A stretch of 64,000 nt of DNA from an uncultured delta proteobacterium (GTDB lineage: Bacteria; Desulfobacterota; Zymogenia; Zymogenales; Zymogenaceae): the NCBI GenBank assembly GCA_963735595.1, contig CAVTLK010000001.1:800001-864000 (forward strand). Direction: 5' to 3'. Below, one piece after another: positions 1 to 64,000 of this stretch. The position numbers and the translations under genes were made by a program. The notes under the pieces were generated by a model. That model was not told the origin of the DNA and ran no database searches. It was given only the letters and a program-made list of their open reading frames with translations. Position 1 is the stretch's first letter; every line of letters starts with the position of its first letter.

Positions 1-327
1 GCCGCCCGAGGGGTCCTTTACGAGACGCGCCTTGATCGCCCGGGGATGGGCTCCCTCCTTTTCGGTTATACAGAGCGACACGATTGGGCCTTCGGGCAGA
101 TCCGGCGCGAGCCGTCTGAGCGCCGCCTCGTAACCCGCCGCAAATGCGTACCCGACCCGGTCGGCCAGGAATCCCCCCGCAACGGCCCGGTCCATGGGGA
201 GCGAAAACGGTCGGGTCTTTTCGTCCAGGAGCGTCTTGAACTCGGCCAGCGATGTGATCCGCTCCCGGGAGATGTTCCGGGCGTTATCCATGAGCCAGCC
301 GATGACCTGTTGGGGATTTCGAGTCAT
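1..327 (-). CDS. Acyl-CoA dehydrogenase-like protein, N-terminal part (runs off the window)
   Basis: Not in the ORF track. Manual translation from ATG 327 is open to position 1: MTRNPQQVIGWL...AVAGGFLADRVGYAFAAGYEAALRRL...SLCITEKEGAHP. The 'LCITE..G' segment resembles the ACAD FAD-binding region. Confidence 0.55.
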   Translation of the reverse strand, partial: MTRNPQQVIGWLMDNARNISRERITSLAEFKTLLDEKTRPFSLPMDRAVAGGFLADRVGYAFAAGYEAALRRLAPDLPEGPIVSLCITEKEGAHPRAIKARLVKDPSGG

Positions 328-513
328 ACCCTGCTATCTTCTCTCGTCACGCTACCCGCGGAAAGGCCCGGCAAAAGAAGGGTCCCTCCCGGCGGTAGCG
401 CCCTACGGTCTATGCGCCCTGCGGGTCCCGTCGGCCCTATCAGCTTAATGGCCTCATGGCCTAATGGCGCGCCCGGTCGTCAAAGCGGCCCGGGCGCCGT
501 GTCCCGGTCTTTC

Positions 514-2753
514 TCACCGGGAGCGTCGGGCCGTCGTGAACGGGTCGCTCCGCATCGAGAGGGATATACGCTTGCGCGCGATATCGACCTCGATAACGGT
601 GACGCTGACCCTCTGATGCACCTTGACGACCTCGGCAGGGTCCTTTACGAAACGGTCGGCCAGCTGGCTGATGTGCACCAATCCGTCCTGATGCACCCCG
701 ATATCGACAAAGGCACCGAACGCCGTGACGTTGGTGACGACCCCCGGCAGCTTCATCCCGGCGGCGAGGTCCTCCATCGTGTTGACGCCGTCGGCAAACG
801 AGAAGGGCTCAAATTTCTCCCGCGGGTCGCGGCCGGGCCTGGCAAGCTCCGCCATGATATCCTTGAGCGTCGGCAGCCCCACGGTATCGGTGACGTATCG
901 ATCAAGCGCGATCTTCGTCCGCAGGTCTTCGTTTCCCATGAGCTCCGAGACCGAGCAGCCGAGGTCCGCGGCCATCCGGTCGACTATCGAATAGCTCTCC
1001 GGATGGACCGCGCTGGCGTCCAGCGGATTGTTGCCGTTTCTGATCCGTAAAAAGCCCGCCGCCTGTTCGAAGGCCTTGGGGCCCAGGCCGGTCACCTGCC
1101 TGATATCGTCCCGGGACGAGAAGGGGCCGTTCGTGTTTCTGAAGTCAATGATGCGTTTGGCAAGGCTCGGCCCCAATCCCGAGACGTAGGTCAGCAGCTG
1201 CTTGCTGGCGGTGTTCAGATCGACCCCCACCCCGTTGACGCAGCTTTCCACCACGTCGTCGAGGCTTTTCTTGAGCGCCCCCTGATCCACGTCGTGCTGG
1301 TACTGGCCAACCCCGATCGACTTGGGATCGATCTTGACCAGTTCCGCCAGGGGATCCATGAGCCGCCGGCCAATCGAGACCGCGCCCCGAACCGTCACGT
1401 CATAGTCGGAGAACTCCTCGCGCGCGGCCTCGGAGGCGGAATAGATGGACGCGCCCGATTCGTTGACGATAAGCACCGAGACCTGCCGTGAAAAGGAAAG
1501 GCCCTTCACGAACGATTCTGTTTCGCGGCCGGCGGTGCCGTTGCCGATGGCGATCACCTCGATCGCCGAACTTCTCAACGAGACCCTCGACGATTGTTCG
1601 CGCTTCCTCGACCCGCTGGGCCGCCCGTATGGGGGTAGATCGCTTCGTAGTGAAGGAGCTTGCCCTGGGCGTCCAGGCACACCACCTTACAGCCGGTGCG
1701 GTAGCCGGGATCGATCGCCAGGACGCTCTTTTGGCCCAACGGAGACGCCAGCAGAAGCTCCCGCACGTTTGCGGCAAAGACCCTGATCGCCTCCCCGTCG
1801 GCCCGTTCCTTGAGTGCGTTTCTGGTCTCGGTCTCGATGGAGGGGGCAAGGAGCCGCCGGTAGCCGTCATCGACCGCCTCCCCGACCTCGCGCGCGGCCT
1901 GGGTCTTGTTCTTCACGAACAGGGCCGTTACGATCCCTATCCCCTCGGGCTCGGACGGCTCAATGGTAAGCTTGAGGAATTTCTCCTTTTCACCGCGCAG
2001 CATTGCGAGGATTCGGTGCGACGGGGCGGTCTTGACCGGCTCCGTCCACTCGAAGTAATCCTTATATTTGGCCCCCTCTTCCTCTTTGCCCTCGGCCGCA
2101 CGGGAGGTGATATCCCCCTTCTCGAGGAAGAGCTCGCGGACCCGGGCCCGCGCGTCCTGGTGCTCGCTTACCATCTCGGCGATGATGTCACGGGCGCCGG
2201 CCAGCGCCTCCTCGACCGAGGCCACCCCCTTCTCCTGGTCGATATACGCGGCCGCCTCGGCCGGGACGTCCAGCGGCGGATTATCGTCCTGGGCCAGGAT
2301 CGCCAGCGCCAGCGGCTCCAGGCCCTTTTCCTTGGCGACGGTGGCCCGGGTGCGCCGTTTGGGACGGAAGGGAAGATAGATGTCTTCCAGCACCGTCATG
2401 GTCTCGGCCGCCATGATCTTTTCGTTGAGTTCATCGGTCAAAAGCCCCCGTTCGATGAGGGAGGCAAGGATCGCGGCCTTTCGCTTGTCCAGCTCAAAGA
2501 GCTGTTCGAGACGATCCCGGATGGTGGTGACGGCGACCTCGTCCAGCGAACCGGTCGCCTCTTTCCGATACCGGGCGATAAACGGAACCGTGCCCCCCTC
2601 GGCAAGGAGGTCGGCCGTCGCCCGGACCTGGCCCGCCTTGAGGGTAAGCTCCCGGGAAACCAGCGCCATGTGTTTCTCGCGGAGCTGTTCATCCGTAACC
2701 ACAACGACGTCCATCGTCGGTTTTACCTGATCTTCCATTGATTCCTTTTCCAT
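514..2753 (-). CDS. tex: Tex family transcription accessory protein with S1 domain; frameshifts at ~1620 and ~1565
   Basis: TVPFIARYRKEATGSLDE, AIDPGYRTGCK, IAIGNGTAGRET, SIGVGQYQHDV and a C-terminal S1 domain (FGAFVDIGVHQDGLVHIS), spread over three frames. Confidence 0.93.
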
Positions 2754-2787
2754 CTGATTATTCCGATCCTCTGTCTTAGTTGCGCCC

Positions 2788-3406
2788 TTATTTTATCCCT
2801 GCCTTGTTATATCCGTCGGCCAGCGACGTATTGACGTGAACGACGCCCGCGTTGAGGTTCTTGAATGCATAGTCATCGGTGATTAGCCGGCAGCCTGTCG
2901 GCCGCCGACTGATCCGTGAGGACCGTCCCGCACGGGACATAGCGGCCGTCGGCCACCGTCACGCCCAGAAGCGTACACCCCGGCTCCACCACACACCCTT
3001 TGCCGACCCTCGATTTGAACACGAGGGACTGCATCCCGATAAAGGTGTCGTCACCCACGGAGGCCGGCCCGTGGATCTGGGCCTGGTGGGCCAACGATAC
3101 GCGCTTGCCGACGTAAACGGCGCATTTCTTGCCGTTATGCTCGACGAGGTTCTTTTCAATCGCGTGCCCCTGGTGCTGGGTCTCGAGGGCATGGATAATG
3201 ACGCCGTCCTGCACGTTGGCCTCGTCATCGACCACCAGCGGCCCGCCCTCGTCTCCGCGCACCGAGGCCGCCGGCGACACCATGACCCGCCTGCCGATTA
3301 CGGCGTTGCCGATAACGGCGGCCAGCGGGTGTACATAGGCTGTTGGATCGATTGTCGGTTCCAGGGCCTTGTCGGAAAAATCGGTAACCACGTTCTTGTG
3401 TATCAT
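2788..3406 (-). CDS. Gamma-class carbonic anhydrase (Cam-like); frameshift at ~2885
   Basis: Hexapeptide beta-helix with RGDEG, NVQDGVIIH and SLAHQAQIHGP (three His ligands). The C-terminal helix ITDDYAFKNLNAGVVHVNTSLADGY continues in a shifted frame to TAA at 2788. Confidence 0.88.
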
Positions 3407-3560
3407 TTCGATCTCCTCGGTTCCACGATCAGCACGGTAGTGAGATTGGAACCCTCGTCAGTCTCGCGAGGCCGCCGCGGCGCGCCGCGGCCGGCCGTCC
3501 GTCTCGGGGGGAAAACGGCCCACCCCACTCCCAACGTGAGGCCGGGTCAATCCGGCCGGT

Positions 3561-3601
3561 ATTGTACCGGAGATGTATCGGCATGACAAGCACTTTGTCA
3601 T
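3561..3601 (-). promoter_or_regulatory. Sigma70-type promoter of the carbonic anhydrase gene with an overlapping palindrome
   Basis: Minus strand TTGTCA (3589-3584), 17-nt spacer, TACAAT (3566-3561). ATGACAA-N5-TTGTCAT (3583-3601) covers the -35 box. Confidence 0.6.
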
Positions 3602-3638
3602 ACGATCCGGTGCGGGAGAGTGACTTTTTTTCGGGTCT

Positions 3639-4490
3639 TTACCCGAAGCTGTCCATCACCCGCCTTACCGCCGCCGGGTCAAACGCCCTCTGTATCGGCG
3701 GGCCCTGAGACGATACGGGCTGGCGCTCGATAAAGGTCGGCGCCCTGTTCTTGTAGATCACGCCGATCGGGATCGTCTCGCCGAAGACGGCCGCCGTCTG
3801 TACCGCGGCCGTGAAATCGGTCGGGTCATAGCCGGGCTCCACCTCTTTGACACGTTCCTTATACCAACCGAAGGTATTGATCTTATTGAAGGAGACGCAG
3901 GGCTGGAGTACATCGACAAGGGCAAATCCCGGATAGGCTATCGCCTGCGCGAGCAGGTCACTCAGGTGATCGACCATCCCGGAAAAGCCCCGGGCGACGA
4001 AGTTGGCCCCCATCACCGTGGCCACGGCCGCGGGATTAAACGGCGCGGAAATGACCCCCATCGGCTGGGCCTTGGTGACGAAACCATCCATGCTCGTCGG
4101 GCTGGCCTGGCCCTTGGTGAGCCCGTAGACCTGGTTATTGTGGACGATGAGCGTCAGGTCAATGTTGCGCCGTACGGCCGCCAGGAAGTGGTTTCCCCCC
4201 TCACCGTATACGCATCCGTCTCCGCTCTCGGCTATGACGACCAGCTCGGGGTTGGCGATCTTGGCGCCCGTCGCCACGGGCAGCCCCCTTCCATGAAGGC
4301 CGTTGAAGACGTTGGCGTTCAGGTAGTGGGGGGCCTTTGCGGCCTGTCCGATGCCCGATACGAAGAGAACCCGGCGGGGAGAGAGGTTCATCGTGACGAG
4401 GGCCTTCTTGACCGCGTCCAGAATAGAGAAATTGCCGCACCCCGGGCACCAGGCGGTTTCATACGTCCCGAAATCATCTATAGTCACCAT
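3639..4490 (-). CDS. 2-oxoacid:ferredoxin oxidoreductase beta subunit
   Basis: WCPGCGN, TPP motif GDG...GGNHF...NNQVYGLTKGQASPT, and QPCVSFN. Confidence 0.93.
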   Translation of the reverse strand: MVTIDDFGTYETAWCPGCGNFSILDAVKKALVTMNLSPRRVLFVSGIGQAAKAPHYLNANVFNGLHGRGLPVATGAKIANPELVVIAESGDGCVYGEGGNHFLAAVRRNIDLTLIVHNNQVYGLTKGQASPTSMDGFVTKAQPMGVISAPFNPAAVATVMGANFVARGFSGMVDHLSDLLAQAIAYPGFALVDVLQPCVSFNKINTFGWYKERVKEVEPGYDPTDFTAAVQTAAVFGETIPIGVIYKNRAPTFIERQPVSSQGPPIQRAFDPAAVRRVMDSFG

Positions 4491-4503
4491 AGAACCTCTC
4501 CTC

Positions 4504-6186
4504 CTATTCGCCAATCCGCTCGGTAATAAAGGCCGCCGTTATAGGCAGGCCGTCGTATCGGAGGACTTGTTTCTGGATTATAAACCCGGTCTCCCGGGCG
4601 ATGATCCCCCCGAACTGCCCCGTGGCGTTGCTCTCGACAACCGCGACCTCTCCTGCCGCCCGCAGATACCCGATAAACTGGTCGGGCACCAGCGGCCAGA
4701 CCTGGGAGAAGGTAAGCGTCGCCGTCGCCTTTCCTCTGTCCCGGAGCCTGCGGGCGGCTTCGAGGACGGCCCCCTTGGTCGATCCCCATGATACGAGCAG
4801 CAGCTCCGGTTTCTCCGGGCCGGAATAGTCGGGAGGGGTGACCTCCCGCCTGATGCCGGCCGATTTTCTCAACCTTTTTTCCACCATGCGGGTCCTGACG
4901 TCCATTTCTTCGGTTATGTGCCCGTCTTCGGTATGTTCGTCGCTGTCGGCCACAACCAGGTGTTCCGATGTCCCCGGCAGCAGCCGGGGCGAGACCCCGC
5001 TCTCGGTGACCTCGTATCGCCGGTAGGGGACCGAGAGGGGGGCATCCGCGATACCCGACGGGGCTTCGCGAAGCGCCGCGTCGTCAAACGGCTCCACGGC
5101 CTGGTAGGAATCGGCCAGGTATTGATCCGTCAGGATGAAGACCGGCCCCTGAAAGCGCGCCGCTGTCTCGAAGGCCTTTCGGGTGAGGTGAAAACACTCC
5201 GGGATATCCCCGGGGGCAAAGACCGGCCGCGCAAATTCGCCGTGTCCGGCGTGTATCACGAAAGTCAGCTCTCCCTGTTCGGTGCGCGTTGGAAGCCCCG
5301 TGGCCGGGCCGGGCCGCTGGCCGATAACGACCACCACCGGGGTTTCGGTCATCCCCGCCAGCGATACGCCCTCCGTCATGAGGGCAAATCCGCCTCCGGA
5401 GGTAGGGACAATGGCCGGCGCCCCCGCGTACGAGGCGCCGATGGCCATGTTGATCGCGGCGATTTCGTCCTCGGCCTGTTCGACCGCGACTCCCGCCTTC
5501 GAGCCCCATTCAACCAGGTTGAGTGCGACGGAGGTTGACGGGGTCATGGGATAAAAGGAACAGAAACGCACGCCGGCGGCCAGCGCCCCGAGGGCGATGC
5601 CGTCGTTGCCGTTCATCATGAGGTATTGATCCGGCACGCCCGCATCGGGCAATCCGAGCGGCTTAACCGACTGCCGGGCCGCCCAGTCGGCGGAGGCCTT
5701 CAGCACCCGGAGGTTGGCCTCCAGGACGGCCGGTTCTTTCTTGCCGAAAACTTCGGCCAGTGCCCGGGCTATCGCCTCCTCTTTCAGGCCCAGGAGCACG
5801 CCAAGCACCCCCAGGGCCACGGTGTTCTCGTATCGTTTCTCACCCAGCTGCCGATAGGGAACGGCGAGAAACGAGTCGCCCGTTGTCCCGAAGGCCTCAT
5901 CGACAATGATGACGGTACGGGGATTCATCTGCGGCCGGTGGATGTCGACGCTGGCCTTATCCATGGCAACAAGGAGGTCGATCGTTTCGGCGGGCCCGTA
6001 CGCGTCGTCCGGGACGACGCGGACGGCAAAGCTGTTGTGCCCGCCGCGGATTCGTGACTGATAGTCCTGTGAAACGACGATGTGGTACCCGCTCCTGACC
6101 AGGATCTTTGACAGCAGCGTACCGATCGTCACCAGGCCCTGTCCCGCCTCCCCACCGATGACGATGGTTCGGTCATTGTCTTGCAT
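4504..6186 (-). CDS. 2-oxoacid:ferredoxin oxidoreductase alpha subunit (fused gamma-alpha)
   Basis: GGEAGQG, SRIRGGHN, FYPMTPS, QAEDEIAA, TSGGGFALM and QRPGPATGLPT. AGGAG upstream of ATG 6186. Confidence 0.93.
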   Translation of the reverse strand: MQDNDRTIVIGGEAGQGLVTIGTLLSKILVRSGYHIVVSQDYQSRIRGGHNSFAVRVVPDDAYGPAETIDLLVAMDKASVDIHRPQMNPRTVIIVDEAFGTTGDSFLAVPYRQLGEKRYENTVALGVLGVLLGLKEEAIARALAEVFGKKEPAVLEANLRVLKASADWAARQSVKPLGLPDAGVPDQYLMMNGNDGIALGALAAGVRFCSFYPMTPSTSVALNLVEWGSKAGVAVEQAEDEIAAINMAIGASYAGAPAIVPTSGGGFALMTEGVSLAGMTETPVVVVIGQRPGPATGLPTRTEQGELTFVIHAGHGEFARPVFAPGDIPECFHLTRKAFETAARFQGPVFILTDQYLADSYQAVEPFDDAALREAPSGIADAPLSVPYRRYEVTESGVSPRLLPGTSEHLVVADSDEHTEDGHITEEMDVRTRMVEKRLRKSAGIRREVTPPDYSGPEKPELLLVSWGSTKGAVLEAARRLRDRGKATATLTFSQVWPLVPDQFIGYLRAAGEVAVVESNATGQFGGIIARETGFIIQKQVLRYDGLPITAAFITERIGE

Positions 6187-6302
6187 GGCTCTCTCCTCAG
6201 AAAGGAAAAACATCATGCCGGGCGCCCGACGGGGAACCCGCGGCCGAAAGGGGCCTATACCCTGCGCTTTACGAATTAGTCGATCGATTATTCGACATAT
6301 TT

Positions 6303-6331
6303 AGTTTATAGTACAAGTCCCCTTCCGTCAA
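6303..6331 (-). promoter_or_regulatory. Sigma70-type promoter of the oxidoreductase operon
   Basis: Minus strand TTGACG, 17-nt spacer, TAAACT. Confidence 0.5.
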
Positions 6332-6406
6332 GAGTCGGCAGCGATCGTTGCATTACAGTTCACGTACGGTGATACGGGAATCCGTATCCGGCAAATGCCT
6401 TTGTCC

Positions 6407-6435
6407 TTGACAGATATTGCCCGTATCTCTATAAT
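6407..6435 (+). promoter_or_regulatory. Consensus sigma70 promoter upstream of glpD
   Basis: Exact TTGACA, 17-nt spacer, TATAAT. Confidence 0.75.
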
Positions 6436-6612
6436 TCCTATAATTTGATCTGCCGCGTTCGATACGCACGTCTCAAAGAAGGGGGCTTCGCGGACCGGCT
6501 ATCTCACCGATTACTCGGAACGGATCATAACGTTAGGCCGTTTGAATCCGGGTACCGAAGACCGCGGGGACGTCTCCCGGTCCATTCGGCTTTTTCCCGA
6601 CAAGGTAGTGAC

Positions 6613-8268
6613 ATGAACAATCAGTATCGTCTTAAATCCTGGAGCGCCCGAGACCGGGCCGCTTATCTTAAAGAGCTGTCCGAAACCACCTACGACGTCC
6701 TGATCATCGGCGGGGGGATCACCGGCGCCGGGGTCCTCCGGGCCTGCGGGCTGGCCGGCATCCGTGCCGCCCTCATCGAGAAGGAGGACTTCGCCTTCGG
6801 GACCTCCTCCAAGAGCACCCGTCTGGCGCACGGCGGCGCCCGTTACATCGCCAACGGCGAGTTCGGCCTCGTCTGGGAGGAAACTCACGAGCGGGACTGG
6901 ATACGCGGCGCGCTGCCCAACCTGGCTCCGCCCGTTCCCATTATCCGCGCCAATTACAACACGATCGAGTCGGGCGTCATGCGCGCCTATTTTACCGTCT
7001 ATGACGCCCTGTCAGGCTTCGGCAATTACCGGAGAACCCATCACCTCTCCCTCTCACAGGTACTCAAACGGGAGCCAAACATTAAGTTCCCGAAGCTCCA
7101 TTCGGGAGAGCTCATGTACGAGTGCATCATCAACGACGCCCGGCTGACTCTCGAGATCGTCAAGGAGGGCATGCGCCTCGGCGGAGCTACCATGAACTAC
7201 CTGAAGGCCCTGAGGATCGTCTACCGGGGCGGCAGGGCCGCAGGGGTCGAGGCCGAGGACCGGTTGACCGGAAAAGTCGTAACCATCCCCGCCCGAAACG
7301 TCGTCAACGCCTCCGGTCCCTGGACCGACGAGCTGCTCCCCCCCGGAAAGCCGCACCTTATCCGACCGAGCAAGGGGGTCCATATAGTGCTGAAGCGGGA
7401 GTCCATCGGCAATCAGGCGGGACTCTTAGTACAGAGCCCGGTAGACAAAAGGAGCGCATTTGTCCTGGCCCACGGCGACTACACCTACCTCGGCACCACC
7501 GACACCGAATACTCGGGCGATCTGGACGAGTGCTACGCCGAGGCCAAGGAGTATGAGTATTTCAAGGGAATCGTTGATCACGCCTTCCCCGACGCGCATT
7601 TCAAACCGGGCGACCTCGTCGGCAGTTACGCGGGCAACCGCCCCCTCGTGAAAGAAGAGGGCGTCTCGGAGTCGAAGACGTCCCGGAAGGAATTCGTCGA
7701 TGAGCCGGCGCCGGGCCTCTTCGTTTTGACCGGCGGCAAGCTCACCATCTTTCGTACGATGGCCGATAAGCTCCTTGCCTATATGCAGGCGCACGGCGCC
7801 CCGAACGTTACGCCCGCCAAAAAGGGAGTATCCCGGACCCCGTTTCCCATCGGCATCAGCCGGGTGCGGTGGGACGCCGAGGCGCCGCGCACCGCACTTG
7901 ATGCAACAACGGTCGAGCATATCTTCCGCAACTACGGGAGGGGCGGGTTTGCCATCCTCGAATCGGTCGCGAAAGACTCCTCCCTCGGGCAGCGCATCAC
8001 GCCCGACCAGCCCTACATCCAGGCCGAGCTCGATTATTGCGTGGACTACGAGATGATCACCAGGGTCAAGGATTTTCTGCTGCGGCGCACCAATCTCTCC
8101 CTCCACCGGCGTGACGGCCACCGGGAGCTGGGAGAGGCGGTCGCGCGGCGCATGGCAAAACACCTCGGGTGGGACGCGGGCCGCATCAGGCAGGAGACCG
8201 ACGACTATGTCGATATCGCCCACAAGAACAGGTTCTTCCTGAAGGAACCGCTGAAGAAGGCGAAGTAA
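6613..8268 (+). CDS. glpD: FAD-dependent glycerol-3-phosphate dehydrogenase/oxidase
   Basis: IIGGGITGAG, DFAFGTSSKSTRLAHGGARY, NASGPW, RPSKGVH, TGGKLT and DFLLRRT. Confidence 0.85.
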   Translation: MNNQYRLKSWSARDRAAYLKELSETTYDVLIIGGGITGAGVLRACGLAGIRAALIEKEDFAFGTSSKSTRLAHGGARYIANGEFGLVWEETHERDWIRGALPNLAPPVPIIRANYNTIESGVMRAYFTVYDALSGFGNYRRTHHLSLSQVLKREPNIKFPKLHSGELMYECIINDARLTLEIVKEGMRLGGATMNYLKALRIVYRGGRAAGVEAEDRLTGKVVTIPARNVVNASGPWTDELLPPGKPHLIRPSKGVHIVLKRESIGNQAGLLVQSPVDKRSAFVLAHGDYTYLGTTDTEYSGDLDECYAEAKEYEYFKGIVDHAFPDAHFKPGDLVGSYAGNRPLVKEEGVSESKTSRKEFVDEPAPGLFVLTGGKLTIFRTMADKLLAYMQAHGAPNVTPAKKGVSRTPFPIGISRVRWDAEAPRTALDATTVEHIFRNYGRGGFAILESVAKDSSLGQRITPDQPYIQAELDYCVDYEMITRVKDFLLRRTNLSLHRRDGHRELGEAVARRMAKHLGWDAGRIRQETDDYVDIAHKNRFFLKEPLKKAK

Positions 8269-8531
8269 CGGTCGATCCCGGCGAGAGCCCGCCGATCATT
8301 CGGATGGTCTTTGGCATAGGAACTCTTCTCCTCTTTTTCCCTCTTCTTCGTGTCTTTGTGCCTCTGTGGTGAAATCCTGAAGGTGCGGGAAAGAGAGAAA
8401 ACCACAAAGACACAAAGGCACAAAGAAGGCGACGGGATTCCCGTCAATAAGAAACTACCCCAATAACCCCCGCACATTTGCCGTCGCCAGCACGTGCTCG
8501 GCGATGTCGCCGATCTTGCCGGCCTTGAGGT
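8265..8531 (-). repeat. Inverted, diverged copy of the ppcA 3' end, intergenic region and racemase 5' end (12868-13089)
   Basis: Reverse complement of 8394-8530 matches 12869-13005 with 9 mismatches in 137 nt. Reverse complement of 8265-8318 matches 13036-13089 with 7 mismatches in 54 nt (manual counts). Confidence 0.95.
8343..8428. repeat. REP-like palindrome built from 8-nt CTTTGTGY units
   Basis: Arms 8343-8370 and 8401-8428 are complementary at 24 of 28 positions. A single arm recurs at 12971-12998. Confidence 0.8.
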
Positions 8532-8581
8532 TATTCGCATTAAAGTCCGGCCGGGGATCGAGTTACGGAGATGGAGGCAGT

Positions 8582-8956
8582 ATGAAGACGTGTATCGAGG
8601 CCGAGGGTCTTCCCAAAGCCGGGCCCTATTCCCACGCGGTCAGGGTTGGTGATTTGATCTTTGTCTCCGGCAACGTTGCCTTTGACCCGGAGACCGGAAA
8701 GGCCGTAAAGGGAGATATCCCCAGGGCCACCGGCGTCATCCTTTCAAATATAGGCCGTATCCTGGCGGCGGCCGGCTCCGATCTCTCGAAGGTCGTCAAG
8801 ACAACAGTCTTTCTGACCGATATGGGGACGTTCTCACAGATGAACGAGGTCTACGGGAAGGTCTTTGCGGCCGACCCCCCCGCTCGCAGCACGGTCGGTG
8901 TTAGGGAACTGCCGGGCGGATACGACATCGAGATCGAGGTAATCGCGGGGGTATAG
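8582..8956 (+). CDS. ridA: RidA/YjgF family enamine-imine deaminase
   Basis: GPYSHAV, VVKTTVFL, MNEVY and PPARSTVGV..LP...IEIE. GGAGG RBS. Confidence 0.9.
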   Translation: MKTCIEAEGLPKAGPYSHAVRVGDLIFVSGNVAFDPETGKAVKGDIPRATGVILSNIGRILAAAGSDLSKVVKTTVFLTDMGTFSQMNEVYGKVFAADPPARSTVGVRELPGGYDIEIEVIAGV

Positions 8957-9018
8957 CCCCCCGCGCTGTCCAACCCGCCGCGCCTCACGCGGGGCCGCCT
9001 GCTTCCTGCGCGGGCCCC

Positions 9019-9786
9019 TTATTTCGGGGCCATGCGAACCGCCCCGTCAAGCCTGATCGTCTCGCCGTTGAGGTACGGATTGTTCACGATCTCCCGCACG
9101 AGGCTGGCAAACTCATCGATCTTTCCCGTCCGCCGCGGAAACGGTATCGATTCGGAGAGACGCTTCATGTGCTCCTCGGGAAGCATGTTGGTCAGCGGCG
9201 TCCAGAAGAAACCGGGGGCGATCGCCATCACCCTGATCCCTAATCCCGAGAGGTCGCGCGCCATGGGCAGCGTCATCCCCGCTACCCCGGCCTTGGATGC
9301 GGCGTATGCGGCCTGGCCGATCTGACCCTCGAAGGCGGCCACACTGGCCACGTTGATAATCACGCCCCGCTCGCCTTCCTCGTTTGGCTCGTTGGTGCTC
9401 ATGAGAGAAGCCGCCTTGCTGGCCACGTTGAACGTACCCACGAGGTTGAGCTTTATGAGCCACTCGAAGGACTTGAGGGGGTGTGGTCCCTCCTTGGAAA
9501 TAGTCCGCTGGGCCATCCCGGTGCCCGCGCAGCTCACCAGGCAGTGAATCAAGCCGAACCGCTTGACTACCGACGACAGCGCCCGGCTTGTGTCTTCATC
9601 GTCGGTGATGTCGGTCTTGACAAAAAACGCGCCGGGTCCGAGCTCTTTCTCGAGCTCTGCTCCCCGCTGCTCGTTGATATCCATGATCGCGACGTTCGCC
9701 CCCTCGGAATGTAACATCCGGACGGTGCCCTCTCCCAGCCCGGAGGCCCCTCCCGTCACAACGGCAGTTTTCTTGGCAATCTGCAT
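9019..9786 (-). CDS. SDR, 3-hydroxyacyl-CoA dehydrogenase type 2 (HSD10-like)
   Basis: TGGASGLG, ASVAAFEGQIGQAAYAASK and NPYLNGETIRLDGAVRM. Confidence 0.9.
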   Translation of the reverse strand: MQIAKKTAVVTGGASGLGEGTVRMLHSEGANVAIMDINEQRGAELEKELGPGAFFVKTDITDDEDTSRALSSVVKRFGLIHCLVSCAGTGMAQRTISKEGPHPLKSFEWLIKLNLVGTFNVASKAASLMSTNEPNEEGERGVIINVASVAAFEGQIGQAAYAASKAGVAGMTLPMARDLSGLGIRVMAIAPGFFWTPLTNMLPEEHMKRLSESIPFPRRTGKIDEFASLVREIVNNPYLNGETIRLDGAVRMAPK

Positions 9787-10061
9787 TGGTCCCCCCATAG
9801 TTTAATGTATCAGCCGTCTATCCCTCATGCTTTCGAAGCCCGGTTGCGGTTCGTGGCGTAGTGTGATCCAAAGACCCCGGCGCATGATACGCGTACGATA
9901 CCCGCTCCCGGTCTATTTGTCAAAAAAAAGCGAAGGCATGCCGCGTTTTTCACGCGCGGCCCGTGTCCGTTTTCGCCGCATTGGCGCAATAGTCCCGATT
10001 AACGCGCCGCGGCTCAATAACTCTTGACTTGAGCCCCCGTATGTCGTAGAATTTTGACATT

Positions 10062-10931
10062 ATGAAAACAATCAGCAAAAAACCATCGGGTAAATTCGTT
10101 CGGGCGGCTCTCACCCTGTGTTTGGGGGCCGTTCTGGCTGCGCTCTTTTTCATGTCCTTGCCGGACGCTGCGCGTGCCTCCGAAGAAGACGCCCTCGTCC
10201 TCCTCAACGAGGGGTCAGCCTTCGTCCAGCAGGGGAAATACGACGAGGCGATAGACGTGCTCACGCGGGCAATCAAGGCGGATTTCCCGCCCGAATATAA
10301 CGTGGAATCGAACTACGGCCTTATCTATACCAACCGGGGACTTGCCTATTTCCGAAAGGGGTTCATCAAGGAGGCGCTCGCCGACTACGACACGGCCGTA
10401 GCGCTTGACCCGAATAATCCCGATACGCTCAACAACCGGGGTGTGTTAAAGCAAAGCAAAGGCGATACCGGGGGGGCGCTGGCCGATTACGGCGCGGCAA
10501 TCGCCACCAATGCCCTGCTGGCCTCGGCCTATATCAATAGGGCATCCCTTCTCATCGAGATGAAACGCCCCTCCGAGGCCCTCAAGGATCTCAATAACTA
10601 CATCTTGCTGGTGGCCGACAACCCCGATGTCTATAACCTGCGGGGAAGAATCTACCTCGACCAGGGCAAGCGCGAGCTTGCCGCCGCGGATTTCAACCGG
10701 GCGTTGTTCCTGGCGCCCGGAAATCGGGACGCCTCCCTCAACCTCGGACGCCTCTTTATCGCCTCCCGGGAATACTCCCGCGCGGAGGAGACGATCTCTC
10801 GTGTCCTTGCCGTAAATCCCGATGACGCCGAGGCCTATCTCCTGAGGTCAAAGGCCCGCGACGGGCTCGGCAATACAGCGGGCGCACAGGCCGACAGGAC
10901 GAAGGCAAAGGAGATCAACCCTAATTTATAG
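10062..10931 (+). CDS. Exported tetratricopeptide-repeat protein
   Basis: Signal-peptide-like N-terminus followed by about 7 TPR units (YTNRGLAYF...ALADYDTAVALDP). Promoter TTGACT-N17-TAGAAT at 10024-10052. Confidence 0.85.
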   Translation: MKTISKKPSGKFVRAALTLCLGAVLAALFFMSLPDAARASEEDALVLLNEGSAFVQQGKYDEAIDVLTRAIKADFPPEYNVESNYGLIYTNRGLAYFRKGFIKEALADYDTAVALDPNNPDTLNNRGVLKQSKGDTGGALADYGAAIATNALLASAYINRASLLIEMKRPSEALKDLNNYILLVADNPDVYNLRGRIYLDQGKRELAAADFNRALFLAPGNRDASLNLGRLFIASREYSRAEETISRVLAVNPDDAEAYLLRSKARDGLGNTAGAQADRTKAKEINPNL

Positions 10932-11033
10932 CGTGCCGGCCCAATGAGGGCGGCCCGATAGATTCACGGAACTCGTGAACTCGTGATAGAGCGGTCATAT
11001 CACAGAGCGTAAAAACCAAATGAGGAGGTATAT

Positions 11034-11270
11034 ATGACGGCACAACAATCCGGAGGACAGTCTGGCGGCTCGTCTGGCGGCGGCTTTAAAGGATCGAGCG
11101 GCGGCAGCGGCGGCGGTGTCAGCCGGTTCTTCAACCGTCCGACGACCTCTACTGGCGGCGAAAAAAAGGGCGGCTGCTGCAGCAGCATTACGGGCATCAT
11201 CATCACGGTGATCATCGCGGGCATCATCGTCCTTTACTTCCTGTTCAGGGGCTGTACCAGCATGTTTTAG
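11034..11270 (+). CDS. Small Gly/Ser-rich single-pass membrane protein, function unknown
   Basis: GAGGAGG RBS, one hydrophobic helix flanked by Cys residues, and a terminator directly downstream. Confidence 0.65.
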   Translation: MTAQQSGGQSGGSSGGGFKGSSGGSGGGVSRFFNRPTTSTGGEKKGGCCSSITGIIITVIIAGIIVLYFLFRGCTSMF

Positions 11271-11302
11271 CCCGTCGCCCGCCCACCATGTTTTGTTACA
11301 AT

Positions 11303-11339
11303 AGAAAAGGGCTTACAGCGGATGTAAGTCCTTTTCTTT
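11303..11339 (+). terminator. Intrinsic terminator, probably bidirectional
   Basis: AGAAAAGGGCTTACA-GCGGA-TGTAAGTCCTTTTCT hairpin with a U-rich tail. Confidence 0.7.
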
Positions 11340-11479
11340 CCGGGCCCGTGCGGGCCCTGTCGGTAGTATATCCGCGCCGAAACGGCGCCCCGTTTCGCGG
11401 GATCGGCCGTCCCTCCGCATCCGTGGGGTGGGGCGATCTCAGTCGGTTAACGCCCATAATTCAATAACAGTGATACGCT

Positions 11480-12944
11480 ATGGTTAGTATCCCCCGGTGC
11501 ATGAGCACCCAGCATCCCGATAACGTCACGACCCCTTTCTTTGCAGAGAGCGCCGAGCTCGGGGGGAAGACGAGGTCCAGGAGGCCTATTACGCCTACTC
11601 GCACCTTATCTGCGATGAGCAGATGTGGGACTGCGAGGGAAAGGAGGTCGATAACTACGTCGTCAAGAAGCTCCTGACGAAGTATGACTCGTTCTTCAAG
11701 GAGCACCGGCTCGGCAAGGACCTCTTCCTGACGCTCAGGGTCCCCAACCCGACGGTCGAAAAGGCGGAAGCCAAGGTCCTCCTCGAAACGCTGGAGAGTA
11801 TACCCCGCTCGTATGACGCGGCCCATCTCTTCTACAATCAGGACATCGCCCCAATCTTCGAGGTTATCCTCCCGATGACGGCGTCCGCCCGGTCTATCGA
11901 TCGTATCCATCGCTACTACACCGAATTTATCATCAAGCGGCAGGACCTGCCATTTCGTGAGGGAGACATACGCATCAGGGACTGGATAGGGTCCTTCAAA
12001 CCCGAAGAGATAAACGTCATCCCGCTGTTCGAGGAGCGGGACAAGATGCTCGATCGCGCACCGCATGGTCAGGGAGTATCTCTCCGACAAGCCGGGCATT
12101 ACCGACCAGCGGGTCTTCCTTGCCCGGTCGGACCCGGCGATGAACTACGGGCTGGTGGCGGCGGTGCTCTTAAACAAGATCGCGCTGATGCGTCTCTCGG
12201 ACCTCTCCAAAGTTACCGGCGTGGCCCTCTACCCGATCATCGGCGTGGGGTCGGCGCCGTTTCGGGGAAACCTCGCCCCCCATACCGTGAAGCGGGTGAT
12301 CGAGGAATATCCGAGCGCCCATACCTTCACCATACAGTCGTCGTTCAAATACGACCATCCGCCCCAGGCCGTGGTCGAGGCGGTCAGGACGCTCAGGGAA
12401 AGAAAGACGGGAAGCCCCATGCCCGTGGACGATAGACGGTGCCTCTCGGTCATAGACCGGTACTCCGCCCGCTTCTACGAACAGATCTCTCGCCTTGCCC
12501 CGATCATCAACGAGGCGGCCGCCCATGTCCCCGAGCGCAGGAAGCGGAAAGCTCCACATAGGGCTCTTCGGCTACTCCCGGGAAACGGCGGGCATCAAGC
12601 TGCCCCGGGCGATCAGGTTCACCGCAGCCCTCTATTCGGTCGGCATCCCGCCGGAACTCCTGGCGCTGTCCGCCCTCACGAAGGAGGATATGGCGCTGCT
12701 CAGGGAGTTCTATATTCACCTGGACGACGACATATGGGACGCGCTCAGGTACTTCAACCCGGAGAGCCCCTTTGTGCCGGAGGGCGTCTCGGCGTTCCTG
12801 GGGCCGTACGCCGGCGACGTTTCTCCCAACCCGGAACACAAGGAGCTGACCGACCGCATCGCGGGTCACCTCAAGGCCGGCAAGACCGGCAACATCGCCG
12901 AGCACGTGCTGGCGGCGGCAAACGTGCGGGGGTTTTTGGGGTAG
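11480..12944 (+). CDS. ppcA: Archaeal-type phosphoenolpyruvate carboxylase; frameshifts at ~11565, ~12057 and ~12548
   Basis: IPRCMSTQHPDN, EQMWDCEGK, IFEVILPMT, VIPLFE, RVFLARSDPAMNYG, IIGVGSAPFRG, RKLHIGLFGYSR and LPRAIRFTAALYSVGIPPE, across four segments. Confidence 0.92.
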
Positions 12945-13036
12945 TTTCTTATTAACGGGAATCCCGTAGTCTTCTTTGTGCCTTAGTGTCTTTGTGGTTT
13001 TCTCTTCCCCTGGTTCTTGAATCGATAGGAGTCTTT

Positions 13037-13723
13037 ATGTCCAAGACTATCGGAATGATCGGCGGGCTTTCGCCGGAATCGACCGTCACCTATTATGAGC
13101 ATATAACCCGCGGCTGTTACCGGCGGACGGGCGACTACCCCAACATCGTCATCCGGTCGGTCGACCTGACCGCCTATACCGCATGGTTTTCCGCCGGTCA
13201 GTGGGACCGGGCCGGCAACGACATGGCGGCGATCTTCGAACAGATGCGGACTATCGGCGTCGACTTCGGCCTGATCTGCGCCAATACGCCCCACCGGGCG
13301 CTCCCGTTCGTCGACGCGGGAACGAGGCTCCCGATCCTCTCGATCATCGAGGCAACGGCGGACGCGATTACAATGGTCGGGATGAAGACGGTCGCGCTCC
13401 TGGGGACGAAATTCACCATGAAGGAGGATTTCTACAAGGAGGGCCTCTCGGAACGGGGGATTACCGCCGCCGTGCCGAACGCCAATGAGATGGAAGCCGT
13501 AAACCGGGTCATCTACGAAGAGCTGGTAAAGGGGATTATAAAAGACGAGAGCCGCAGGTTGGTAAAGGCGGTCATAGAGCGGCTCGTCGACGAGGGCGCG
13601 CAGGGCGTTATCCTCGGCTGCACGGAGCTGCCACTGTTGATCGGGCAAAAGGACCTGACCGTCCCGGTGTTCGACACGACGCGGATTCACGCGGAGGCGG
13701 CGCTGAACAAAGCGCTGGAATAG
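13037..13723 (+). CDS. Aspartate/glutamate racemase family protein
   Basis: IGMIGGLSPEST, two catalytic Cys motifs (CANTPH and LGCTELP), and LLGTKFTM. AGGAG RBS. Confidence 0.9.
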   Translation: MSKTIGMIGGLSPESTVTYYEHITRGCYRRTGDYPNIVIRSVDLTAYTAWFSAGQWDRAGNDMAAIFEQMRTIGVDFGLICANTPHRALPFVDAGTRLPILSIIEATADAITMVGMKTVALLGTKFTMKEDFYKEGLSERGITAAVPNANEMEAVNRVIYEELVKGIIKDESRRLVKAVIERLVDEGAQGVILGCTELPLLIGQKDLTVPVFDTTRIHAEAALNKALE

Positions 13724-13728
13724 CGGAT

Positions 13729-13814
13729 ACGAATTAAGGGGACACCATACGTAATTAATGGAATGTCGGTTTTAACGTGAATCGTTAATTACGTATGGTG
13801 TTCCCTTAATTCGT
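13729..13814. repeat. AT-rich palindromic element (MITE/REP-like), copy 1
   Basis: Arm ACGAATTAAGGGGACACCATACGTAATTAA (13729-13758) is complementary to 13785-13814 at 29 of 30 positions. Confidence 0.85.
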
Positions 13815-13834
13815 CCCATAATTCGTAACAAGAC

Positions 13835-14998
13835 CTACTTTTTGATCGGGTACCCCCCCTCTTCCCACACCGTCTCCAACATAACCTTTATCTTCGATAC
13901 GTCCATATCCGGGTGGTCGTGGACGGGGCCGATGATGAACCGCCCGCCCGGCCCGCAGAGCTTGATGAGCCGTCGCGTCTCGGCCCGGACCTCGTCCGGC
14001 GTGGAGCGTGTCGTCAGGATATAGTCGATACCCACGCCGCCCACGATGGTGAACCGGTCGCCGTGGACCCGCTTTTCGTGGGCGATATCCACCGTGCTCG
14101 TGTTCTCGTAGGCGTGGCCGCCGTCAAACCCCCACTTGATGAAGAGGTCAAAGATCTTCGTGTTGTCCCCGCAGGAGTGGATCAGGATTTTGCCTCCCCG
14201 GTCGTGCACCGCCTTGCACAGCCGGGTATAAATCGGGCCGAAAAGCTCGTCAATGGCCTCGGGGCTGATCATGGGGCCGGTCTTGTAGGAAAAATCGTCC
14301 CCCTTCAGGATCACCTTGATGCCCGCGTCCATGGCTGCCATCTGCGTCTTCATGACGTATTCGTCGTTATAGGCGATGAGCTTCTTGAGGTAGTCCGACC
14401 TCCGTTTCAGGTTCACCGAAAAGGCGGGAAACCCCATCATCTGGATGAGGATCTCGAAGGCCCCGCTTGCCACGTCGCCCATGAGGCATATCTTGTCGCC
14501 GTACCGCTTCTGCGCGTCCTTGTAGAAAGTGTAGGCCATGTGGGCAAGCTCGTCGATGTCCTGGTGGTAGGGCCAGGCGTCGTAGGCCTCCGGGGTGGGG
14601 ATCGCCGGCCCCCGAAACATGAAGTACATATTCCCGTAGCCGTCGTCTATCCAGTCCATGTAGCAGCCGAGGGTCTTGGCCAGGGTCTTGCTGTCCCAGA
14701 CCATGATCGTGGCCTCGTAGCTGACCCAGTCGGCGTCAAAGCCGAGCGCGACGGCCGCCTCGATCCGCTTCTTCAGGCCCCCGGCGATGAAGGGGTCGGC
14801 CAGGATCTTTTTCAACTTTTTGCCCCACCGGTCGGTGATGAAACGGGAGACGGGGTTCATGAAGATCGTTTTTGCCGGGATGAGCGGTTTCCCAAGCACC
14901 TGCTGGACGGGCCAGTCGTCGAGGCTCGCGCTAAAGGTCGGGATCCGGTCGACCGGTTTTCCTTCGATCTGTCTGAAGACGCGTTCGGTAGGGTCCAT
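13835..14998 (-). CDS. URO-D/MtaA-CmuA superfamily protein, paralog 1
   Basis: MDPTERV...DRIP N-terminus, GDDFSYKTGPMISP, IHSCGD, IVGGVG and GGRFIIGP. Confidence 0.85.
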   Translation of the reverse strand: MDPTERVFRQIEGKPVDRIPTFSASLDDWPVQQVLGKPLIPAKTIFMNPVSRFITDRWGKKLKKILADPFIAGGLKKRIEAAVALGFDADWVSYEATIMVWDSKTLAKTLGCYMDWIDDGYGNMYFMFRGPAIPTPEAYDAWPYHQDIDELAHMAYTFYKDAQKRYGDKICLMGDVASGAFEILIQMMGFPAFSVNLKRRSDYLKKLIAYNDEYVMKTQMAAMDAGIKVILKGDDFSYKTGPMISPEAIDELFGPIYTRLCKAVHDRGGKILIHSCGDNTKIFDLFIKWGFDGGHAYENTSTVDIAHEKRVHGDRFTIVGGVGIDYILTTRSTPDEVRAETRRLIKLCGPGGRFIIGPVHDHPDMDVSKIKVMLETVWEEGGYPIKK

Positions 14999-15083
14999 GG
15001 GTAATCCTTTAGTGTTGGAAGAGTTAGGAAATTAAGGGGATTGCTTCGCGGCTCCCCACAATGACGTACGTGAGGGCGTATCC

Positions 15084-16247
15084 TTACCCCCGGATCGGAT
15101 ACTTACCGTGCTCCCACACCGTCTCTAACATGACCTTCACCTTTTCCATGTCCATATCCGGGTGGTCGTGGACGGGGCCGATCAAAAACCGCCCGCCCGG
15201 CCCGCAGGCCTTGATCAGCTTCTTTGTCTCGTCGGCCACTTCCTCGGGCGTGGAACGCCTAGTGAGGAGGTAGTCCACCCCCACCCCGCCGACGATGGTG
15301 AAGCGGTCGCCGTGGACCTTCTTTCTCGTGGTAGATGTCCACGTTGGAAGTATTCTCGTAGGCGTGCCCGCCGTCAAAGCCCCACTCGATGAAACTATCG
15401 AACATCTTCGTGTTATCGCCGCAGGAGTGAAGCAGTATCCGCCCCCCCGGTCGTGCACGGCCTTCGTGATGCGCCGGTACGACGGCCCGAAGAGCTCGTC
15501 GGCAACCTTCGGGTTCATCATCGGCCCGGTCTTGAAGGCCATGTCGTCGCCGTCAAATATCACCCGCACCCCCGCGTCCATCATGGCCATGTTGGTCTTC
15601 ATGACGAGGGCTTCGAGGTAGGCGGTGAACCGCCTGATCATCTCGGGCTCCCGCCTGATGAAGACCGGCATCCGCTCGAACCCGAACGACCAGAGCATTG
15701 TCTCGTGGATGCCGAAGGCCGCCTGCCCCAGGATGCAGATTTTATCTCCGTATTTCCTGACGATCTTCGTGAAGAACTTGTAGGTAGCTTGCGCCAGGTC
15801 GTCAAGATCGGGGAAATGGGGCCATGCCTCGTAATCCGCTTTTGTCTTGAATGCCGGCCCCCGGTACATGTACCAGGAGTTGCCGTGGCCGTCGTCTACG
15901 ATGTCGTAGAACGACCCGGTCACCCGCGCCATCGTTTTGCCGTCCCAGAGCATGAGCATCCGCTCGAAAAGCCCCACCACCGAATCGAACTTGAGCGAAA
16001 CCGCCGCCTCGACGTTCTGGCCCATCATAACGTCGAGCAGGGGATAAAGCATCATCCCGGAAAGCCGCTTCCCCCACCGGTCGAGGATAAAACCGGTGAC
16101 CGGGTTCATCATGAAAATGGATTTCCCGATCATCGATTTGCCGATGACCTGCTGCACCGGGCCGTAATCGAGGTAGTACGAAAAGGTCGCGACCCGGTCG
16201 GTCTCTTTGCCGTCAATGGCGGCGATCACGCGCTCGGTAGGGTCCAT
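15084..16247 (-). CDS. URO-D/MtaA-CmuA superfamily protein, paralog 2; compensating indels at ~15445 and ~15322
   Basis: Colinear with paralog 1. The segment ILLHSCGDN...WGFDGGHAYENTSNVDIYHE lies in a shifted frame between a G-run and an A-run. Confidence 0.85.
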   Translation of the reverse strand: MDPTERVIAAIDGKETDRVATFSYYLDYGPVQQVIGKSMIGKSIFMMNPVTGFILDRWGKRLSGMMLYPLLDVMMGQNVEAAVSLKFDSVVGLFERMLMLWDGKTMARVTGSFYDIVDDGHGNSWYMYRGPAFKTKADYEAWPHFPDLDDLAQATYKFFTKIVRKYGDKICILGQAAFGIHETMLWSFGFERMPVFIRREPEMIRRFTAYLEALVMKTNMAMMDAGVRVIFDGDDMAFKTGPMMNPKVADELFGPSYRRITKAVHDRGGGYCFTPAAITRRCSIVSSSGALTAGTPTRILPTWTSTTRKKVHGDRFTIVGGVGVDYLLTRRSTPEEVADETKKLIKACGPGGRFLIGPVHDHPDMDMEKVKVMLETVWEHGKYPIRG

Positions 16248-16286
16248 CGTGCTGCTCCTTGAATGAGAGTAATCGATAATACGGCA

Positions 16287-16370
16287 GAATTAAGGTGACA
16301 CCATGCTTAATTAGTAATTCGTTAATTCAAAAATCGAAGGCAATAATTAAGTATGGTGTTACCGTAATCC
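16287..16370. repeat. AT-rich palindromic element, copy 2 (same family as 13729-13814)
   Basis: GAATTAAGGTGACACCATGCTTAATTA (16287-16313) is complementary to 16344-16370 at 23 of 27 positions. Confidence 0.8.
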
Positions 16371-16384
16371 CCGGCGGGACGACC

Positions 16385-19300
16385 TCACGTCCCCAGCAGC
16401 CCCTCCCGCACGTCTTCTACGCTCCGGGATGCCTCGTACCACTTCTCAAAGTGCCGGTCCATGATAAAGAGGTAGAAAAGCGAATCGGGGCGGATGATCT
16501 CGTAGACCTCCGTAACCTCGCGCTTCTGGGTACCGGCATAGTCGATAATACCGGCATACCGGAACATCTCAACGTGCCTGGCCTCCCCGTGCTGCTCCAC
16601 CCCGAATATCAGATAGATCTCCGTTCCGTCGTAAGCGAAGATTTTATCGAAGTCCGCCTTGAGTTCCCCGCGCTGAACGCGCCTGTCGAAGAAGTAGAAC
16701 CGATCCCGGCAGCCCCTGATATACTCCCGGAGCGCTTCTTCGGACAGGGCCTCACCGAGGTTGTAGATATCCGTGTTCTCGGAGATAAAGCCCTCTTCCA
16801 GGAGGTTTTCATCTACGCCGAAGATACCGTCAAAGGGCTCCGGACCCGACCCGTTGCCGCCGCTCTCCCGGAGATCCGCCCCTTCGGACGGGACGGCCCC
16901 GACCGCAGGCCTCACAAAGCGGTCGGCTTCTTCATCCAGCGGCTTAATTATGGACAGCGTATTGCCGATGATCACGTCAAACGGGTAGATCAGATTCGGG
17001 TTGTGCGCCTCCATCCGTTTCTTTTCAAGGAAGCGCTCGATCCGTTTCTTCACGCTCCTGTTTCGCTGCGCACCCCGGGAGGCTTCGTTGATCTTATCGG
17101 CGATGCTCACCTTGATATCACCCCAGAGGTCGTCGTAGAGCGTGATGATCTCCGATACTCCGCCGAACGAGATGTAGAGGCCCGTATTCACGCCGAGATC
17201 GGATATCTCCCCGATCCGCTCGTAATAGGTCTGGTTTATCTCACGCTCCTTTGCCCGTACATCGGCAAGCATCCCTTTCAGACGGTCGATCTGATTGAGC
17301 TCGTCCTGGCAGACCTCCGTGTAAAACTCCTTCGAGCGCTTAACGAGGTCCTGCTTTTCTACCTCATTTACCAGCTCGTCCCGGGAGGCCTTGATCAGTG
17401 CGAGCTGTTCCCTGAGCTCAGTTTCATGGGCGAGGCGGTTGTCCCGTTCGGGAGTATTCGCCGCGTCCCTGATCTGCTGGGACACGAGGCCGATCGCATC
17501 AATGTGGTCCTGGATCGTCTCATCAAAGAGCTTCATCTGCGCTTCCAGCATCGCCTGGGGAGACATCGAGCGCTTGGATTCGACAATACGGTCCAGCGCC
17601 TTGATCGTTCCGACGAGCTGCTTTTTCTGCTTGGTGATAGTTACCAGGTCGCTCTTATATTCATCCAACTGGCGCTGGCGCATGAGCTTTTCGTCGAAAT
17701 CGGGATTGTTTCTCAACAGCTCCCGCTTGTATTCGGCGGTGATAATCTGGATCTCTTTTGCCAGTTCCACGAGGGCAACGACGTTCCCCGAGAATGTAAT
17801 CGCGTCCCCCAGAAGGTTATTGAGTTCAATGCCGAGGGAGCGCTCCCTGCCGATCTTGAGGTGGTATCGTTTGGCGGCGGCCAGGATAGGCACGTAAAAC
17901 TCGTTCTTGAGAAAGTCGGCCATAACGTGGCTTCCCGACCGTTTTGTGCGTTTGGTAAATCCCTTCAAATCGACGAAGAGGTGCCCCTCCTTCATCTCCT
18001 CGGTCTTAATCAGGAACACCTTGTGATCGCCGCCAAAACGATAGAGCCTGCCCGCATCATATTCCCGGATCAGCTCTTTCAGGGGAATCTGCCGCTTCCG
18101 GTTCTCCAGGAGCCGTTTAGACGCGGCGAAATAGGAATCGTAGCCGAACTCCATGCGATAGACAATGTAGCGCTTGACGATCTCGGAGATCTGGAAGGTG
18201 AGCGTCTCTTTGCCGACGGAAAAGATCCGTATGAGCCCCCACCGGCGGTGGGTCTTGAAATTGGTCGTGATCTTCTTGATCTTATTAACCCGCCCCTCGT
18301 CCCGCCGATACCGGTCGACCTGTTCCGCAAGGCCCGTTTCGACTCGCGAGGCGAGTTTCGAATCCTCCCAGAGCGCCCTCAGGAGCTTATCGTCCTGGGC
18401 GATCTCCGAAAAGAGGATATGGATGCCTTCCTTCTGGTTGTCAAAGCTGATGAGGTAGTCAAGGATATCGTCCCGAAACGACCCGATGCTATGGAACTCG
18501 ATGATCTGTTCGGTCAGCGTCTTATCCCGCATAATCTGGTCGACCATGCCCTTGGTTACGTCGACGATGCTGTGGGCCTTGCGGGCGGCCTGGTTATACA
18601 CGTCTTCGAGGCTCGAGGCTATCTTCGGCGTGAGGTTATAGGGGTTGAGGTCATTGCCGAGGATGGCGCTCTTGATGTTGAGGACGAAAAAGGGGGTTGC
18701 CGTTGAAAGGAGGAGATATTCCATCTCCTTGAAATCATGGGAAAGCCGTTTGCCCTTGAAGGACGAAAACACCTCCGTGACGACCGCGCGTATGACGTTG
18801 GAATAAAGGATACTGATGGATCTGTCCAGTTTCTCGTACGATAGTCCCCGGATCTTGACCCCCTTGATGATTTCCTTCTTATCGTTGAGGATGGAAGCAA
18901 CGGCCAGGTGGACCAACAGCGAAGTACGTTCCGACGCACCGAGGCGCATTTCTTCCTCGATGGCCTTTTTGTAGATACGTAAGAGCTCCGATATGAATTG
19001 GCGGCCGTGGAGCGAGGGGGAAAACCAACTGGCGATGAGCCCCGCGTCGATCAGGGGATCGGAATAGACCGTGGAGACGGCAATCTCGGTTTCAAGGCGG
19101 TTCTTAAACACGCCGGCGACCCGGTACCCCTTTTGCAGAAGCTTGACCCGCTCATCCGACACCGAGACGACAATCGATCCGCGTTCGTCGTAGACCATTG
19201 ACGGCTCGAAGCGGCCCTTCATGAGCGAGGCCAGCTCCCGGGTTGCCTCCTCGAAGATCTCTTCGGCTCCACCGCCGAAGATAAAGGGAATTCGTATGTC

Positions 19301-19453
19301 GTAGTCGGACTCGCCCAGACAGAAGCGGACCGAATCCCGCCTCAGGCTCAAGAGATCCCTTCCCTGTATGCCTTTCTGGCGGACGTAGGCAAGGATGTCT
19401 TCGAAAAGGGCCGCCCTCTTATCGAGGAGCTGATCTCTGAAACCTGATTCCAT
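16385..19453 (-). CDS. ~1020-aa protein with a C-terminal class III nucleotide-cyclase-like domain interrupted by a coiled coil
   Basis: GHLFVDLKGFT, NLLGDAITF, GLYISFG, KINEASRG, ALSEEA and TEVYEI occur in cyclase order. Start placed at ATG 19453, just after the radical SAM stop. Confidence 0.7.
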   Translation of the reverse strand: MESGFRDQLLDKRAALFEDILAYVRQKGIQGRDLLSLRRDSVRFCLGESDYDIRIPFIFGGGAEEIFEEATRELASLMKGRFEPSMVYDERGSIVVSVSDERVKLLQKGYRVAGVFKNRLETEIAVSTVYSDPLIDAGLIASWFSPSLHGRQFISELLRIYKKAIEEEMRLGASERTSLLVHLAVASILNDKKEIIKGVKIRGLSYEKLDRSISILYSNVIRAVVTEVFSSFKGKRLSHDFKEMEYLLLSTATPFFVLNIKSAILGNDLNPYNLTPKIASSLEDVYNQAARKAHSIVDVTKGMVDQIMRDKTLTEQIIEFHSIGSFRDDILDYLISFDNQKEGIHILFSEIAQDDKLLRALWEDSKLASRVETGLAEQVDRYRRDEGRVNKIKKITTNFKTHRRWGLIRIFSVGKETLTFQISEIVKRYIVYRMEFGYDSYFAASKRLLENRKRQIPLKELIREYDAGRLYRFGGDHKVFLIKTEEMKEGHLFVDLKGFTKRTKRSGSHVMADFLKNEFYVPILAAAKRYHLKIGRERSLGIELNNLLGDAITFSGNVVALVELAKEIQIITAEYKRELLRNNPDFDEKLMRQRQLDEYKSDLVTITKQKKQLVGTIKALDRIVESKRSMSPQAMLEAQMKLFDETIQDHIDAIGLVSQQIRDAANTPERDNRLAHETELREQLALIKASRDELVNEVEKQDLVKRSKEFYTEVCQDELNQIDRLKGMLADVRAKEREINQTYYERIGEISDLGVNTGLYISFGGVSEIITLYDDLWGDIKVSIADKINEASRGAQRNRSVKKRIERFLEKKRMEAHNPNLIYPFDVIIGNTLSIIKPLDEEADRFVRPAVGAVPSEGADLRESGGNGSGPEPFDGIFGVDENLLEEGFISENTDIYNLGEALSEEALREYIRGCRDRFYFFDRRVQRGELKADFDKIFAYDGTEIYLIFGVEQHGEARHVEMFRYAGIIDYAGTQKREVTEVYEIIRPDSLFYLFIMDRHFEKWYEASRSVEDVREGLLGT

Positions 19454-19470
19454 GAATCGGTCTATTATCC

Positions 19471-20343
19471 TTATAATCCGCGAAGATGTTCCGGTCGAAG
19501 GAGATCCGTCCTGTTTTGGGAAAGGACATGTCGGATAATCGAGAGGGCCTGTTCCTTTTCCTGCGGCAGCCTGATCCTCAGCGGGAGGTAATTGGAGGCA
19601 TGGTTCGAGGTAAACAGGCAATCGGTGACATCGGTATGGGTTAACATCGCCCCCAGCTCCTCGAGGAGCCCCCAGGTATCGGGCAGTACATACTCACCCC
19701 GCACCTGCCGCTCGGCCAGTGGAGTCCCCGGCACGACCATAACGGTGAGCGCGCCGATATAGTCCGGGTTCATTTCCGAGAGAACCTTTCCGCTCTGCTC
19801 GGCGTGAACGATGCTTCTTTCAATCCCCGCGATCCCGACCAATACCGTGACCGATAATAGTATACCGGCCTCCCGCACCCGGTGGGCCGCCTCAATCATA
19901 GCCGGGACGTCTGCTCCCTTCCGGATTTCATCGAGGACCTGCGGGTCACCGCTCTCAAGCCCGAGGTAGACGATACCGAGCCCCATGTCCTTTAGCTCAC
20001 TAAGCTCTTCCGGGCTTTTCTTGAGGATGCTCTTGGCGTTACCGTAGACGCCGATCCTCTCGATATCGGGAAAGGACGCGTTAATCTCGGCAACGATAGG
20101 CGCCAGCATACGCTGGGGGATGATGAGGGCGTCGCCGTCGGCTAAAAAGACCCGCCTGACACCTCGGTACCGGCGCGCCCCGTCCAGGTCTTCGCGGATC
20201 TCCTCTATGCTCCGGATTCTGAAACGCTTCCCTTTATAGGTGGGACAAAACGTGCACCGGTTATGGGAGCATCCGAGGGTCACCTGAAGTATGAGGCTGC
20301 CCGCTTCGCTGGGTGGGCGTATGACAATGCCTTCGTATCTCAT
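19471..20343 (-). CDS. Radical SAM protein, function unknown
   Basis: IRPPSEA..LILQVTLGCSHNRCTFC, FLADGDAL, YLGLESG and SNHASNYL. Confidence 0.88.
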   Translation of the reverse strand: MRYEGIVIRPPSEAGSLILQVTLGCSHNRCTFCPTYKGKRFRIRSIEEIREDLDGARRYRGVRRVFLADGDALIIPQRMLAPIVAEINASFPDIERIGVYGNAKSILKKSPEELSELKDMGLGIVYLGLESGDPQVLDEIRKGADVPAMIEAAHRVREAGILLSVTVLVGIAGIERSIVHAEQSGKVLSEMNPDYIGALTVMVVPGTPLAERQVRGEYVLPDTWGLLEELGAMLTHTDVTDCLFTSNHASNYLPLRIRLPQEKEQALSIIRHVLSQNRTDLLRPEHLRGL

Positions 20344-20449
20344 TTCGATGTGCGGGCGCGACCGCCGCGTTATCGCGTCGGCTGTTACGCGCGCCTGGCG
20401 CGGGTAACAACCGGCAGGCGATTTTCACGGGCAGGGCCTTCGTATCTTC

Positions 20450-20827
20450 CTATTTCTTCTTTCTTGTCGCCGGGGCCTTTTTCTTTTCCTTGGCGTCCGT
20501 CGGCGCCGCCGTGTCCGGCTCTCCGGGCTGCAGCGCCTCTGTCTGCGGCCCCGCGGCAAGCTCCGCCTTGAGCTTCGTGTTTTCCTTCCGGAGCTTCCGG
20601 TTATTTATGCTGAGGGACGTCCGCTCGATAACCTCCAAAAGCGACATCACGATGATCGTGATCAGTATGGCGATGTAGAAAAACGCGAAGAGCGGAAGCT
20701 CAAACGATTGATAGGTCACCCCGCCGTACGAAAGCAAGACCAGGGAAGTCGGCGCCTGATTGTAATGGGCGAAGATCACCAGGATCAACAGGACGATCGC
20801 AAACAGGATAATTTTAATATACTTCAT
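20450..20827 (-). CDS. LapA-family membrane protein
   Basis: Two transmembrane segments with FAHYN, then a coiled-coil tail (RKLRKENTKLKAEL). Directly follows the HIT gene. Confidence 0.65.
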   Translation of the reverse strand: MKYIKIILFAIVLLILVIFAHYNQAPTSLVLLSYGGVTYQSFELPLFAFFYIAILITIIVMSLLEVIERTSLSINNRKLRKENTKLKAELAAGPQTEALQPGEPDTAAPTDAKEKKKAPATRKKK

Positions 20828-21345
20828 AGTCCCTCCTCACGCAATGGTGCCGTCCGATACGCGTCCAGCAGCTTGTCGTAAGTCGATTGTATATGCTCGG
20901 AGATAACCTTTACCTCTCCGATAACCGGCATGAAATTAGTGTCGCCGTCCCAGCGGGGAACGACGTGTACGTGCAGGTGATCCTCCACGCCGGCGCCCGC
21001 CGTCTTACCGAGGTTGAGCCCGATATTAAAACCGTGGGGATTCATGGTTCTGTGAAAGACGTCAATAAACGCCTGGACAAACCCGAATATTTCCGCGATC
21101 TCGTTTTGATCGAGGCTTCCGAAATCCCCCGTATGCCGGATCGGCGCCACCATCAGATGGCCGTTATTATAGGGATACTTATTCATGATGACAAAGGAAC
21201 GGCTCCCCCGCGCGAGGATGAGGTTGCCCCGATCGTCGGCCTGGGCAAACCGGTTGCAGAAAATACACCCCTTCTCTTTTTGCCCGGCAATATACTCCAT
21301 CCTCCACGGCGCCCAGAGGATCTCGCGGTGATCGGTGTCGCTCAA
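20824..21345 (-). CDS. HIT family hydrolase (Ap4A phosphorylase type)
   Basis: LWAPWRMEYI, CIFC, NKYPYNNGHLM and HLHVHVVPRW. Probable TTG start overlaps the upstream stop. Confidence 0.9.
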   Translation of the reverse strand: MSDTDHREILWAPWRMEYIAGQKEKGCIFCNRFAQADDRGNLILARGSRSFVIMNKYPYNNGHLMVAPIRHTGDFGSLDQNEIAEIFGFVQAFIDVFHRTMNPHGFNIGLNLGKTAGAGVEDHLHVHVVPRWDGDTNFMPVIGEVKVISEHIQSTYDKLLDAYRTAPLREEGL

Positions 21346-21827
21346 ATCTCCTGGATCTCCCCGGTTATCGTGTTGTTGGCGATAGTCAGAAACCCGAGCG
21401 TATTCTTCTCGGCAAATCGTTTGTCGGTTGGGGACCCGGGGTTGAGCATAAGGACGCCCTGCTGGTTTCCGAGAAACGGGGCATGGCTGTGGCCGAATAC
21501 AATGCAGTCGACCGTGTCGGACCGGAATTCTTCCAAGACCCGTACCGGCAGCCCGTCGGGGGACCCCCAGCCGTGGGTGATACCGATTCGCTTTCCTTCC
21601 AGTTCTTCGATCCTTTTCCCCGGCAGCGACTCGGCCAGCGTCCCGCGATCCATGTTGCCTCTCACGGCCATGAGGTGCCACGTCGAAAGGAAGCGAAAGA
21701 CGCTCTCCTCGACGATATCACCGGCGTGGACAATCACGTCCACGTCGGAAAAGTAGCGCCGCACCAATCGGGTAAACCGATCGTCAACGGCGGTCAGGTG
21801 CGTGTCAGATATGACACCGATCTTCAT
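21342..21827 (-). CDS. YfcE/MJ0936-type metallophosphoesterase
   Basis: SDTH, HAGD, RGNMD, THG, FGHSH and NPGS. Confidence 0.9.
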   Translation of the reverse strand: MKIGVISDTHLTAVDDRFTRLVRRYFSDVDVIVHAGDIVEESVFRFLSTWHLMAVRGNMDRGTLAESLPGKRIEELEGKRIGITHGWGSPDGLPVRVLEEFRSDTVDCIVFGHSHAPFLGNQQGVLMLNPGSPTDKRFAEKNTLGFLTIANNTITGEIQEI

Positions 21828-21847
21828 GCCAATTCTCCGATGCCACA

Positions 21848-21917
21848 CTATAGAATAAAAGCGCGAATAAATCAACAGTAAAAACTATTTGCGCCCAAAA
21901 ACCGCCGGTGGTACAAT
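21848..21917. promoter_or_regulatory. Back-to-back promoters for yfcE (-) and dciA (+)
   Basis: Minus strand TTGATT-N17-TATAGT. Plus strand TTGCGC (21889), 17-nt spacer, TACAAT (21912-21917) with extended TG. Confidence 0.5.
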
Positions 21918-21922
21918 CACCT

Positions 21923-22249
21923 ATGACCCGCGACGATGATACCGGAACTCCTTCCAGGCTGTCGGACATCCTGAGCGCAATCCTCAAGGACAGGGGATGG
22001 AACAGGGTCGTCAGGGAGCACCGGGTCTTTGAGGAATGGGACGGAGCCGTCGGCGCGATTATCGCGAAAAACGCCCAGCCGGTCAGGATCGATCGGGGCG
22101 TGATTGTGGCGGTCGTCACGAGCCCGGTATGGACCCAGGAGCTGTCACTGCTCAAGGAAACGATCATCGGGCGGCTCAATGACCGTCTCGGTGAGCCGCT
22201 GGTGTCAGATATCCGGTTTATTCAGGGAGAGATACCCGGCGATTCGTAG
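21923..22249 (+). CDS. dciA: DUF721/DciA family protein
   Basis: WDGAVG..IA.NAQP, V.SPVWTQEL and I..RLN...DIRF. Confidence 0.75.
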   Translation: MTRDDDTGTPSRLSDILSAILKDRGWNRVVREHRVFEEWDGAVGAIIAKNAQPVRIDRGVIVAVVTSPVWTQELSLLKETIIGRLNDRLGEPLVSDIRFIQGEIPGDS

Positions 22250-22397
22250 GAGCCTGCGGTAGACACGCGCCCTGCTCGGGGTTTATACTCTAACCCGCAA
22301 CGACCGGTGGCTTGACCGCGGGCGTCCTTCGACGGCCTTTTCGCGGCATCACCGCTTCCGGGGCTGTGCCGAGGAGGGCCGGGGTTGAAAGGAGATA

Positions 22398-22736
22398 TCA
22401 GGCCGGCGGGTTCTGACAGACCAGGGTTACCTCGTTGATCCACCGGACGTAGTCATCCAGCGCGTGGGTGATAGGAAGCGAGATGATCTCCGGTATCTTG
22501 TAGCTGTGGAGCCCCTGGATGGCCTGCTTCACCTGCTCGAAGAGCTCGGCGCGGGTCTTGATAATCAACAGGTATTCCTCGCTGGATTCAACCTTCCCTT
22601 CCCACGTGTAAATCGACCGCATATTCGGGATGATGCTCACGCAGGCCGCCAGCTTTGTATTCACCAGTTCGTTTGCAATCTTATCGGCTTCGTTCTGACT
22701 GCTTGCCGACACCAGCACTACCGAAGAACCAGTCAT
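22398..22736 (-). CDS. cutA: Divalent-cation tolerance protein CutA
   Basis: KLAACV, SIYTWEGKVE and LHSYKIPEII. Confidence 0.92.
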   Translation of the reverse strand: MTGSSVVLVSASSQNEADKIANELVNTKLAACVSIIPNMRSIYTWEGKVESSEEYLLIIKTRAELFEQVKQAIQGLHSYKIPEIISLPITHALDDYVRWINEVTLVCQNPPA

Positions 22737-22765
22737 AGCGCCTCCTCATGGATCATGGGCGAACG

Positions 22766-24106
22766 TTATGGACCAGCATGCCGGTCTTTCCTGATACCGT
22801 CAATCTTCTCCGTCCAGGATCGTATCTCCTCCAGGGCCCTGTTGGCGATATATCGTTTCCTATCCTTCTTCCGTACCTCGGGCGGGGGACTTGAAAAGAG
22901 CCCGAAATTGATGTTCATCGGCTGAAAATCCCCGCCGCGGGCTTCGGTTATATAAGAAACCAGGCTGCCAATCGCGCTGCTTCGCGGAGGGACGAGCGGC
23001 CCCTCCCCCAGGGCAAGGAGACCCGCGTTGAGCCCCGCGACGATACCCATTGCCGCCGATTCAACGTACCCCTCGACTCCCACCAGCTGTCCCGTTAAAA
23101 AAAAGCCCGGCCTTGTCTTGATCTCGAGGGTCGGAAAAATAATCCGGGGAGCGTTGATAAAGGTGTTTCGGTGGATGCTTCCGTATCGTGCGAACTGGGC
23201 GTTTTCCAGGCCCGGGATCATCCGAAATATCCGCTCCTGGTCTTTTTGTTTGAGCCGCGTCTGAAATCCGACCATATTGAAGAGGGTTCCTTCGCTGTTC
23301 TCATGTCTCAGCTGAACCACCGCGAAGGGACGAAGCCCCGTCTTGGGGTCGGTCAATCCCACCGGCTTCATCGGGCCGAACGCAAGCGTATCATCTCCGC
23401 GTTTTACCATGACCTCGATGGGCAGGCACCCTTCGAAGATCTTGGTGTCCTCAAACGAGTGGGGGAGCACCTCGTCGGCGCGTTTGACCTCCCGTATGAA
23501 CCGGTAGTAGCACTCCTCGGTCAGCGGCAGATTGATGTAGTCGTCGCCCCCCTTGTCGTAGCGCGAGCCCATGAAGGCAACCTCCATGTTGATACTCTCG
23601 GCCGTGACAATGGGTGAGATGGCGTCGTAAAAAAACAGGTTATCCTTGCCCGTTACCCGGATGATCGCTTCGGCAAGGGCGTCGGAAGTCAGGGGGCCGG
23701 TAGCCACCACCGTGGGAACGTCCTCGGGCAGTGATGTAATTTCCTGTCTGACGACTGTGACCGCCGGATGCGCGCTCATCCGCTCGGTAATGGCGGAAGA
23801 GAACCGCTCCCTATCCACCGCCAGCGCCGAGCCCGCCGGAACCCTGGTTTGGTGGGCGGCGGCAATTATGATCGAATCAAGCGTCTCCATCTCGCGTTTG
23901 AGAATCCCTGAGGCATTTTCGGTTGACTCGGCTCTCAACGAATTGCTGCACACGAGCTCCGCCATTGCCTGGTTGGTATGCGCCGGCGAAAACTTCGTCG
24001 GTTTCATTTCGTAGAGGGTAACGGCCACCCCCATGTTGGCCGCCCGCCACGCGGCCTCGCAACCGGCAAGACCGGCGCCGATCACGGTGATGTGGGGTCG
24101 TTTCAT
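22766..24106 (-). CDS. trmFO: Folate/FAD-dependent tRNA m5U54 methyltransferase
   Basis: GAGLAGCEAA, AELVCSNS, FEGCLPIE, FGPMKPVGL, HRNTFIN and GVEGYVESAA. Confidence 0.96.
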   Translation of the reverse strand: MKRPHITVIGAGLAGCEAAWRAANMGVAVTLYEMKPTKFSPAHTNQAMAELVCSNSLRAESTENASGILKREMETLDSIIIAAAHQTRVPAGSALAVDRERFSSAITERMSAHPAVTVVRQEITSLPEDVPTVVATGPLTSDALAEAIIRVTGKDNLFFYDAISPIVTAESINMEVAFMGSRYDKGGDDYINLPLTEECYYRFIREVKRADEVLPHSFEDTKIFEGCLPIEVMVKRGDDTLAFGPMKPVGLTDPKTGLRPFAVVQLRHENSEGTLFNMVGFQTRLKQKDQERIFRMIPGLENAQFARYGSIHRNTFINAPRIIFPTLEIKTRPGFFLTGQLVGVEGYVESAAMGIVAGLNAGLLALGEGPLVPPRSSAIGSLVSYITEARGGDFQPMNINFGLFSSPPPEVRKKDRKRYIANRALEEIRSWTEKIDGIRKDRHAGP

Positions 24107-26400
24107 GAGGCGCCCGGCTCCTTCTTGACGTCAATACGCTCCGAATAGCCGCACCCCTCCGCCGGGCAGACCAGCATCTGGTCCTCCCCCTTCTTCTCCT
24201 TGAGCGTCATGAACGGCGAGCCGCACTTCGGACATGGTTTATTAAAGGGCTTGTTGGAGATGATATATTTGCAGTCGGGATATCGCGAGCACCCGTAAAA
24301 CGCCCTCCCCTTCGTCCTGCCCTTGCTGCTCCTGCGCTCGATGAGGGTGCCCGCCTTGCACTCGGGGCAGGTTACGCCGGTATCCACCGCCTTCTTGAGA
24401 GACTTGATGTTCCTGCATTCCGGGTATCCCGTGCACCCGAGGAACGGCCCGAACCTGCCCTTCTTTACCTGCATGGGCTTTCCGCACTTGTCGCAGATCT
24501 CCTCGGTCGCCGGGACCTCCTGGACGTCGCCCTCCAGCGGCGCGACGTATCGGCAGTCCGGGTATCCGTTGCAGGCGTAGAACCTCCCGTACCTCCCCAG
24601 CTTGATGACAACCTGCTTGCCGCAGAGGGGGCAGGTCTTATCCGTCGGCTGGGTGGTGATATCGCTCTTCTTGATCTCCTTATCCTTGCTGATGATCAGG
24701 TTATTGAAGGGTTCCCAGAAGTCCTTGATCATAGGCCGCCACTGTATCAGGCCCGCGGCGATATTGTCCAGGTCCTCTTCCATGTGGGCGGTAAATCCGT
24801 AGTCGACGTACCGGTTGAAGTGCGCCACCAACAGATCGTTGACCACCATGCCGATATCCTCGGGGAAAAACCGTCTCTCTTTGAGCGTAACGTATTGGCG
24901 CGTCTTGAGGGTATTGATGATCCCCGCGTAGGTAGAGGGCCGTCCGATGCCGTATTCCTCCAGCGCCTTGATGAGGGTCGCCTCGGAGTACCGGGGGGGC
25001 GGCGCCGTAAAATGCTGTTCCGGTACGATCCCGATGGCCGTGAGTGGATCGTCCGGCGCAAGGGTCGGCAACTTCGTCTCCCGATCCTCGGCCTCGTCGT
25101 CGACCCCCTCCAGATAGACCTTCGAAAAACCCGGGAACTTCACCGTGTATCCGGTCGATCGGAAAGTGTAGCCGTTATCGCTGACGATATCCACCGAGAC
25201 CGAGTCGAGGATCTGTTCGGACATCTGGGACGCAATCGTCCGTTTCCAGACGAGTTCGTAAAGCCTCAGCTCATCCTTGGTCAGGTATTTCCTGACCGAC
25301 TCCGGGGTTCGCGCGAGCGACGTGGGACGGATCGCCTCGTGGGCCTCCTGGGCGCCCTTGGCCTTCGCCCGATAGAACCGCGGTTTGGCCAGGGCGTACG
25401 ATTCCCCGAAGAGCCCGACGATAACCTGCCGCGCTTCGGCCAGCGCCGACGCGGCGATCTGGACACTGTCGGTCCTCATGTACGTAATCAGGCCGACCAT
25501 AGAATCGCCGATTTCCTTGCCCTCGTAGAGCTTCTGGGCCACGTCCATCGTCTTTTTCGCGAAAAATCCGAGCTTTCGGGACGCCTCCTGCTGGAGCGTG
25601 CTGGTGATAAACGGGGGAGGAGGCGTTCGCCGGACGTCTTTGCGCCGAACCTCGCCTACCCTGAACACCGCCCGGTCCAGCGCATCGACGACGGCCAGCG
25701 CCGCCGCCTCGTCGGCGATATCGAATTTATCGTATTTCTTTCCGTCGCGCGCCGTCAGCGTCGCGGTGAAGGGCTCATACGCGCCCTCCTTGGTGAATAT
25801 CCCCTCGACCGTCCAGAATTCCCGGGGAGCAAATCCCTCTATTTCCCGCTCCCGCTCGCAGATTATCCTCAACGCAACCGACTGTACCCTGCCGGCCGAC
25901 AGGCGGTATCGGATCTTTTTCCAGAGCAGCGGGGAGAGGTTGAAACCCACCAGGTAGTCGAGGATGACGCGCGCCTGCTGGGCGTCAACAAGGTTCTGGG
26001 AGATAGCTCGGGGGTTGGCGAAGGCCGCCTGTATGGCGTCCTTCGTTACCTCGGAAAAGACGACCCGGTGCACCGTTACGCCCTTCGTATCCCCGTCATC
26101 AATCCCGAGGACCGCGGCAAGATGCCAGGCGATCGCCTCGCCCTCTCGGTCAAGGTCGGTCGCCAGGTAGACCGTGGTAACGCCTTTCATCTCGGCCACG
26201 ATGCGGTCGATGTATTTCTTCTTTTCCTCGAGAACTTCGTAGACGGGGGTGAAGTCATGGTCAACGTCCACCGAGCCGTCCTTGCTGGGCAGCGAACGCA
26301 CGTGCCCGTACGATGCCACCACCTTGTAGGAGGCGCCGAGGTATTTCTCGATGGTCTTGGCCTTGGCCGGCGATTCGACGATAACCAGTGACTTTGCCAT
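24103..26400 (-). CDS. topA: DNA topoisomerase I with C-terminal zinc ribbons
   Basis: LVIVESPAKAKTI, DLDREGEAI, SAGRVQS, ITYMRTDS, GIGRPSTY and C4 zinc ribbons. Confidence 0.97.
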   Translation of the reverse strand: MAKSLVIVESPAKAKTIEKYLGASYKVVASYGHVRSLPSKDGSVDVDHDFTPVYEVLEEKKKYIDRIVAEMKGVTTVYLATDLDREGEAIAWHLAAVLGIDDGDTKGVTVHRVVFSEVTKDAIQAAFANPRAISQNLVDAQQARVILDYLVGFNLSPLLWKKIRYRLSAGRVQSVALRIICEREREIEGFAPREFWTVEGIFTKEGAYEPFTATLTARDGKKYDKFDIADEAAALAVVDALDRAVFRVGEVRRKDVRRTPPPPFITSTLQQEASRKLGFFAKKTMDVAQKLYEGKEIGDSMVGLITYMRTDSVQIAASALAEARQVIVGLFGESYALAKPRFYRAKAKGAQEAHEAIRPTSLARTPESVRKYLTKDELRLYELVWKRTIASQMSEQILDSVSVDIVSDNGYTFRSTGYTVKFPGFSKVYLEGVDDEAEDRETKLPTLAPDDPLTAIGIVPEQHFTAPPPRYSEATLIKALEEYGIGRPSTYAGIINTLKTRQYVTLKERRFFPEDIGMVVNDLLVAHFNRYVDYGFTAHMEEDLDNIAAGLIQWRPMIKDFWEPFNNLIISKDKEIKKSDITTQPTDKTCPLCGKQVVIKLGRYGRFYACNGYPDCRYVAPLEGDVQEVPATEEICDKCGKPMQVKKGRFGPFLGCTGYPECRNIKSLKKAVDTGVTCPECKAGTLIERRSSKGRTKGRAFYGCSRYPDCKYIISNKPFNKPCPKCGSPFMTLKEKKGEDQMLVCPAEGCGYSERIDVKKEPGAS

Positions 26401-26418
26401 AGTCAGCGTAAACCCGTT

Positions 26419-27525
26419 CTAAAGGGTATTGAGGATAAAGTTATTGCCCGATATCTGTTTGACCAGCCCCCGGAGCTCCAGGTCCAACAGGATCGCCAGG
26501 ACGTCCTGGCTCCTGAACCCGCTGCCCTCGATGATCGCCTCGATAGAGACGGGGCCGCTCTCGATGCACCGTAAGACCGTCCGCTCGGCATCCGAGAGGT
26601 CCTCGGGAAGCAATATCGGTTTCTCGCCGCCCTCCCCGTGCGCCGGGTCTCCAAGGGCAAAGGCCAGCTCTTCGATGACGTCTTCGGCGCTTTCCACCAG
26701 CTTTGCCCCTTCGCGGATCAGGGTGTGGGTTCCGCGGGAGCGCATCGAGGTAATATTTCCCGGGACGGCGAACACCTCCCGGTTTTGTTCGAGCGCAAGC
26801 TTGGCGGTGATAAGCGCCCCGCTATTGGGCGACGCTTCCGCGATCACCACGCCCAGTGAAACCCCGCTGATGATCCGGTTCCTCTTCGGGAAATTGGTCA
26901 TCTCGGGCTCGGTCCCGAAGGGGAATTCGCTGATCACCGCCCCGTTCTCGACGATCTCGGCAAACAACGGTCGGTTTTCCGACGGATAGATAACGTCTAT
27001 CCCGGAGCCCAGGACGGCGATCGTCCTGCCCTTTTGTCTCAGCGCACCCAGATGGGCCGCCGAATCGATTCCCCGGGCCATGCCGCTGACCACCGTTATC
27101 CCCCGGGCCGCCAGGCCCCGGGCGATTGTCTCCGCGCAAATCAGCCCGTACCGGCTCGAATTGCGCGATCCGACCACGGCAACGGCCCGCCGGTCCCGGT
27201 CGGTAAACGAGCCCTTCAGGTAAAGGATCGGGGGGGCGTCGTAAATCTCTCTGAGCCTCGCCGGGTAGGCCGCGTCTTCGAGGCTGACGATCGTCACGTC
27301 CGCATCGGCGGCGCGTCCCACCTCGTCCTGCACGGCCCCCCAGCCGTTAAACGACGCGATGGCCGACGCCCGCGAGCTTCCCACCCCCTCGACGCCGGAA
27401 AGATCCCGCCTGCCGGCCCGAAAGACCGCCTCTGCGCCCCCGAAACGGTCGACGAGTTTCTTATACGTTACGCTGCCGACTCCGCTAATGGAGGCCAGCG
27501 CTATGGAATAGTGACGCGCGTCCAT
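26419..27525 (-). CDS. dprA: DNA-processing protein DprA
   Basis: AVVGSR, VSGMARGIDSAAH, FPKRNRIISG, SGALITA and REVFAVPG. Confidence 0.96.
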   Translation of the reverse strand: MDARHYSIALASISGVGSVTYKKLVDRFGGAEAVFRAGRRDLSGVEGVGSSRASAIASFNGWGAVQDEVGRAADADVTIVSLEDAAYPARLREIYDAPPILYLKGSFTDRDRRAVAVVGSRNSSRYGLICAETIARGLAARGITVVSGMARGIDSAAHLGALRQKGRTIAVLGSGIDVIYPSENRPLFAEIVENGAVISEFPFGTEPEMTNFPKRNRIISGVSLGVVIAEASPNSGALITAKLALEQNREVFAVPGNITSMRSRGTHTLIREGAKLVESAEDVIEELAFALGDPAHGEGGEKPILLPEDLSDAERTVLRCIESGPVSIEAIIEGSGFRSQDVLAILLDLELRGLVKQISGNNFILNTL

Positions 27526-27567
27526 CGGGAAAAGAAGTATATAGCTTTTACCGTCTAAGTCAAGATG

Positions 27568-27597
27568 AAAAACGGCGCCGAGAATTCCCGACGCCGT
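27568..27597 (-). terminator. Intrinsic terminator after the LysM gene
   Basis: Minus strand ACGGCGTCGGGAATTCTCGGCGCCGT followed by a T-run. Confidence 0.55.
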
Positions 27598-27623
27598 GCG
27601 CGATATCTCCCGGGATTACCCGT

Positions 27624-28778
27624 CTATTCCACCTGCAGGCGTACCATATCGCCGAGGATGATGTCGCTATTGGACTTATTGACTACCGCGGTCGAGGTGA
27701 ACTCATCTGCCTTGAGCACCACGATTTGACCGATAACGTCGGGAGGGTAGATCAGCCCTTCTCTCTCAAGCTCCTCGGTGGAGGTGTTGCTTTCCAGCAT
27801 ATCCTGGTACTCCTCGGCGCTTAGGCTCCCCCGGTCATACTCCTCTCGTATCCGCAGGATATCAAAGACATTGCCCGTCTGGACCCCGTCGGCATAGCCC
27901 CGGTCGATATAGACGATATCGTTTTCGGCTATCATCGGGTCTTCCATGTAGTACTTTTCCGACGAGAGGGTGTAGACGATATAGCCGACGACGGGATCGA
28001 TGCCCTTGTGCACCCGGATCGTCCTCACGGACGGCTCAAACGGCCTGACCCGATCGTCGATCATGATGACGTCGTTGGCGCTGGTGATTACCGCGGCGGC
28101 GGTCTTGGCGCCGATGGACGTTACCTCAAGCTCGCCGACGATAGTGATGGCGTATCCCACCGTGCCGAGGGTAGCGGGATGTTTGATCTTCTCGGCCACC
28201 CTGAAGATAGTGAAACGATCCCCCCGCCTGATCGTCACCAGCCGTTTATGGGGAAGCTTGATGAAGACGATATTGTCGTCGGTCAGCAGCTTCTTTGTCT
28301 CCCGGGTATGATCGATAGTGCCCGAATCCTCCAGGTCTTTCCTGGTGATGAACCCCGCATTGAGCACCTTGGGGATATAGTAGACATCGGAAGGTTCCAT
28401 TACGAACTTCTCTTCCGTGCTCACCGGAGGAAGAGCGACCGGCGGGAGGGTCTCGGGATACGTGACGACCTCTTCCGGCATCTTCCGAATGACCGGCCCG
28501 GCCTCCTCGACGGGCTTTGGAGCTGCCTCTTCGAGGATGAGCTGCTGGCCCGGACTGATAACATTGGGGTCCTTGATCTGGGGATTGAGCTCCCAGATCA
28601 CCGGCCACTTATTCGGGTCCTGATAGGCATCACCCGATATGTCCCAGAGCGTATCCCCTTCCTTGATAATGTAGACACGGGTGTCGGGGCTGGTGGCGGG
28701 CGGGGTTTCCTGAGCCCATGCCAGCGCCCCGATCAGGACGATTGCCGAAAGACCTAAGATAAACGATGTCTTTTTCAT
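27624..28778 (-). CDS. Secreted LysM protein, TsaP-like
   Basis: Signal peptide, LysM domain (YIIKEGDTLWDIS...WPVIWELNPQIKDPNVISPGQ) and a beta-rich C-terminus (VYIDRG...G). Located directly upstream of dprA. Confidence 0.8.
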   Translation of the reverse strand: MKKTSFILGLSAIVLIGALAWAQETPPATSPDTRVYIIKEGDTLWDISGDAYQDPNKWPVIWELNPQIKDPNVISPGQQLILEEAAPKPVEEAGPVIRKMPEEVVTYPETLPPVALPPVSTEEKFVMEPSDVYYIPKVLNAGFITRKDLEDSGTIDHTRETKKLLTDDNIVFIKLPHKRLVTIRRGDRFTIFRVAEKIKHPATLGTVGYAITIVGELEVTSIGAKTAAAVITSANDVIMIDDRVRPFEPSVRTIRVHKGIDPVVGYIVYTLSSEKYYMEDPMIAENDIVYIDRGYADGVQTGNVFDILRIREEYDRGSLSAEEYQDMLESNTSTEELEREGLIYPPDVIGQIVVLKADEFTSTAVVNKSNSDIILGDMVRLQVE

Positions 28779-28806
28779 AGCGATCTTCCACGTATGTGTT
28801 TTCAAT

Positions 28807-29616
28807 CTATTTCATCTTCTCCCGCGCCAGATCGGCTGCCGAGCTGTCGGGAAACGTCGTGACGACCGAACTGAACGTCTCCCGAGCGCGGGCGGGATCC
28901 CCGATCTTTTCGTAGCAGAATCCTATCTTCAGCAGCGCGTCGGGCGCCTTGTCTTTCCCCGGAAAACGCTCCGTTACTCCCCTGAACTGATCAAGGGCCT
29001 TCTGGTAGTCGCTCATCAAGTAATAGCATTCGCCGATCCAGTAAGACGCGTTGTCGGTAAGCTCGTCGCTCGGGTAGGTTTTCACGAATTCGACGAAGAG
29101 CGGCAGAGCGGTTTCGGCCTTTCTGTCCATGACTTCCGAGAGCGCCCGGTCATAAAGGGCCTGGGCGTCTTTCGGGCCGCCCCCGGCGGGGGAAACAGCA
29201 GGCTCCCCGACGGGACCCGCGACCGCGGGGGAATCCTCTCCGTGCGAGGGAATAGGCGCCGCGCCGTCGGGAGGGGGCGTGGTTGTCCCCGGTCCGGGGA
29301 TATCGTTTACCGGCCGGTCGATTGTTTCCTCTTCAACCGGCTTTCGCGCCGTGCCCGTAAGGTACGCATCGAGGGCCTTTTCGCTCCGCTCCGTCCGTTC
29401 GTTGATCTCGGCTACCTCCCGGGTCAGATCCGAGAGCTTCTTCTCGAGGTCGACGATGCTGCGCTCCATCTCTCTGATCGTGGCGGTATCGCCCGATCCG
29501 GTATTTCCGGTCGTCATCTCACATCCGAAGACACCGGCCAAAAGCGCACCGAGACAGGCCGCACAGATAACGTGGAATCCCCTTATCCGCTTTATCCGCT
29601 TTATCCGACGCCCCAT
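28807..29616 (-). CDS. cpoB: Tol-Pal-associated YbgF/CpoB-like lipoprotein
   Basis: Lipobox VFGC, a coiled coil, and TPR motifs (YPSDELTDNASYWIGECYY, KAPDALLKIG). Confidence 0.8.
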   Translation of the reverse strand: MGRRIKRIKRIRGFHVICAACLGALLAGVFGCEMTTGNTGSGDTATIREMERSIVDLEKKLSDLTREVAEINERTERSEKALDAYLTGTARKPVEEETIDRPVNDIPGPGTTTPPPDGAAPIPSHGEDSPAVAGPVGEPAVSPAGGGPKDAQALYDRALSEVMDRKAETALPLFVEFVKTYPSDELTDNASYWIGECYYLMSDYQKALDQFRGVTERFPGKDKAPDALLKIGFCYEKIGDPARARETFSSVVTTFPDSSAADLAREKMK

Positions 29617-29866
29617 CGCCCCCCCGCGATTCCCGAGGTCCGATAACATCTTCTCCGGCCCCGGCAGTTCATCAACGCAAGGCGCGTAATCATAGCCTCC
29701 TTTATTACATAACCGATTTTATTGCCTTTGTCAAGCATTTAGGGGATAAGTTTTCACTTTGTATTCCGACCCGACCGTGATATAAAGGAACATGGGTCAA
29801 TCGATACGATTTTCGAGGAACATCCCGGTAATGGGCCTGTCATATGCGAAAGGAGGAATTCATACC

Positions 29867-30832
29867 ATGAAAAGAAGAAACGGCATATTAACGATACTTG
29901 CGGTCATGCTGATGCTTGCGTTTGCGCTCACGTGCTGCAGCAAGAAAGAGGCCGCGCTGGAAGGCTATACGGGCGGTGAGATGTCCGACAAGAGCCTTGT
30001 CGGGGAGCCCGCCATGATGGAGGCGCTCTCCCCCGCCCCGGCGGTCGCCCCGCCGCCTCCACCGACGGATACCTCCACCGCACCGGCCACGGTCCCGGAC
30101 CCGACAACCAAGAAACGTAAGATCATCAAGACCGCCGAGATCACCATCGAAGTGAAAAGCTTTGAGGACTCCCTTACGAAAGTCAGGGAGATTATGAAGG
30201 AGATGGCACCCGGCGAGCAGGACGGCTTCATCGCCGATTCCTCGTCATCGAAATCTGAGACGGGCGCCACGACCGGCACCGTCATCATCCGAATCAGCCC
30301 CAATAAATTCGACCTCCTGGTCGATAAGCTCATGGCCGTCGGGGACGTGAAGTATCAGCGGATCGCCGGTGAGGACGTTACCAAGGAATACTACGACCTG
30401 CAGGCCAGGCTCAGCAGCAAGCAGGAGATGGAAAAACGGCTCATCCAGTTGCTTGCCACCAGGACCAACAGCGTGTCGGACCTGTTGGAAGTGGAGAGGG
30501 AGCTTGGAAGGGTCAGGGAAGAGATCGAGAGTATCCAGGGGACGCTCAGGTACTACGACGACATGGTGGGGATGTCTACCGTCAACCTGACGATCCAGGA
30601 ACCGGAGTCGGTCGTCTCGGGAGCGGGCGGCTTCTGGGGGCCGATCAAACAGGCCGTCACCCGTTCCTTCGAGGTATTCGGCAAATCCATCGCCGCCATG
30701 ATCATTTTCGTCATGGGCGTGCTCCCGTGGGCCATTGTCGCGTACGTCGTCTTCCTCATCGTTAGAAAGATCATACGAAAACGGCGCGCCAGGGCACAGC
30801 AGACCGTATCCGCCAAGCCCAAGGCAAAGTAG
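29867..30832 (+). CDS. DUF4349 family lipoprotein
   Basis: Lipobox, RKIIKTA.I.IEV, EDVTKEYYDLQARL, LLEVERELGRVREEIE and a C-terminal transmembrane segment. AGGAGG RBS. Confidence 0.82.
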   Translation: MKRRNGILTILAVMLMLAFALTCCSKKEAALEGYTGGEMSDKSLVGEPAMMEALSPAPAVAPPPPPTDTSTAPATVPDPTTKKRKIIKTAEITIEVKSFEDSLTKVREIMKEMAPGEQDGFIADSSSSKSETGATTGTVIIRISPNKFDLLVDKLMAVGDVKYQRIAGEDVTKEYYDLQARLSSKQEMEKRLIQLLATRTNSVSDLLEVERELGRVREEIESIQGTLRYYDDMVGMSTVNLTIQEPESVVSGAGGFWGPIKQAVTRSFEVFGKSIAAMIIFVMGVLPWAIVAYVVFLIVRKIIRKRRARAQQTVSAKPKAK

Positions 30833-30851
30833 CGGCACCAACCGACCAGTC

Positions 30852-30886
30852 AAGGGGGAGAGGGCGGCGCCCCTCCCCTTTTTTTT
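30852..30886 (+). terminator. Intrinsic terminator
   Basis: GC-rich hairpin (GGGGGAGAGGG...CCCTCCCC) followed by T8. Confidence 0.7.
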
Positions 30887-30899
30887 GGACGCAGCCCCT

Positions 30900-32324
30900 A
30901 TGTGTGACATACCCCTTCATACCGTCATCCCCCGTTACGACCGCCTGAGGTCGGTAATCCTCCAGACCGGCGCCCGGGTCTACCTGGTCGGCGGCGCCGT
31001 CCGTGACTTCCTCCTGGGAAGGCCCTCGTATGATTTTGACTTTATCGTCTTTGACGACCCCGGAGCGTTCTCCCGCACGATCGCGACGGCACTCGGGGCG
31101 CGTCTCGTGGTACTGGACGACCGCGAGCGGATCTACCGCGTGGTTTCGCGCGGCGTCGAATACGACTTCTCCGCCCCCAAGGGGCCCGACCTCCCGTCGG
31201 ACCTGGCGATGCGGGATTTCACGATCAATGCCCTTGCCGCCGATGCGTCAATTTCGCCGTCGCCCGTCGCGGGGATTGCCGGGGGGCTGGACGACCTTGC
31301 CGCCGGAATCATACGGGCAGCCTCGGACGGCGCGTTCGCCGACGATCCGCTGCGCCTCCTGCGGGCCTTTCGGCTGGCGGCGGTCCTCGGCTTTTCCATC
31401 GACGGCCAAACCATGCGGCAGATCGCCCGGCAGCGCGGCCTGATCGGCGGCTGCGCCCGCGAGCGCGTCAGGGACGAGCTGGCCAGGCTCCTCGCCGCGC
31501 CCCGGGCCTGCCGGGCGATAGAGGCGATGGACGAGACGGGGCTCCTTGCGGCGATCATTCCCGAGACCGGCACCATGAAGGGGGTCGATCAGAATCGGTG
31601 GCACAGCCACGACGTGTGGGGGCACTGCCTGGCGACGATGAGGGAGATGGAGACGGTCACCGCCGACCTCGAGCGCTTTTTCCCCGGACGGGGGCAGCGG
31701 CTGGCCGATTATTTTGCGACGCCGCTGGGCGGAGGATGGAAACGGGGGGCGCTTTCCAAACTCGTGGCGCTGCTCCACGATGTCGGCAAACCCGAAACAC
31801 GGGTTGTCGGCGACGGCGACCAAGCCTCGTTCCACGGACACGAAAACGTCGGCGCCGAGGTCTTTTCGGTGATCGGTCGGCGTATCCTCCTCGGTAAGAA
31901 GGCCTCCCGTTTCGGGAGGCTCCTTATCAAAAACCACATGCGCCTGTTGTCGCTTGCCGTCTCGCAAACGGTGACGAAACGGGCGGTCGTCCGCCTCTTC
32001 CGGGATACGGGCGACGTCCTGCCGGCCCTCCTTATCCTCGGCCTGGCCGACACCAGGGCCGGAAAAACTGACGATGTCCGCGAGAGCGAGAGCATCCGGC
32101 TGATCGATGAGGTTTTTTCGGTCCTCGATGAGATAGAGGCGGCGGTCGTTCCGTTCCTCTCCGGAACGGAGATCATGCGGTTATGCTCAATACCCGAAGG
32201 AGAGCTGGTGGGACGGCTCAAGTCCGAGCTGTCGGACGCCCAGGCCGTGGGTAGCGTCACGACCAAGGCCGGGGCCCGGGAGTTCGTATTGGAAAGGATG
32301 AAATGCCATGCAACGATTGCCTGA
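30900..32324 (+). CDS. Class II tRNA nucleotidyltransferase with HD domain, probably CC-adding type
   Basis: LVGGAVRD...DFDF, RDFTINA, DDPLRLLR, ERVRDEL and LLHDVGKP. Confidence 0.88.
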   Translation: MCDIPLHTVIPRYDRLRSVILQTGARVYLVGGAVRDFLLGRPSYDFDFIVFDDPGAFSRTIATALGARLVVLDDRERIYRVVSRGVEYDFSAPKGPDLPSDLAMRDFTINALAADASISPSPVAGIAGGLDDLAAGIIRAASDGAFADDPLRLLRAFRLAAVLGFSIDGQTMRQIARQRGLIGGCARERVRDELARLLAAPRACRAIEAMDETGLLAAIIPETGTMKGVDQNRWHSHDVWGHCLATMREMETVTADLERFFPGRGQRLADYFATPLGGGWKRGALSKLVALLHDVGKPETRVVGDGDQASFHGHENVGAEVFSVIGRRILLGKKASRFGRLLIKNHMRLLSLAVSQTVTKRAVVRLFRDTGDVLPALLILGLADTRAGKTDDVRESESIRLIDEVFSVLDEIEAAVVPFLSGTEIMRLCSIPEGELVGRLKSELSDAQAVGSVTTKAGAREFVLERMKCHATIA

Positions 32325-32829
32325 TATCATACGGATGCTAAAGTGCGTGTCGGGAATAGTGTTGATCGTCTGCTTCTTTCTGCCCTGGGTCGCCCAGACC
32401 CCGAGCTGTACGGATAAATCGGTCATCATCCGCGATAACATCTCGGGATTTACCCTCGTACACGAGGGGACCGCGCCCGAGGCAGTGGCCGCGCCGTTGT
32501 TCGGGGCGGTCGTAGCGGCGCTTGCCCTCATCGTACGGCACAGGGCCGTCCCGCTTGCCGCCAGCCTCGTGTCGCTGGCCGAGATCCCCACGGCCCTCAT
32601 TATTGCGGCGTATATCGATCTTTCGGTCCGGCTCTTTACGCCGTTTATCCTCCGGTACGGCTACGTCGTCACCGCGGCCCTCCTCTGGGTGATACCCCTG
32701 TTGTCTCTTTCGGACGTTATCATCCACTTTCCGCGGCTTACCAGAGTCGGGAAGACCATCGTCGCCGCCGCCGCAGGGCTGCTGGCGGTGCTCGCGCTCA
32801 TCGATTACCTGTCCCGGTTTATTGGGTAG
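32308..32829 (+). CDS. Hypothetical multi-pass membrane protein
   Basis: About five hydrophobic segments and a CFFLPW motif. Overlaps the upstream stop. Confidence 0.6.
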   Translation: MQRLPDIIRMLKCVSGIVLIVCFFLPWVAQTPSCTDKSVIIRDNISGFTLVHEGTAPEAVAAPLFGAVVAALALIVRHRAVPLAASLVSLAEIPTALIIAAYIDLSVRLFTPFILRYGYVVTAALLWVIPLLSLSDVIIHFPRLTRVGKTIVAAAAGLLAVLALIDYLSRFIG

Positions 32830-32848
32830 GATCGCCGCTGATAAAAAT

Positions 32849-32874
32849 AAAAAGGGGCGCTGTCTGCCCCTTTT
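32849..32874. terminator. Bidirectional terminator between convergent genes
   Basis: AAAAGGGGC-GCTGTCT-GCCCCTTTT. Confidence 0.65.
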
Positions 32875-32955
32875 CAGTATCCGGCGGCGCCTCGGCGCCC
32901 GCATGTTATTTCCCGCCGCCTGAGGCGGCGTAAGCTCTAATCGGTCGAACAGGTC

Positions 32956-33504
32956 CTATCCCTTTTCCGGGGTGTCTTCCACGGCGCACGTATTCATGTG
33001 GCGCTTTCGCTCGTCGCTTGAGCCGAGGAATTTTCTGAGCTTGCCCAGCACACCCTTATCCTCCATCTCTTCCTTGATACACTCCTCGTACCCGAGGACG
33101 GAATAATAGGTCGCCCGGTCGAAGTAGAGTATGGCCTTGTTGTTGAGCTCCTGGAGCTGGTATAGCTGGAAGGCGGTGCCGAAAAAGCCTTCGGTTGTGA
33201 CGACGTCGATGATAACCTTCTTCAGGAGGGACATCGCGTTGATGATGTCGTGCATCGCGTAGTTGTCTTTGAAGACCTCTCTGCCAAACTGGGTAAAATC
33301 TAGGCAGATGCGGTACTTGGAAATGTCTTTGGCCAGGAACTCATCGAATCCTTCCATGACCTCGCCCATTATCCGTTTCCACTTGGTTTCGTCGATTCCC
33401 TCGATGATCCTGAGGGTGCGGGTCTTTTTGAAGTCTTCGAGCCACAGGCTGACTATTTCGTTTTTCTTGCTCCTCAAAATGGCGACAAATTTCTCGTTAA
33501 TCAT
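32956..33504 (-). CDS. Stand-alone RsbRD-N-like (non-haem globin-like) helical protein
   Basis: All-helical pattern EIVSLW...FGRE...IINAMSLLK...YFDRA.YY...GYE. Family call is from resemblance only. Confidence 0.5.
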   Translation of the reverse strand: MINEKFVAILRSKKNEIVSLWLEDFKKTRTLRIIEGIDETKWKRIMGEVMEGFDEFLAKDISKYRICLDFTQFGREVFKDNYAMHDIINAMSLLKKVIIDVVTTEGFFGTAFQLYQLQELNNKAILYFDRATYYSVLGYEECIKEEMEDKGVLGKLRKFLGSSDERKRHMNTCAVEDTPEKG

Positions 33505-33675
33505 GTTCTTTCCACCTTTCGAATGAGATATCGGATAATCGATCGAACCTTCTATCTAAAAGGTTATACCGTGTGATTGTCAATAGTCGATCCAGGCGGT
33601 AAACCGCTTACCTCTATATAATACGATAGCATATTCTTTTACGGATGACAACCGGTAACAAAACGAGAGGCGCCG

Positions 33676-34176
33676 CTAAATAATTCGGACGATATCGTTA
33701 CGCGTTTCGTCTGATCGGGATCGATCTTCCTCTGCATAGCCGAGGGCCATCAGCGCAACCGCCCGATACTTCCGGGGCGCCGCAACCAGTGAAAGCACCC
33801 TGTCTTCGTCGAACTCAAAGACAATCGACACAGACACCCCTGCCTCCCGGGCCATCAGGGTGACGTGAGCCAGTGCGATGGGGACATCGATCATGAAAAA
33901 CGGCTGCTCCTCCCCCCTTGTGGCGACTATCCATGGGTTCGCGCAGGCGGCGATAATCGTACGGGCGCCTGCAAAGACGGGCCGCGCCGCCAGCAACGCC
34001 GCCTGCCGGAGGGTTGCGTCGTCCCTGATGATGTAAAAACGCCAAATCTGGCTGTTATTGGCCGAGGGCGCCAGGCGCGCAGCCTCCAGGATCGACATGA
34101 CTGTCCCCTGGTCGACCGGCCTGCCGTCGAACCGGACGGGCTCCTTTATCCGGGAGATGAGCTCGGGTATGGTCAT
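33676..34176 (-). CDS. Nitroreductase-fold protein B
   Basis: ILEAARLAPSANNSQIWRF, D..IALAH..L.A and LGY. Confidence 0.82.
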   Translation of the reverse strand: MTIPELISRIKEPVRFDGRPVDQGTVMSILEAARLAPSANNSQIWRFYIIRDDATLRQAALLAARPVFAGARTIIAACANPWIVATRGEEQPFFMIDVPIALAHVTLMAREAGVSVSIVFEFDEDRVLSLVAAPRKYRAVALMALGYAEEDRSRSDETRNDIVRII

Positions 34177-34770
34177 TGAGGTTTCACCACAGTGACGATC
34201 TTACCGGGGTCGACCCTCCGCTTTGAGATGAGATTGCCTAACATATAGTCCCACCAGGCCGCGCTGATCTTTTCCGGGGGCCGCCCCAGGGGGCTGATCG
34301 CAACGACGCGGGTCGTCTCGTCAAGATCGAGGACCCTCTTAACCGCCTCTTCCCCAAAACCGCCCAGCCAGCAGGTGCCCAGCCCAAGCTCGGCCGCTGC
34401 CAGAACCACCAGCTCCATGACCATCGCCGTTTCGGCAAGGTACAGGTGCTTATCGCCCGCGCGGCCCGCCCTGTCGGGCCGGCCGCAGGCAACGATGAAG
34501 CCCGGAGCCTTTGTGGTGAGAACCCAGGGATTGACTTTGCCGATCCACCCCGAGAATATAGCCCGGGAGAGTTTACGCTTGGTTTCGGGATCAAACACGA
34601 AGAGAAAGAACGGGGAGCCTGCCCCGAAGGCGTGCGCCCCCTCACGCGCGACCCGGGCCGAGCTTTTCTATCTCATCGGGCGGCACGATCGTATCGGCAT
34701 ATTTTCTGACACTCCGCCTGACCTTGATGATCTCCATCAGGTCTGCCGGTTTCTTGTCCCGTGGAGTCAT
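34173..34770 (-). CDS. Nitroreductase-fold protein A; frameshift at ~34660
   Basis: N-terminus MTPRDKKPADLMEIIKVRRSVRKY (not in the ORF track) joins LAAAELGLGTCWLGGF...SPLGRP...KRR. Confidence 0.78.
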
Positions 34771-34776
34771 CCCCGC

Positions 34777-35286
34777 TCACACCTCCCCGGAATACCATAT
34801 CCGTGCGCTGCGATCGGCGCAGCCGGAAAGGAGCCGCTCCATGACCGCCAGATTCATGACGTCATCCCGGTTATACTTCAAGAGGAGATCGAGCGCCTCC
34901 GGATCCCCTTTTCTCACATACCGCTCCCAGAGGACCGGGGCGTCCCGGCCGGTTATCCCCTCCGTCTCCCGGGATATCCCCATCTGATGTTCCACCCCTT
35001 TGAGCCCCCCGTATAACCCCCGCCGCCAGCATTCATACATAAGATCGCAGGAAGAAAAGCGCGCCCTAAGATCCAGGCCGATCTTCCGCTTGATGACCGG
35101 CAGGTCGAACCGGTTGCCGTTGTAGGTGACGATAGCGGTGGCCGATGAGAGGGCTTCCGTGACGCTCGCGTACGTAATCTCGTCGCCCACCAGTTGGATA
35201 ATCTCCAGCTCCGGGAGATAGATTCCGACGACGGTGATCCTCCCGCTAAATGAGGTCTCGATATCAAGATACGCTCGGTCGGACAT
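34777..35286 (-). CDS. YprB/RNase H-like exonuclease domain protein
   Basis: YLDIET, VTYNGNRFDLP, GGLKGVE and YNRDDV. Confidence 0.85.
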   Translation of the reverse strand: MSDRAYLDIETSFSGRITVVGIYLPELEIIQLVGDEITYASVTEALSSATAIVTYNGNRFDLPVIKRKIGLDLRARFSSCDLMYECWRRGLYGGLKGVEHQMGISRETEGITGRDAPVLWERYVRKGDPEALDLLLKYNRDDVMNLAVMERLLSGCADRSARIWYSGEV

Positions 35287-35400
35287 TGGTTCCCCTGCCA
35301 CCGGAAGGAGGCACCCCAGGCGAAATAAACAGTGCGGACCGCCCTCCCATCCGGTGTCTTATGATAGGGTAAACGGCGTGAGAAATCAAGGATAATCGAG

Positions 35401-35430
35401 TTGACAGAAGGGGCGCTTTTTCGCTATAAT
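35401..35430 (+). promoter_or_regulatory. Sigma70-type promoter of the HtpX-like gene
   Basis: TTGACA, 18-nt spacer, TATAAT, followed by a GAGGAG RBS. Confidence 0.7.
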
Positions 35431-35456
35431 TCAAGCTATTTCACGAGGAGACCGCC

Positions 35457-37151
35457 ATGAGAGGAAAGCTCATTTTCGCCTCCACCTTTACGATCGGGAT
35501 ACTGGTAACCTTTGTCTTTTGTATCGTGCTGCTGGCCTCATTCGCCTCGGGGCTCATCAGCGGCGCCGCCATGATCATCCTCACGGTCATTATCAGCGTC
35601 GTGTCGTGGCTCGTAAGCCCCTGGTTTACCGATCTTATCCACCGCTGGGTCTATAAATTCCGCGTCATGGAGTTCGACGAGCTGGCGCGCAGGAGCCCCA
35701 AGACCGCGCAGTTTCTCACGGAGGCGTGCAAGCGCCACAACATCAAGGTCCCGATGCTCAGGGTCCTCGATGACATGAACCCAACCGCCTACTGCTACGG
35801 CTCGTTTCCCTCCAACTCCCGTATCGTCGTCTCGGAAGGCATCTTTCGTTACCTGAACGAAGATGAGGTGGCGGCGGTCTACGGCCATGAGCTCGGTCAT
35901 ATCAAGAACCTCGATTTCATCATCATGACCGTGGCCAACACGCTGCTCATGATCCTGTACGAAATCTACGTAATATTCACCCGGGTTCGCACGCGGGGCA
36001 AGAACAACCCCCTCCCCCTCATCGGCCTGATCTCACTGCTCTTCTGGTGGATCGGCACGTACCTTGTCCTGTATCTCTCGCGAACCCGTGAATACATGGC
36101 CGACCGTTTCTCCGGTATCGAGACAAACAATCCCGGGGCCCTGGCCACGGCACTTGTCAAAATCGGGTACGGGATCGGCGCCGAGCCGGACACCCCCCTC
36201 TCCTCACGGCTCATGGGCAGCACGCGCGCGCTCAACATCATGGACTGTAAGGGCGTCGATACGGTCAGCGCTGCGGTCACGCTTTCGGCGGAACCCGGCA
36301 AAGAGACCGTCGGAAAGGTCCCGGCATTCGACCCCCGCAGGGTATCGCGGGTCTTCCTCTTTGACATCTTCAATCCCTGGGCATGGGTCGTACAGCTCGG
36401 CTCCACGCACCCCCTCACGGGAAAGCGGATACAGGCGCTCATGAATCTTGCCGCGGAAAAGAACCTGCCGCAGGTCTTTAACTTCGCGGAGATCACCATA
36501 GACGGGGCCGGTCTCGATAAGTCCCGGCTCTACGGTAAGTTCTTTTTTGAGGTCCCTATCTATTTCGCCCCGATAATCGGGGTCATTGCGGGTATCGGGT
36601 TGGCGCTGGCCGACCAGCGGCTGCTTGGCGTGATAATCCTTACCTTCGGGCTGGGACTGTTGATACGGGGTATCTACCGCTTCCCGTCGATCAAAAAGCC
36701 CGAGGAAACCACGGTCCTCGATTTGATGAGCGATCCGTACGCGAGCCCGCTGAGGGGTAAACCGGTCGTCGTCTCCGGCACGGTAATCGGGAAGGCCTCG
36801 GCGGGAAGCCTCTTCGGAGAAGACCTGGTCGTGCATGATCCCTCGGGGGGGTTGATCACCCTCAACTACGAGTCGATCATACCGTTTTTCGGCAACCTCT
36901 TTTTCGGTTACAAGCGGGCGCGAACTATAATTGGCGCTCAGGTGGCGGCAACCGGATGGTTCCGCAGGAAAATAAGCCACTTCATCGACCTGAAGTCCAT
37001 CAGGACTTCTGACCGCCCGTTTCGGAGTTACACGCGCTTCCGGGCGCTGGCCCTTGCCGTCATCATAACCGTGATAGGAATCGTCACGACCGTTATGATG
37101 CTGGCCGCCTCGGTCGCCCCCGCGGGGCCGGCGGGACAGGGGGTATTGTAA
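35457..37151 (+). CDS. M48/HtpX-family membrane zinc protease with a C-terminal extension
   Basis: HELGH, SRTREYMAD and THP..GKRI, plus about 200 extra residues with transmembrane segments. Confidence 0.85.
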   Translation: MRGKLIFASTFTIGILVTFVFCIVLLASFASGLISGAAMIILTVIISVVSWLVSPWFTDLIHRWVYKFRVMEFDELARRSPKTAQFLTEACKRHNIKVPMLRVLDDMNPTAYCYGSFPSNSRIVVSEGIFRYLNEDEVAAVYGHELGHIKNLDFIIMTVANTLLMILYEIYVIFTRVRTRGKNNPLPLIGLISLLFWWIGTYLVLYLSRTREYMADRFSGIETNNPGALATALVKIGYGIGAEPDTPLSSRLMGSTRALNIMDCKGVDTVSAAVTLSAEPGKETVGKVPAFDPRRVSRVFLFDIFNPWAWVVQLGSTHPLTGKRIQALMNLAAEKNLPQVFNFAEITIDGAGLDKSRLYGKFFFEVPIYFAPIIGVIAGIGLALADQRLLGVIILTFGLGLLIRGIYRFPSIKKPEETTVLDLMSDPYASPLRGKPVVVSGTVIGKASAGSLFGEDLVVHDPSGGLITLNYESIIPFFGNLFFGYKRARTIIGAQVAATGWFRRKISHFIDLKSIRTSDRPFRSYTRFRALALAVIITVIGIVTTVMMLAASVAPAGPAGQGVL

Positions 37152-37155
37152 ATAG

Positions 37156-37794
37156 ATGCAGCTTCCGAAAGTCATCCTGCCGCCGGCGCTCTCGCTGCTG
37201 CTTTTTATCACCATCATCTATGGGATGGGCAGCTGCACGGCCGGCCTTCCCCAACCCTACCGGGTCCGTGGTCCGTGGGTCGTTGAGACAGTACCCGAGC
37301 AGGAGATCATCGTCGAGGCCACGTCCGATACCCCGATGACTATCTCGCTCTTTTCATGGGGGGCCCGTTTTTCCCAGGACGGCCGGGAGCTCGGGACTCT
37401 CAAGTACGACCGGGTCAGCTATATCCTCAGGGACGCATACGGAACTAAAATCTGGAAGATGACGTGCCACGACACCTACGTTGCGGTCGCCGACCCCGGC
37501 GGTGACGAGCTGTTTAGAATCGTGAGCCGCGTGGGCGGTGTCGATCTCATTGACGCGCGGGGATCTCTCATCTCGTCCATTGACGTCTCCGGCGACTGCG
37601 CATCCCTGACGGCCCCCGACGGATCGCTGCTGGCCGATACGACCCTGACCGCGTCGGGAAGGGAGCTGCGCACCGGCGAGGGGACGGTGATGCGCATCTC
37701 CAACCGCACGGCGTCTCCCGCGGGGCTTATCGCCGCCACGCTGCCTTCGTTTAGCCCGCTCGAGCGCGCAGCGTTGATGATTATGGTGAAATAA
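37156..37794 (+). CDS. Hypothetical exported, beta-rich protein (possible lipoprotein)
   Basis: Hydrophobic N-terminus ending MGSC and repeated D..G..L/I hairpin motifs. Starts 4 nt after the protease stop. Confidence 0.6.
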   Translation: MQLPKVILPPALSLLLFITIIYGMGSCTAGLPQPYRVRGPWVVETVPEQEIIVEATSDTPMTISLFSWGARFSQDGRELGTLKYDRVSYILRDAYGTKIWKMTCHDTYVAVADPGGDELFRIVSRVGGVDLIDARGSLISSIDVSGDCASLTAPDGSLLADTTLTASGRELRTGEGTVMRISNRTASPAGLIAATLPSFSPLERAALMIMVK

Positions 37795-37883
37795 AAAAGG
37801 GGGGGAGTCGGCGCGAACGCGGGCGGCGCTGCCGCCTGCCTCATTGGATGATACTCGAACATATATCCCCGCCGGAGATCTGA

Positions 37884-38348
37884 TCAGGGCTCCCTGCGTA
37901 TATACGGTTCGGGATGGTATATCGCCATCAGCCTCTCCGCCAATGCGGTATCCTTTACCCGCACAAACCCAAACCGCCCGTAGAGCCCGTGAGCGTCACG
38001 GGTTCCCAGGGATATCATGCGAAGCCCGGCCAGGCCGGGATGGCCGAGGATCGTCCCAACCAGCCATTTGCCCAGACCGGCACCCCGATGTGCCTCCTCT
38101 ATGAAGACGTCGGCCAGATAGGCGAAGGTGGCAAAGTCGGTAATAATCCTGGCAAAACCAACCTGCCTGCCTCGATGATAGACCCCGAAACAGAGGGAAT
38201 GACTGATAGACCGCTTCACGACCTCGCGGGGGACGCCCCTGGCCCAGTAGGATTGGTTGGCCAGATAGTCGCGGATATACCCAACGTCGAGTCTTCGCTT
38301 GTCTGTGGTTATCTCGTATTCGTCCCGGCGGACGTGCATCGATTCCAT
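37884..38348 (-). CDS. GNAT N-acetyltransferase
   Basis: SYWA, QVGFARIITD, AYLADVF...HRGAGLGKWL and DAHGLYGRFGF. Confidence 0.9.
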   Translation of the reverse strand: MESMHVRRDEYEITTDKRRLDVGYIRDYLANQSYWARGVPREVVKRSISHSLCFGVYHRGRQVGFARIITDFATFAYLADVFIEEAHRGAGLGKWLVGTILGHPGLAGLRMISLGTRDAHGLYGRFGFVRVKDTALAERLMAIYHPEPYIRREP

Positions 38349-38450
38349 GTCCTGATACGCTACCTCCCCGTCCGCGAAACCGTGCCGGAGCAAGCCCGAC
38401 GGCGGACGTTATATCATACGCGCCTCGGTTTTTAATCGTTTGGCTGATTT

Positions 38451-38795
38451 CTATCCGATAATGGCGATATGCAGGAGCGCCAGCGTGAGCAGCGCCGTGA
38501 AGATGAGCGTTACCAGTATCAGCTCCCTGCTGAAGGCGCGGTATTCGGCGGATTTCGCGTGCATATACGACCGCACCGCCTTACGGTTTCGGAAAAGGTG
38601 GACCGAGCCCGATACCACGAAGATAAGGGCACAGACGTTGTGAACGGTCATGAAAACGTGGCGATGGGACTCGAATTGGTCCGACGAAAAGACGTGGAGC
38701 AGGATCCCCGAAGGGATCAGCAACAAGAAGGAAAAAAACATAAACAGCGAAGCTACGGCCCTGCCGTTGATTCCGCTTCCCGGTTTCCCATTCAT
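38451..38795 (-). CDS. DUF4405-type small membrane protein
   Basis: SGILL, transmembrane His residues (VH...VHL..N) and three hydrophobic helices. Confidence 0.65.
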   Translation of the reverse strand: MNGKPGSGINGRAVASLFMFFSFLLLIPSGILLHVFSSDQFESHRHVFMTVHNVCALIFVVSGSVHLFRNRKAVRSYMHAKSAEYRAFSRELILVTLIFTALLTLALLHIAIIG

Positions 38796-38934
38796 ACGCG
38801 CCCTGCCATACGATCTGAGGTGTGAAGGCAGACAAATCTATGAGACCCGCAATAATTTTCGCGGCCGCCCGAATAACCGCCGACCCGTTTATGTCCCGCT
38901 CATGATATCGGCCGTCTTTGCTGTCGCCGAACGC

Positions 38935-40593
38935 CTACTTGAGAATCGCCCCGGTTGAGGCCGACGTCACCGCCCGCGCGTACCGGCCCAGGTAGCCGGT
39001 GGTTACCTTCGGTTTCGGGGCCGTCCATCGGTCCCGTCTCTTCTTCAACTCCTCATCCGGCACCTTGAGGGTCAGGCGCCGGTTGGGGATGTCTATCTCG
39101 ATGGCGTCTCCGTCTTTGACCAGCGCAATAACGCCGCCCTCGGCCGCCTCCGGCGAGACGTGGCCGATGGCCGCCCCGCGGGTGCCCCCCGAGAACCGCC
39201 CGTCGGTGATGAGGGCCACGTCCCGATCCAGCCCCATCCCCGCGATGACCGAGGTGGGCGTAAGCATCTCCCGCATCCCCGGCCCGCCCTTGGGCCCTTC
39301 GTAGCGGACGACCACGACGTCCCCCTTGACGATTTTACCGCCCAGTATCGCGGCCGTAGCCTCTTCCTCCGAGTCGAAGACACGGGCCGGGCCGGTGTTT
39401 GTCATCATGTGCTCATCCACCGCGGTTTGTTTGACTACCGCCCCGTCGGGGGCAAGGTTCCCCCTCAAGAGGGCGATACCTCCCTGTTTGTGGTAGGGGT
39501 TATTGATAGTCCTGATGACGTTTGTGTCGAAGACGTCCGCGCCGACGAGATTATGGGCAAGCGTCGTGAGGTTGACCGTCATCACCGATGTGTCAACCAG
39601 GCCCGCCCCGCCCAGTATCGCCATAACGGCCTGGACGCCTCCGGCCCGGTAGAGATCCTGGAGATGGTGGGGACCGCCGGGTGAAAGGTTGACGAGGTGG
39701 GGCGTTTTTTTGCTGATCTCCTCAAAAAGATCGAGGTTCAGCTCAATGCCCGCCTCCGCGGCGACGGCCGGCAGGTGGAGCACCGTGTTGGTGGAGCACC
39801 CGAGTGCCATATCAACGGTTATGGCGTTCTTGAGGGCCGCCATCGTCACGATATTGCGGGGAAGGACCTTTTTCTCGATGAGCTTCATAATGGTCTGCCC
39901 CGCCTTCTTGGCCAGGCGAACGCGGGCGGCGTCCACCGCGGGAATGGTACCGTTTCCGGGCAGGGCCAACCCGAGCGCCTCCGTCAGGCAGTTCATCGAG
40001 TTGGCGGTAAACATACCCGCACACGACCCGCATCCGGGGCACGCTGCGTCCTCGATCTTGACCAGCTCGTCCTCGCTCATTTCCCCTACCGCGACCTTGC
40101 CGACCCCCTCGAATACGGTTATCAAATCGATGTCGTTACCGCAGTACGAACCGGCCATCATCGGGCCGCCGCTGATAATAATCGTCGGGATATTTATCCG
40201 TAATGCCGCCATCAACATGGCGGGCACGGTCTTGTCGCAGTTGGGGATCATGACCAGGCCGTCAAAGGGGTGGGCCATGGCCATCACCTCCACCGAGTCG
40301 GCGATCAGCTCGCGGCTGCCCAGCGAATACTTCATGCCTTCGTGGTTCATCGCTATGCCGTCGCATATGCCGATCGTCGGAAACTCGATGGGAGTCCCCC
40401 CCATGATCCTGACGCCCGCCTTTACCGCATCGGCCAGGGTCTTGAGATGGATGTGACCGGGTACTATCTCGTTCTGAGTATTGACGACCCCCACCATGGG
40501 CCTCGCGATTTCGCTGTCGGTATATCCCATAGCCTTGAAGAGTGCGCGGTGCGGCGCCTTTTCGAGACCCCGTTTCATCCTGTCGCTTCTCAT
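38935..40593 (-). CDS. ilvD: Dihydroxy-acid dehydratase
   Basis: [41 protein letters not shown] and TDGRFSG. Confidence 0.97.
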
Positions 40594-40923
40594 ACGAACC
40601 TCCGAAATTTAGTGGATTATACCAGTCAAGCTTTTATTTTGTAAAGAAGTATTACATGCGTCGCGGTCGTCCACGGAAGGCCTTTCTCTTATCGAAACGC
40701 CCCTGCCTTCGGTAACAACCGGCCCCGTACAAATATCGGGGAGCGGCCCCGGGCGTCTCCCAACCTGCCCCTGCGGCCGTCATTGCGGGAATGCGGTATC
40801 TCAACGTTTACTCCCGTCACCGCGCGGTCATTGTCCTTGACTTTTCCCCCTGTGCATGTTAGCGTTCAAAAAGGTTTGGCAATTCCAGGAACAGGGCTCG
40901 ATTATCCGGTAATGTGACGCACT

Positions 40924-43581
40924 ATGGATAACCAAAAAAAAGGCGGCATCAGAGAAAAGATACTCACTCTGATCATGATGCTGCTGGGAAACCATCTCAA
41001 TTACTATAGCTCCTATCTCGGTGAACCTAAAAACACGCTCGTAAGCCTCGTTTTCAACTACTTCGTCCCGCGGGTATCGATTCCCAAGGAAGATAAGAAA
41101 ACAATCCGCGAGCTTTCCAAGAAGGGAACGGTCATCTACGCGCAGAAAAACCGGTCTTCCCTCGATTTTCTCTTCTTTCAGCACCGGTACTACATCGAGG
41201 GGCTTCCCTACCCCGTATTCGGTAATTTCATCAACATGATCTGGTGGCAGCCGGTCTCGTCGGTTGCCCGGATTCTGTTGTCCAAGCTCTATTGCCTCAT
41301 CGAGGGAATAGAGTCCCCCAACCCGTATCGCACGGACTATGTCCGGAGGATGAGCCAGGAAGGCCACAGCTCGATCCTTTTTCTGCGCCACCCCACCGGC
41401 CTCCTGAAGCGATTCGCACTCAAGGAGACCGATGATCCCGTGGTGTATCTGCTCCACGCGCAAAAGGTGATGAGTCGGACGATCTATATCATCCCGCACA
41501 TCATCGTCTACCACAAACGTCCGGATACCGCCCGGAAGGGGATCACCGACGTCCTGTTCGGCCCCAAGGAGGGACCGGGCCTTTTGCGCAGGATCGCTAT
41601 CTTCCTGGCCAATTACCGGCAGGCCTTCGTCAAGATCGGCGATCCGATCAACCTGAAGGAGTTTCTCACGCAAAAAGGCCAAACGGTGGACGGCGAGGTA
41701 TCCTACGATCTGCGCCGGACGCTGCTTGACAACATCGAGCGTGAGGAGCGCCTTATCAAGGGGCCGATTCTCAAGAGCCGCCTCGAGATCATGGAGATGG
41801 TGCTGTGGGACGACGAGTTCCAGGAAAAAATACAGAATCTCTCGGAGATTACCCGGGAACCGGTTCGCTCCCTCAGGAGGCGGGCGATCACCCACCTGGA
41901 TGAGATCGCGGCCGATTACAACATCCTGTATATCCAGATGTTCGATATGGTCGTCACCTGGATGTGGAACAACATTTTCAGCGGGTTTGACATCGACGAG
42001 GAGGGGCTCAACAAGGTGCGGGAGGCGGGTAAAAAGTCCTCACTGGTCATCGTCCCGTGCCATAAGAGCCACGTTGACTACCTCGTGCTCTCCCAGATCT
42101 TCCTCCATAACAACCTTACCCCGCCCCATATCGCCGCGGGGATCAACCTCTCCTTTTTCCCCCTGGGTCACATCTTCAGGAAATCCGGGGCCTTCTTCCT
42201 GAAGCGGACGTTTCGCGGAGATCCCCTCTATCCGATCGTCTTTTCGACGTATGTCAAGACGATCCTGTCGGAGGGATTCAGCCTCGAGTTTTTCATCGAG
42301 GGGGGACGTTCAAGGACCGGCAAGCTCGTTATGCCCAAGCTGGGACTTCTCTCGATCATTATCAACGCCTACCTGTCGGGCGCCGTCAACGATATCTCCT
42401 TCGTACCGATATTCATCGGGTACGACCGTATCGTGGAGGAGTCATCGTATATCAGTGAAATGGGCGGGGCCGTTAAGAAAAAGGAAGGCCTCTGGTCTCT
42501 GCTCAGGAGCGGGAACCTCCTCAAGAAACGATACGGCCGGGTTTATGTGGCCTTTAACAACCCGATCTCCCTTAAAGAGCTCATACAATCCGCCGGATAT
42601 AACCGCGAGACGATCCCGAAGGCCCGGTTGCATCAGCTCCAGTATGACCTGGCATATCGGATCGTCTACTCGATCAATCAGATCAGCGTCGTGTCGACCG
42701 TCAACCTGGTTTCCGCCGCTTTCCTTGCCAGCCCCCAGGGGGCGCTGACTCGCGGGGAGCTGATGCAGATCTGCCGCGTCTTCATGGGCTGGCTTTCTTC
42801 GGCCGACACGCGTTTTTCCAACGCCCTGAATAACCCGCCCCCGGCGATTGCCGAGGCCCTCAACGCGCTCAAGGAGGAAGACCTCGTCCAGGAGATCAAG
42901 GGAGAATCCGACGAGCCCGATTTCGAAAGAGTCTTTTTCGTGCCCGAGGAAAAGCGCCTGACGCTCGAGTTCTACAAGAATAATATCCTCCATTTCTTCA
43001 TCCCGGCCTCATTTGTCGCCACGTCCATACTGTCGGCCCCGGGCGGCAGTACGACCCGGGAGCAGATTACCGACGACTATACGTATTTCAGAAAGCTCTT
43101 TAAATACGAGTTTGTCTACGACCTCGAATTCTCGGACGAACAGCGCGTCAAGCGGGCCCTGGACTATTTTGAGAGTAACGGCTACATCGCACGTGATAAC
43201 GTGGCCGTCACCATCACTCAGGCCGGAGGCGATGTCCTTCAATTCTTTGCCGAGCTGGTGCGTAATTTCATCGAATCCTATCTCGTAACCTCGGAAGCTC
43301 TGCAGAACTATCTCACGAGGGGGCCGAAGAGCGAGCGGGACCTGATAAAAAGAGTCAACATAACGGGGCAGCGGATGCTCAAGAAGAAAGAGATCAGCCG
43401 TATCGAGGCCCTTTCGCGGATCAACTTCCAAAACGCCGTCGAGCTTCTCACCCATGAGAATGTCTTGTCCCAATTCACCGAAGACGAGGGAAAGCGTCCC
43501 GTCAAGTACTACACCCCGGGGCCGGTTGCCAACGATTTCACGGAAAGGATTAAACGTTACCTTACCCGAACAGGGGGTTGA
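40924..43581 (+). CDS. plsB: Glycerol-3-phosphate acyltransferase PlsB
   Basis: PCHKSHVDY (HX4D), [26 protein letters not shown] and YKNNILHFF. Confidence 0.9.
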
Positions 43582-43583
43582 CG

Positions 43584-44354
43584 ATGAAACGACAATTTAT
43601 CATGCCATTATTTTCCGTCCTGATCCTTTGTGCCTTCGGATGCGCCACTACCATCACGGGACCCGCCGCACCGGAAGGCTCCGTGCCGTCACCGAAGGCG
43701 GCAAAGGTGGTGGATACCTTTGAGGGTACTGCCTCCTGGTACGGCCCCGAATTCCACGGCAAGAAAACCGCCAGCGGCGAGGTTTTTGATATGACGGACC
43801 TCACGGCCGCTCACAAGGAACTCGCCTTGGGGACGACCTGTATCGTCACTAACCTGAGAAACAACAAGTCGGTCACCGTCAGGATCAACGACCGGGGTCC
43901 GTTCGTTAAGGACCGGGTCATCGACCTCTCGTATGCCGCGGCCAAGGTCGTCGGCATGATCGACACCGGCACGGCGCCCGTCAGGGTGGAGGTCCTTGCC
44001 GGAGACGATGCTATCGCCGCGGAGCCGGTCGCCGCTCCGGCCGTCGCCGAAACGCCTATCGAGACCGAAATCATTGCCTCGGCCCCCGTTGAGACCGGAA
44101 CGGCGGCAGCCCCCGCCGAAACCGCGGTCCTCTATACCGTCCAGGTCGGCTCCTTCTCCTCCAAGGGGAATGCCGATACCCTCTTTGAAACCCTTTCGGC
44201 CTCCCGCAAGGATGCATACATCGAGGAGTTTCCCACGACCGAATCCACCTATTGGCGGGTTCGGGTGGGGAAATTCGCGACGCGGGAGGATGCCGAGCGC
44301 GCGGCCGCCGAGCTGACGGCCGCGGGATATTCCGTGTTCATAACCCCGAAGTAG
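43584..44354 (+). CDS. rlpA: Septal ring lytic transglycosylase RlpA with SPOR domain
   Basis: Lipobox [33 protein letters not shown] and SPOR motif VQVGSF. Confidence 0.93.
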
Positions 44355-44478
44355 ACCCCCGGTCATCGGGGATTGGTGTCAGGCACGGCCCTCGGCTAAT
44401 TGCCTCCGGCCGGCCGGAACCGCCGGCTAACGTGTGGTATAATTACTACTATATAGTAGCATTGATGGTGGCCGGACT

Positions 44479-44952
44479 ATGGATTCCAACATCACACTAG
44501 CCCTGAAGACCCTGACCTACGGGCTCTATATCGCAACCGTTTCGGTTGGCGGCGTCAGAAACGCCATGCCCGCCTCGTGGGTGTCTCAGGTATCGTACGA
44601 TCCTCCCCGGATTATGGTAGCGGTTAAGAAGACGCGCCGTACCCACGATATGCTGACGAAGGCGGAGGTTTTCGGGCTCATGGTCGTGCAAAAGGGGAAG
44701 GAAGGCGAGTTTGCCGCCTATAAGGGAGACGATCCTGAAAAGAAGTTCGAGGGGCGGGCCGTCGCCGCCGGGAAGAGCGGCGCCCTGCTCCTGACCGAAT
44801 ACCTGGCGGTCTTCGAGCTGAAATTATGTGACACGGTTGACGCGGGAGACCACACCCTGTTTATCGGGGAGGTGGTTTCGGCGCAGATGTCATCAAGCGG
44901 CGTCCCTGCCACCACACTGGACTACGGCAAGACCTATATCGGGGACTATTGA
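44479..44952 (+). CDS. Flavin reductase family protein
   Basis: YGLYI, WVSQVSYDPP and AGDHTLFIGEV. Confidence 0.88.
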   Translation: MDSNITLALKTLTYGLYIATVSVGGVRNAMPASWVSQVSYDPPRIMVAVKKTRRTHDMLTKAEVFGLMVVQKGKEGEFAAYKGDDPEKKFEGRAVAAGKSGALLLTEYLAVFELKLCDTVDAGDHTLFIGEVVSAQMSSSGVPATTLDYGKTYIGDY

Positions 44953-44968
44953 CCGGGAGGTCAACGGG

Positions 44969-45244
44969 ATGAGCACGGATAAGCCGCGGCCGACCGACTC
45001 GCAGAGTCCCTCCAGGGAAGCAATCCGCGAGGAGCAAAAGAAGATCAACAGGCTCAGGCTATTGGTTGACCTCACGATGAGCGTCATCATGCAGTCCGAC
45101 CTGCCGCTCACCGAGGCCCAGGAGATGGTCGAGGGACTCAAGAAAAGCGCCGTTTCACTCTTTCCCGGCAAAGAGGATACCTTCGAGCTGATCTACCGCC
45201 CGCGGTTCAACCGGGTCATCATGGACAAGTACCGCCTCCACTGA
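44969..45244 (+). CDS. Small helical hypothetical protein
   Basis: GGGAGG RBS. Sequence RLRLLVDL...LFPGKEDTFELIYRPRF. Confidence 0.7.
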   Translation: MSTDKPRPTDSQSPSREAIREEQKKINRLRLLVDLTMSVIMQSDLPLTEAQEMVEGLKKSAVSLFPGKEDTFELIYRPRFNRVIMDKYRLH

Positions 45245-45303
45245 GAGCCGGCCCGGGAAACCAAACCCAAGACGTACCCTTTTCTCCTATAAAATAGGGA
45301 CAT

Positions 45304-46239
45304 CTACGGCATGTTCTCCCGGATAAACCCGAGGACCAGCGCCTCGTATTCCTCCGCGTGATCCTCGAACCCCCTCGTGTGGGTACAGCCGTCAAAATAG
45401 TGGAGCTCTTTGACCGCCGCCCCCGAGGCGGCGAAGACCCGCTCGGAGTATTCCGGCTTAATATTGGCGTCTCCCGTGCAGTGCATGATAAGTGTCGGGA
45501 CGGTGACCGTGCTGATAGCGGCAAGCGGCGATACGTCCTTCGGATCGAACCGGGCCCGCAGCCCCGCTACCCAGAGGGCCGAGTCAACCAGAGGAAAGCG
45601 GGGCAACCCGTAGAGCGCCTTACCATAGTCTGCTATGACCGTCGCCAGGTCGGGATATGCCGAATCCTCGATGAGGAGCCTGATGCGCGGGTCTTCTGCC
45701 GCGGCCATGATCGCCGTGGCCGCCCCGTACGATTCGCCCATGACCCCAAGACGGCCGGTATTGCAGTCGCCCCGCCCCGCCAGATAGTCTATGGCCGCCG
45801 ACACGTCGTACCCCTCGTAATAGCCGTACGTCGCGTACCTCCCCTCCGAGGCGCCGTGGTGGCGGTGATCGTAGGCCAGGACGGCGTATCCGGCACGTAC
45901 CAGCATCCCCACATATTTGGTGACCCCGATGCGGTTATCACCCTTGCCGTGCAGGACGATGAAGACCGGCGCATTTTTTGACGCGCCCGGGATGAACCAG
46001 CCCGCCAGCGTCAGCGACTCACCTTCCTTCTTATCGCTGAACTCCCGGGTCGGGAAAGTGACCTCCTCGGGTTTCAGACCGAACGACGCTGGATCGTCGA
46101 ACTCCTTTTCGGCGATAATCTGATCGTCCGTTCTCGGCGCAAAGGCGACGATCTCCCCCGAAAAATACCAGGTGGCCGCCGCGAAGGCGACGGCGATCAC
46201 TATCAACAGTATCCCGATGATCCTCTTGAACGGCTTCAT
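45304..46239 (-). CDS. Membrane-anchored alpha/beta hydrolase
   Basis: N-terminal transmembrane segment, VLHG, D.R.HG.S.G, nucleophile GESYG and a C-terminal His. Confidence 0.85.
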   Translation of the reverse strand: MKPFKRIIGILLIVIAVAFAAATWYFSGEIVAFAPRTDDQIIAEKEFDDPASFGLKPEEVTFPTREFSDKKEGESLTLAGWFIPGASKNAPVFIVLHGKGDNRIGVTKYVGMLVRAGYAVLAYDHRHHGASEGRYATYGYYEGYDVSAAIDYLAGRGDCNTGRLGVMGESYGAATAIMAAAEDPRIRLLIEDSAYPDLATVIADYGKALYGLPRFPLVDSALWVAGLRARFDPKDVSPLAAISTVTVPTLIMHCTGDANIKPEYSERVFAASGAAVKELHYFDGCTHTRGFEDHAEEYEALVLGFIRENMP

Positions 46240-46352
46240 GGCGGTATCCTTATACAAGTCCTAAACGACATCGGCCGCAACGCCCCTGTTGACCCGTCTC
46301 CGACGGGCTGTCGGAACGCGAATCGGTCGTCAGCATCCGGCGATCGCGGTAA

Positions 46353-47120
46353 TTACGTCACGCGCGGTTTGAGCCACTCGAAGATATCCCCGGCCACCGT
46401 TTCCCATCCCTGCTCGACCATGAGGTTATGCCCCATGTCCCCGTAGAGCTTGAAATCGGCCCGGTATGCCCGCGCCGTCCGCCGCTCGGCCCGCTCGGGA
46501 AAGAAATAGTCATGCCCCGATGCCAGGAGCAGGACCGGGGAGGCGACTCGTGACGGTCGCAGCCACACGGTGGGGATTCCGCCGCCCATCAGGGCCAGGG
46601 ACGATTCCCGGGATACCTTCGCAAATCCCCTTTCGCAGACCGGCTCGGGCGCGTTGAAGAGAAAGAGCTTCCGATACATCTTCTTCGACGTAACCGCGAG
46701 CGGTATCAGGAAAGAGAACTTCGCGAGCATACTCGGATACTGAACGGCCATCTTGAGAAACGTCGTGCGGGGCAGGTTCCGAAAGGTCATGGGGGCAACG
46801 AGGACGGCCGCCGGCGGTTTGGCGCGTTCGAGGTATTTCATGGCGACATACCCGCCCATGCTATGGGCAATGATGACGGGGTTGCCGACCTGTTGCGCCG
46901 CGCAGTCGACCTCGCGGACGTAGTCCATCATGGTCGTTTTCCACAGCCCGGGTTCGGCGCTGCGCTCCCCGTGCCCGGGAAGGTCCATCGCCCAGCACGA
47001 AAAGCCGCGCGCCGAAAAGTAGTCCATGAATCCATCCCAGCACCAGGCGCCGTGCCAGGCCCCGTGGACGAAAAGGAGCGGGGTGGTAAACTTAGGCGCC
47101 TTGGGTATTCGAGATAGCAT
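46353..47120 (-). CDS. Alpha/beta hydrolase
   Basis: FVHGAWHGAWCW, DLPGHG, AHSMGG and MGHNLM. Confidence 0.88.
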   Translation of the reverse strand: MLSRIPKAPKFTTPLLFVHGAWHGAWCWDGFMDYFSARGFSCWAMDLPGHGERSAEPGLWKTTMMDYVREVDCAAQQVGNPVIIAHSMGGYVAMKYLERAKPPAAVLVAPMTFRNLPRTTFLKMAVQYPSMLAKFSFLIPLAVTSKKMYRKLFLFNAPEPVCERGFAKVSRESSLALMGGGIPTVWLRPSRVASPVLLLASGHDYFFPERAERRTARAYRADFKLYGDMGHNLMVEQGWETVAGDIFEWLKPRVT

Positions 47121-47235
47121 TTTCTGCCTCCTGATCGTGACAGTAAACGGTCCCCGTACCTCGCTTCTCGTATCGTCGTTGCGCCACGCGCAGAGATCTT
47201 GCCGTCCGTGTGCCGGTCAAAGAAGCGCCCTGCCG

Positions 47236-47718
47236 CTATACTGTTGTCTTATTTGAATGGGTACGCGCGATCTTGTCGAGAATGCCGTTGATGAACGAGG
47301 GGCTATCCTCGCTCCCGTAGCGCTTGGCTATCTCGACGGCTTCGTTAATGGTGACACTTGGTGGGATATCGTCCAGGTAGACAAGCTCGTAGACCGAAAA
47401 CCGGAGGATGTTGCGATCGACCGTCGCCATGCGGGAGATGCGCCAGTTTTCCGAAGCGCCGTCAATGAGGGCGTCTATCTGATTCCGGTTTGCCATGACG
47501 CCTGCGGCCAGTTGTCTGAAAAAGGACTTACCCTCTTCCTCGGTCTTGAAGTTCTCCCAGAAGGAGGCGATCTCCTCCTGGATCACCGACTCATCGTCGC
47601 GAGCGCCGGCCGTTTCCACAGGTGTGCCGGCCGCCCCGCCGCGCAGCATAGGCGGGTTCATATCGGTCTGGAAGAGAAACTGGAGGACCAGTTCTCTCGC
47701 CTTTCGTCTCTTGCCCAA
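47236..47718 (-). CDS. nusB: Transcription antitermination factor NusB
   Basis: RRKARE..LQ.LF, VDRNILR, INEAVEIAK and FINGILD. Confidence 0.95.
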   Translation of the reverse strand: MGKRRKARELVLQFLFQTDMNPPMLRGGAAGTPVETAGARDDESVIQEEIASFWENFKTEEEGKSFFRQLAAGVMANRNQIDALIDGASENWRISRMATVDRNILRFSVYELVYLDDIPPSVTINEAVEIAKRYGSEDSPSFINGILDKIARTHSNKTTV

Positions 47719-47803
47719 ATCAGACTATCCTCCGAAGGCGTATCTGCCCTTTTCTCGGCCGCCCTCGCAGGGGGTCGGACATCGTATCAAAGAACGGGTG
47801 CCG

Positions 47804-48277
47804 CTACAGCTTCTTCATTTGCTCGATGAGGTTTGCCATCTCGATGGCGGTCACGGCGGCGTCATATCCCTTGTTGCCCGATTTCGATCCGGCCCGTTCG
47901 ATGGCCTGCTCTATCGTATCGGTCGTGATGATGCCGTATGCGACGGGGATGGAGCTTTCCAGAGAAATCCTGGCGACCCCCTTCGCAGATTCGGCGGCGA
48001 TATATTCAAAGTGGGGCGTGGAGCCCCGGATAACCGCTCCCAGGCAGACGACGGCGCTGTATTTGCCGGAATCGACGAGCCGCTTTGCCGTCTGGGGAAC
48101 CTCAAAGGCGCCGGGCACCCGAAAGACGTGAATATCGTCGTCTTTGCCTCCGTGGCGGACAATGGCGTCGACCGCGCCGTCCAGGAGCTTATCGCCGATA
48201 AAACTGTTGAACCGGGACAGGACAACGGCGAACTTCAAGCCTTCGGCGGAAATCTTTCCTTCTATATGTCTCGGCAT
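47804..48277 (-). CDS. ribH: Lumazine synthase
   Basis: [12 protein letters not shown] and [14 protein letters not shown]. Confidence 0.96.
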
Positions 48278-48287
48278 CTCTCGTCTC

Positions 48288-49493
48288 CTAAACCTTCTTG
48301 AGGATATGGCCCATTTTATCGCGTTTCGTCTTCAGGTATTCGATATTGTTTTCCTGGGGCTCGATCTCGATGGGGACGCGCTCGACGACTTCCATGTCGT
48401 ACCCCTTCAGCCCGACGATCTTCTTGGGATTGTTGGTCATGAGGCGGATCTTCTTGACGCCAAGGTCCAGTAGTATCTGCGCCCCGATGCCGTAGTCACG
48501 CAGGTCGGCCTTAAAGCCGAGCTTCTCGTTTGCCTCCACGGTATCATACCCCTTATCCTGCAGCTCGTACGCCTTGAGTTTGTTGGTCAGCCCGATCCCC
48601 CTGCCCTCCTGATCCATATAGATGAGCACCCCCTTGCCTTCCTCGCTGATCATGCGCAGAGACGCCTGAAGCTGGTCGCCACAGTCGCACCTCAGCGAGC
48701 CGAGCACGTCTCCCGTGAGGCAGGCGCTGTGTACGCGGACCAGGACGCTGTCGCTGGGTTTTATGTCACCCATCACCAGCGCAAGGTGTTCATGACTGTC
48801 GACATCCGTCGAGTAGGCGATCGCCCTGAAGACGCCGCCTAATTTAACGGGAATCGTCGTCTCGGCCACCCGGTGGACGAGGGATTCGATGCGCAGACGG
48901 TACTCGATAATGTCTTTGACTGTGGCTATCTTGATACCGTGCCGTTCGGCGAATTCCTCAAGCTCCGGCATTCGCGCCATTGTCCCGTCTTCGCTCATGA
49001 TTTCGCAGATCACGCCGTAGGGACGGAGACCCGCCAGGCGCGCCAGGTCTACCGAACCCTCGGTCTGGCCGGTCCTGACCAGCACACCGCCGGGACGCGC
49101 AATCAGGGGGAAGATGTGGCCGGGACGCGCAAGGTCGTCCGGTACGGAATTATCCCTCACGGCGGCCAGCACCGTCGTCGCCCGGTCGTGCGCCGATATC
49201 CCGGTCGTTACGCCGTGGCGCGCCTCGATCGAAACCGTAAAGGCCGTCCCGAATTTCGACGTGTTGTCCCTGACCATCAGCGGCAGCGAAAGCGACATGG
49301 CCTTTTCTTCCGTCAGCGATAGGCAGATGAGACCCCTGCCGTATTTTGCCATGAAGTTAATCGCCTCCGGCGTTACCTTCTCGGCGGCCATGAAGAGATC
49401 GCCCTCGTTTTCGCGGGATTCGTCGTCCGCCAGGATGATGATTTTACCTTGTTTGATGTCTTCCAGTATCTCGGGAATCGGTGAAGCCGGCAT
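48288..49493 (-). CDS. ribBA: Bifunctional DHBP synthase / GTP cyclohydrolase II
   Basis: [27 protein letters not shown]...RCDCG and QEGRGIGL. Confidence 0.96.
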
Positions 49494-49503
49494 AGATAGT
49501 CTC

Positions 49504-50151
49504 CTACACGTATCCTTCCTGGGCGAGCTTTGACAGCGTAATCCCGTCCCTGCCCGGTGAATGCTGTTGAGTCAGCAGCCGCTCGATATATCTGCCGATG
49601 ATATCGGACTCGATGTTTACCTCTCCGCCTGCCCTCTTTTGTGCGAGCGTCGTCTGCGTTTCAGTATGCCCGATGATATTGACGGTGAAGCCCGACCCTG
49701 TCAATGAATTAACCGTGAGGCTGATGCCGTCCACCGCCACCGATCCCTTGTCGACAAGGTATTTCATAACCGCGGGGTCTGTATCGATTTCGATAATCAG
49801 GCTGTCCGCATCGCGGGTGACGCCCCGGATTCTGCCGGTTGCCTCCACGTGCCCCTGAACCAGGTGGCCGCCGAGACGGTCCGTCGGCCTGAGCGCACGT
49901 TCCAGGTTTACCGGGAGCCCCGCGGCGGCTTTTTTCAGCGTGGAGCAGTTCAGCGTCTCGGGGGTGGCCTCCACCGAAAAGGAGCCGCCCGAGACGCCCA
50001 CGACCGTCAGGCAGACGCCGTCGACCGAGACGCTGTCGCCGACCCTGGTATCGGAAAGGTCAAGCGCAGTACCGATCGTCAGGATATAGATATTTCCCTG
50101 CTTCCTGACGGATCCCACCGTCCCTATCGACTCGATGATCCCGGTAAACAA
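49504..50151 (-). CDS. ribE: Riboflavin synthase alpha chain
   Basis: [28 protein letters not shown] and GISLTV. Confidence 0.95.
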
Positions 50152-50241
50152 CGCCTGTATTCTCCTCTCGCCTTTTATCGGACCGCGTCGGCCCCTTATC
50201 CAATACGGGACGAAAAATCAGCCGGCCGTCGGTCGTTTTCT

Positions 50242-51321
50242 CTATCGATACGCCTCGACGATAAAGTCGTCGCCGAGCCGGCGAACCGTCATCTCCGATA
50301 CCCTCACGGACTCGGCGATCCGTTCGGGACCCCGTCCCACGGTCAATCCCAAACCGTCGCCCCCGGTGAGTATCTTCGGGGCGTATACCAATACTATTTT
50401 ATCGAATATAGCACGGGTAATGAAATATGTAAAGATGTTTGCCCCACCTTCAACGAGGAGCCGCATGACGTTGCGACGGGCGATTTCAACCAGGAGCGCT
50501 TCGACGTCGAGCATGCCGTTATCGGCGCGCGGGACGTAGACGATCTCGGCGCCCCGGGCGGAAAGCGCGTCGGCCCTCCGCCTGTCGGCGTCCTGCGCCG
50601 CCCCGATAATGACCGCGCCCGTCCCCTCGGAAAGCATCCGGGCGCCCACCGGCATCTCGAGATCGGGGTCGATGATCACGCGGTGCGGATCACGCCCGCG
50701 GACCATCCGCACCGTCAGTAGCGGGTTGTCCTTCTTCACCGTCCCGATGCCGACCAAAACCGCGTCCGATTTCGCCCGCATCCGGTGGACGAGGCGCCGG
50801 GAGGGTTCAGACGATATCCACTGGGAGTCTCCGGCGGCCGTCGCGATCTTGCCGTCAAGCGTCAGCGCCGCCTTCAGCGTAACGAACGGTATTTTCCTGG
50901 TGACGAATTTTATATACGCCTCGTAGAATCGCTCGACCGTGCCGGCCATGCCCTCGAAGATCACCTCGATACCGGCGTCCCTCAATATTTCGGCGCCCCC
51001 CCCCCGCACGTCGGGGTTGGGGTCTTTCATCCCGATAATGACGCGCCTGACGCCCGAATCGACCAGGGCGTCGGTGCAGGGCGGGGTCTTCCCGTGGTGG
51101 CTGCAGGGCTCCAGCGTTACGTAAAGGTCGGCCCCCCGCACGCCGCCGGCGCGCGACAAGGCATCGGCCTCCGCGTGGGGGGTTCCCGGTCCCTTGTGGA
51201 CCCCCTCGCCGATAATACGGCCGCCCTTCACGAACACCGCGCCCACCGGCGGGTTCGGCGAGGTCTTTCCCTCGTATCTCGCCGCCGCCGCCAGGGCCCT
51301 CTTCATGAAGCGGATATGCAT
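50242..51321 (-). CDS. ribD: Riboflavin biosynthesis deaminase/reductase
   Basis: PNPPVG, HAE, LEPCSHHGKTPPC, TLDGKIA and VEGG. Confidence 0.96.
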   Translation of the reverse strand: MHIRFMKRALAAAARYEGKTSPNPPVGAVFVKGGRIIGEGVHKGPGTPHAEADALSRAGGVRGADLYVTLEPCSHHGKTPPCTDALVDSGVRRVIIGMKDPNPDVRGGGAEILRDAGIEVIFEGMAGTVERFYEAYIKFVTRKIPFVTLKAALTLDGKIATAAGDSQWISSEPSRRLVHRMRAKSDAVLVGIGTVKKDNPLLTVRMVRGRDPHRVIIDPDLEMPVGARMLSEGTGAVIIGAAQDADRRRADALSARGAEIVYVPRADNGMLDVEALLVEIARRNVMRLLVEGGANIFTYFITRAIFDKIVLVYAPKILTGGDGLGLTVGRGPERIAESVRVSEMTVRRLGDDFIVEAYR

Positions 51322-51792
51322 TTATTCCTTGGTATCATCCCGCCGGTCCAGGATATCCTTGAGCTCGGACATGAATTCATTGATATCCTTGAAAGACCGG
51401 TAGACCGAGGCGAAACGGACGTAGGCCACGTCATCCAGGTCCCTGAGATATTTCATCACCCGCTCACCTATCTCGGTGCTCCTGACCTCGCGATCGGACG
51501 CCTCCGAGAAGCTCGCCTCGATCCGAGTCACGACGTTCTCAACTGCCTCGACGCTGATCGGCCGTTTTTCGCAGGCCTTCTTGATGCCGAGCAGGATTTT
51601 GTTGCGGTCAAACGGTTCACGTCTCCCGTCCTTTTTGACCACCATCGGCAGCACATCCTCGACACGCTCGTAGGTAGTAAAGCGCCTCTCGCACTTGAGG
51701 CATTCCCTCCGGCGCCGAATGATGTCCCCCTCCTTACCGAGGCGGGAGTCGATAACCTTATCGTCCATGAAACCGCAAAAGGGACACTTCAT
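51322..51792 (-). CDS. nrdR: Transcriptional repressor NrdR
   Basis: MKCPFC, RRRREC..C..RFTTYE, an ATP cone and AYVRFASVY. Confidence 0.97.
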
Positions 51793-51888
51793 CTGGCTGT
51801 CGTTACCCCGTTATGATGGCGAATAAAACATCAGCGTGCCGGTTAGCGTTTCCGCCGGACAAGGACGTCTCGCCGCGCCCGGCTGCGG

Positions 51889-52377
51889 CTATTTGCCCGA
51901 GGCAAACTGCTCGACAGTAATTCCCGCCTCGTGCAGGAGCTGTTGGGAGAGGCGGTCGTCGTAACGCTCCCGGTAGACGATCCTCACGATTCCGGCGTTG
52001 ATGATCATCTTGGCGCAGATTACACAGGGAAAGGTCGCGGTATAGATAGTGGCGCCGCTGATTCCAACGCCGTGGTAGGCCGCCTGGATGATTGCGTTCT
52101 GTTCGGCATGGAGTCCCCGGCATAACTCGTGTTTCTCGCCGGAAGGGACATTAAGCTGGTCCCTGAGGCAGCCCACGTCCGCGCAGTGGGCCAGCCCCCG
52201 CGGGGCGCCGTTATAGCCCGTGGCCAGTATATTCTTGTCTTTTACGATGACCGCACCCACCTGCCTTCTGACGCAGGTGGAACGCTGGGCGACCAGGTCG
52301 ACAATGCCCATGAAGTATTCGTCCCATCCGGGACGACGGCGGGAAGCTGTATCGTTCGTTTGTTCCAAGGGGGTCAC
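51889..52377 (-). CDS. dCMP deaminase family protein
   Basis: WDEYFM, RSTC.RR.VGA, TGYNG, HAEQNAI and PCVICAK. Confidence 0.92.
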
Positions 52378-53639
52378 TACCCCTCGAGTTTGTAGCGGTA
52401 GATAGGAAAATCTTTAAGAAATTCTTCCACTTTGGTTCGCGTGGCGCGCTGGGTCTTCTCGTTGGCGACATCCGAGAGTACATCGGCGATGAGGTCTGCC
52501 ACCACGAGGACGTCTTTTTCTTTCATGCCCCGCGTCGTCACGGCGGGAGTCCCGAACCGAACCCCGCTGGTGACCCGGGGGGGCATGGTATCGTAGGGAA
52601 TGCCGTTCTTGTTGGCGCAGATCCCGGCCCGTTCGAGGGCATCCGCAGCGACGTTGCCGGTAAGCCCACGATGGCCGACGTCGATGAGGAAGAGGTGGTT
52701 ATCGGTCCCGCCCGACACAATGCGAAAGCCCTTTTGGGCGAGCCTGTCGGCCATCGCCGCGGCGTTTTTAACGATCTGGTGCTGGTACTGCTTGAAGTCG
52801 TCGGTGAGGGCCTCTTTAAGGGCGACGGCCTTGGCGGCAATCACGTGCATGAGGGGACCGCCCTGCGTTCCGGGAAACATCGTTGAGTCGATCTTCTTTG
52901 CGTATTGCTCCTTGCACATGATCATGCCGCCCCGGGGGCCGCGCATCGTCTTGTGGTTGGTTACGGTCACGAAATCGCTCATAGGGATCGGGCTGTTGTG
53001 GACCCCGGCGACGACAAGCCCGCCGATATGGGCGATATCGGCCATGAGCATCGCGCCGCAGGATTCGGCTATTTCGCCGAACTTGGCAAAGTCTATCTCA
53101 CGGGGATACGAGCTGGCCCCGCAGATGATGAGCCTGGGTTTGTGTTGCCGGGCAAGACTCATGACCTCGTTGTAGTCGATTCGCTCGGTCTTGCTGTCAA
53201 CATTATAGAAGACAATATTGAAGAGCCTGCCCGAAATATTAACCGGATTGCCGTGGGACAGGTGCCCTCCATGGGAAAGGTTCATGGAAAGGATCGTATC
53301 GCCGGGATTGAGGATTGAAAACAGGACGCCGATATTGGCCTGGACACCGGAGTGAGGCTGAACGTTGACGTGCTCACATCCGAAGACCGCCTTGGCCCGG
53401 TCGATCGCCAGCTGCTCGGCGACGTCCACATATTCGCACCCGTTATAGTATCTCTTCCCGGGGTAGCCCTCTGCGTATTTATTGGTCAGGACGGAGCCGG
53501 TGGCCTGAAGCACGGCCTCGCTGACGAAATTTTCAGATGCTATAAGGACAATCGTATGTTCCTGACGATTAATTTCACCCTGGATGGCTCCGTAGAGCTC
53601 CGGGTCTGCATGGATGAGGCCTCTGCTATTTACGGTCAT
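52377..53639 (-). CDS. glyA: Serine hydroxymethyltransferase
   Basis: [33 protein letters not shown] and FPGTQGGP. Confidence 0.97.
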
Positions 53640-54085
53640 TGATGCGGTCCCTTCTCTATTTCTGCGATCTTGTTAACCCGTTTTTCGTGTCTCCCGGCTT
53701 CAAACGGCTCCCGGACGAAGGCCTTGACGATTTCTTTGGCCAGCTCCGGCCCGGTAGTCCTGCCTCCGAGCGTGAGGACGTTCGCGTTATTGTGCCGGCG
53801 AGCCATACGAGCCGTAAAGATATCCCATGCCAGCGCCGCCCGGATTCCGGGAACCTTGTTGGCGGCGATACTCATGCCGATTCCCGTTCCGCATATGAGA
53901 ATACCCAGATCGACGGACCCATCTCGAACGAGCGCCGCCACCTTCTTCGCGAAATCTGGGTAATCAACCGGATCGGGAGTGTCCGTGCCGACATCGATGA
54001 CCTGAATACCTTCGTCCGCAAGCACCCCGTTCACTACCTTCTTGAGCTCCAGACCGCCGTGGTCTGAGCCGACAGCTACTTTCAT
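53636..54085 (-). CDS. rpiB: Ribose-5-phosphate isomerase B
   Basis: [30 protein letters not shown] and GRH..R. Confidence 0.96.
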
Positions 54086-54096
54086 ACGCTGCCCGA

Positions 54097-54330
54097 CTAT
54101 AGCTTATCGTTAATATAGCTAATAGCGTCCTGAACCGTTACGATTTTTTCCGCGTCTTCGTCGGAGATCTCAACGTCGAATTCGTCTTCGATGGTCATGA
54201 TCATCTCAACGATATCAAGAGAATCCGCGCCCAGATCGTCGATAAAGGAAGCTTCCGTCTGTATCTCGTCTTTATCCAGCCCGAGCTGTTCGGCGATTAT
54301 CTCCAATACCCTTTCCTCAACCGATGCCAT
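54097..54330 (-). CDS. acpP: Acyl carrier protein
   Basis: [11 protein letters not shown] in an acidic 77-aa protein. Confidence 0.96.
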
Positions 54331-54382
54331 TTTTTCCTCCTACGATTGTATAGTTCTGACAAACCTTCATACATAACACCGA

Positions 54383-55123
54383 TTACATGAACAGACCGCC
54401 GTTAACCGCGATAACCTGTCCGGTGATATAGCCGGCCCAGTCCGAAACCAAAAAGCCTACCGCGTCGGCCACTTCCTCGGCAGTTCCGATCCTGCCGACG
54501 GGAATCTGAGAAATAATGGCCTTCCTCGCCTTTTCCGGAAGGCCCTGGGTCATCTCGGTATCGATGAGCCCCGGTGATACGGCGTTGACCGTGATTCCCT
54601 GCTCGGCAAGCTCCCGGGCCACCGCTTTGGTAAAGCCGATGATACCCGCTTTGGAGGCCGAATAGTTGACCTGTCCGGGATTCCCGTATTGACCGGCGAC
54701 CGACGCGAGGTTGACGATCCGACCCCACTTGGCCTTGAACATCGGCCTGGTGACCGCCTTGGTCATCAGGTACGTCCCCTTGAGGTTGGTGTCCAGCACG
54801 TCGTCCCAGTCGCTCTCCTTCATGAAGATGAAGAGGTTGTCCCGGGTTCTCCCGGCGTTATTTACCAGAATGTCTATGCGGCCCGCCGCAGAAAGCACGT
54901 GTTTTACGGCGGCGGTGACGTCGTCCGGCAATGCTACGTCGCACTGAAGGAGATCGGCCGCGCCGCCTTTCTTAACGATCTCCTGTTGAACCTCTCGGGC
55001 GGCCGCCTCGTTCTTCTGGTAGTTAACAAAGACCCTGGCGTTGGCGGCCGCGAGTTTTATCGCTATCGCTCGCCCGATGCCCCGGGAAGCCCCGGTGACG
55101 ATCGCTACCCTTCCGTCAAGCAC
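54383..55123 (-). CDS. fabG: 3-oxoacyl-ACP reductase
   Basis: TGASRGIG, NNAG.TRD and GNPGQVNYSASKAG. Lies between fabD and acpP. Confidence 0.94.
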   Translation of the reverse strand: MLDGRVAIVTGASRGIGRAIAIKLAAANARVFVNYQKNEAAAREVQQEIVKKGGAADLLQCDVALPDDVTAAVKHVLSAAGRIDILVNNAGRTRDNLFIFMKESDWDDVLDTNLKGTYLMTKAVTRPMFKAKWGRIVNLASVAGQYGNPGQVNYSASKAGIIGFTKAVARELAEQGITVNAVSPGLIDTEMTQGLPEKARKAIISQIPVGRIGTAEEVADAVGFLVSDWAGYITGQVIAVNGGLFM

Positions 55124-55195
55124 CTGCCGCCCCCCTGGGACTCATCGTAGAGCCCGTCCTACTATCTAAAGCACAAGTTTTCGGAATTTGCAAGA

Positions 55196-56144
55196 TTATT
55201 GATACTTTTTTTGCGCCTCCCTGAGCGAGGCCATGTCCCCTACCGACAGCGTCCGCGACCGTATCGTCTATCCGCTTGATCAGGCCCGCCAACACCGTGC
55301 CCGGCCCCACCTCGACGAAATCCGTGACTCCGTTATCGATCATGGTGCGCACGCTCTGTTCCCATCTGACCGGCAGGACCAGCTGCTTGACCAGGAGTTC
55401 GGCAATCGCGTCCGCCCCGGGGTACGGCGCCGCCGTCACGTTCGAGACCACCGGTATCACCGGCTCGGCAAACGATATCCCCGCGAGCACCCCCTTCAGC
55501 TTTTCGGCCGCCCCTTGCATCAACGGACAGTGCGAGGGAACGCTGACCTTGAGGACGATAACGGCGCGGGCCCCGGACTCCTTTGCCCTCTTCTGGGCCC
55601 GCTCGACCGCAGCGCGGTGCCCCGAAATAACGATCTGCCCCGGGGCGTTGAAATTGGCCGCAGTCACGATCTCATCGGCCGTTGAGACTTCCGCGAGGAT
55701 TGGATCGAGCCGCCCCGCCTCCATGCCGATGACGGCCGCCATCGCCCCCTCCCCCTCGCCGACCGCCTCCTTCATGAACAACGCCCGTTTTCCAACGAGA
55801 CCGGCCGCCTGCCGAACCGGAAGCACTCCGGCCGCGACCAGCGCCGAGTATTCTCCCAGGCTGTGGCCGGCGGCGAACGCGGGCCTATGGTTGCTCCCTA
55901 TGCCGGCCTCACGGAGCGCCGCGAGGATCGCCGCCGAGAGGACGAGAATGGCAGGCTGCGTATTTTCCGTCTTTGAGAGCTCTTCAGGCGGTCCCTTCAG
56001 GATGAGCTTTCGGATATCTCTATGGAGCTCGTCCTCGGCCTCCTCAAAGACGAGTCGGGCCGCCTTGAAATCCGCGATGATATCGGCCCCCATTCCCACG
56101 GATTGGGAACCCTGGCCGGGAAACACCAGCGCAAAATGGGACAC
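55196..56144 (-). CDS. fabD: Malonyl-CoA:ACP transacylase; probable frameshift at ~55256
   Basis: FPGQGSQ, TQPAI, GHSLGEY and EVGPG. The shifted tail RTLSVGDMASLREAQKKYQ* gives a normal length and removes the overlap with fabG. Confidence 0.92.
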
Positions 56145-56204
56145 CGTTTTCCCCCGATGAGTCTACCGCGGCGATGACGATCACGCCGCCGCCGTTGACG
56201 GCTG

Positions 56205-57150
56205 CTATTGTGTGATTCGCTCGCCCATGGCCCGGATGGTGCGTCGGGCCTGTTCCATGGTATCGTCGATGATCTCTTTGGCCGATCTCCTTACGGTGAC
56301 CAGTCCCGCGATCTGGCCCGCCATCACGGAGCCCTCTTCTACATCCCCTGCGACGGCCCGGGCCAGCGCGCCTTCGCCGAACCGCTGGATCTCTTCGGGG
56401 GAGGCCCCGCCCTTTTCCATGTCAAGGATCCTTCGGGCGAGCCTGTTCCTGATAATCCTGACCGGGTGTCCCGTGGACCTTCCCGTGACAATCGTATCCC
56501 GATCCCCGGCGCCGATGATTCGCTGTTTCCAGCGCTCATCACGTCACATTCGTCGGCCGTACAAAAGACGGTCCCCATCTGTATCCCTTCGGCCCCGAGG
56601 GCAGAGCGCCGAAGCCAAACCCCTTCCGTCCGCGATCCCCCCGGCCGCAATCACCGGTATCGAAACCGCACGGCTTACCATCGCGGTGAGCGCCATCGTC
56701 GTCAATTCGCCGACGTGCCCGCCGGACTCGTATCCCTCTGCGATGACGGCTGCCGCCCCCGCCCGTTCCAACCGCACCGCCAGGCTGACCGACGCAACGA
56801 CCGGAATAACGGTTAGGTCGCTGCCCTGAGCCTTTCTGATGATCGGACCGGCGTTTCCCGCCCCAACGGTAAGTACCGGCACGGCTTCACGGATCACGAC
56901 CGCCAGCTTCTCTTCGGCCAGGGGCACGGTGAGGATCAGGTTCACGCCGAAGGGACGAGACGTCAGCTTTCGGGTGCGCCCTATTTCGTCTTTGAGTTCA
57001 TCCGGACTCCATAAGCCCGGCGCCGATGATGCCAAGCCCACCGGCTTCACTTACGGCCGCCACAAGCGCCGCATGAGACACCCGCGCCATACCGCCCTGT
57101 AGGATCGGATAGGGAATGCCCAGCAGCGGCAGCAGCCTGGAGGAGATCAC
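56205..57150 (-). CDS. fabK: FabK-like enoyl-ACP reductase II (nitronate monooxygenase family); frameshifts at ~57010, ~56605 and ~56540
   Basis: YPILQGGMA...SEAGGLG, PFGVN, EGYESGGHVG, IAAGGIADGRG, LGAEGIQMGT, GHPVRIIRN and GSVMAGQIAG, across four segments. Confidence 0.85.
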
Positions 57151-57332
57151 TATTCTTCCTCGGCCTTGATAACCTCCCGGTTTTTATAGTAACCGCAGTG
57201 GGGACATACCTGGTGGGGGGCCTTGGCCTCTCCGCAGTTCGTACAAAGACTGCGTCCGGGCTCCACTAGTGCCTGGTGGGCCCGCCGTTTTCCTCTGCGT
57301 GCACGTGATATCTTTCTTTTAGGAAGAGCCAT
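57150..57332 (-). CDS. rpmF: 50S ribosomal protein L32
   Basis: [19 protein letters not shown] with CxxC...CxxCGYY. Confidence 0.96.
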
Positions 57333-57334
57333 GG

Positions 57335-57947
57335 TTATTTCCTCTGTTGCTTGATGGAGAGATTTTTCAACTTTTCAAACCGTATGTCGATCAATTCATC
57401 CCTGCAGCCGCAAATCCCGTCGTTGAGATTCTTGCCGCATCGGACGCACAGCCCCAGGCAGTCGTCATTGCAGAGCGGCTTGACGGGCAGGTTGAGGGAT
57501 ATCTGCTCAACGATAACTTGTCCGATATCGAACATATCCCCGTGAAAGAAATTAAGCTCGAGGTCCTCTCTCTTGAGCTCTATTTCCTTTCCGGCGACCG
57601 CCTCATGGGTAAATACGCTCTTAAACTGGATGTCAAGCTTCCTGTCAAACAGCTCGGTGCACCGGCTGCACGCCCGCCGCGCCTTCGTCAGAATGCGCCC
57701 GTCGACAATCAGGGTATCGTCGGTCCGTCTGAGATAAATCGTACCTTCGAAGCCCTCGGGAAAGGTGAGCTCCATTTCCCGGATAACGCCCAGCAGATCA
57801 TCCTGCCAGCCGGTCCCGTCGATAACCGTATGGATCTCCAGACGACTCGCTGCGCCCAGCCATTGCGGGAAATGCGCGTCGTCCGGGCATTTCGATGGAT
57901 ATTCCGCCCGAAGGGATTTCTCCGATCTTGAAAAGAAGGAAATCCAT
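57335..57947 (-). CDS. yceD: YceD/DUF177 protein; probable frameshift at ~57885
   Basis: CSRC, LP.KPLC..DC.GLC..CGKNLN...C.C and D.RF..L. The likely N-terminus [19 protein letters not shown] is in a shifted frame. Confidence 0.85.
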
Positions 57948-57987
57948 ACCCCATACCCCACACCCTATACGCTATCCGCTATACGCT
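57944..57987. repeat. Degenerate heptamer tandem repeat, about 6 units
   Basis: CCATACC CCATACC CCACACC CTATACG CTATCCG CTATACG. Confidence 0.6.
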
Positions 57988-58111
57988 CTTATTTCTGCAG
58001 CATATTCAATAGATTTGGATATATATAGCTAAACGCTTTTTCTTTGTCAAGGAAATTTAAATAATTCGGTGCGCATGTCCCGTTTTCTGGCTCGTTTGGC
58101 GTGAAATTGGC

Positions 58112-58141
58112 TTGACAGGGCCTTCTCTTTTTACTTATAAT
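58112..58141 (+). promoter_or_regulatory. Sigma70-type promoter just upstream of the riboswitch
   Basis: TTGACA, 18-nt spacer, TATAAT. A divergent TTGACA-N17-TATATA lies at 58050-58022. Confidence 0.7.
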
Positions 58142-58150
58142 TATAAGATA

Positions 58151-58297
58151 ATTCTCCGATCCGCTTCACCTACGGTCTCAGGCCCATGCCACTGCCCTTA
58201 TAAGAACAAGAACGGCGGCAGGCACGGGGCACTACGGTGAGTGGACGATACGGTTCGGCGGGAAACGGCCGGGCCCTCCGTGTTTGAAAAGGAGAGT
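58151..58297 (+). ncRNA. Moco/Wco (molybdenum/tungsten cofactor) riboswitch-like RNA motif
   Basis: P1 ATTCTC/GAGAGT; P2 TCCGCTTCACC/GGTGAGTGGA with a CCTACG/TACGG receptor-like loop; P4 GGTTCGGC-(GAAA)-GCCGGGCC; tail CTCCGTGTTTGAAAAGGAG. Upstream of tungstate transport and cofactor synthesis genes. Confidence 0.8.
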
Positions 58298-58569
58298 TGG
58301 ATAGAACGATTCGTCTACCGGCGTCACGAAGGCTCCCGCCTTCCTGATGCCCCGCCTACCGACTCCCTCGATAACAACTGTATCTGTCGGCGCATCGGAA
58401 CATCCCCGGAAAGGGTTTGTCCCGCCGTATTTCCATCGGCCCCGATGTGATACTAATTCTATCCCTATCCATGCAGGCGCATAAAGGGGAAGGGTCGCCG
58501 ACTAAACCGTCCAGGGACGGCCGGATCGAGATTAGTACTCTAGTGCGGTAACGGATATGAGGAGTCCAC

Positions 58570-59284
58570 GTGTTTAATTGAGACGCTGCGCTACATCACC
58601 GACGGGCTGGAGCAGGCCCTCGTCCTGATCGTTACGTTCGACCCGCAGGTATACGAGATCGTGGGGATCACCCTCTACTGTTCGCTGACGGCCACCCTCA
58701 TCGGGACGCTGTTCGCCCTGCCGACCGGCTTTTTAATCGGCGCCTACGACTTTAAGGGGAAGAACGGGCTCGTGACGCTCTTTTCCACCTTCATGGCGCT
58801 GCCGACGACCGTCGTGGGTCTCTGCGGATACGCGCTCCTTTCCAAGAGCGGTCCCCTCGGCTTTCTGGGCCTCCTGTTTACGCCCGGGGCGATCATCATC
58901 GGCGAGACGGTGCTCTGCTTTCCGATTATCGTCGCCTTTGCCATATCCACCACGCAGACGGTCAACCCCCTGGTACGGCAGACGGCCCTCACCCTCGGCG
59001 CCTCGCCCTTCCAGGCGTCCCTGGCGGTTTTCTTCGAGGGGAGGATCGGCTATCTGGTCTGCGTGGCCGCGGGATTTGCGCGCGTCATCGCGGAGGTGGG
59101 CGCGGCCATGATGCTGGGCGGCAACATCAAGGGACATACCCGGACGCTCACCACCGCCATCGCGCTGGAGACGGGCAAGGGGGAATTCTCCCTCGGCATG
59201 GCCCTCGGCATTATCCTGCTGATCCTGGCGCTCGCCGTCAACATTCCGATACAGCGCCTCAAGCGTATCGGGGACGTGTCATGA
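58570..59284 (+). CDS. tupB: Tungstate ABC transporter permease; probable extra base at ~58576
   Basis: LPTTVVGL..Y.LLS..GPLG.LGLLFT, EVGAAMMLGGNI and TTAIALETGKG. GAGGAG plus GTG 58570 is one base out of frame. Confidence 0.85.
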
Positions 59285-60308
59285 AGACCGATTACGCGAT
59301 CCAGATTACCGGCCTCACCAAGGCCTACGGTACGGGCACGGTCCTGGACATCGACAAACGCGCATTCGAGCGCGGGAAAATCTATGGGCTCGTGGGGCCG
59401 AACGGATCGGGAAAAAGCACGCTCCTTTCGATCCTGGCCCACCTTATCCCCCCCACGACCGGGACGATCCGCCTGTCCGGGGTCGATACCACCCTCATGC
59501 CCGCCCCCGAGACCAGGAGGCGCATCACCCTGGTCCATCAGGAGCCAGTGATGTTTCGCACAAGCGTGAGGAAAAACGTGTCGATGGGGCTCATCTACCG
59601 TGACGTACCCAAGCAGGAGCGGGAACAGCGGGTCGTGGAGGCCCTTCGCTCCGTCGGCATGGAGCACCTCGCCAGAAGGAACGCGCGTACGCTCTCGGGC
59701 GGCGAGACCAAGCGTGTCGCTGTCGCCCGGGCGCTGGCAATCTCCCCCGATATCCTGCTGTTGGACGAACCGACGGCAAATGTCGACGGTATCAACGCCG
59801 GCCGGATAGAGCAGATCATCAGGCACATAAACGAAAGCGCCGGCATGACGATTATCTTTTCCACCCATAACCTCAACCAGGCCTACCGCCTGTCCCACGA
59901 GGTCGTCACCCTCATGTACGGCAAGGCGCAGGGCACGTCGCTGGTGAATATCTTTTCGGGGGTCGTCCAAAAGGAAGATGGCGAGCCGGTTTTCGATACC
60001 GGCCGCGCGCGCATCAAGCTTCCGGTATTCGACGGTGACGTCCGGCAGATATCGGTGGATCCCAACGACATTATCATATCACGGCAACCCGTCTCCTCCA
60101 GCGCCCGTAACCATTTCTCGGGTCCAGATCATCGAAATGATAAGGGACGGCCGACGCGGTTACCGTCACGGTTCGGGCCGAGGAGGATTTCAGGATTACC
60201 GTCACCGAGCGCTCCATCAGGGAGATGGGGCTGTTTATCGGCGAAGACGTCTCCATTACATTTAAGGCGTCGTCGGTGGCGATGTATAACCCGCAGGGAC
60301 AGCAGTGA
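59281..60308 (+). CDS. tupC: Tungstate ABC transporter ATPase with C-terminal TOBE domain; frameshifts at ~60123 and ~60152
   Basis: GPNGSGKS, LSGGE, LLLDEPT and SSARN. The TOBE tail VTERSIREMGL..GE.V...FKASSV is in a shifted frame and ends at TGA 60308. Confidence 0.85.
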
Positions 60309-61555
60309 GAAAGGGCTTCCTCCAGCTGACGGCGGCCGGCGAGTTTGAGGCGATTCTCTCCCGCTGCGGCCGGACGACCGTCGCCGAGGTGATAGCGACC
60401 GCCGACGCCCTCGGAAGGGTGCCTGCCGCCGATATCATCGCCCCCGGGGATCTCCCCGAGTTTCGCCGTTCCACGGTCGACGGCTTTGCGGTCATAAGCG
60501 CCGATACCCACGGGGCGTCGGACTCCATCCCGCTCTACCTTGATCTGGCCGGCGATATCCCCGTCGGCACCGTCGCCGGGCGCCCGCTCAAATTGGGAGA
60601 GGCGATCCGGGTCGTGACAGGGGGAATGTTACCGGAGGGGTCGGATGCGGTGGTGATGATAGAGCACGCCGATCTCATCGACGAAAAGACGGTGGAGATC
60701 AGGCGCGCGGCCGCGCGTTTCGAGAACCTTGCCCAGGTCGGGGAGGACGTTACCCGCGGGGCAGTGGTCGTGCCGGCCGCCCGCCCCCTCAGGCCCTTTG
60801 ACATCGGGGCGCTGATGGGGCTGGGGATACTCGAGGTCGAGGTCTTCAAACGGCCCTCGGTCGCCGTCTTTTCGACCGGCGCCGAAGTAGTGGAGCCGGC
60901 CCAGGCCCCGCCACCGGGCAAGGTCCGCGATATCAACAAATACGCCGTCGCCGCGGGAGTACGGCAGGCCGGCGGGACCGTCACCCTCCTGCCGACCGTG
61001 ACCGACGACCGCGGGCTTTTGACCGAAATGATCGGGAAGAATGCGAAAAGCGCCGATATGGTGATCCTCTCCGGCGGCAGCTCCGTGGGGGGGATGGACT
61101 TTACGCTGGAGGCCATCAACGACAGCGGCAAACCGGGGGTGCTCGTACATGGGCTTGCCGTAAAGCCCGGAAAGCCGACCATCTTCGGGATGATCGGGGA
61201 CGTGCCGGTCGTCGGGCTTCCGGGGCATCCGGCGGGTGCGCTGGTGATCTTCACGGTCTTTATCGCCCCTCTTATCAGGAAAATCGGGGGAGAGCGGGAG
61301 AGCCGGCCCTTTACGCGGAGCGTGGCGGCGCACATCACCCGGAACGTCGCCGGGTCTCCCGGCAAGCACGTCTATGTCCCGGCGGCCCTTGAGTTCGGCG
61401 GGCCGGACGCCCCCCCGCGGGCGGTCCCGATTCTCGGCAAATCCGGGGCGGTATCGATCCTGACGAAAAGCGACGGGATCATCGTCATAGACCCAATGCG
61501 GGAGGGCATCGAAGCCGGGACGGTTGTCCAGGTGTATCTCTACGAGACGTCATGA
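60305..61555 (+). CDS. moeA: Molybdopterin metal insertase MoeA
   Basis: STVDGFAV, TGGMLPEGSDAVVMIE, STGAE, SGGSSVG, KPGKP and GLPGHP. Confidence 0.93.
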   Translation: MRKGFLQLTAAGEFEAILSRCGRTTVAEVIATADALGRVPAADIIAPGDLPEFRRSTVDGFAVISADTHGASDSIPLYLDLAGDIPVGTVAGRPLKLGEAIRVVTGGMLPEGSDAVVMIEHADLIDEKTVEIRRAAARFENLAQVGEDVTRGAVVVPAARPLRPFDIGALMGLGILEVEVFKRPSVAVFSTGAEVVEPAQAPPPGKVRDINKYAVAAGVRQAGGTVTLLPTVTDDRGLLTEMIGKNAKSADMVILSGGSSVGGMDFTLEAINDSGKPGVLVHGLAVKPGKPTIFGMIGDVPVVGLPGHPAGALVIFTVFIAPLIRKIGGERESRPFTRSVAAHITRNVAGSPGKHVYVPAALEFGGPDAPPRAVPILGKSGAVSILTKSDGIIVIDPMREGIEAGTVVQVYLYETS

Positions 61556-63471
61556 AACGAAACATCTATCTCGAAAAACGATCGCTCTCCGAGGCCCTGG
61601 ATCTCTTTCTGGGCGCCTTCGACTTCGACACCCTCGTCAGCGAGGAAACGGTCAGGAGCGCCGAATCGTGCGGCCGAATCACCGCCCACCCCGTTTTCGC
61701 GCGCATATCGTCGCCCAATTTCAACGCCGCCGCGATGGACGGGATTGCCGTCCGGGCTCGTGACACCGAAGGGGCGACCGAGGCCTCTCCCCGGCTGCTG
61801 GCGGCCGGCACGGATTTCGTCCCCGTCAATACGGGAAACGAACTGCCCCCGGATCGGGACGCCGTCATTATGATCGAGGACGTCCATCCCGTCGACGAGA
61901 AGACCGTGGAGATTATCAAGGCGGCCGTTCCCTACCAGCACGTTCGGCCGATGGGAGAGGACACGGTGGCCACGGAGCTCGTGCTGCCCTCGCATCACGT
62001 CATACGCCCCTACGATATCGGCGCTCTGCTCGGGGCGGGGCACACGACGGTGGCGGCCAGGAGACTGCCGGGCGTCCTGCTCATCCCCACCGGCGACGAG
62101 CTGGTGCCCGACACCGAGACGGAGCTTCCCGAGGGGAAGGTCTATGAATCAAACAGCGCGGTTATCGCGGCGATGATCACCGCCGACGGCGGCAGAGCCG
62201 TCCGTCACGCAATCGTAAATGACGACTATAACTCCATTCGGAGCGCGGTGGCCGAGAACGTCGATCGCTTCGACCTTGTCATCATCCTTGCCGGCTCATC
62301 GGCGGGAACCCGGGACTACACGAGATCCGTTATCGAAGATCTCGGAGAAGTCTTCGTCCACGGGATTGCCATCATGCCCGGAAAGCCGACGATCCTGGGC
62401 GCACTCTCCGGCAAGCCGGTCGTGGGGCTGCCCGGGTATCCGGTCTCGGCGGTGATGACCTATCGGACGGTCGTCCGCCCCCTGATCGCCCGTATGCAGG
62501 GCCTGCCGGCGCCGAGAGACGAAACGGCCACGGCCGTCGTTCTCAGGGATATCCCCAAGGCGGTCGGCAACGACCTCTTCCTTCGGGTACAGATGGCCGA
62601 GATCGACGGGAGGCTGGTGGCCTCCCCCCTGCCCCGCGGCGCGGGAAATATCACCACGATGGTAAAGGCCGACGGGATAATAACCGTCGACTCCCTCTCC
62701 GAGGGGCTCAAATCGGGGGACACGGCGCGAGCCGTCCTCCTCAAGCCGAAAGAGGATATCGTAAACACGGTCATGGCCGTGGGAAGCCACGACGTCAGCC
62801 TTGACCTTCTGGCCGGCAGGCTCAGCGCCCTCTACCCCGCGTTCCGGCTCGTCTCGGTCAACGTCGGGAGCCTCGGGGGCATCATGGCCCTCAGGAACGG
62901 TGAATGCCACCTGGCCGGTTCCCACCTCCTGGACCCGGAGACCGGAGACTACAACATCCCGGCCGTCCGCCGTTACCTCAAGGGTATGGAGGTGTCGCTT
63001 ATCACGCTGGCCCACCGGGAGCAGGGCCTGATCGTCAGGAAGGGGAATCCCTCGGGGATCACGGGAGTTGCCGACCTGGCCCGGGACGGGATGGCCTTCG
63101 TCAACCGGCAGCGGGGCTCCGGCACTCGAATACTGCTGGATTACCTGCTCAAGAAGATGGACATCGACGGCAGCCGGATCGACGGCTACGGCCGCGAGGA
63201 ATTTACCCATCTCCTGGTGGCGGCCGCCGTCAAGAGCGGGCGGGCCGACGCCGGCCTCGGCATCAGGGCCGCGGCCCGGGCGCTCGATCTGGACTTCATC
63301 CCGATCGAACACGAACGGTATGACCTGATCATTCCCGCAAAACACCGTAACGACAAGAAAATCATGGCGGTGGTCAAGACCGTCTCCGACGAGCAATTTA
63401 AGCACGATACCCGTCTCTTGGGCGGCTACGATACCAAAGAGACCGGAAAGGAACGGATCATTGAAACCTGA
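61552..63471 (+). CDS. moeA: MoeA fused to a C-terminal PBP-like (LysR substrate-binding-like) domain
   Basis: AAMDGIAV, PTGDEL, GSSAGTRD and GLPGYP, then GSHD, GSLGGI, REQGL, NRQRGSGTR and ERYDL. Confidence 0.92.
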   Translation: MKRNIYLEKRSLSEALDLFLGAFDFDTLVSEETVRSAESCGRITAHPVFARISSPNFNAAAMDGIAVRARDTEGATEASPRLLAAGTDFVPVNTGNELPPDRDAVIMIEDVHPVDEKTVEIIKAAVPYQHVRPMGEDTVATELVLPSHHVIRPYDIGALLGAGHTTVAARRLPGVLLIPTGDELVPDTETELPEGKVYESNSAVIAAMITADGGRAVRHAIVNDDYNSIRSAVAENVDRFDLVIILAGSSAGTRDYTRSVIEDLGEVFVHGIAIMPGKPTILGALSGKPVVGLPGYPVSAVMTYRTVVRPLIARMQGLPAPRDETATAVVLRDIPKAVGNDLFLRVQMAEIDGRLVASPLPRGAGNITTMVKADGIITVDSLSEGLKSGDTARAVLLKPKEDIVNTVMAVGSHDVSLDLLAGRLSALYPAFRLVSVNVGSLGGIMALRNGECHLAGSHLLDPETGDYNIPAVRRYLKGMEVSLITLAHREQGLIVRKGNPSGITGVADLARDGMAFVNRQRGSGTRILLDYLLKKMDIDGSRIDGYGREEFTHLLVAAAVKSGRADAGLGIRAAARALDLDFIPIEHERYDLIIPAKHRNDKKIMAVVKTVSDEQFKHDTRLLGGYDTKETGKERIIET

Positions 63472-63481
63472 AGAAACAACG

Positions 63482-64000
63482 ATGACGCACGCCGGCGGCC
63501 TCACCGACGGCTACGCCCGCACGATTGATTACCTGAGGATCTCGGTAACCGACCGCTGCAACCTGCGCTGCCGCTACTGCATGCCGGAAGAGGGAATACC
63601 CACGATCTCCCACGATAGTATCATGCGGTACGAGGAGATCACGCTTCTGGTCAGGGCCGCCGCCTCTATCGGCTTCACGAAGGTCCGCCTCACCGGGGGA
63701 GAGCCGCTGGTCAGGAGGGGCCTGACCGATCTCATCGAATCCATCGGTGCGGTCGAGGGCATATCCGATCTCTCTCTCACGACCAACGGCGTCCTCCTGG
63801 CCGAGGAGGCGCCCCGTCTCAAGGCGGCGGGGATCGGCAGAATCAACATCAGCCTCGATACGCTTAAGCCCGATCGATTCCTCGCCATCACGCGGCGCGA
63901 TCTCTTCGGCCGGGTGACCGCCGGGATCGACGCGGCGCTCGGCGCGGGGATGGACCCGGTTAAGATCAACGTCGTCGTCATGCGGGGGGTCAACGACGAT
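63482..64000 (+). CDS. moaA: GTP 3',8-cyclase MoaA, partial (runs off the window; an in-frame TTG at 63461 is an alternative start)
   Basis: Not in the ORF track. Manual translation: R.IDYLRISVTDRCNLRCRYCMP, KVRLTGGEPL, TTNG, NISLDTL and KINVVVMRGVNDD. Confidence 0.95.
   Translation, partial: MTHAGGLTDGYARTIDYLRISVTDRCNLRCRYCMPEEGIPTISHDSIMRYEEITLLVRAAASIGFTKVRLTGGEPLVRRGLTDLIESIGAVEGISDLSLTTNGVLLAEEAPRLKAAGIGRINISLDTLKPDRFLAITRRDLFGRVTAGIDAALGAGMDPVKINVVVMRGVNDD

Follow-up and report, generated by a model that had tools for sequence, protein, structure and literature searches.

A divergent class III cyclase-like protein family with non-canonical base-selecting residues, lineage-variable inserts and degenerate orthologues

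The window, a 64,000-nucleotide stretch of DNA from an uncultured delta proteobacterium, carries on its reverse strand (16385..19453) a gene for a 1022-residue protein whose core appears to adopt the fold of class III nucleotide cyclases, as supported by a profile-profile match, language-model neighbours and covariation. It belongs to a cyclase subfamily that, as judged from sequence comparisons, had not previously been modelled by domain profiles, and the literature searched, outside which most subscription papers fall, yielded no published description of it. The reading that is slightly favoured, at a little better than an even chance, is that the protein is a soluble homodimeric purine-nucleotide cyclase, with cAMP as the likeliest product and with relaxed selectivity, and that it has a non-catalytic role in addition.

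The gene, its setting and its distribution

The open reading frame (19453..16385, reverse strand; 1022 amino acids, zero internal stops) is a real, single-copy gene under purifying selection, as delineated from the frame itself, its homologs and dN/dS. Close homologs share its start Met and are 1019-1031 amino acids long, and one copy is present in the source genome. On comparison with two relatives, six of seven regions gave dN of 0.05-0.16 against dS of 0.76-2.9; the sole fast-evolving region comprises residues 836-890 (dN 0.46-0.51). No transmembrane segment was found, as the initial annotation had noted for the N-terminal region: the highest 19-residue hydropathy of the protein is 1.55, and the same scan exceeded 2.0 in one of 250 homologs. 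An antisense frame of 803 amino acids (16295-18706, forward strand) overlaps the gene and was taken as a shadow ORF.

A Shine-Dalgarno-like AAGGA (19468..19472, reverse strand) was read from the sequence 14 nt 5' of the ATG, where it overlaps the stop of the upstream gene. The upstream genes, in the same orientation (19471..21875, reverse strand), are annotated as radical SAM, LapA-like, HIT hydrolase and YfcE-family phosphodiesterase genes. That the gene belongs to a conserved operon together with those for radical SAM, HIT and YfcE was considered and rejected; the arrangement is confined to close relatives of the window's gene, and a radical SAM gene lies upstream in 7 of 94 loci. These 94 loci, of which some are duplicates and many are short, have no neighbour in common; a convergent LarE-like gene recurs most often (28 loci), followed by a co-oriented CAP/YkwD-like gene (18, all of them Myxococcota loci). 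The genomic setting is housekeeping and not a defence island. Rfam gave zero matches over window positions 10000-28000, and a promoter and terminator scan gave nothing informative at the gene.

Homolog searches with the window's protein returned 36 and 192 relatives, and a second, Archangium-like query returned 303. Named carriers are Candidatus Zymogenaceae, other Deltaproteobacteria/Thermodesulfobacteriota and Myxococcota; among them, the cultured Archangium, Vitiosangium and Anaeromyxobacter paludicola open the family to experiment. Of 201 genomes from the window's phylum, 19 carry the gene (6/6 in the window's own taxonomic family), as do 51 of 201 in a Myxococcota sample and 22 of 201 in the taxonomic family of the Archangium-like genome. 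Its distribution is patchy but stable within lineages, and plasmid and phage collections held no match. Myxococcus xanthus FrgA was considered as an orthologue on its presumed protein size; this identity found no support, there being no Myxococcus name among the best 120 of the 303 matches to the Archangium-like query, most of which are nameless.

Fold and domain layout

Pfam and NCBIfam searches with family members gave nothing above cut-off, and sequence and profile searches of the PDB returned no cyclase. PF00211 likewise matched none of 48 isolated first core halves; hence the sequence divergence is intrinsic and not only a result of the inserts. A core profile built from 23 short-insert members did match 25 canonical cyclase domains (hhalign 91.5%, E 8e-7), while the N-terminal domain as a control gave 0.06% and 20 column shuffles gave at most 1.7%. 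The first core half alone (residues 486-580) reached 91.8% (E 7e-7), whereas the second and third core segments alone gave only 1-2% (1.1% for the Asn/Arg segment). The Asn/Arg register is shifted in the 91.5% alignment, and a second profile comparison (56%) has Asn and Arg in register, so that these residues are mis-registered in one of the two alignments.

An Atlas language-model search with a compact natural member returned 30 named matches, 27 of which carry PF00211 (top score 0.95), whereas the full-length query gave a lead only, at 0.89. A covariation analysis drew on 404 rows, with an effective number of about 241. Of its 30 strongest couplings, 19 link elements that should be in contact (8.0 expected), as do 12 of the strongest 20 against 2-6 in five shuffles, in a test that is partly circular, since the expected-contact list was drawn up after the first coupling result. 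Several couplings bridge the inserts (A560-I896, I568-E901, I761-E910 and K576-G754, the last spanning Insert 1). Together with the conserved catalytic residues, these profile, Atlas and covariation results support the class III cyclase-type core that the initial annotation had proposed, and the hydropathy scan supports its soluble protein.

The protein begins with a mostly helical (by propensity) N-terminal domain (residues 1-485; 17999..19453, reverse strand), which was said at first reading to hold no recognisable domain; indeed, it matched nothing in Pfam, NCBIfam or the PDB and belongs to no known family. A search for it in shorter proteins returned just three fragments, all from close relatives. 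It is present in all aligned full-length members, the degenerate ones included, and its conserved residues in the homolog alignment are R43, G47, P56, W143, G150, P254, R327, D435, G468 and Y471. The first half of the cyclase core follows (residues 486-580; 17714..17998, reverse strand), delimited by hhalign and alignment, with the putative metal ligands Asp495 and Asp550 and with Asn546 at the Lys/Glu base-selecting position.

Insert 1 (residues 581-752; 17198..17713, reverse strand), placed by alignment and couplings between alpha3 and beta4, is a lineage-variable helical hairpin or coiled-coil appendage. It had been described as a long, heptad-like coiled coil that might control dimerisation or localisation. 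Its charged, Pro/Gly-poor, helical composition agrees with the helical part of that description; the heptad signal, however, is faint and differs among its four helices (p 0.06, 0.04, 0.88 and 0.02 by shuffling), which argues for a helical hairpin or bundle rather than a single long coiled coil. The distance from the second metal Asp to the Asn, confirmed as 239 residues in the window's protein, ranges from 72 to 239 across the 250 homologs (at most 95 in 17 of them, at least 200 in 46), and the insert itself from zero to about 165 residues. Since some natural members lack it, Insert 1 cannot be required for dimerisation or function family-wide and is not a defining feature of the family, although it is under selection in the window's clade (dN 0.16, dS 1.15-1.25), where it may serve in localisation or partner binding.

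Beta4, the dimerisation-arm region and alpha4 were aligned to residues 753-797 (17063..17197, reverse strand), a segment that holds Val782 at the Asp/Thr/Cys position, the family-specific Lys/Arg787, Asn789, Glu790, Arg793 and Arg797. Insert 2 (residues 798-892; 16778..17062, reverse strand), delimited by alignment and dN, consists of a conserved helix and strand and then the Gly/Pro-rich, fast-evolving stretch 836-890. The second insert noted earlier after the Arg was thus confirmed, with 110 residues from Arg793 to Leu903; across the family, the span from Arg793 to Asn898 varies from 24 to 110 residues. The C-terminal part of the core (residues 893-1022; 16385..16777, reverse strand), assigned from alignment and couplings, contains the YNxGxALS strand and helix, the beta7-beta8 loop and the terminal VYE strand.

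Active-site residues and comparison with known cyclases

The four catalytic positions first read from the sequence were confirmed as D495 (codon 17971-17969), D550 (17806-17804), N789 (17089-17087) and R793 (17077-17075), and the two metal Asp residues align with Asp residues of canonical cyclases. Among 250 distinct homologs of at least 740 amino acids, gathered with intact queries and therefore biased to intact copies, D495 is kept in 250, D550 in 244, N789 in 242, R793 in 244 and all four in 241. The Asn and Val noted at the base-selecting positions were also borne out, and in the same set N546 (17818-17816) is found in 232 and V782 (17110-17108) in 237. The family-specific residues K/R787 (237), E790 (242) and R797 (248) are equally constant; where counted, this group is 93-99% conserved, with Asn545 at 83%, and all differ from the 25 canonical domains aligned.

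Canonical base selection is described as relying on Lys with Asp/Thr or on Glu with Cys/Ser (PMC7384201). The adenylyl-cyclase (AC) pair is replaced here by Asn546 and Val782, and Lys was seen by eye four residues before the second metal Asp in 24 of 25 canonical controls; as for the guanylyl-cyclase (GC) pair, Glu occurs at position 546 in one of 250 homologs. For Ma1120, it is described that single changes of the second specificity residue lower AC turnover 3-5 fold and leave the enzyme an AC (PMC4215837). Hence, the Asn/Val pair alone does not imply a new product. This family-wide pair constitutes a natural test of base choice by class III enzymes.

In class III cyclases, the Lys that positions the triphosphate is described as lying in the beta7-beta8 loop (PMC2576301). 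The corresponding position is 973, with Ala973 (codon 16537-16535) in the window's protein, Ala, Thr or Val in 23/23 of its clade and Lys or Arg in 223 of 227 others, in a register set by motif only (hhalign 2.4%). The family would thus carry the triphosphate Lys where the window's copy does not; the nearby Lys977 and Arg978 may compensate for it. Neither this loss in the window's clade nor the degenerate orthologues described below had been noticed in the initial annotation. The GG[DE]EF motif is absent, with LLGDA in its place, and no GGDEF Pfam match was obtained. By its defining residues, the protein is therefore not a canonical AC, GC, PycC or GGDEF enzyme, and it would work like a class III cyclase.

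PF00211 cyclases (CyaB, CyaC, Cya2, Ma1120) share with the family the order and spacing, inserts aside, of the metal Asp pair, the Asn/Arg pair and the C-terminal KG/YE-like motifs, together with an arm-length segment before alpha4. They differ in their specificity residues, Lys with Asp/Thr or Glu with Cys/Ser, as set out above, instead of Asn and Val. The two inserts inside the domain and the 480-residue N-terminal domain of no known family also set the present family apart; there is no membrane or sensor domain, the core is below PF00211 detection even without its inserts, and the beta7-beta8 Lys is lost in the window's clade.

The mycobacterial Rv1900c and Rv0386 likewise have non-canonical active-site residues, with activity retained. 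At the Lys position, Rv1900c has Asn and Rv0386 has Gln. By the title of a cited paper, Rv0386 reportedly follows a novel mode of substrate selection. They differ from the present family, which has Val at the second position, in their other domain partners, and no sequence relationship beyond the fold was shown. Rv1900c is described as having His in place of the Asn and purported AC and GC activity (PMC4886424). DUF2652 is described in the same source as a cyclase-like family that is also recognised by profile methods only (PMC4886424). Its members are about 250 residues long, have Lys/Glu or Glu/Lys pairs and come from other phyla; PF10851 did not match members of the present family.

The Pycsar cyclase PycC shares the class III core, specificity residues of a non-purine type and a Phe two residues before the first metal Asp. 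Counted by offset from the metal Asp, its pyrimidine determinants are absent from the window's protein, which has Asn546, Leu548 and Ala551 there; the clade B offset is counted from a presumed Asp number. These determinants lie near the second metal Asp and are described as Arg/Gln for clade E, Lys/Phe for clade D and Asp/Arg for clade B; EaPycC has Arg at the position of Asn546, and Leu548, two residues before the second Asp, corresponds to Gln in EaPycC and Lys in AnPycC (PMC11224242). The present protein also differs in its length of about 1000 residues and in being encoded by a chromosomal gene that is stable and surrounded by housekeeping genes. No PycTM, PycTIR or cNMP receptor-effector was found among the recurring annotated neighbours of the 94 loci, and PADLOC gave no match; a Pycsar-like defence role was rejected on the absence of the determinants, of receptor neighbours and of a PADLOC match.

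Degenerate orthologues, receptors and the proposed function

In the Myxococcota sample, 48 loci were read of 51 matches (three fragments were left out), of which 38 have intact D/D/N/R and 7 are degenerate, while two of the remaining three are split across two frames and one is cut by a contig end. Full-length degenerate orthologues also make up 2 of 10 in another taxonomic family. On an N-terminal-domain tree, whose rows were chosen after an earlier analysis step, the degenerate label needs five changes, of which at least four are forced, and a single clade was rejected (p-AU 1e-48). The changes in L086 and P0066 are milder; these copies may be active, and at least two clear catalytic losses is the safe count. 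The degenerate L101 has the same gene order as the intact L041 and L074. Intact, Lys-less and degenerate orthologues of one gene form a series for the study of the change from enzyme to pseudoenzyme.

Of the 13 genomes of one bacterial family (f13), 12 carry the cyclase-like gene and 0 have PF00211. Neither a class I nor a CYTH cyclase was found in 2 of 2 genomes tested, DUF2652 was absent from 5 of 5, and five genomes searched with a canonical-cyclase profile yielded no real match; f13 is a single lineage in which another unrecognised cyclase could exist, classes II, V and VI lying outside the search. All eight members read keep D/D/N/R with Lys/Arg973. A standalone cNMP-binding domain that retains the Glu and Arg of its phosphate cassette is encoded in eight f13 genomes (a ninth copy stands outside this count), and the 80% complete genome G421 has neither the cyclase-like gene nor any Arg-bearing cNMP domain. 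If the family is active, a subfamily invisible to standard domain models would exist, and genomes scored as cyclase-less (13/13 in f13) may still signal by cyclic nucleotides.

Of the 19 genomes that carry the cyclase-like family, 17 also encode a protein with TPR repeats and tandem cNMP-binding domains (TPR-tandem-CNBD), as do 31 of 182 that lack the family. These 31 related, non-independent genomes all have a canonical cyclase (31/31), a result weakened by the high PF00211 background (9/13 genomes, a small sample). The first phosphate cassette of the protein keeps its Arg; the second has His for Arg in 10/10 f13 copies, whereas 38 of the 42 copies from elsewhere have Arg. The change to His is also the expected outcome of cAMP loss and counts against the cAMP reading.

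In the slightly favoured reading, two cyclase cores would form a head-to-tail dimer, in which one chain binds two metals through Asp495 and Asp550 and the partner chain, through Asn789 and Arg793, orients the ribose and stabilises the transition state; a purine NTP would be converted to a 3',5'-cyclic NMP, most likely cAMP. Beyond the evidence on the fold, this reading draws on the conservation of D/D/N/R, the f13 pattern, the 31 genomes with a canonical cyclase and the behaviour of Ma1120; as to a cNMP product, the hints from the genomes are mixed. Relaxed base selectivity is suggested by Asn546 and Val782 standing in for Lys and Asp/Thr. The N-terminal domain would be the regulatory or partner-binding part and both inserts surface appendages. 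The enzyme of the window's clade may be slower, given Ala973, unless Lys977 and Arg978 compensate. A catalysis-independent role would be added, and a non-catalytic role is indeed indicated by the persistence of full-length degenerate orthologues.

Those same orthologues (7/48 and 2/10), their repeated origin on the tree, the degeneration of L101 within an unchanged gene order, the Arg-to-His change in the f13 receptors and Ala973 could also be explained by a nucleotide-binding switch or scaffold, in which the fold binds NTP and metal, acts structurally or by regulation through the N-terminal domain and inserts, and makes little or no cNMP. A precedent is AdvA of Acinetobacter baumannii, described as a very divergent, non-catalytic cyclase-like fold with a coiled coil (10.64898/2026.04.03.716176), and the degenerate orthologues may work in a similar way. 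However, AdvA, a likeness by description, is membrane-anchored and is without the catalytic residues and the arm, both of which most members of this family keep, the transition-state Arg included, and redundancy could explain the losses, since each of five genomes tested with degenerate copies has 2-8 canonical cyclase matches. Such a switch is considered unlikely, while still the strongest of the alternatives. An accidental or partial likeness of the motifs to those of cyclases, with no cyclase fold assembled, would fit the lack of any HMM-to-sequence match in Pfam, NCBIfam or the PDB and the low scores of the second and third core segments alone; it is very improbable against the profile matches, the Atlas neighbours and the covariation, and four compact members are annotated automatically as class 3 adenylate cyclase or nucleotidyl cyclase domain protein.

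The unusual nucleotide product suggested by the initial annotation was not supported, given the missing PycC determinants and the behaviour of Ma1120. That the protein is a cyclase or nucleotidyltransferase whose product is non-canonical (cUMP, cCMP, cIMP, a 2',3'-linked product or a cyclic dinucleotide) and selected by Asn545/Asn546, Val782, Lys/Arg787, Glu790 and Arg797, is accordingly doubtful: no dedicated receptor or effector adjoins the gene in the 94 loci, and neither a GGDEF motif nor a PADLOC, plasmid or phage match was obtained. In its favour are the conservation of the selecting residues and their difference from the 25 canonical domains. It is a shade more doubtful still that the conserved Asn/Val/Lys/Glu/Arg set selects a non-canonical substrate or product and makes the protein the source, in Myxococcota and Desulfobacterota-like bacteria, of a second messenger hitherto undescribed; were this so, the protein would be the sole cyclase of f13 and the second site of the TPR-tandem-CNBD protein would have been re-tuned (Arg to His) to a new ligand, a ligand switch with which the receptor-site change could agree. 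In one subclade, an HD-domain phosphodiesterase-like gene adjoins the cyclase-like gene, which also speaks for a non-canonical product.

Genes accompanying the cyclase family

A secreted-looking CAP/YkwD-like gene lies immediately upstream of the cyclase-family gene in 18 Myxococcota loci, often separated from it by only a few bases; the upstream gene was recorded at L007-L011, L017, L026-L030, L041, L045, L051, L069, L074, L076, L099 and L101. In another set of loci (L088, L089, L090, L091, L093 and L100), a 730-aa protein with no match in Pfam or NCBIfam follows degenerate members, which lack the intact catalytic set, and also the intact member at L100. In three of these loci, its gene is followed by one for an HD-domain phosphodiesterase-like protein, and a Ser/Thr kinase gene is located close by in this group. 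In an Archangium-like genome, a canonical dCache-HAMP class III cyclase and the cyclase-family gene are divergently transcribed (L096:5566-7395).

A TPR protein with two cNMP-binding domains

The window's own genome encodes a protein combining TPR repeats with tandem cNMP-binding domains (contig C5:376984-378342). The protein also occurs at L182, L191, L193 and L200, and 48 genomes out of the 201 from the phylum carry it. A literature search found no description of this protein; the N-terminus of SgmX is weakly similar to it. At the loci listed, its gene has a lolE-like gene on one side and a lolD-like gene on the other, and a bamA-like gene comes next; these neighbours were named by eye.

Interrupted reading frames

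Frameshifts break the cyclase-family copies at L003 (8001-11068), L154 and L160. The L003 copy carries two additional bases relative to the window gene, and the frame shifts close to the border between N-terminal domain and core in the other two. These breaks represent either assembly errors or real splits. Outside the window, a match to a canonical class III cyclase (contig C1:203973-204445 of the window's genome) is in two separate frames. Inside it, the coding sequence of an archaeal-type PEP carboxylase (PF14010; 11623-12944, forward strand) is spread over three frames, probably through assembly indels. Near the end of the URO-D-like gene at 15084-16247 (reverse strand), a stretch of about 40 residues seems, when compared by eye with the tandem paralog at 13835-14998, to be read in the wrong frame, as if two compensating indels had occurred.
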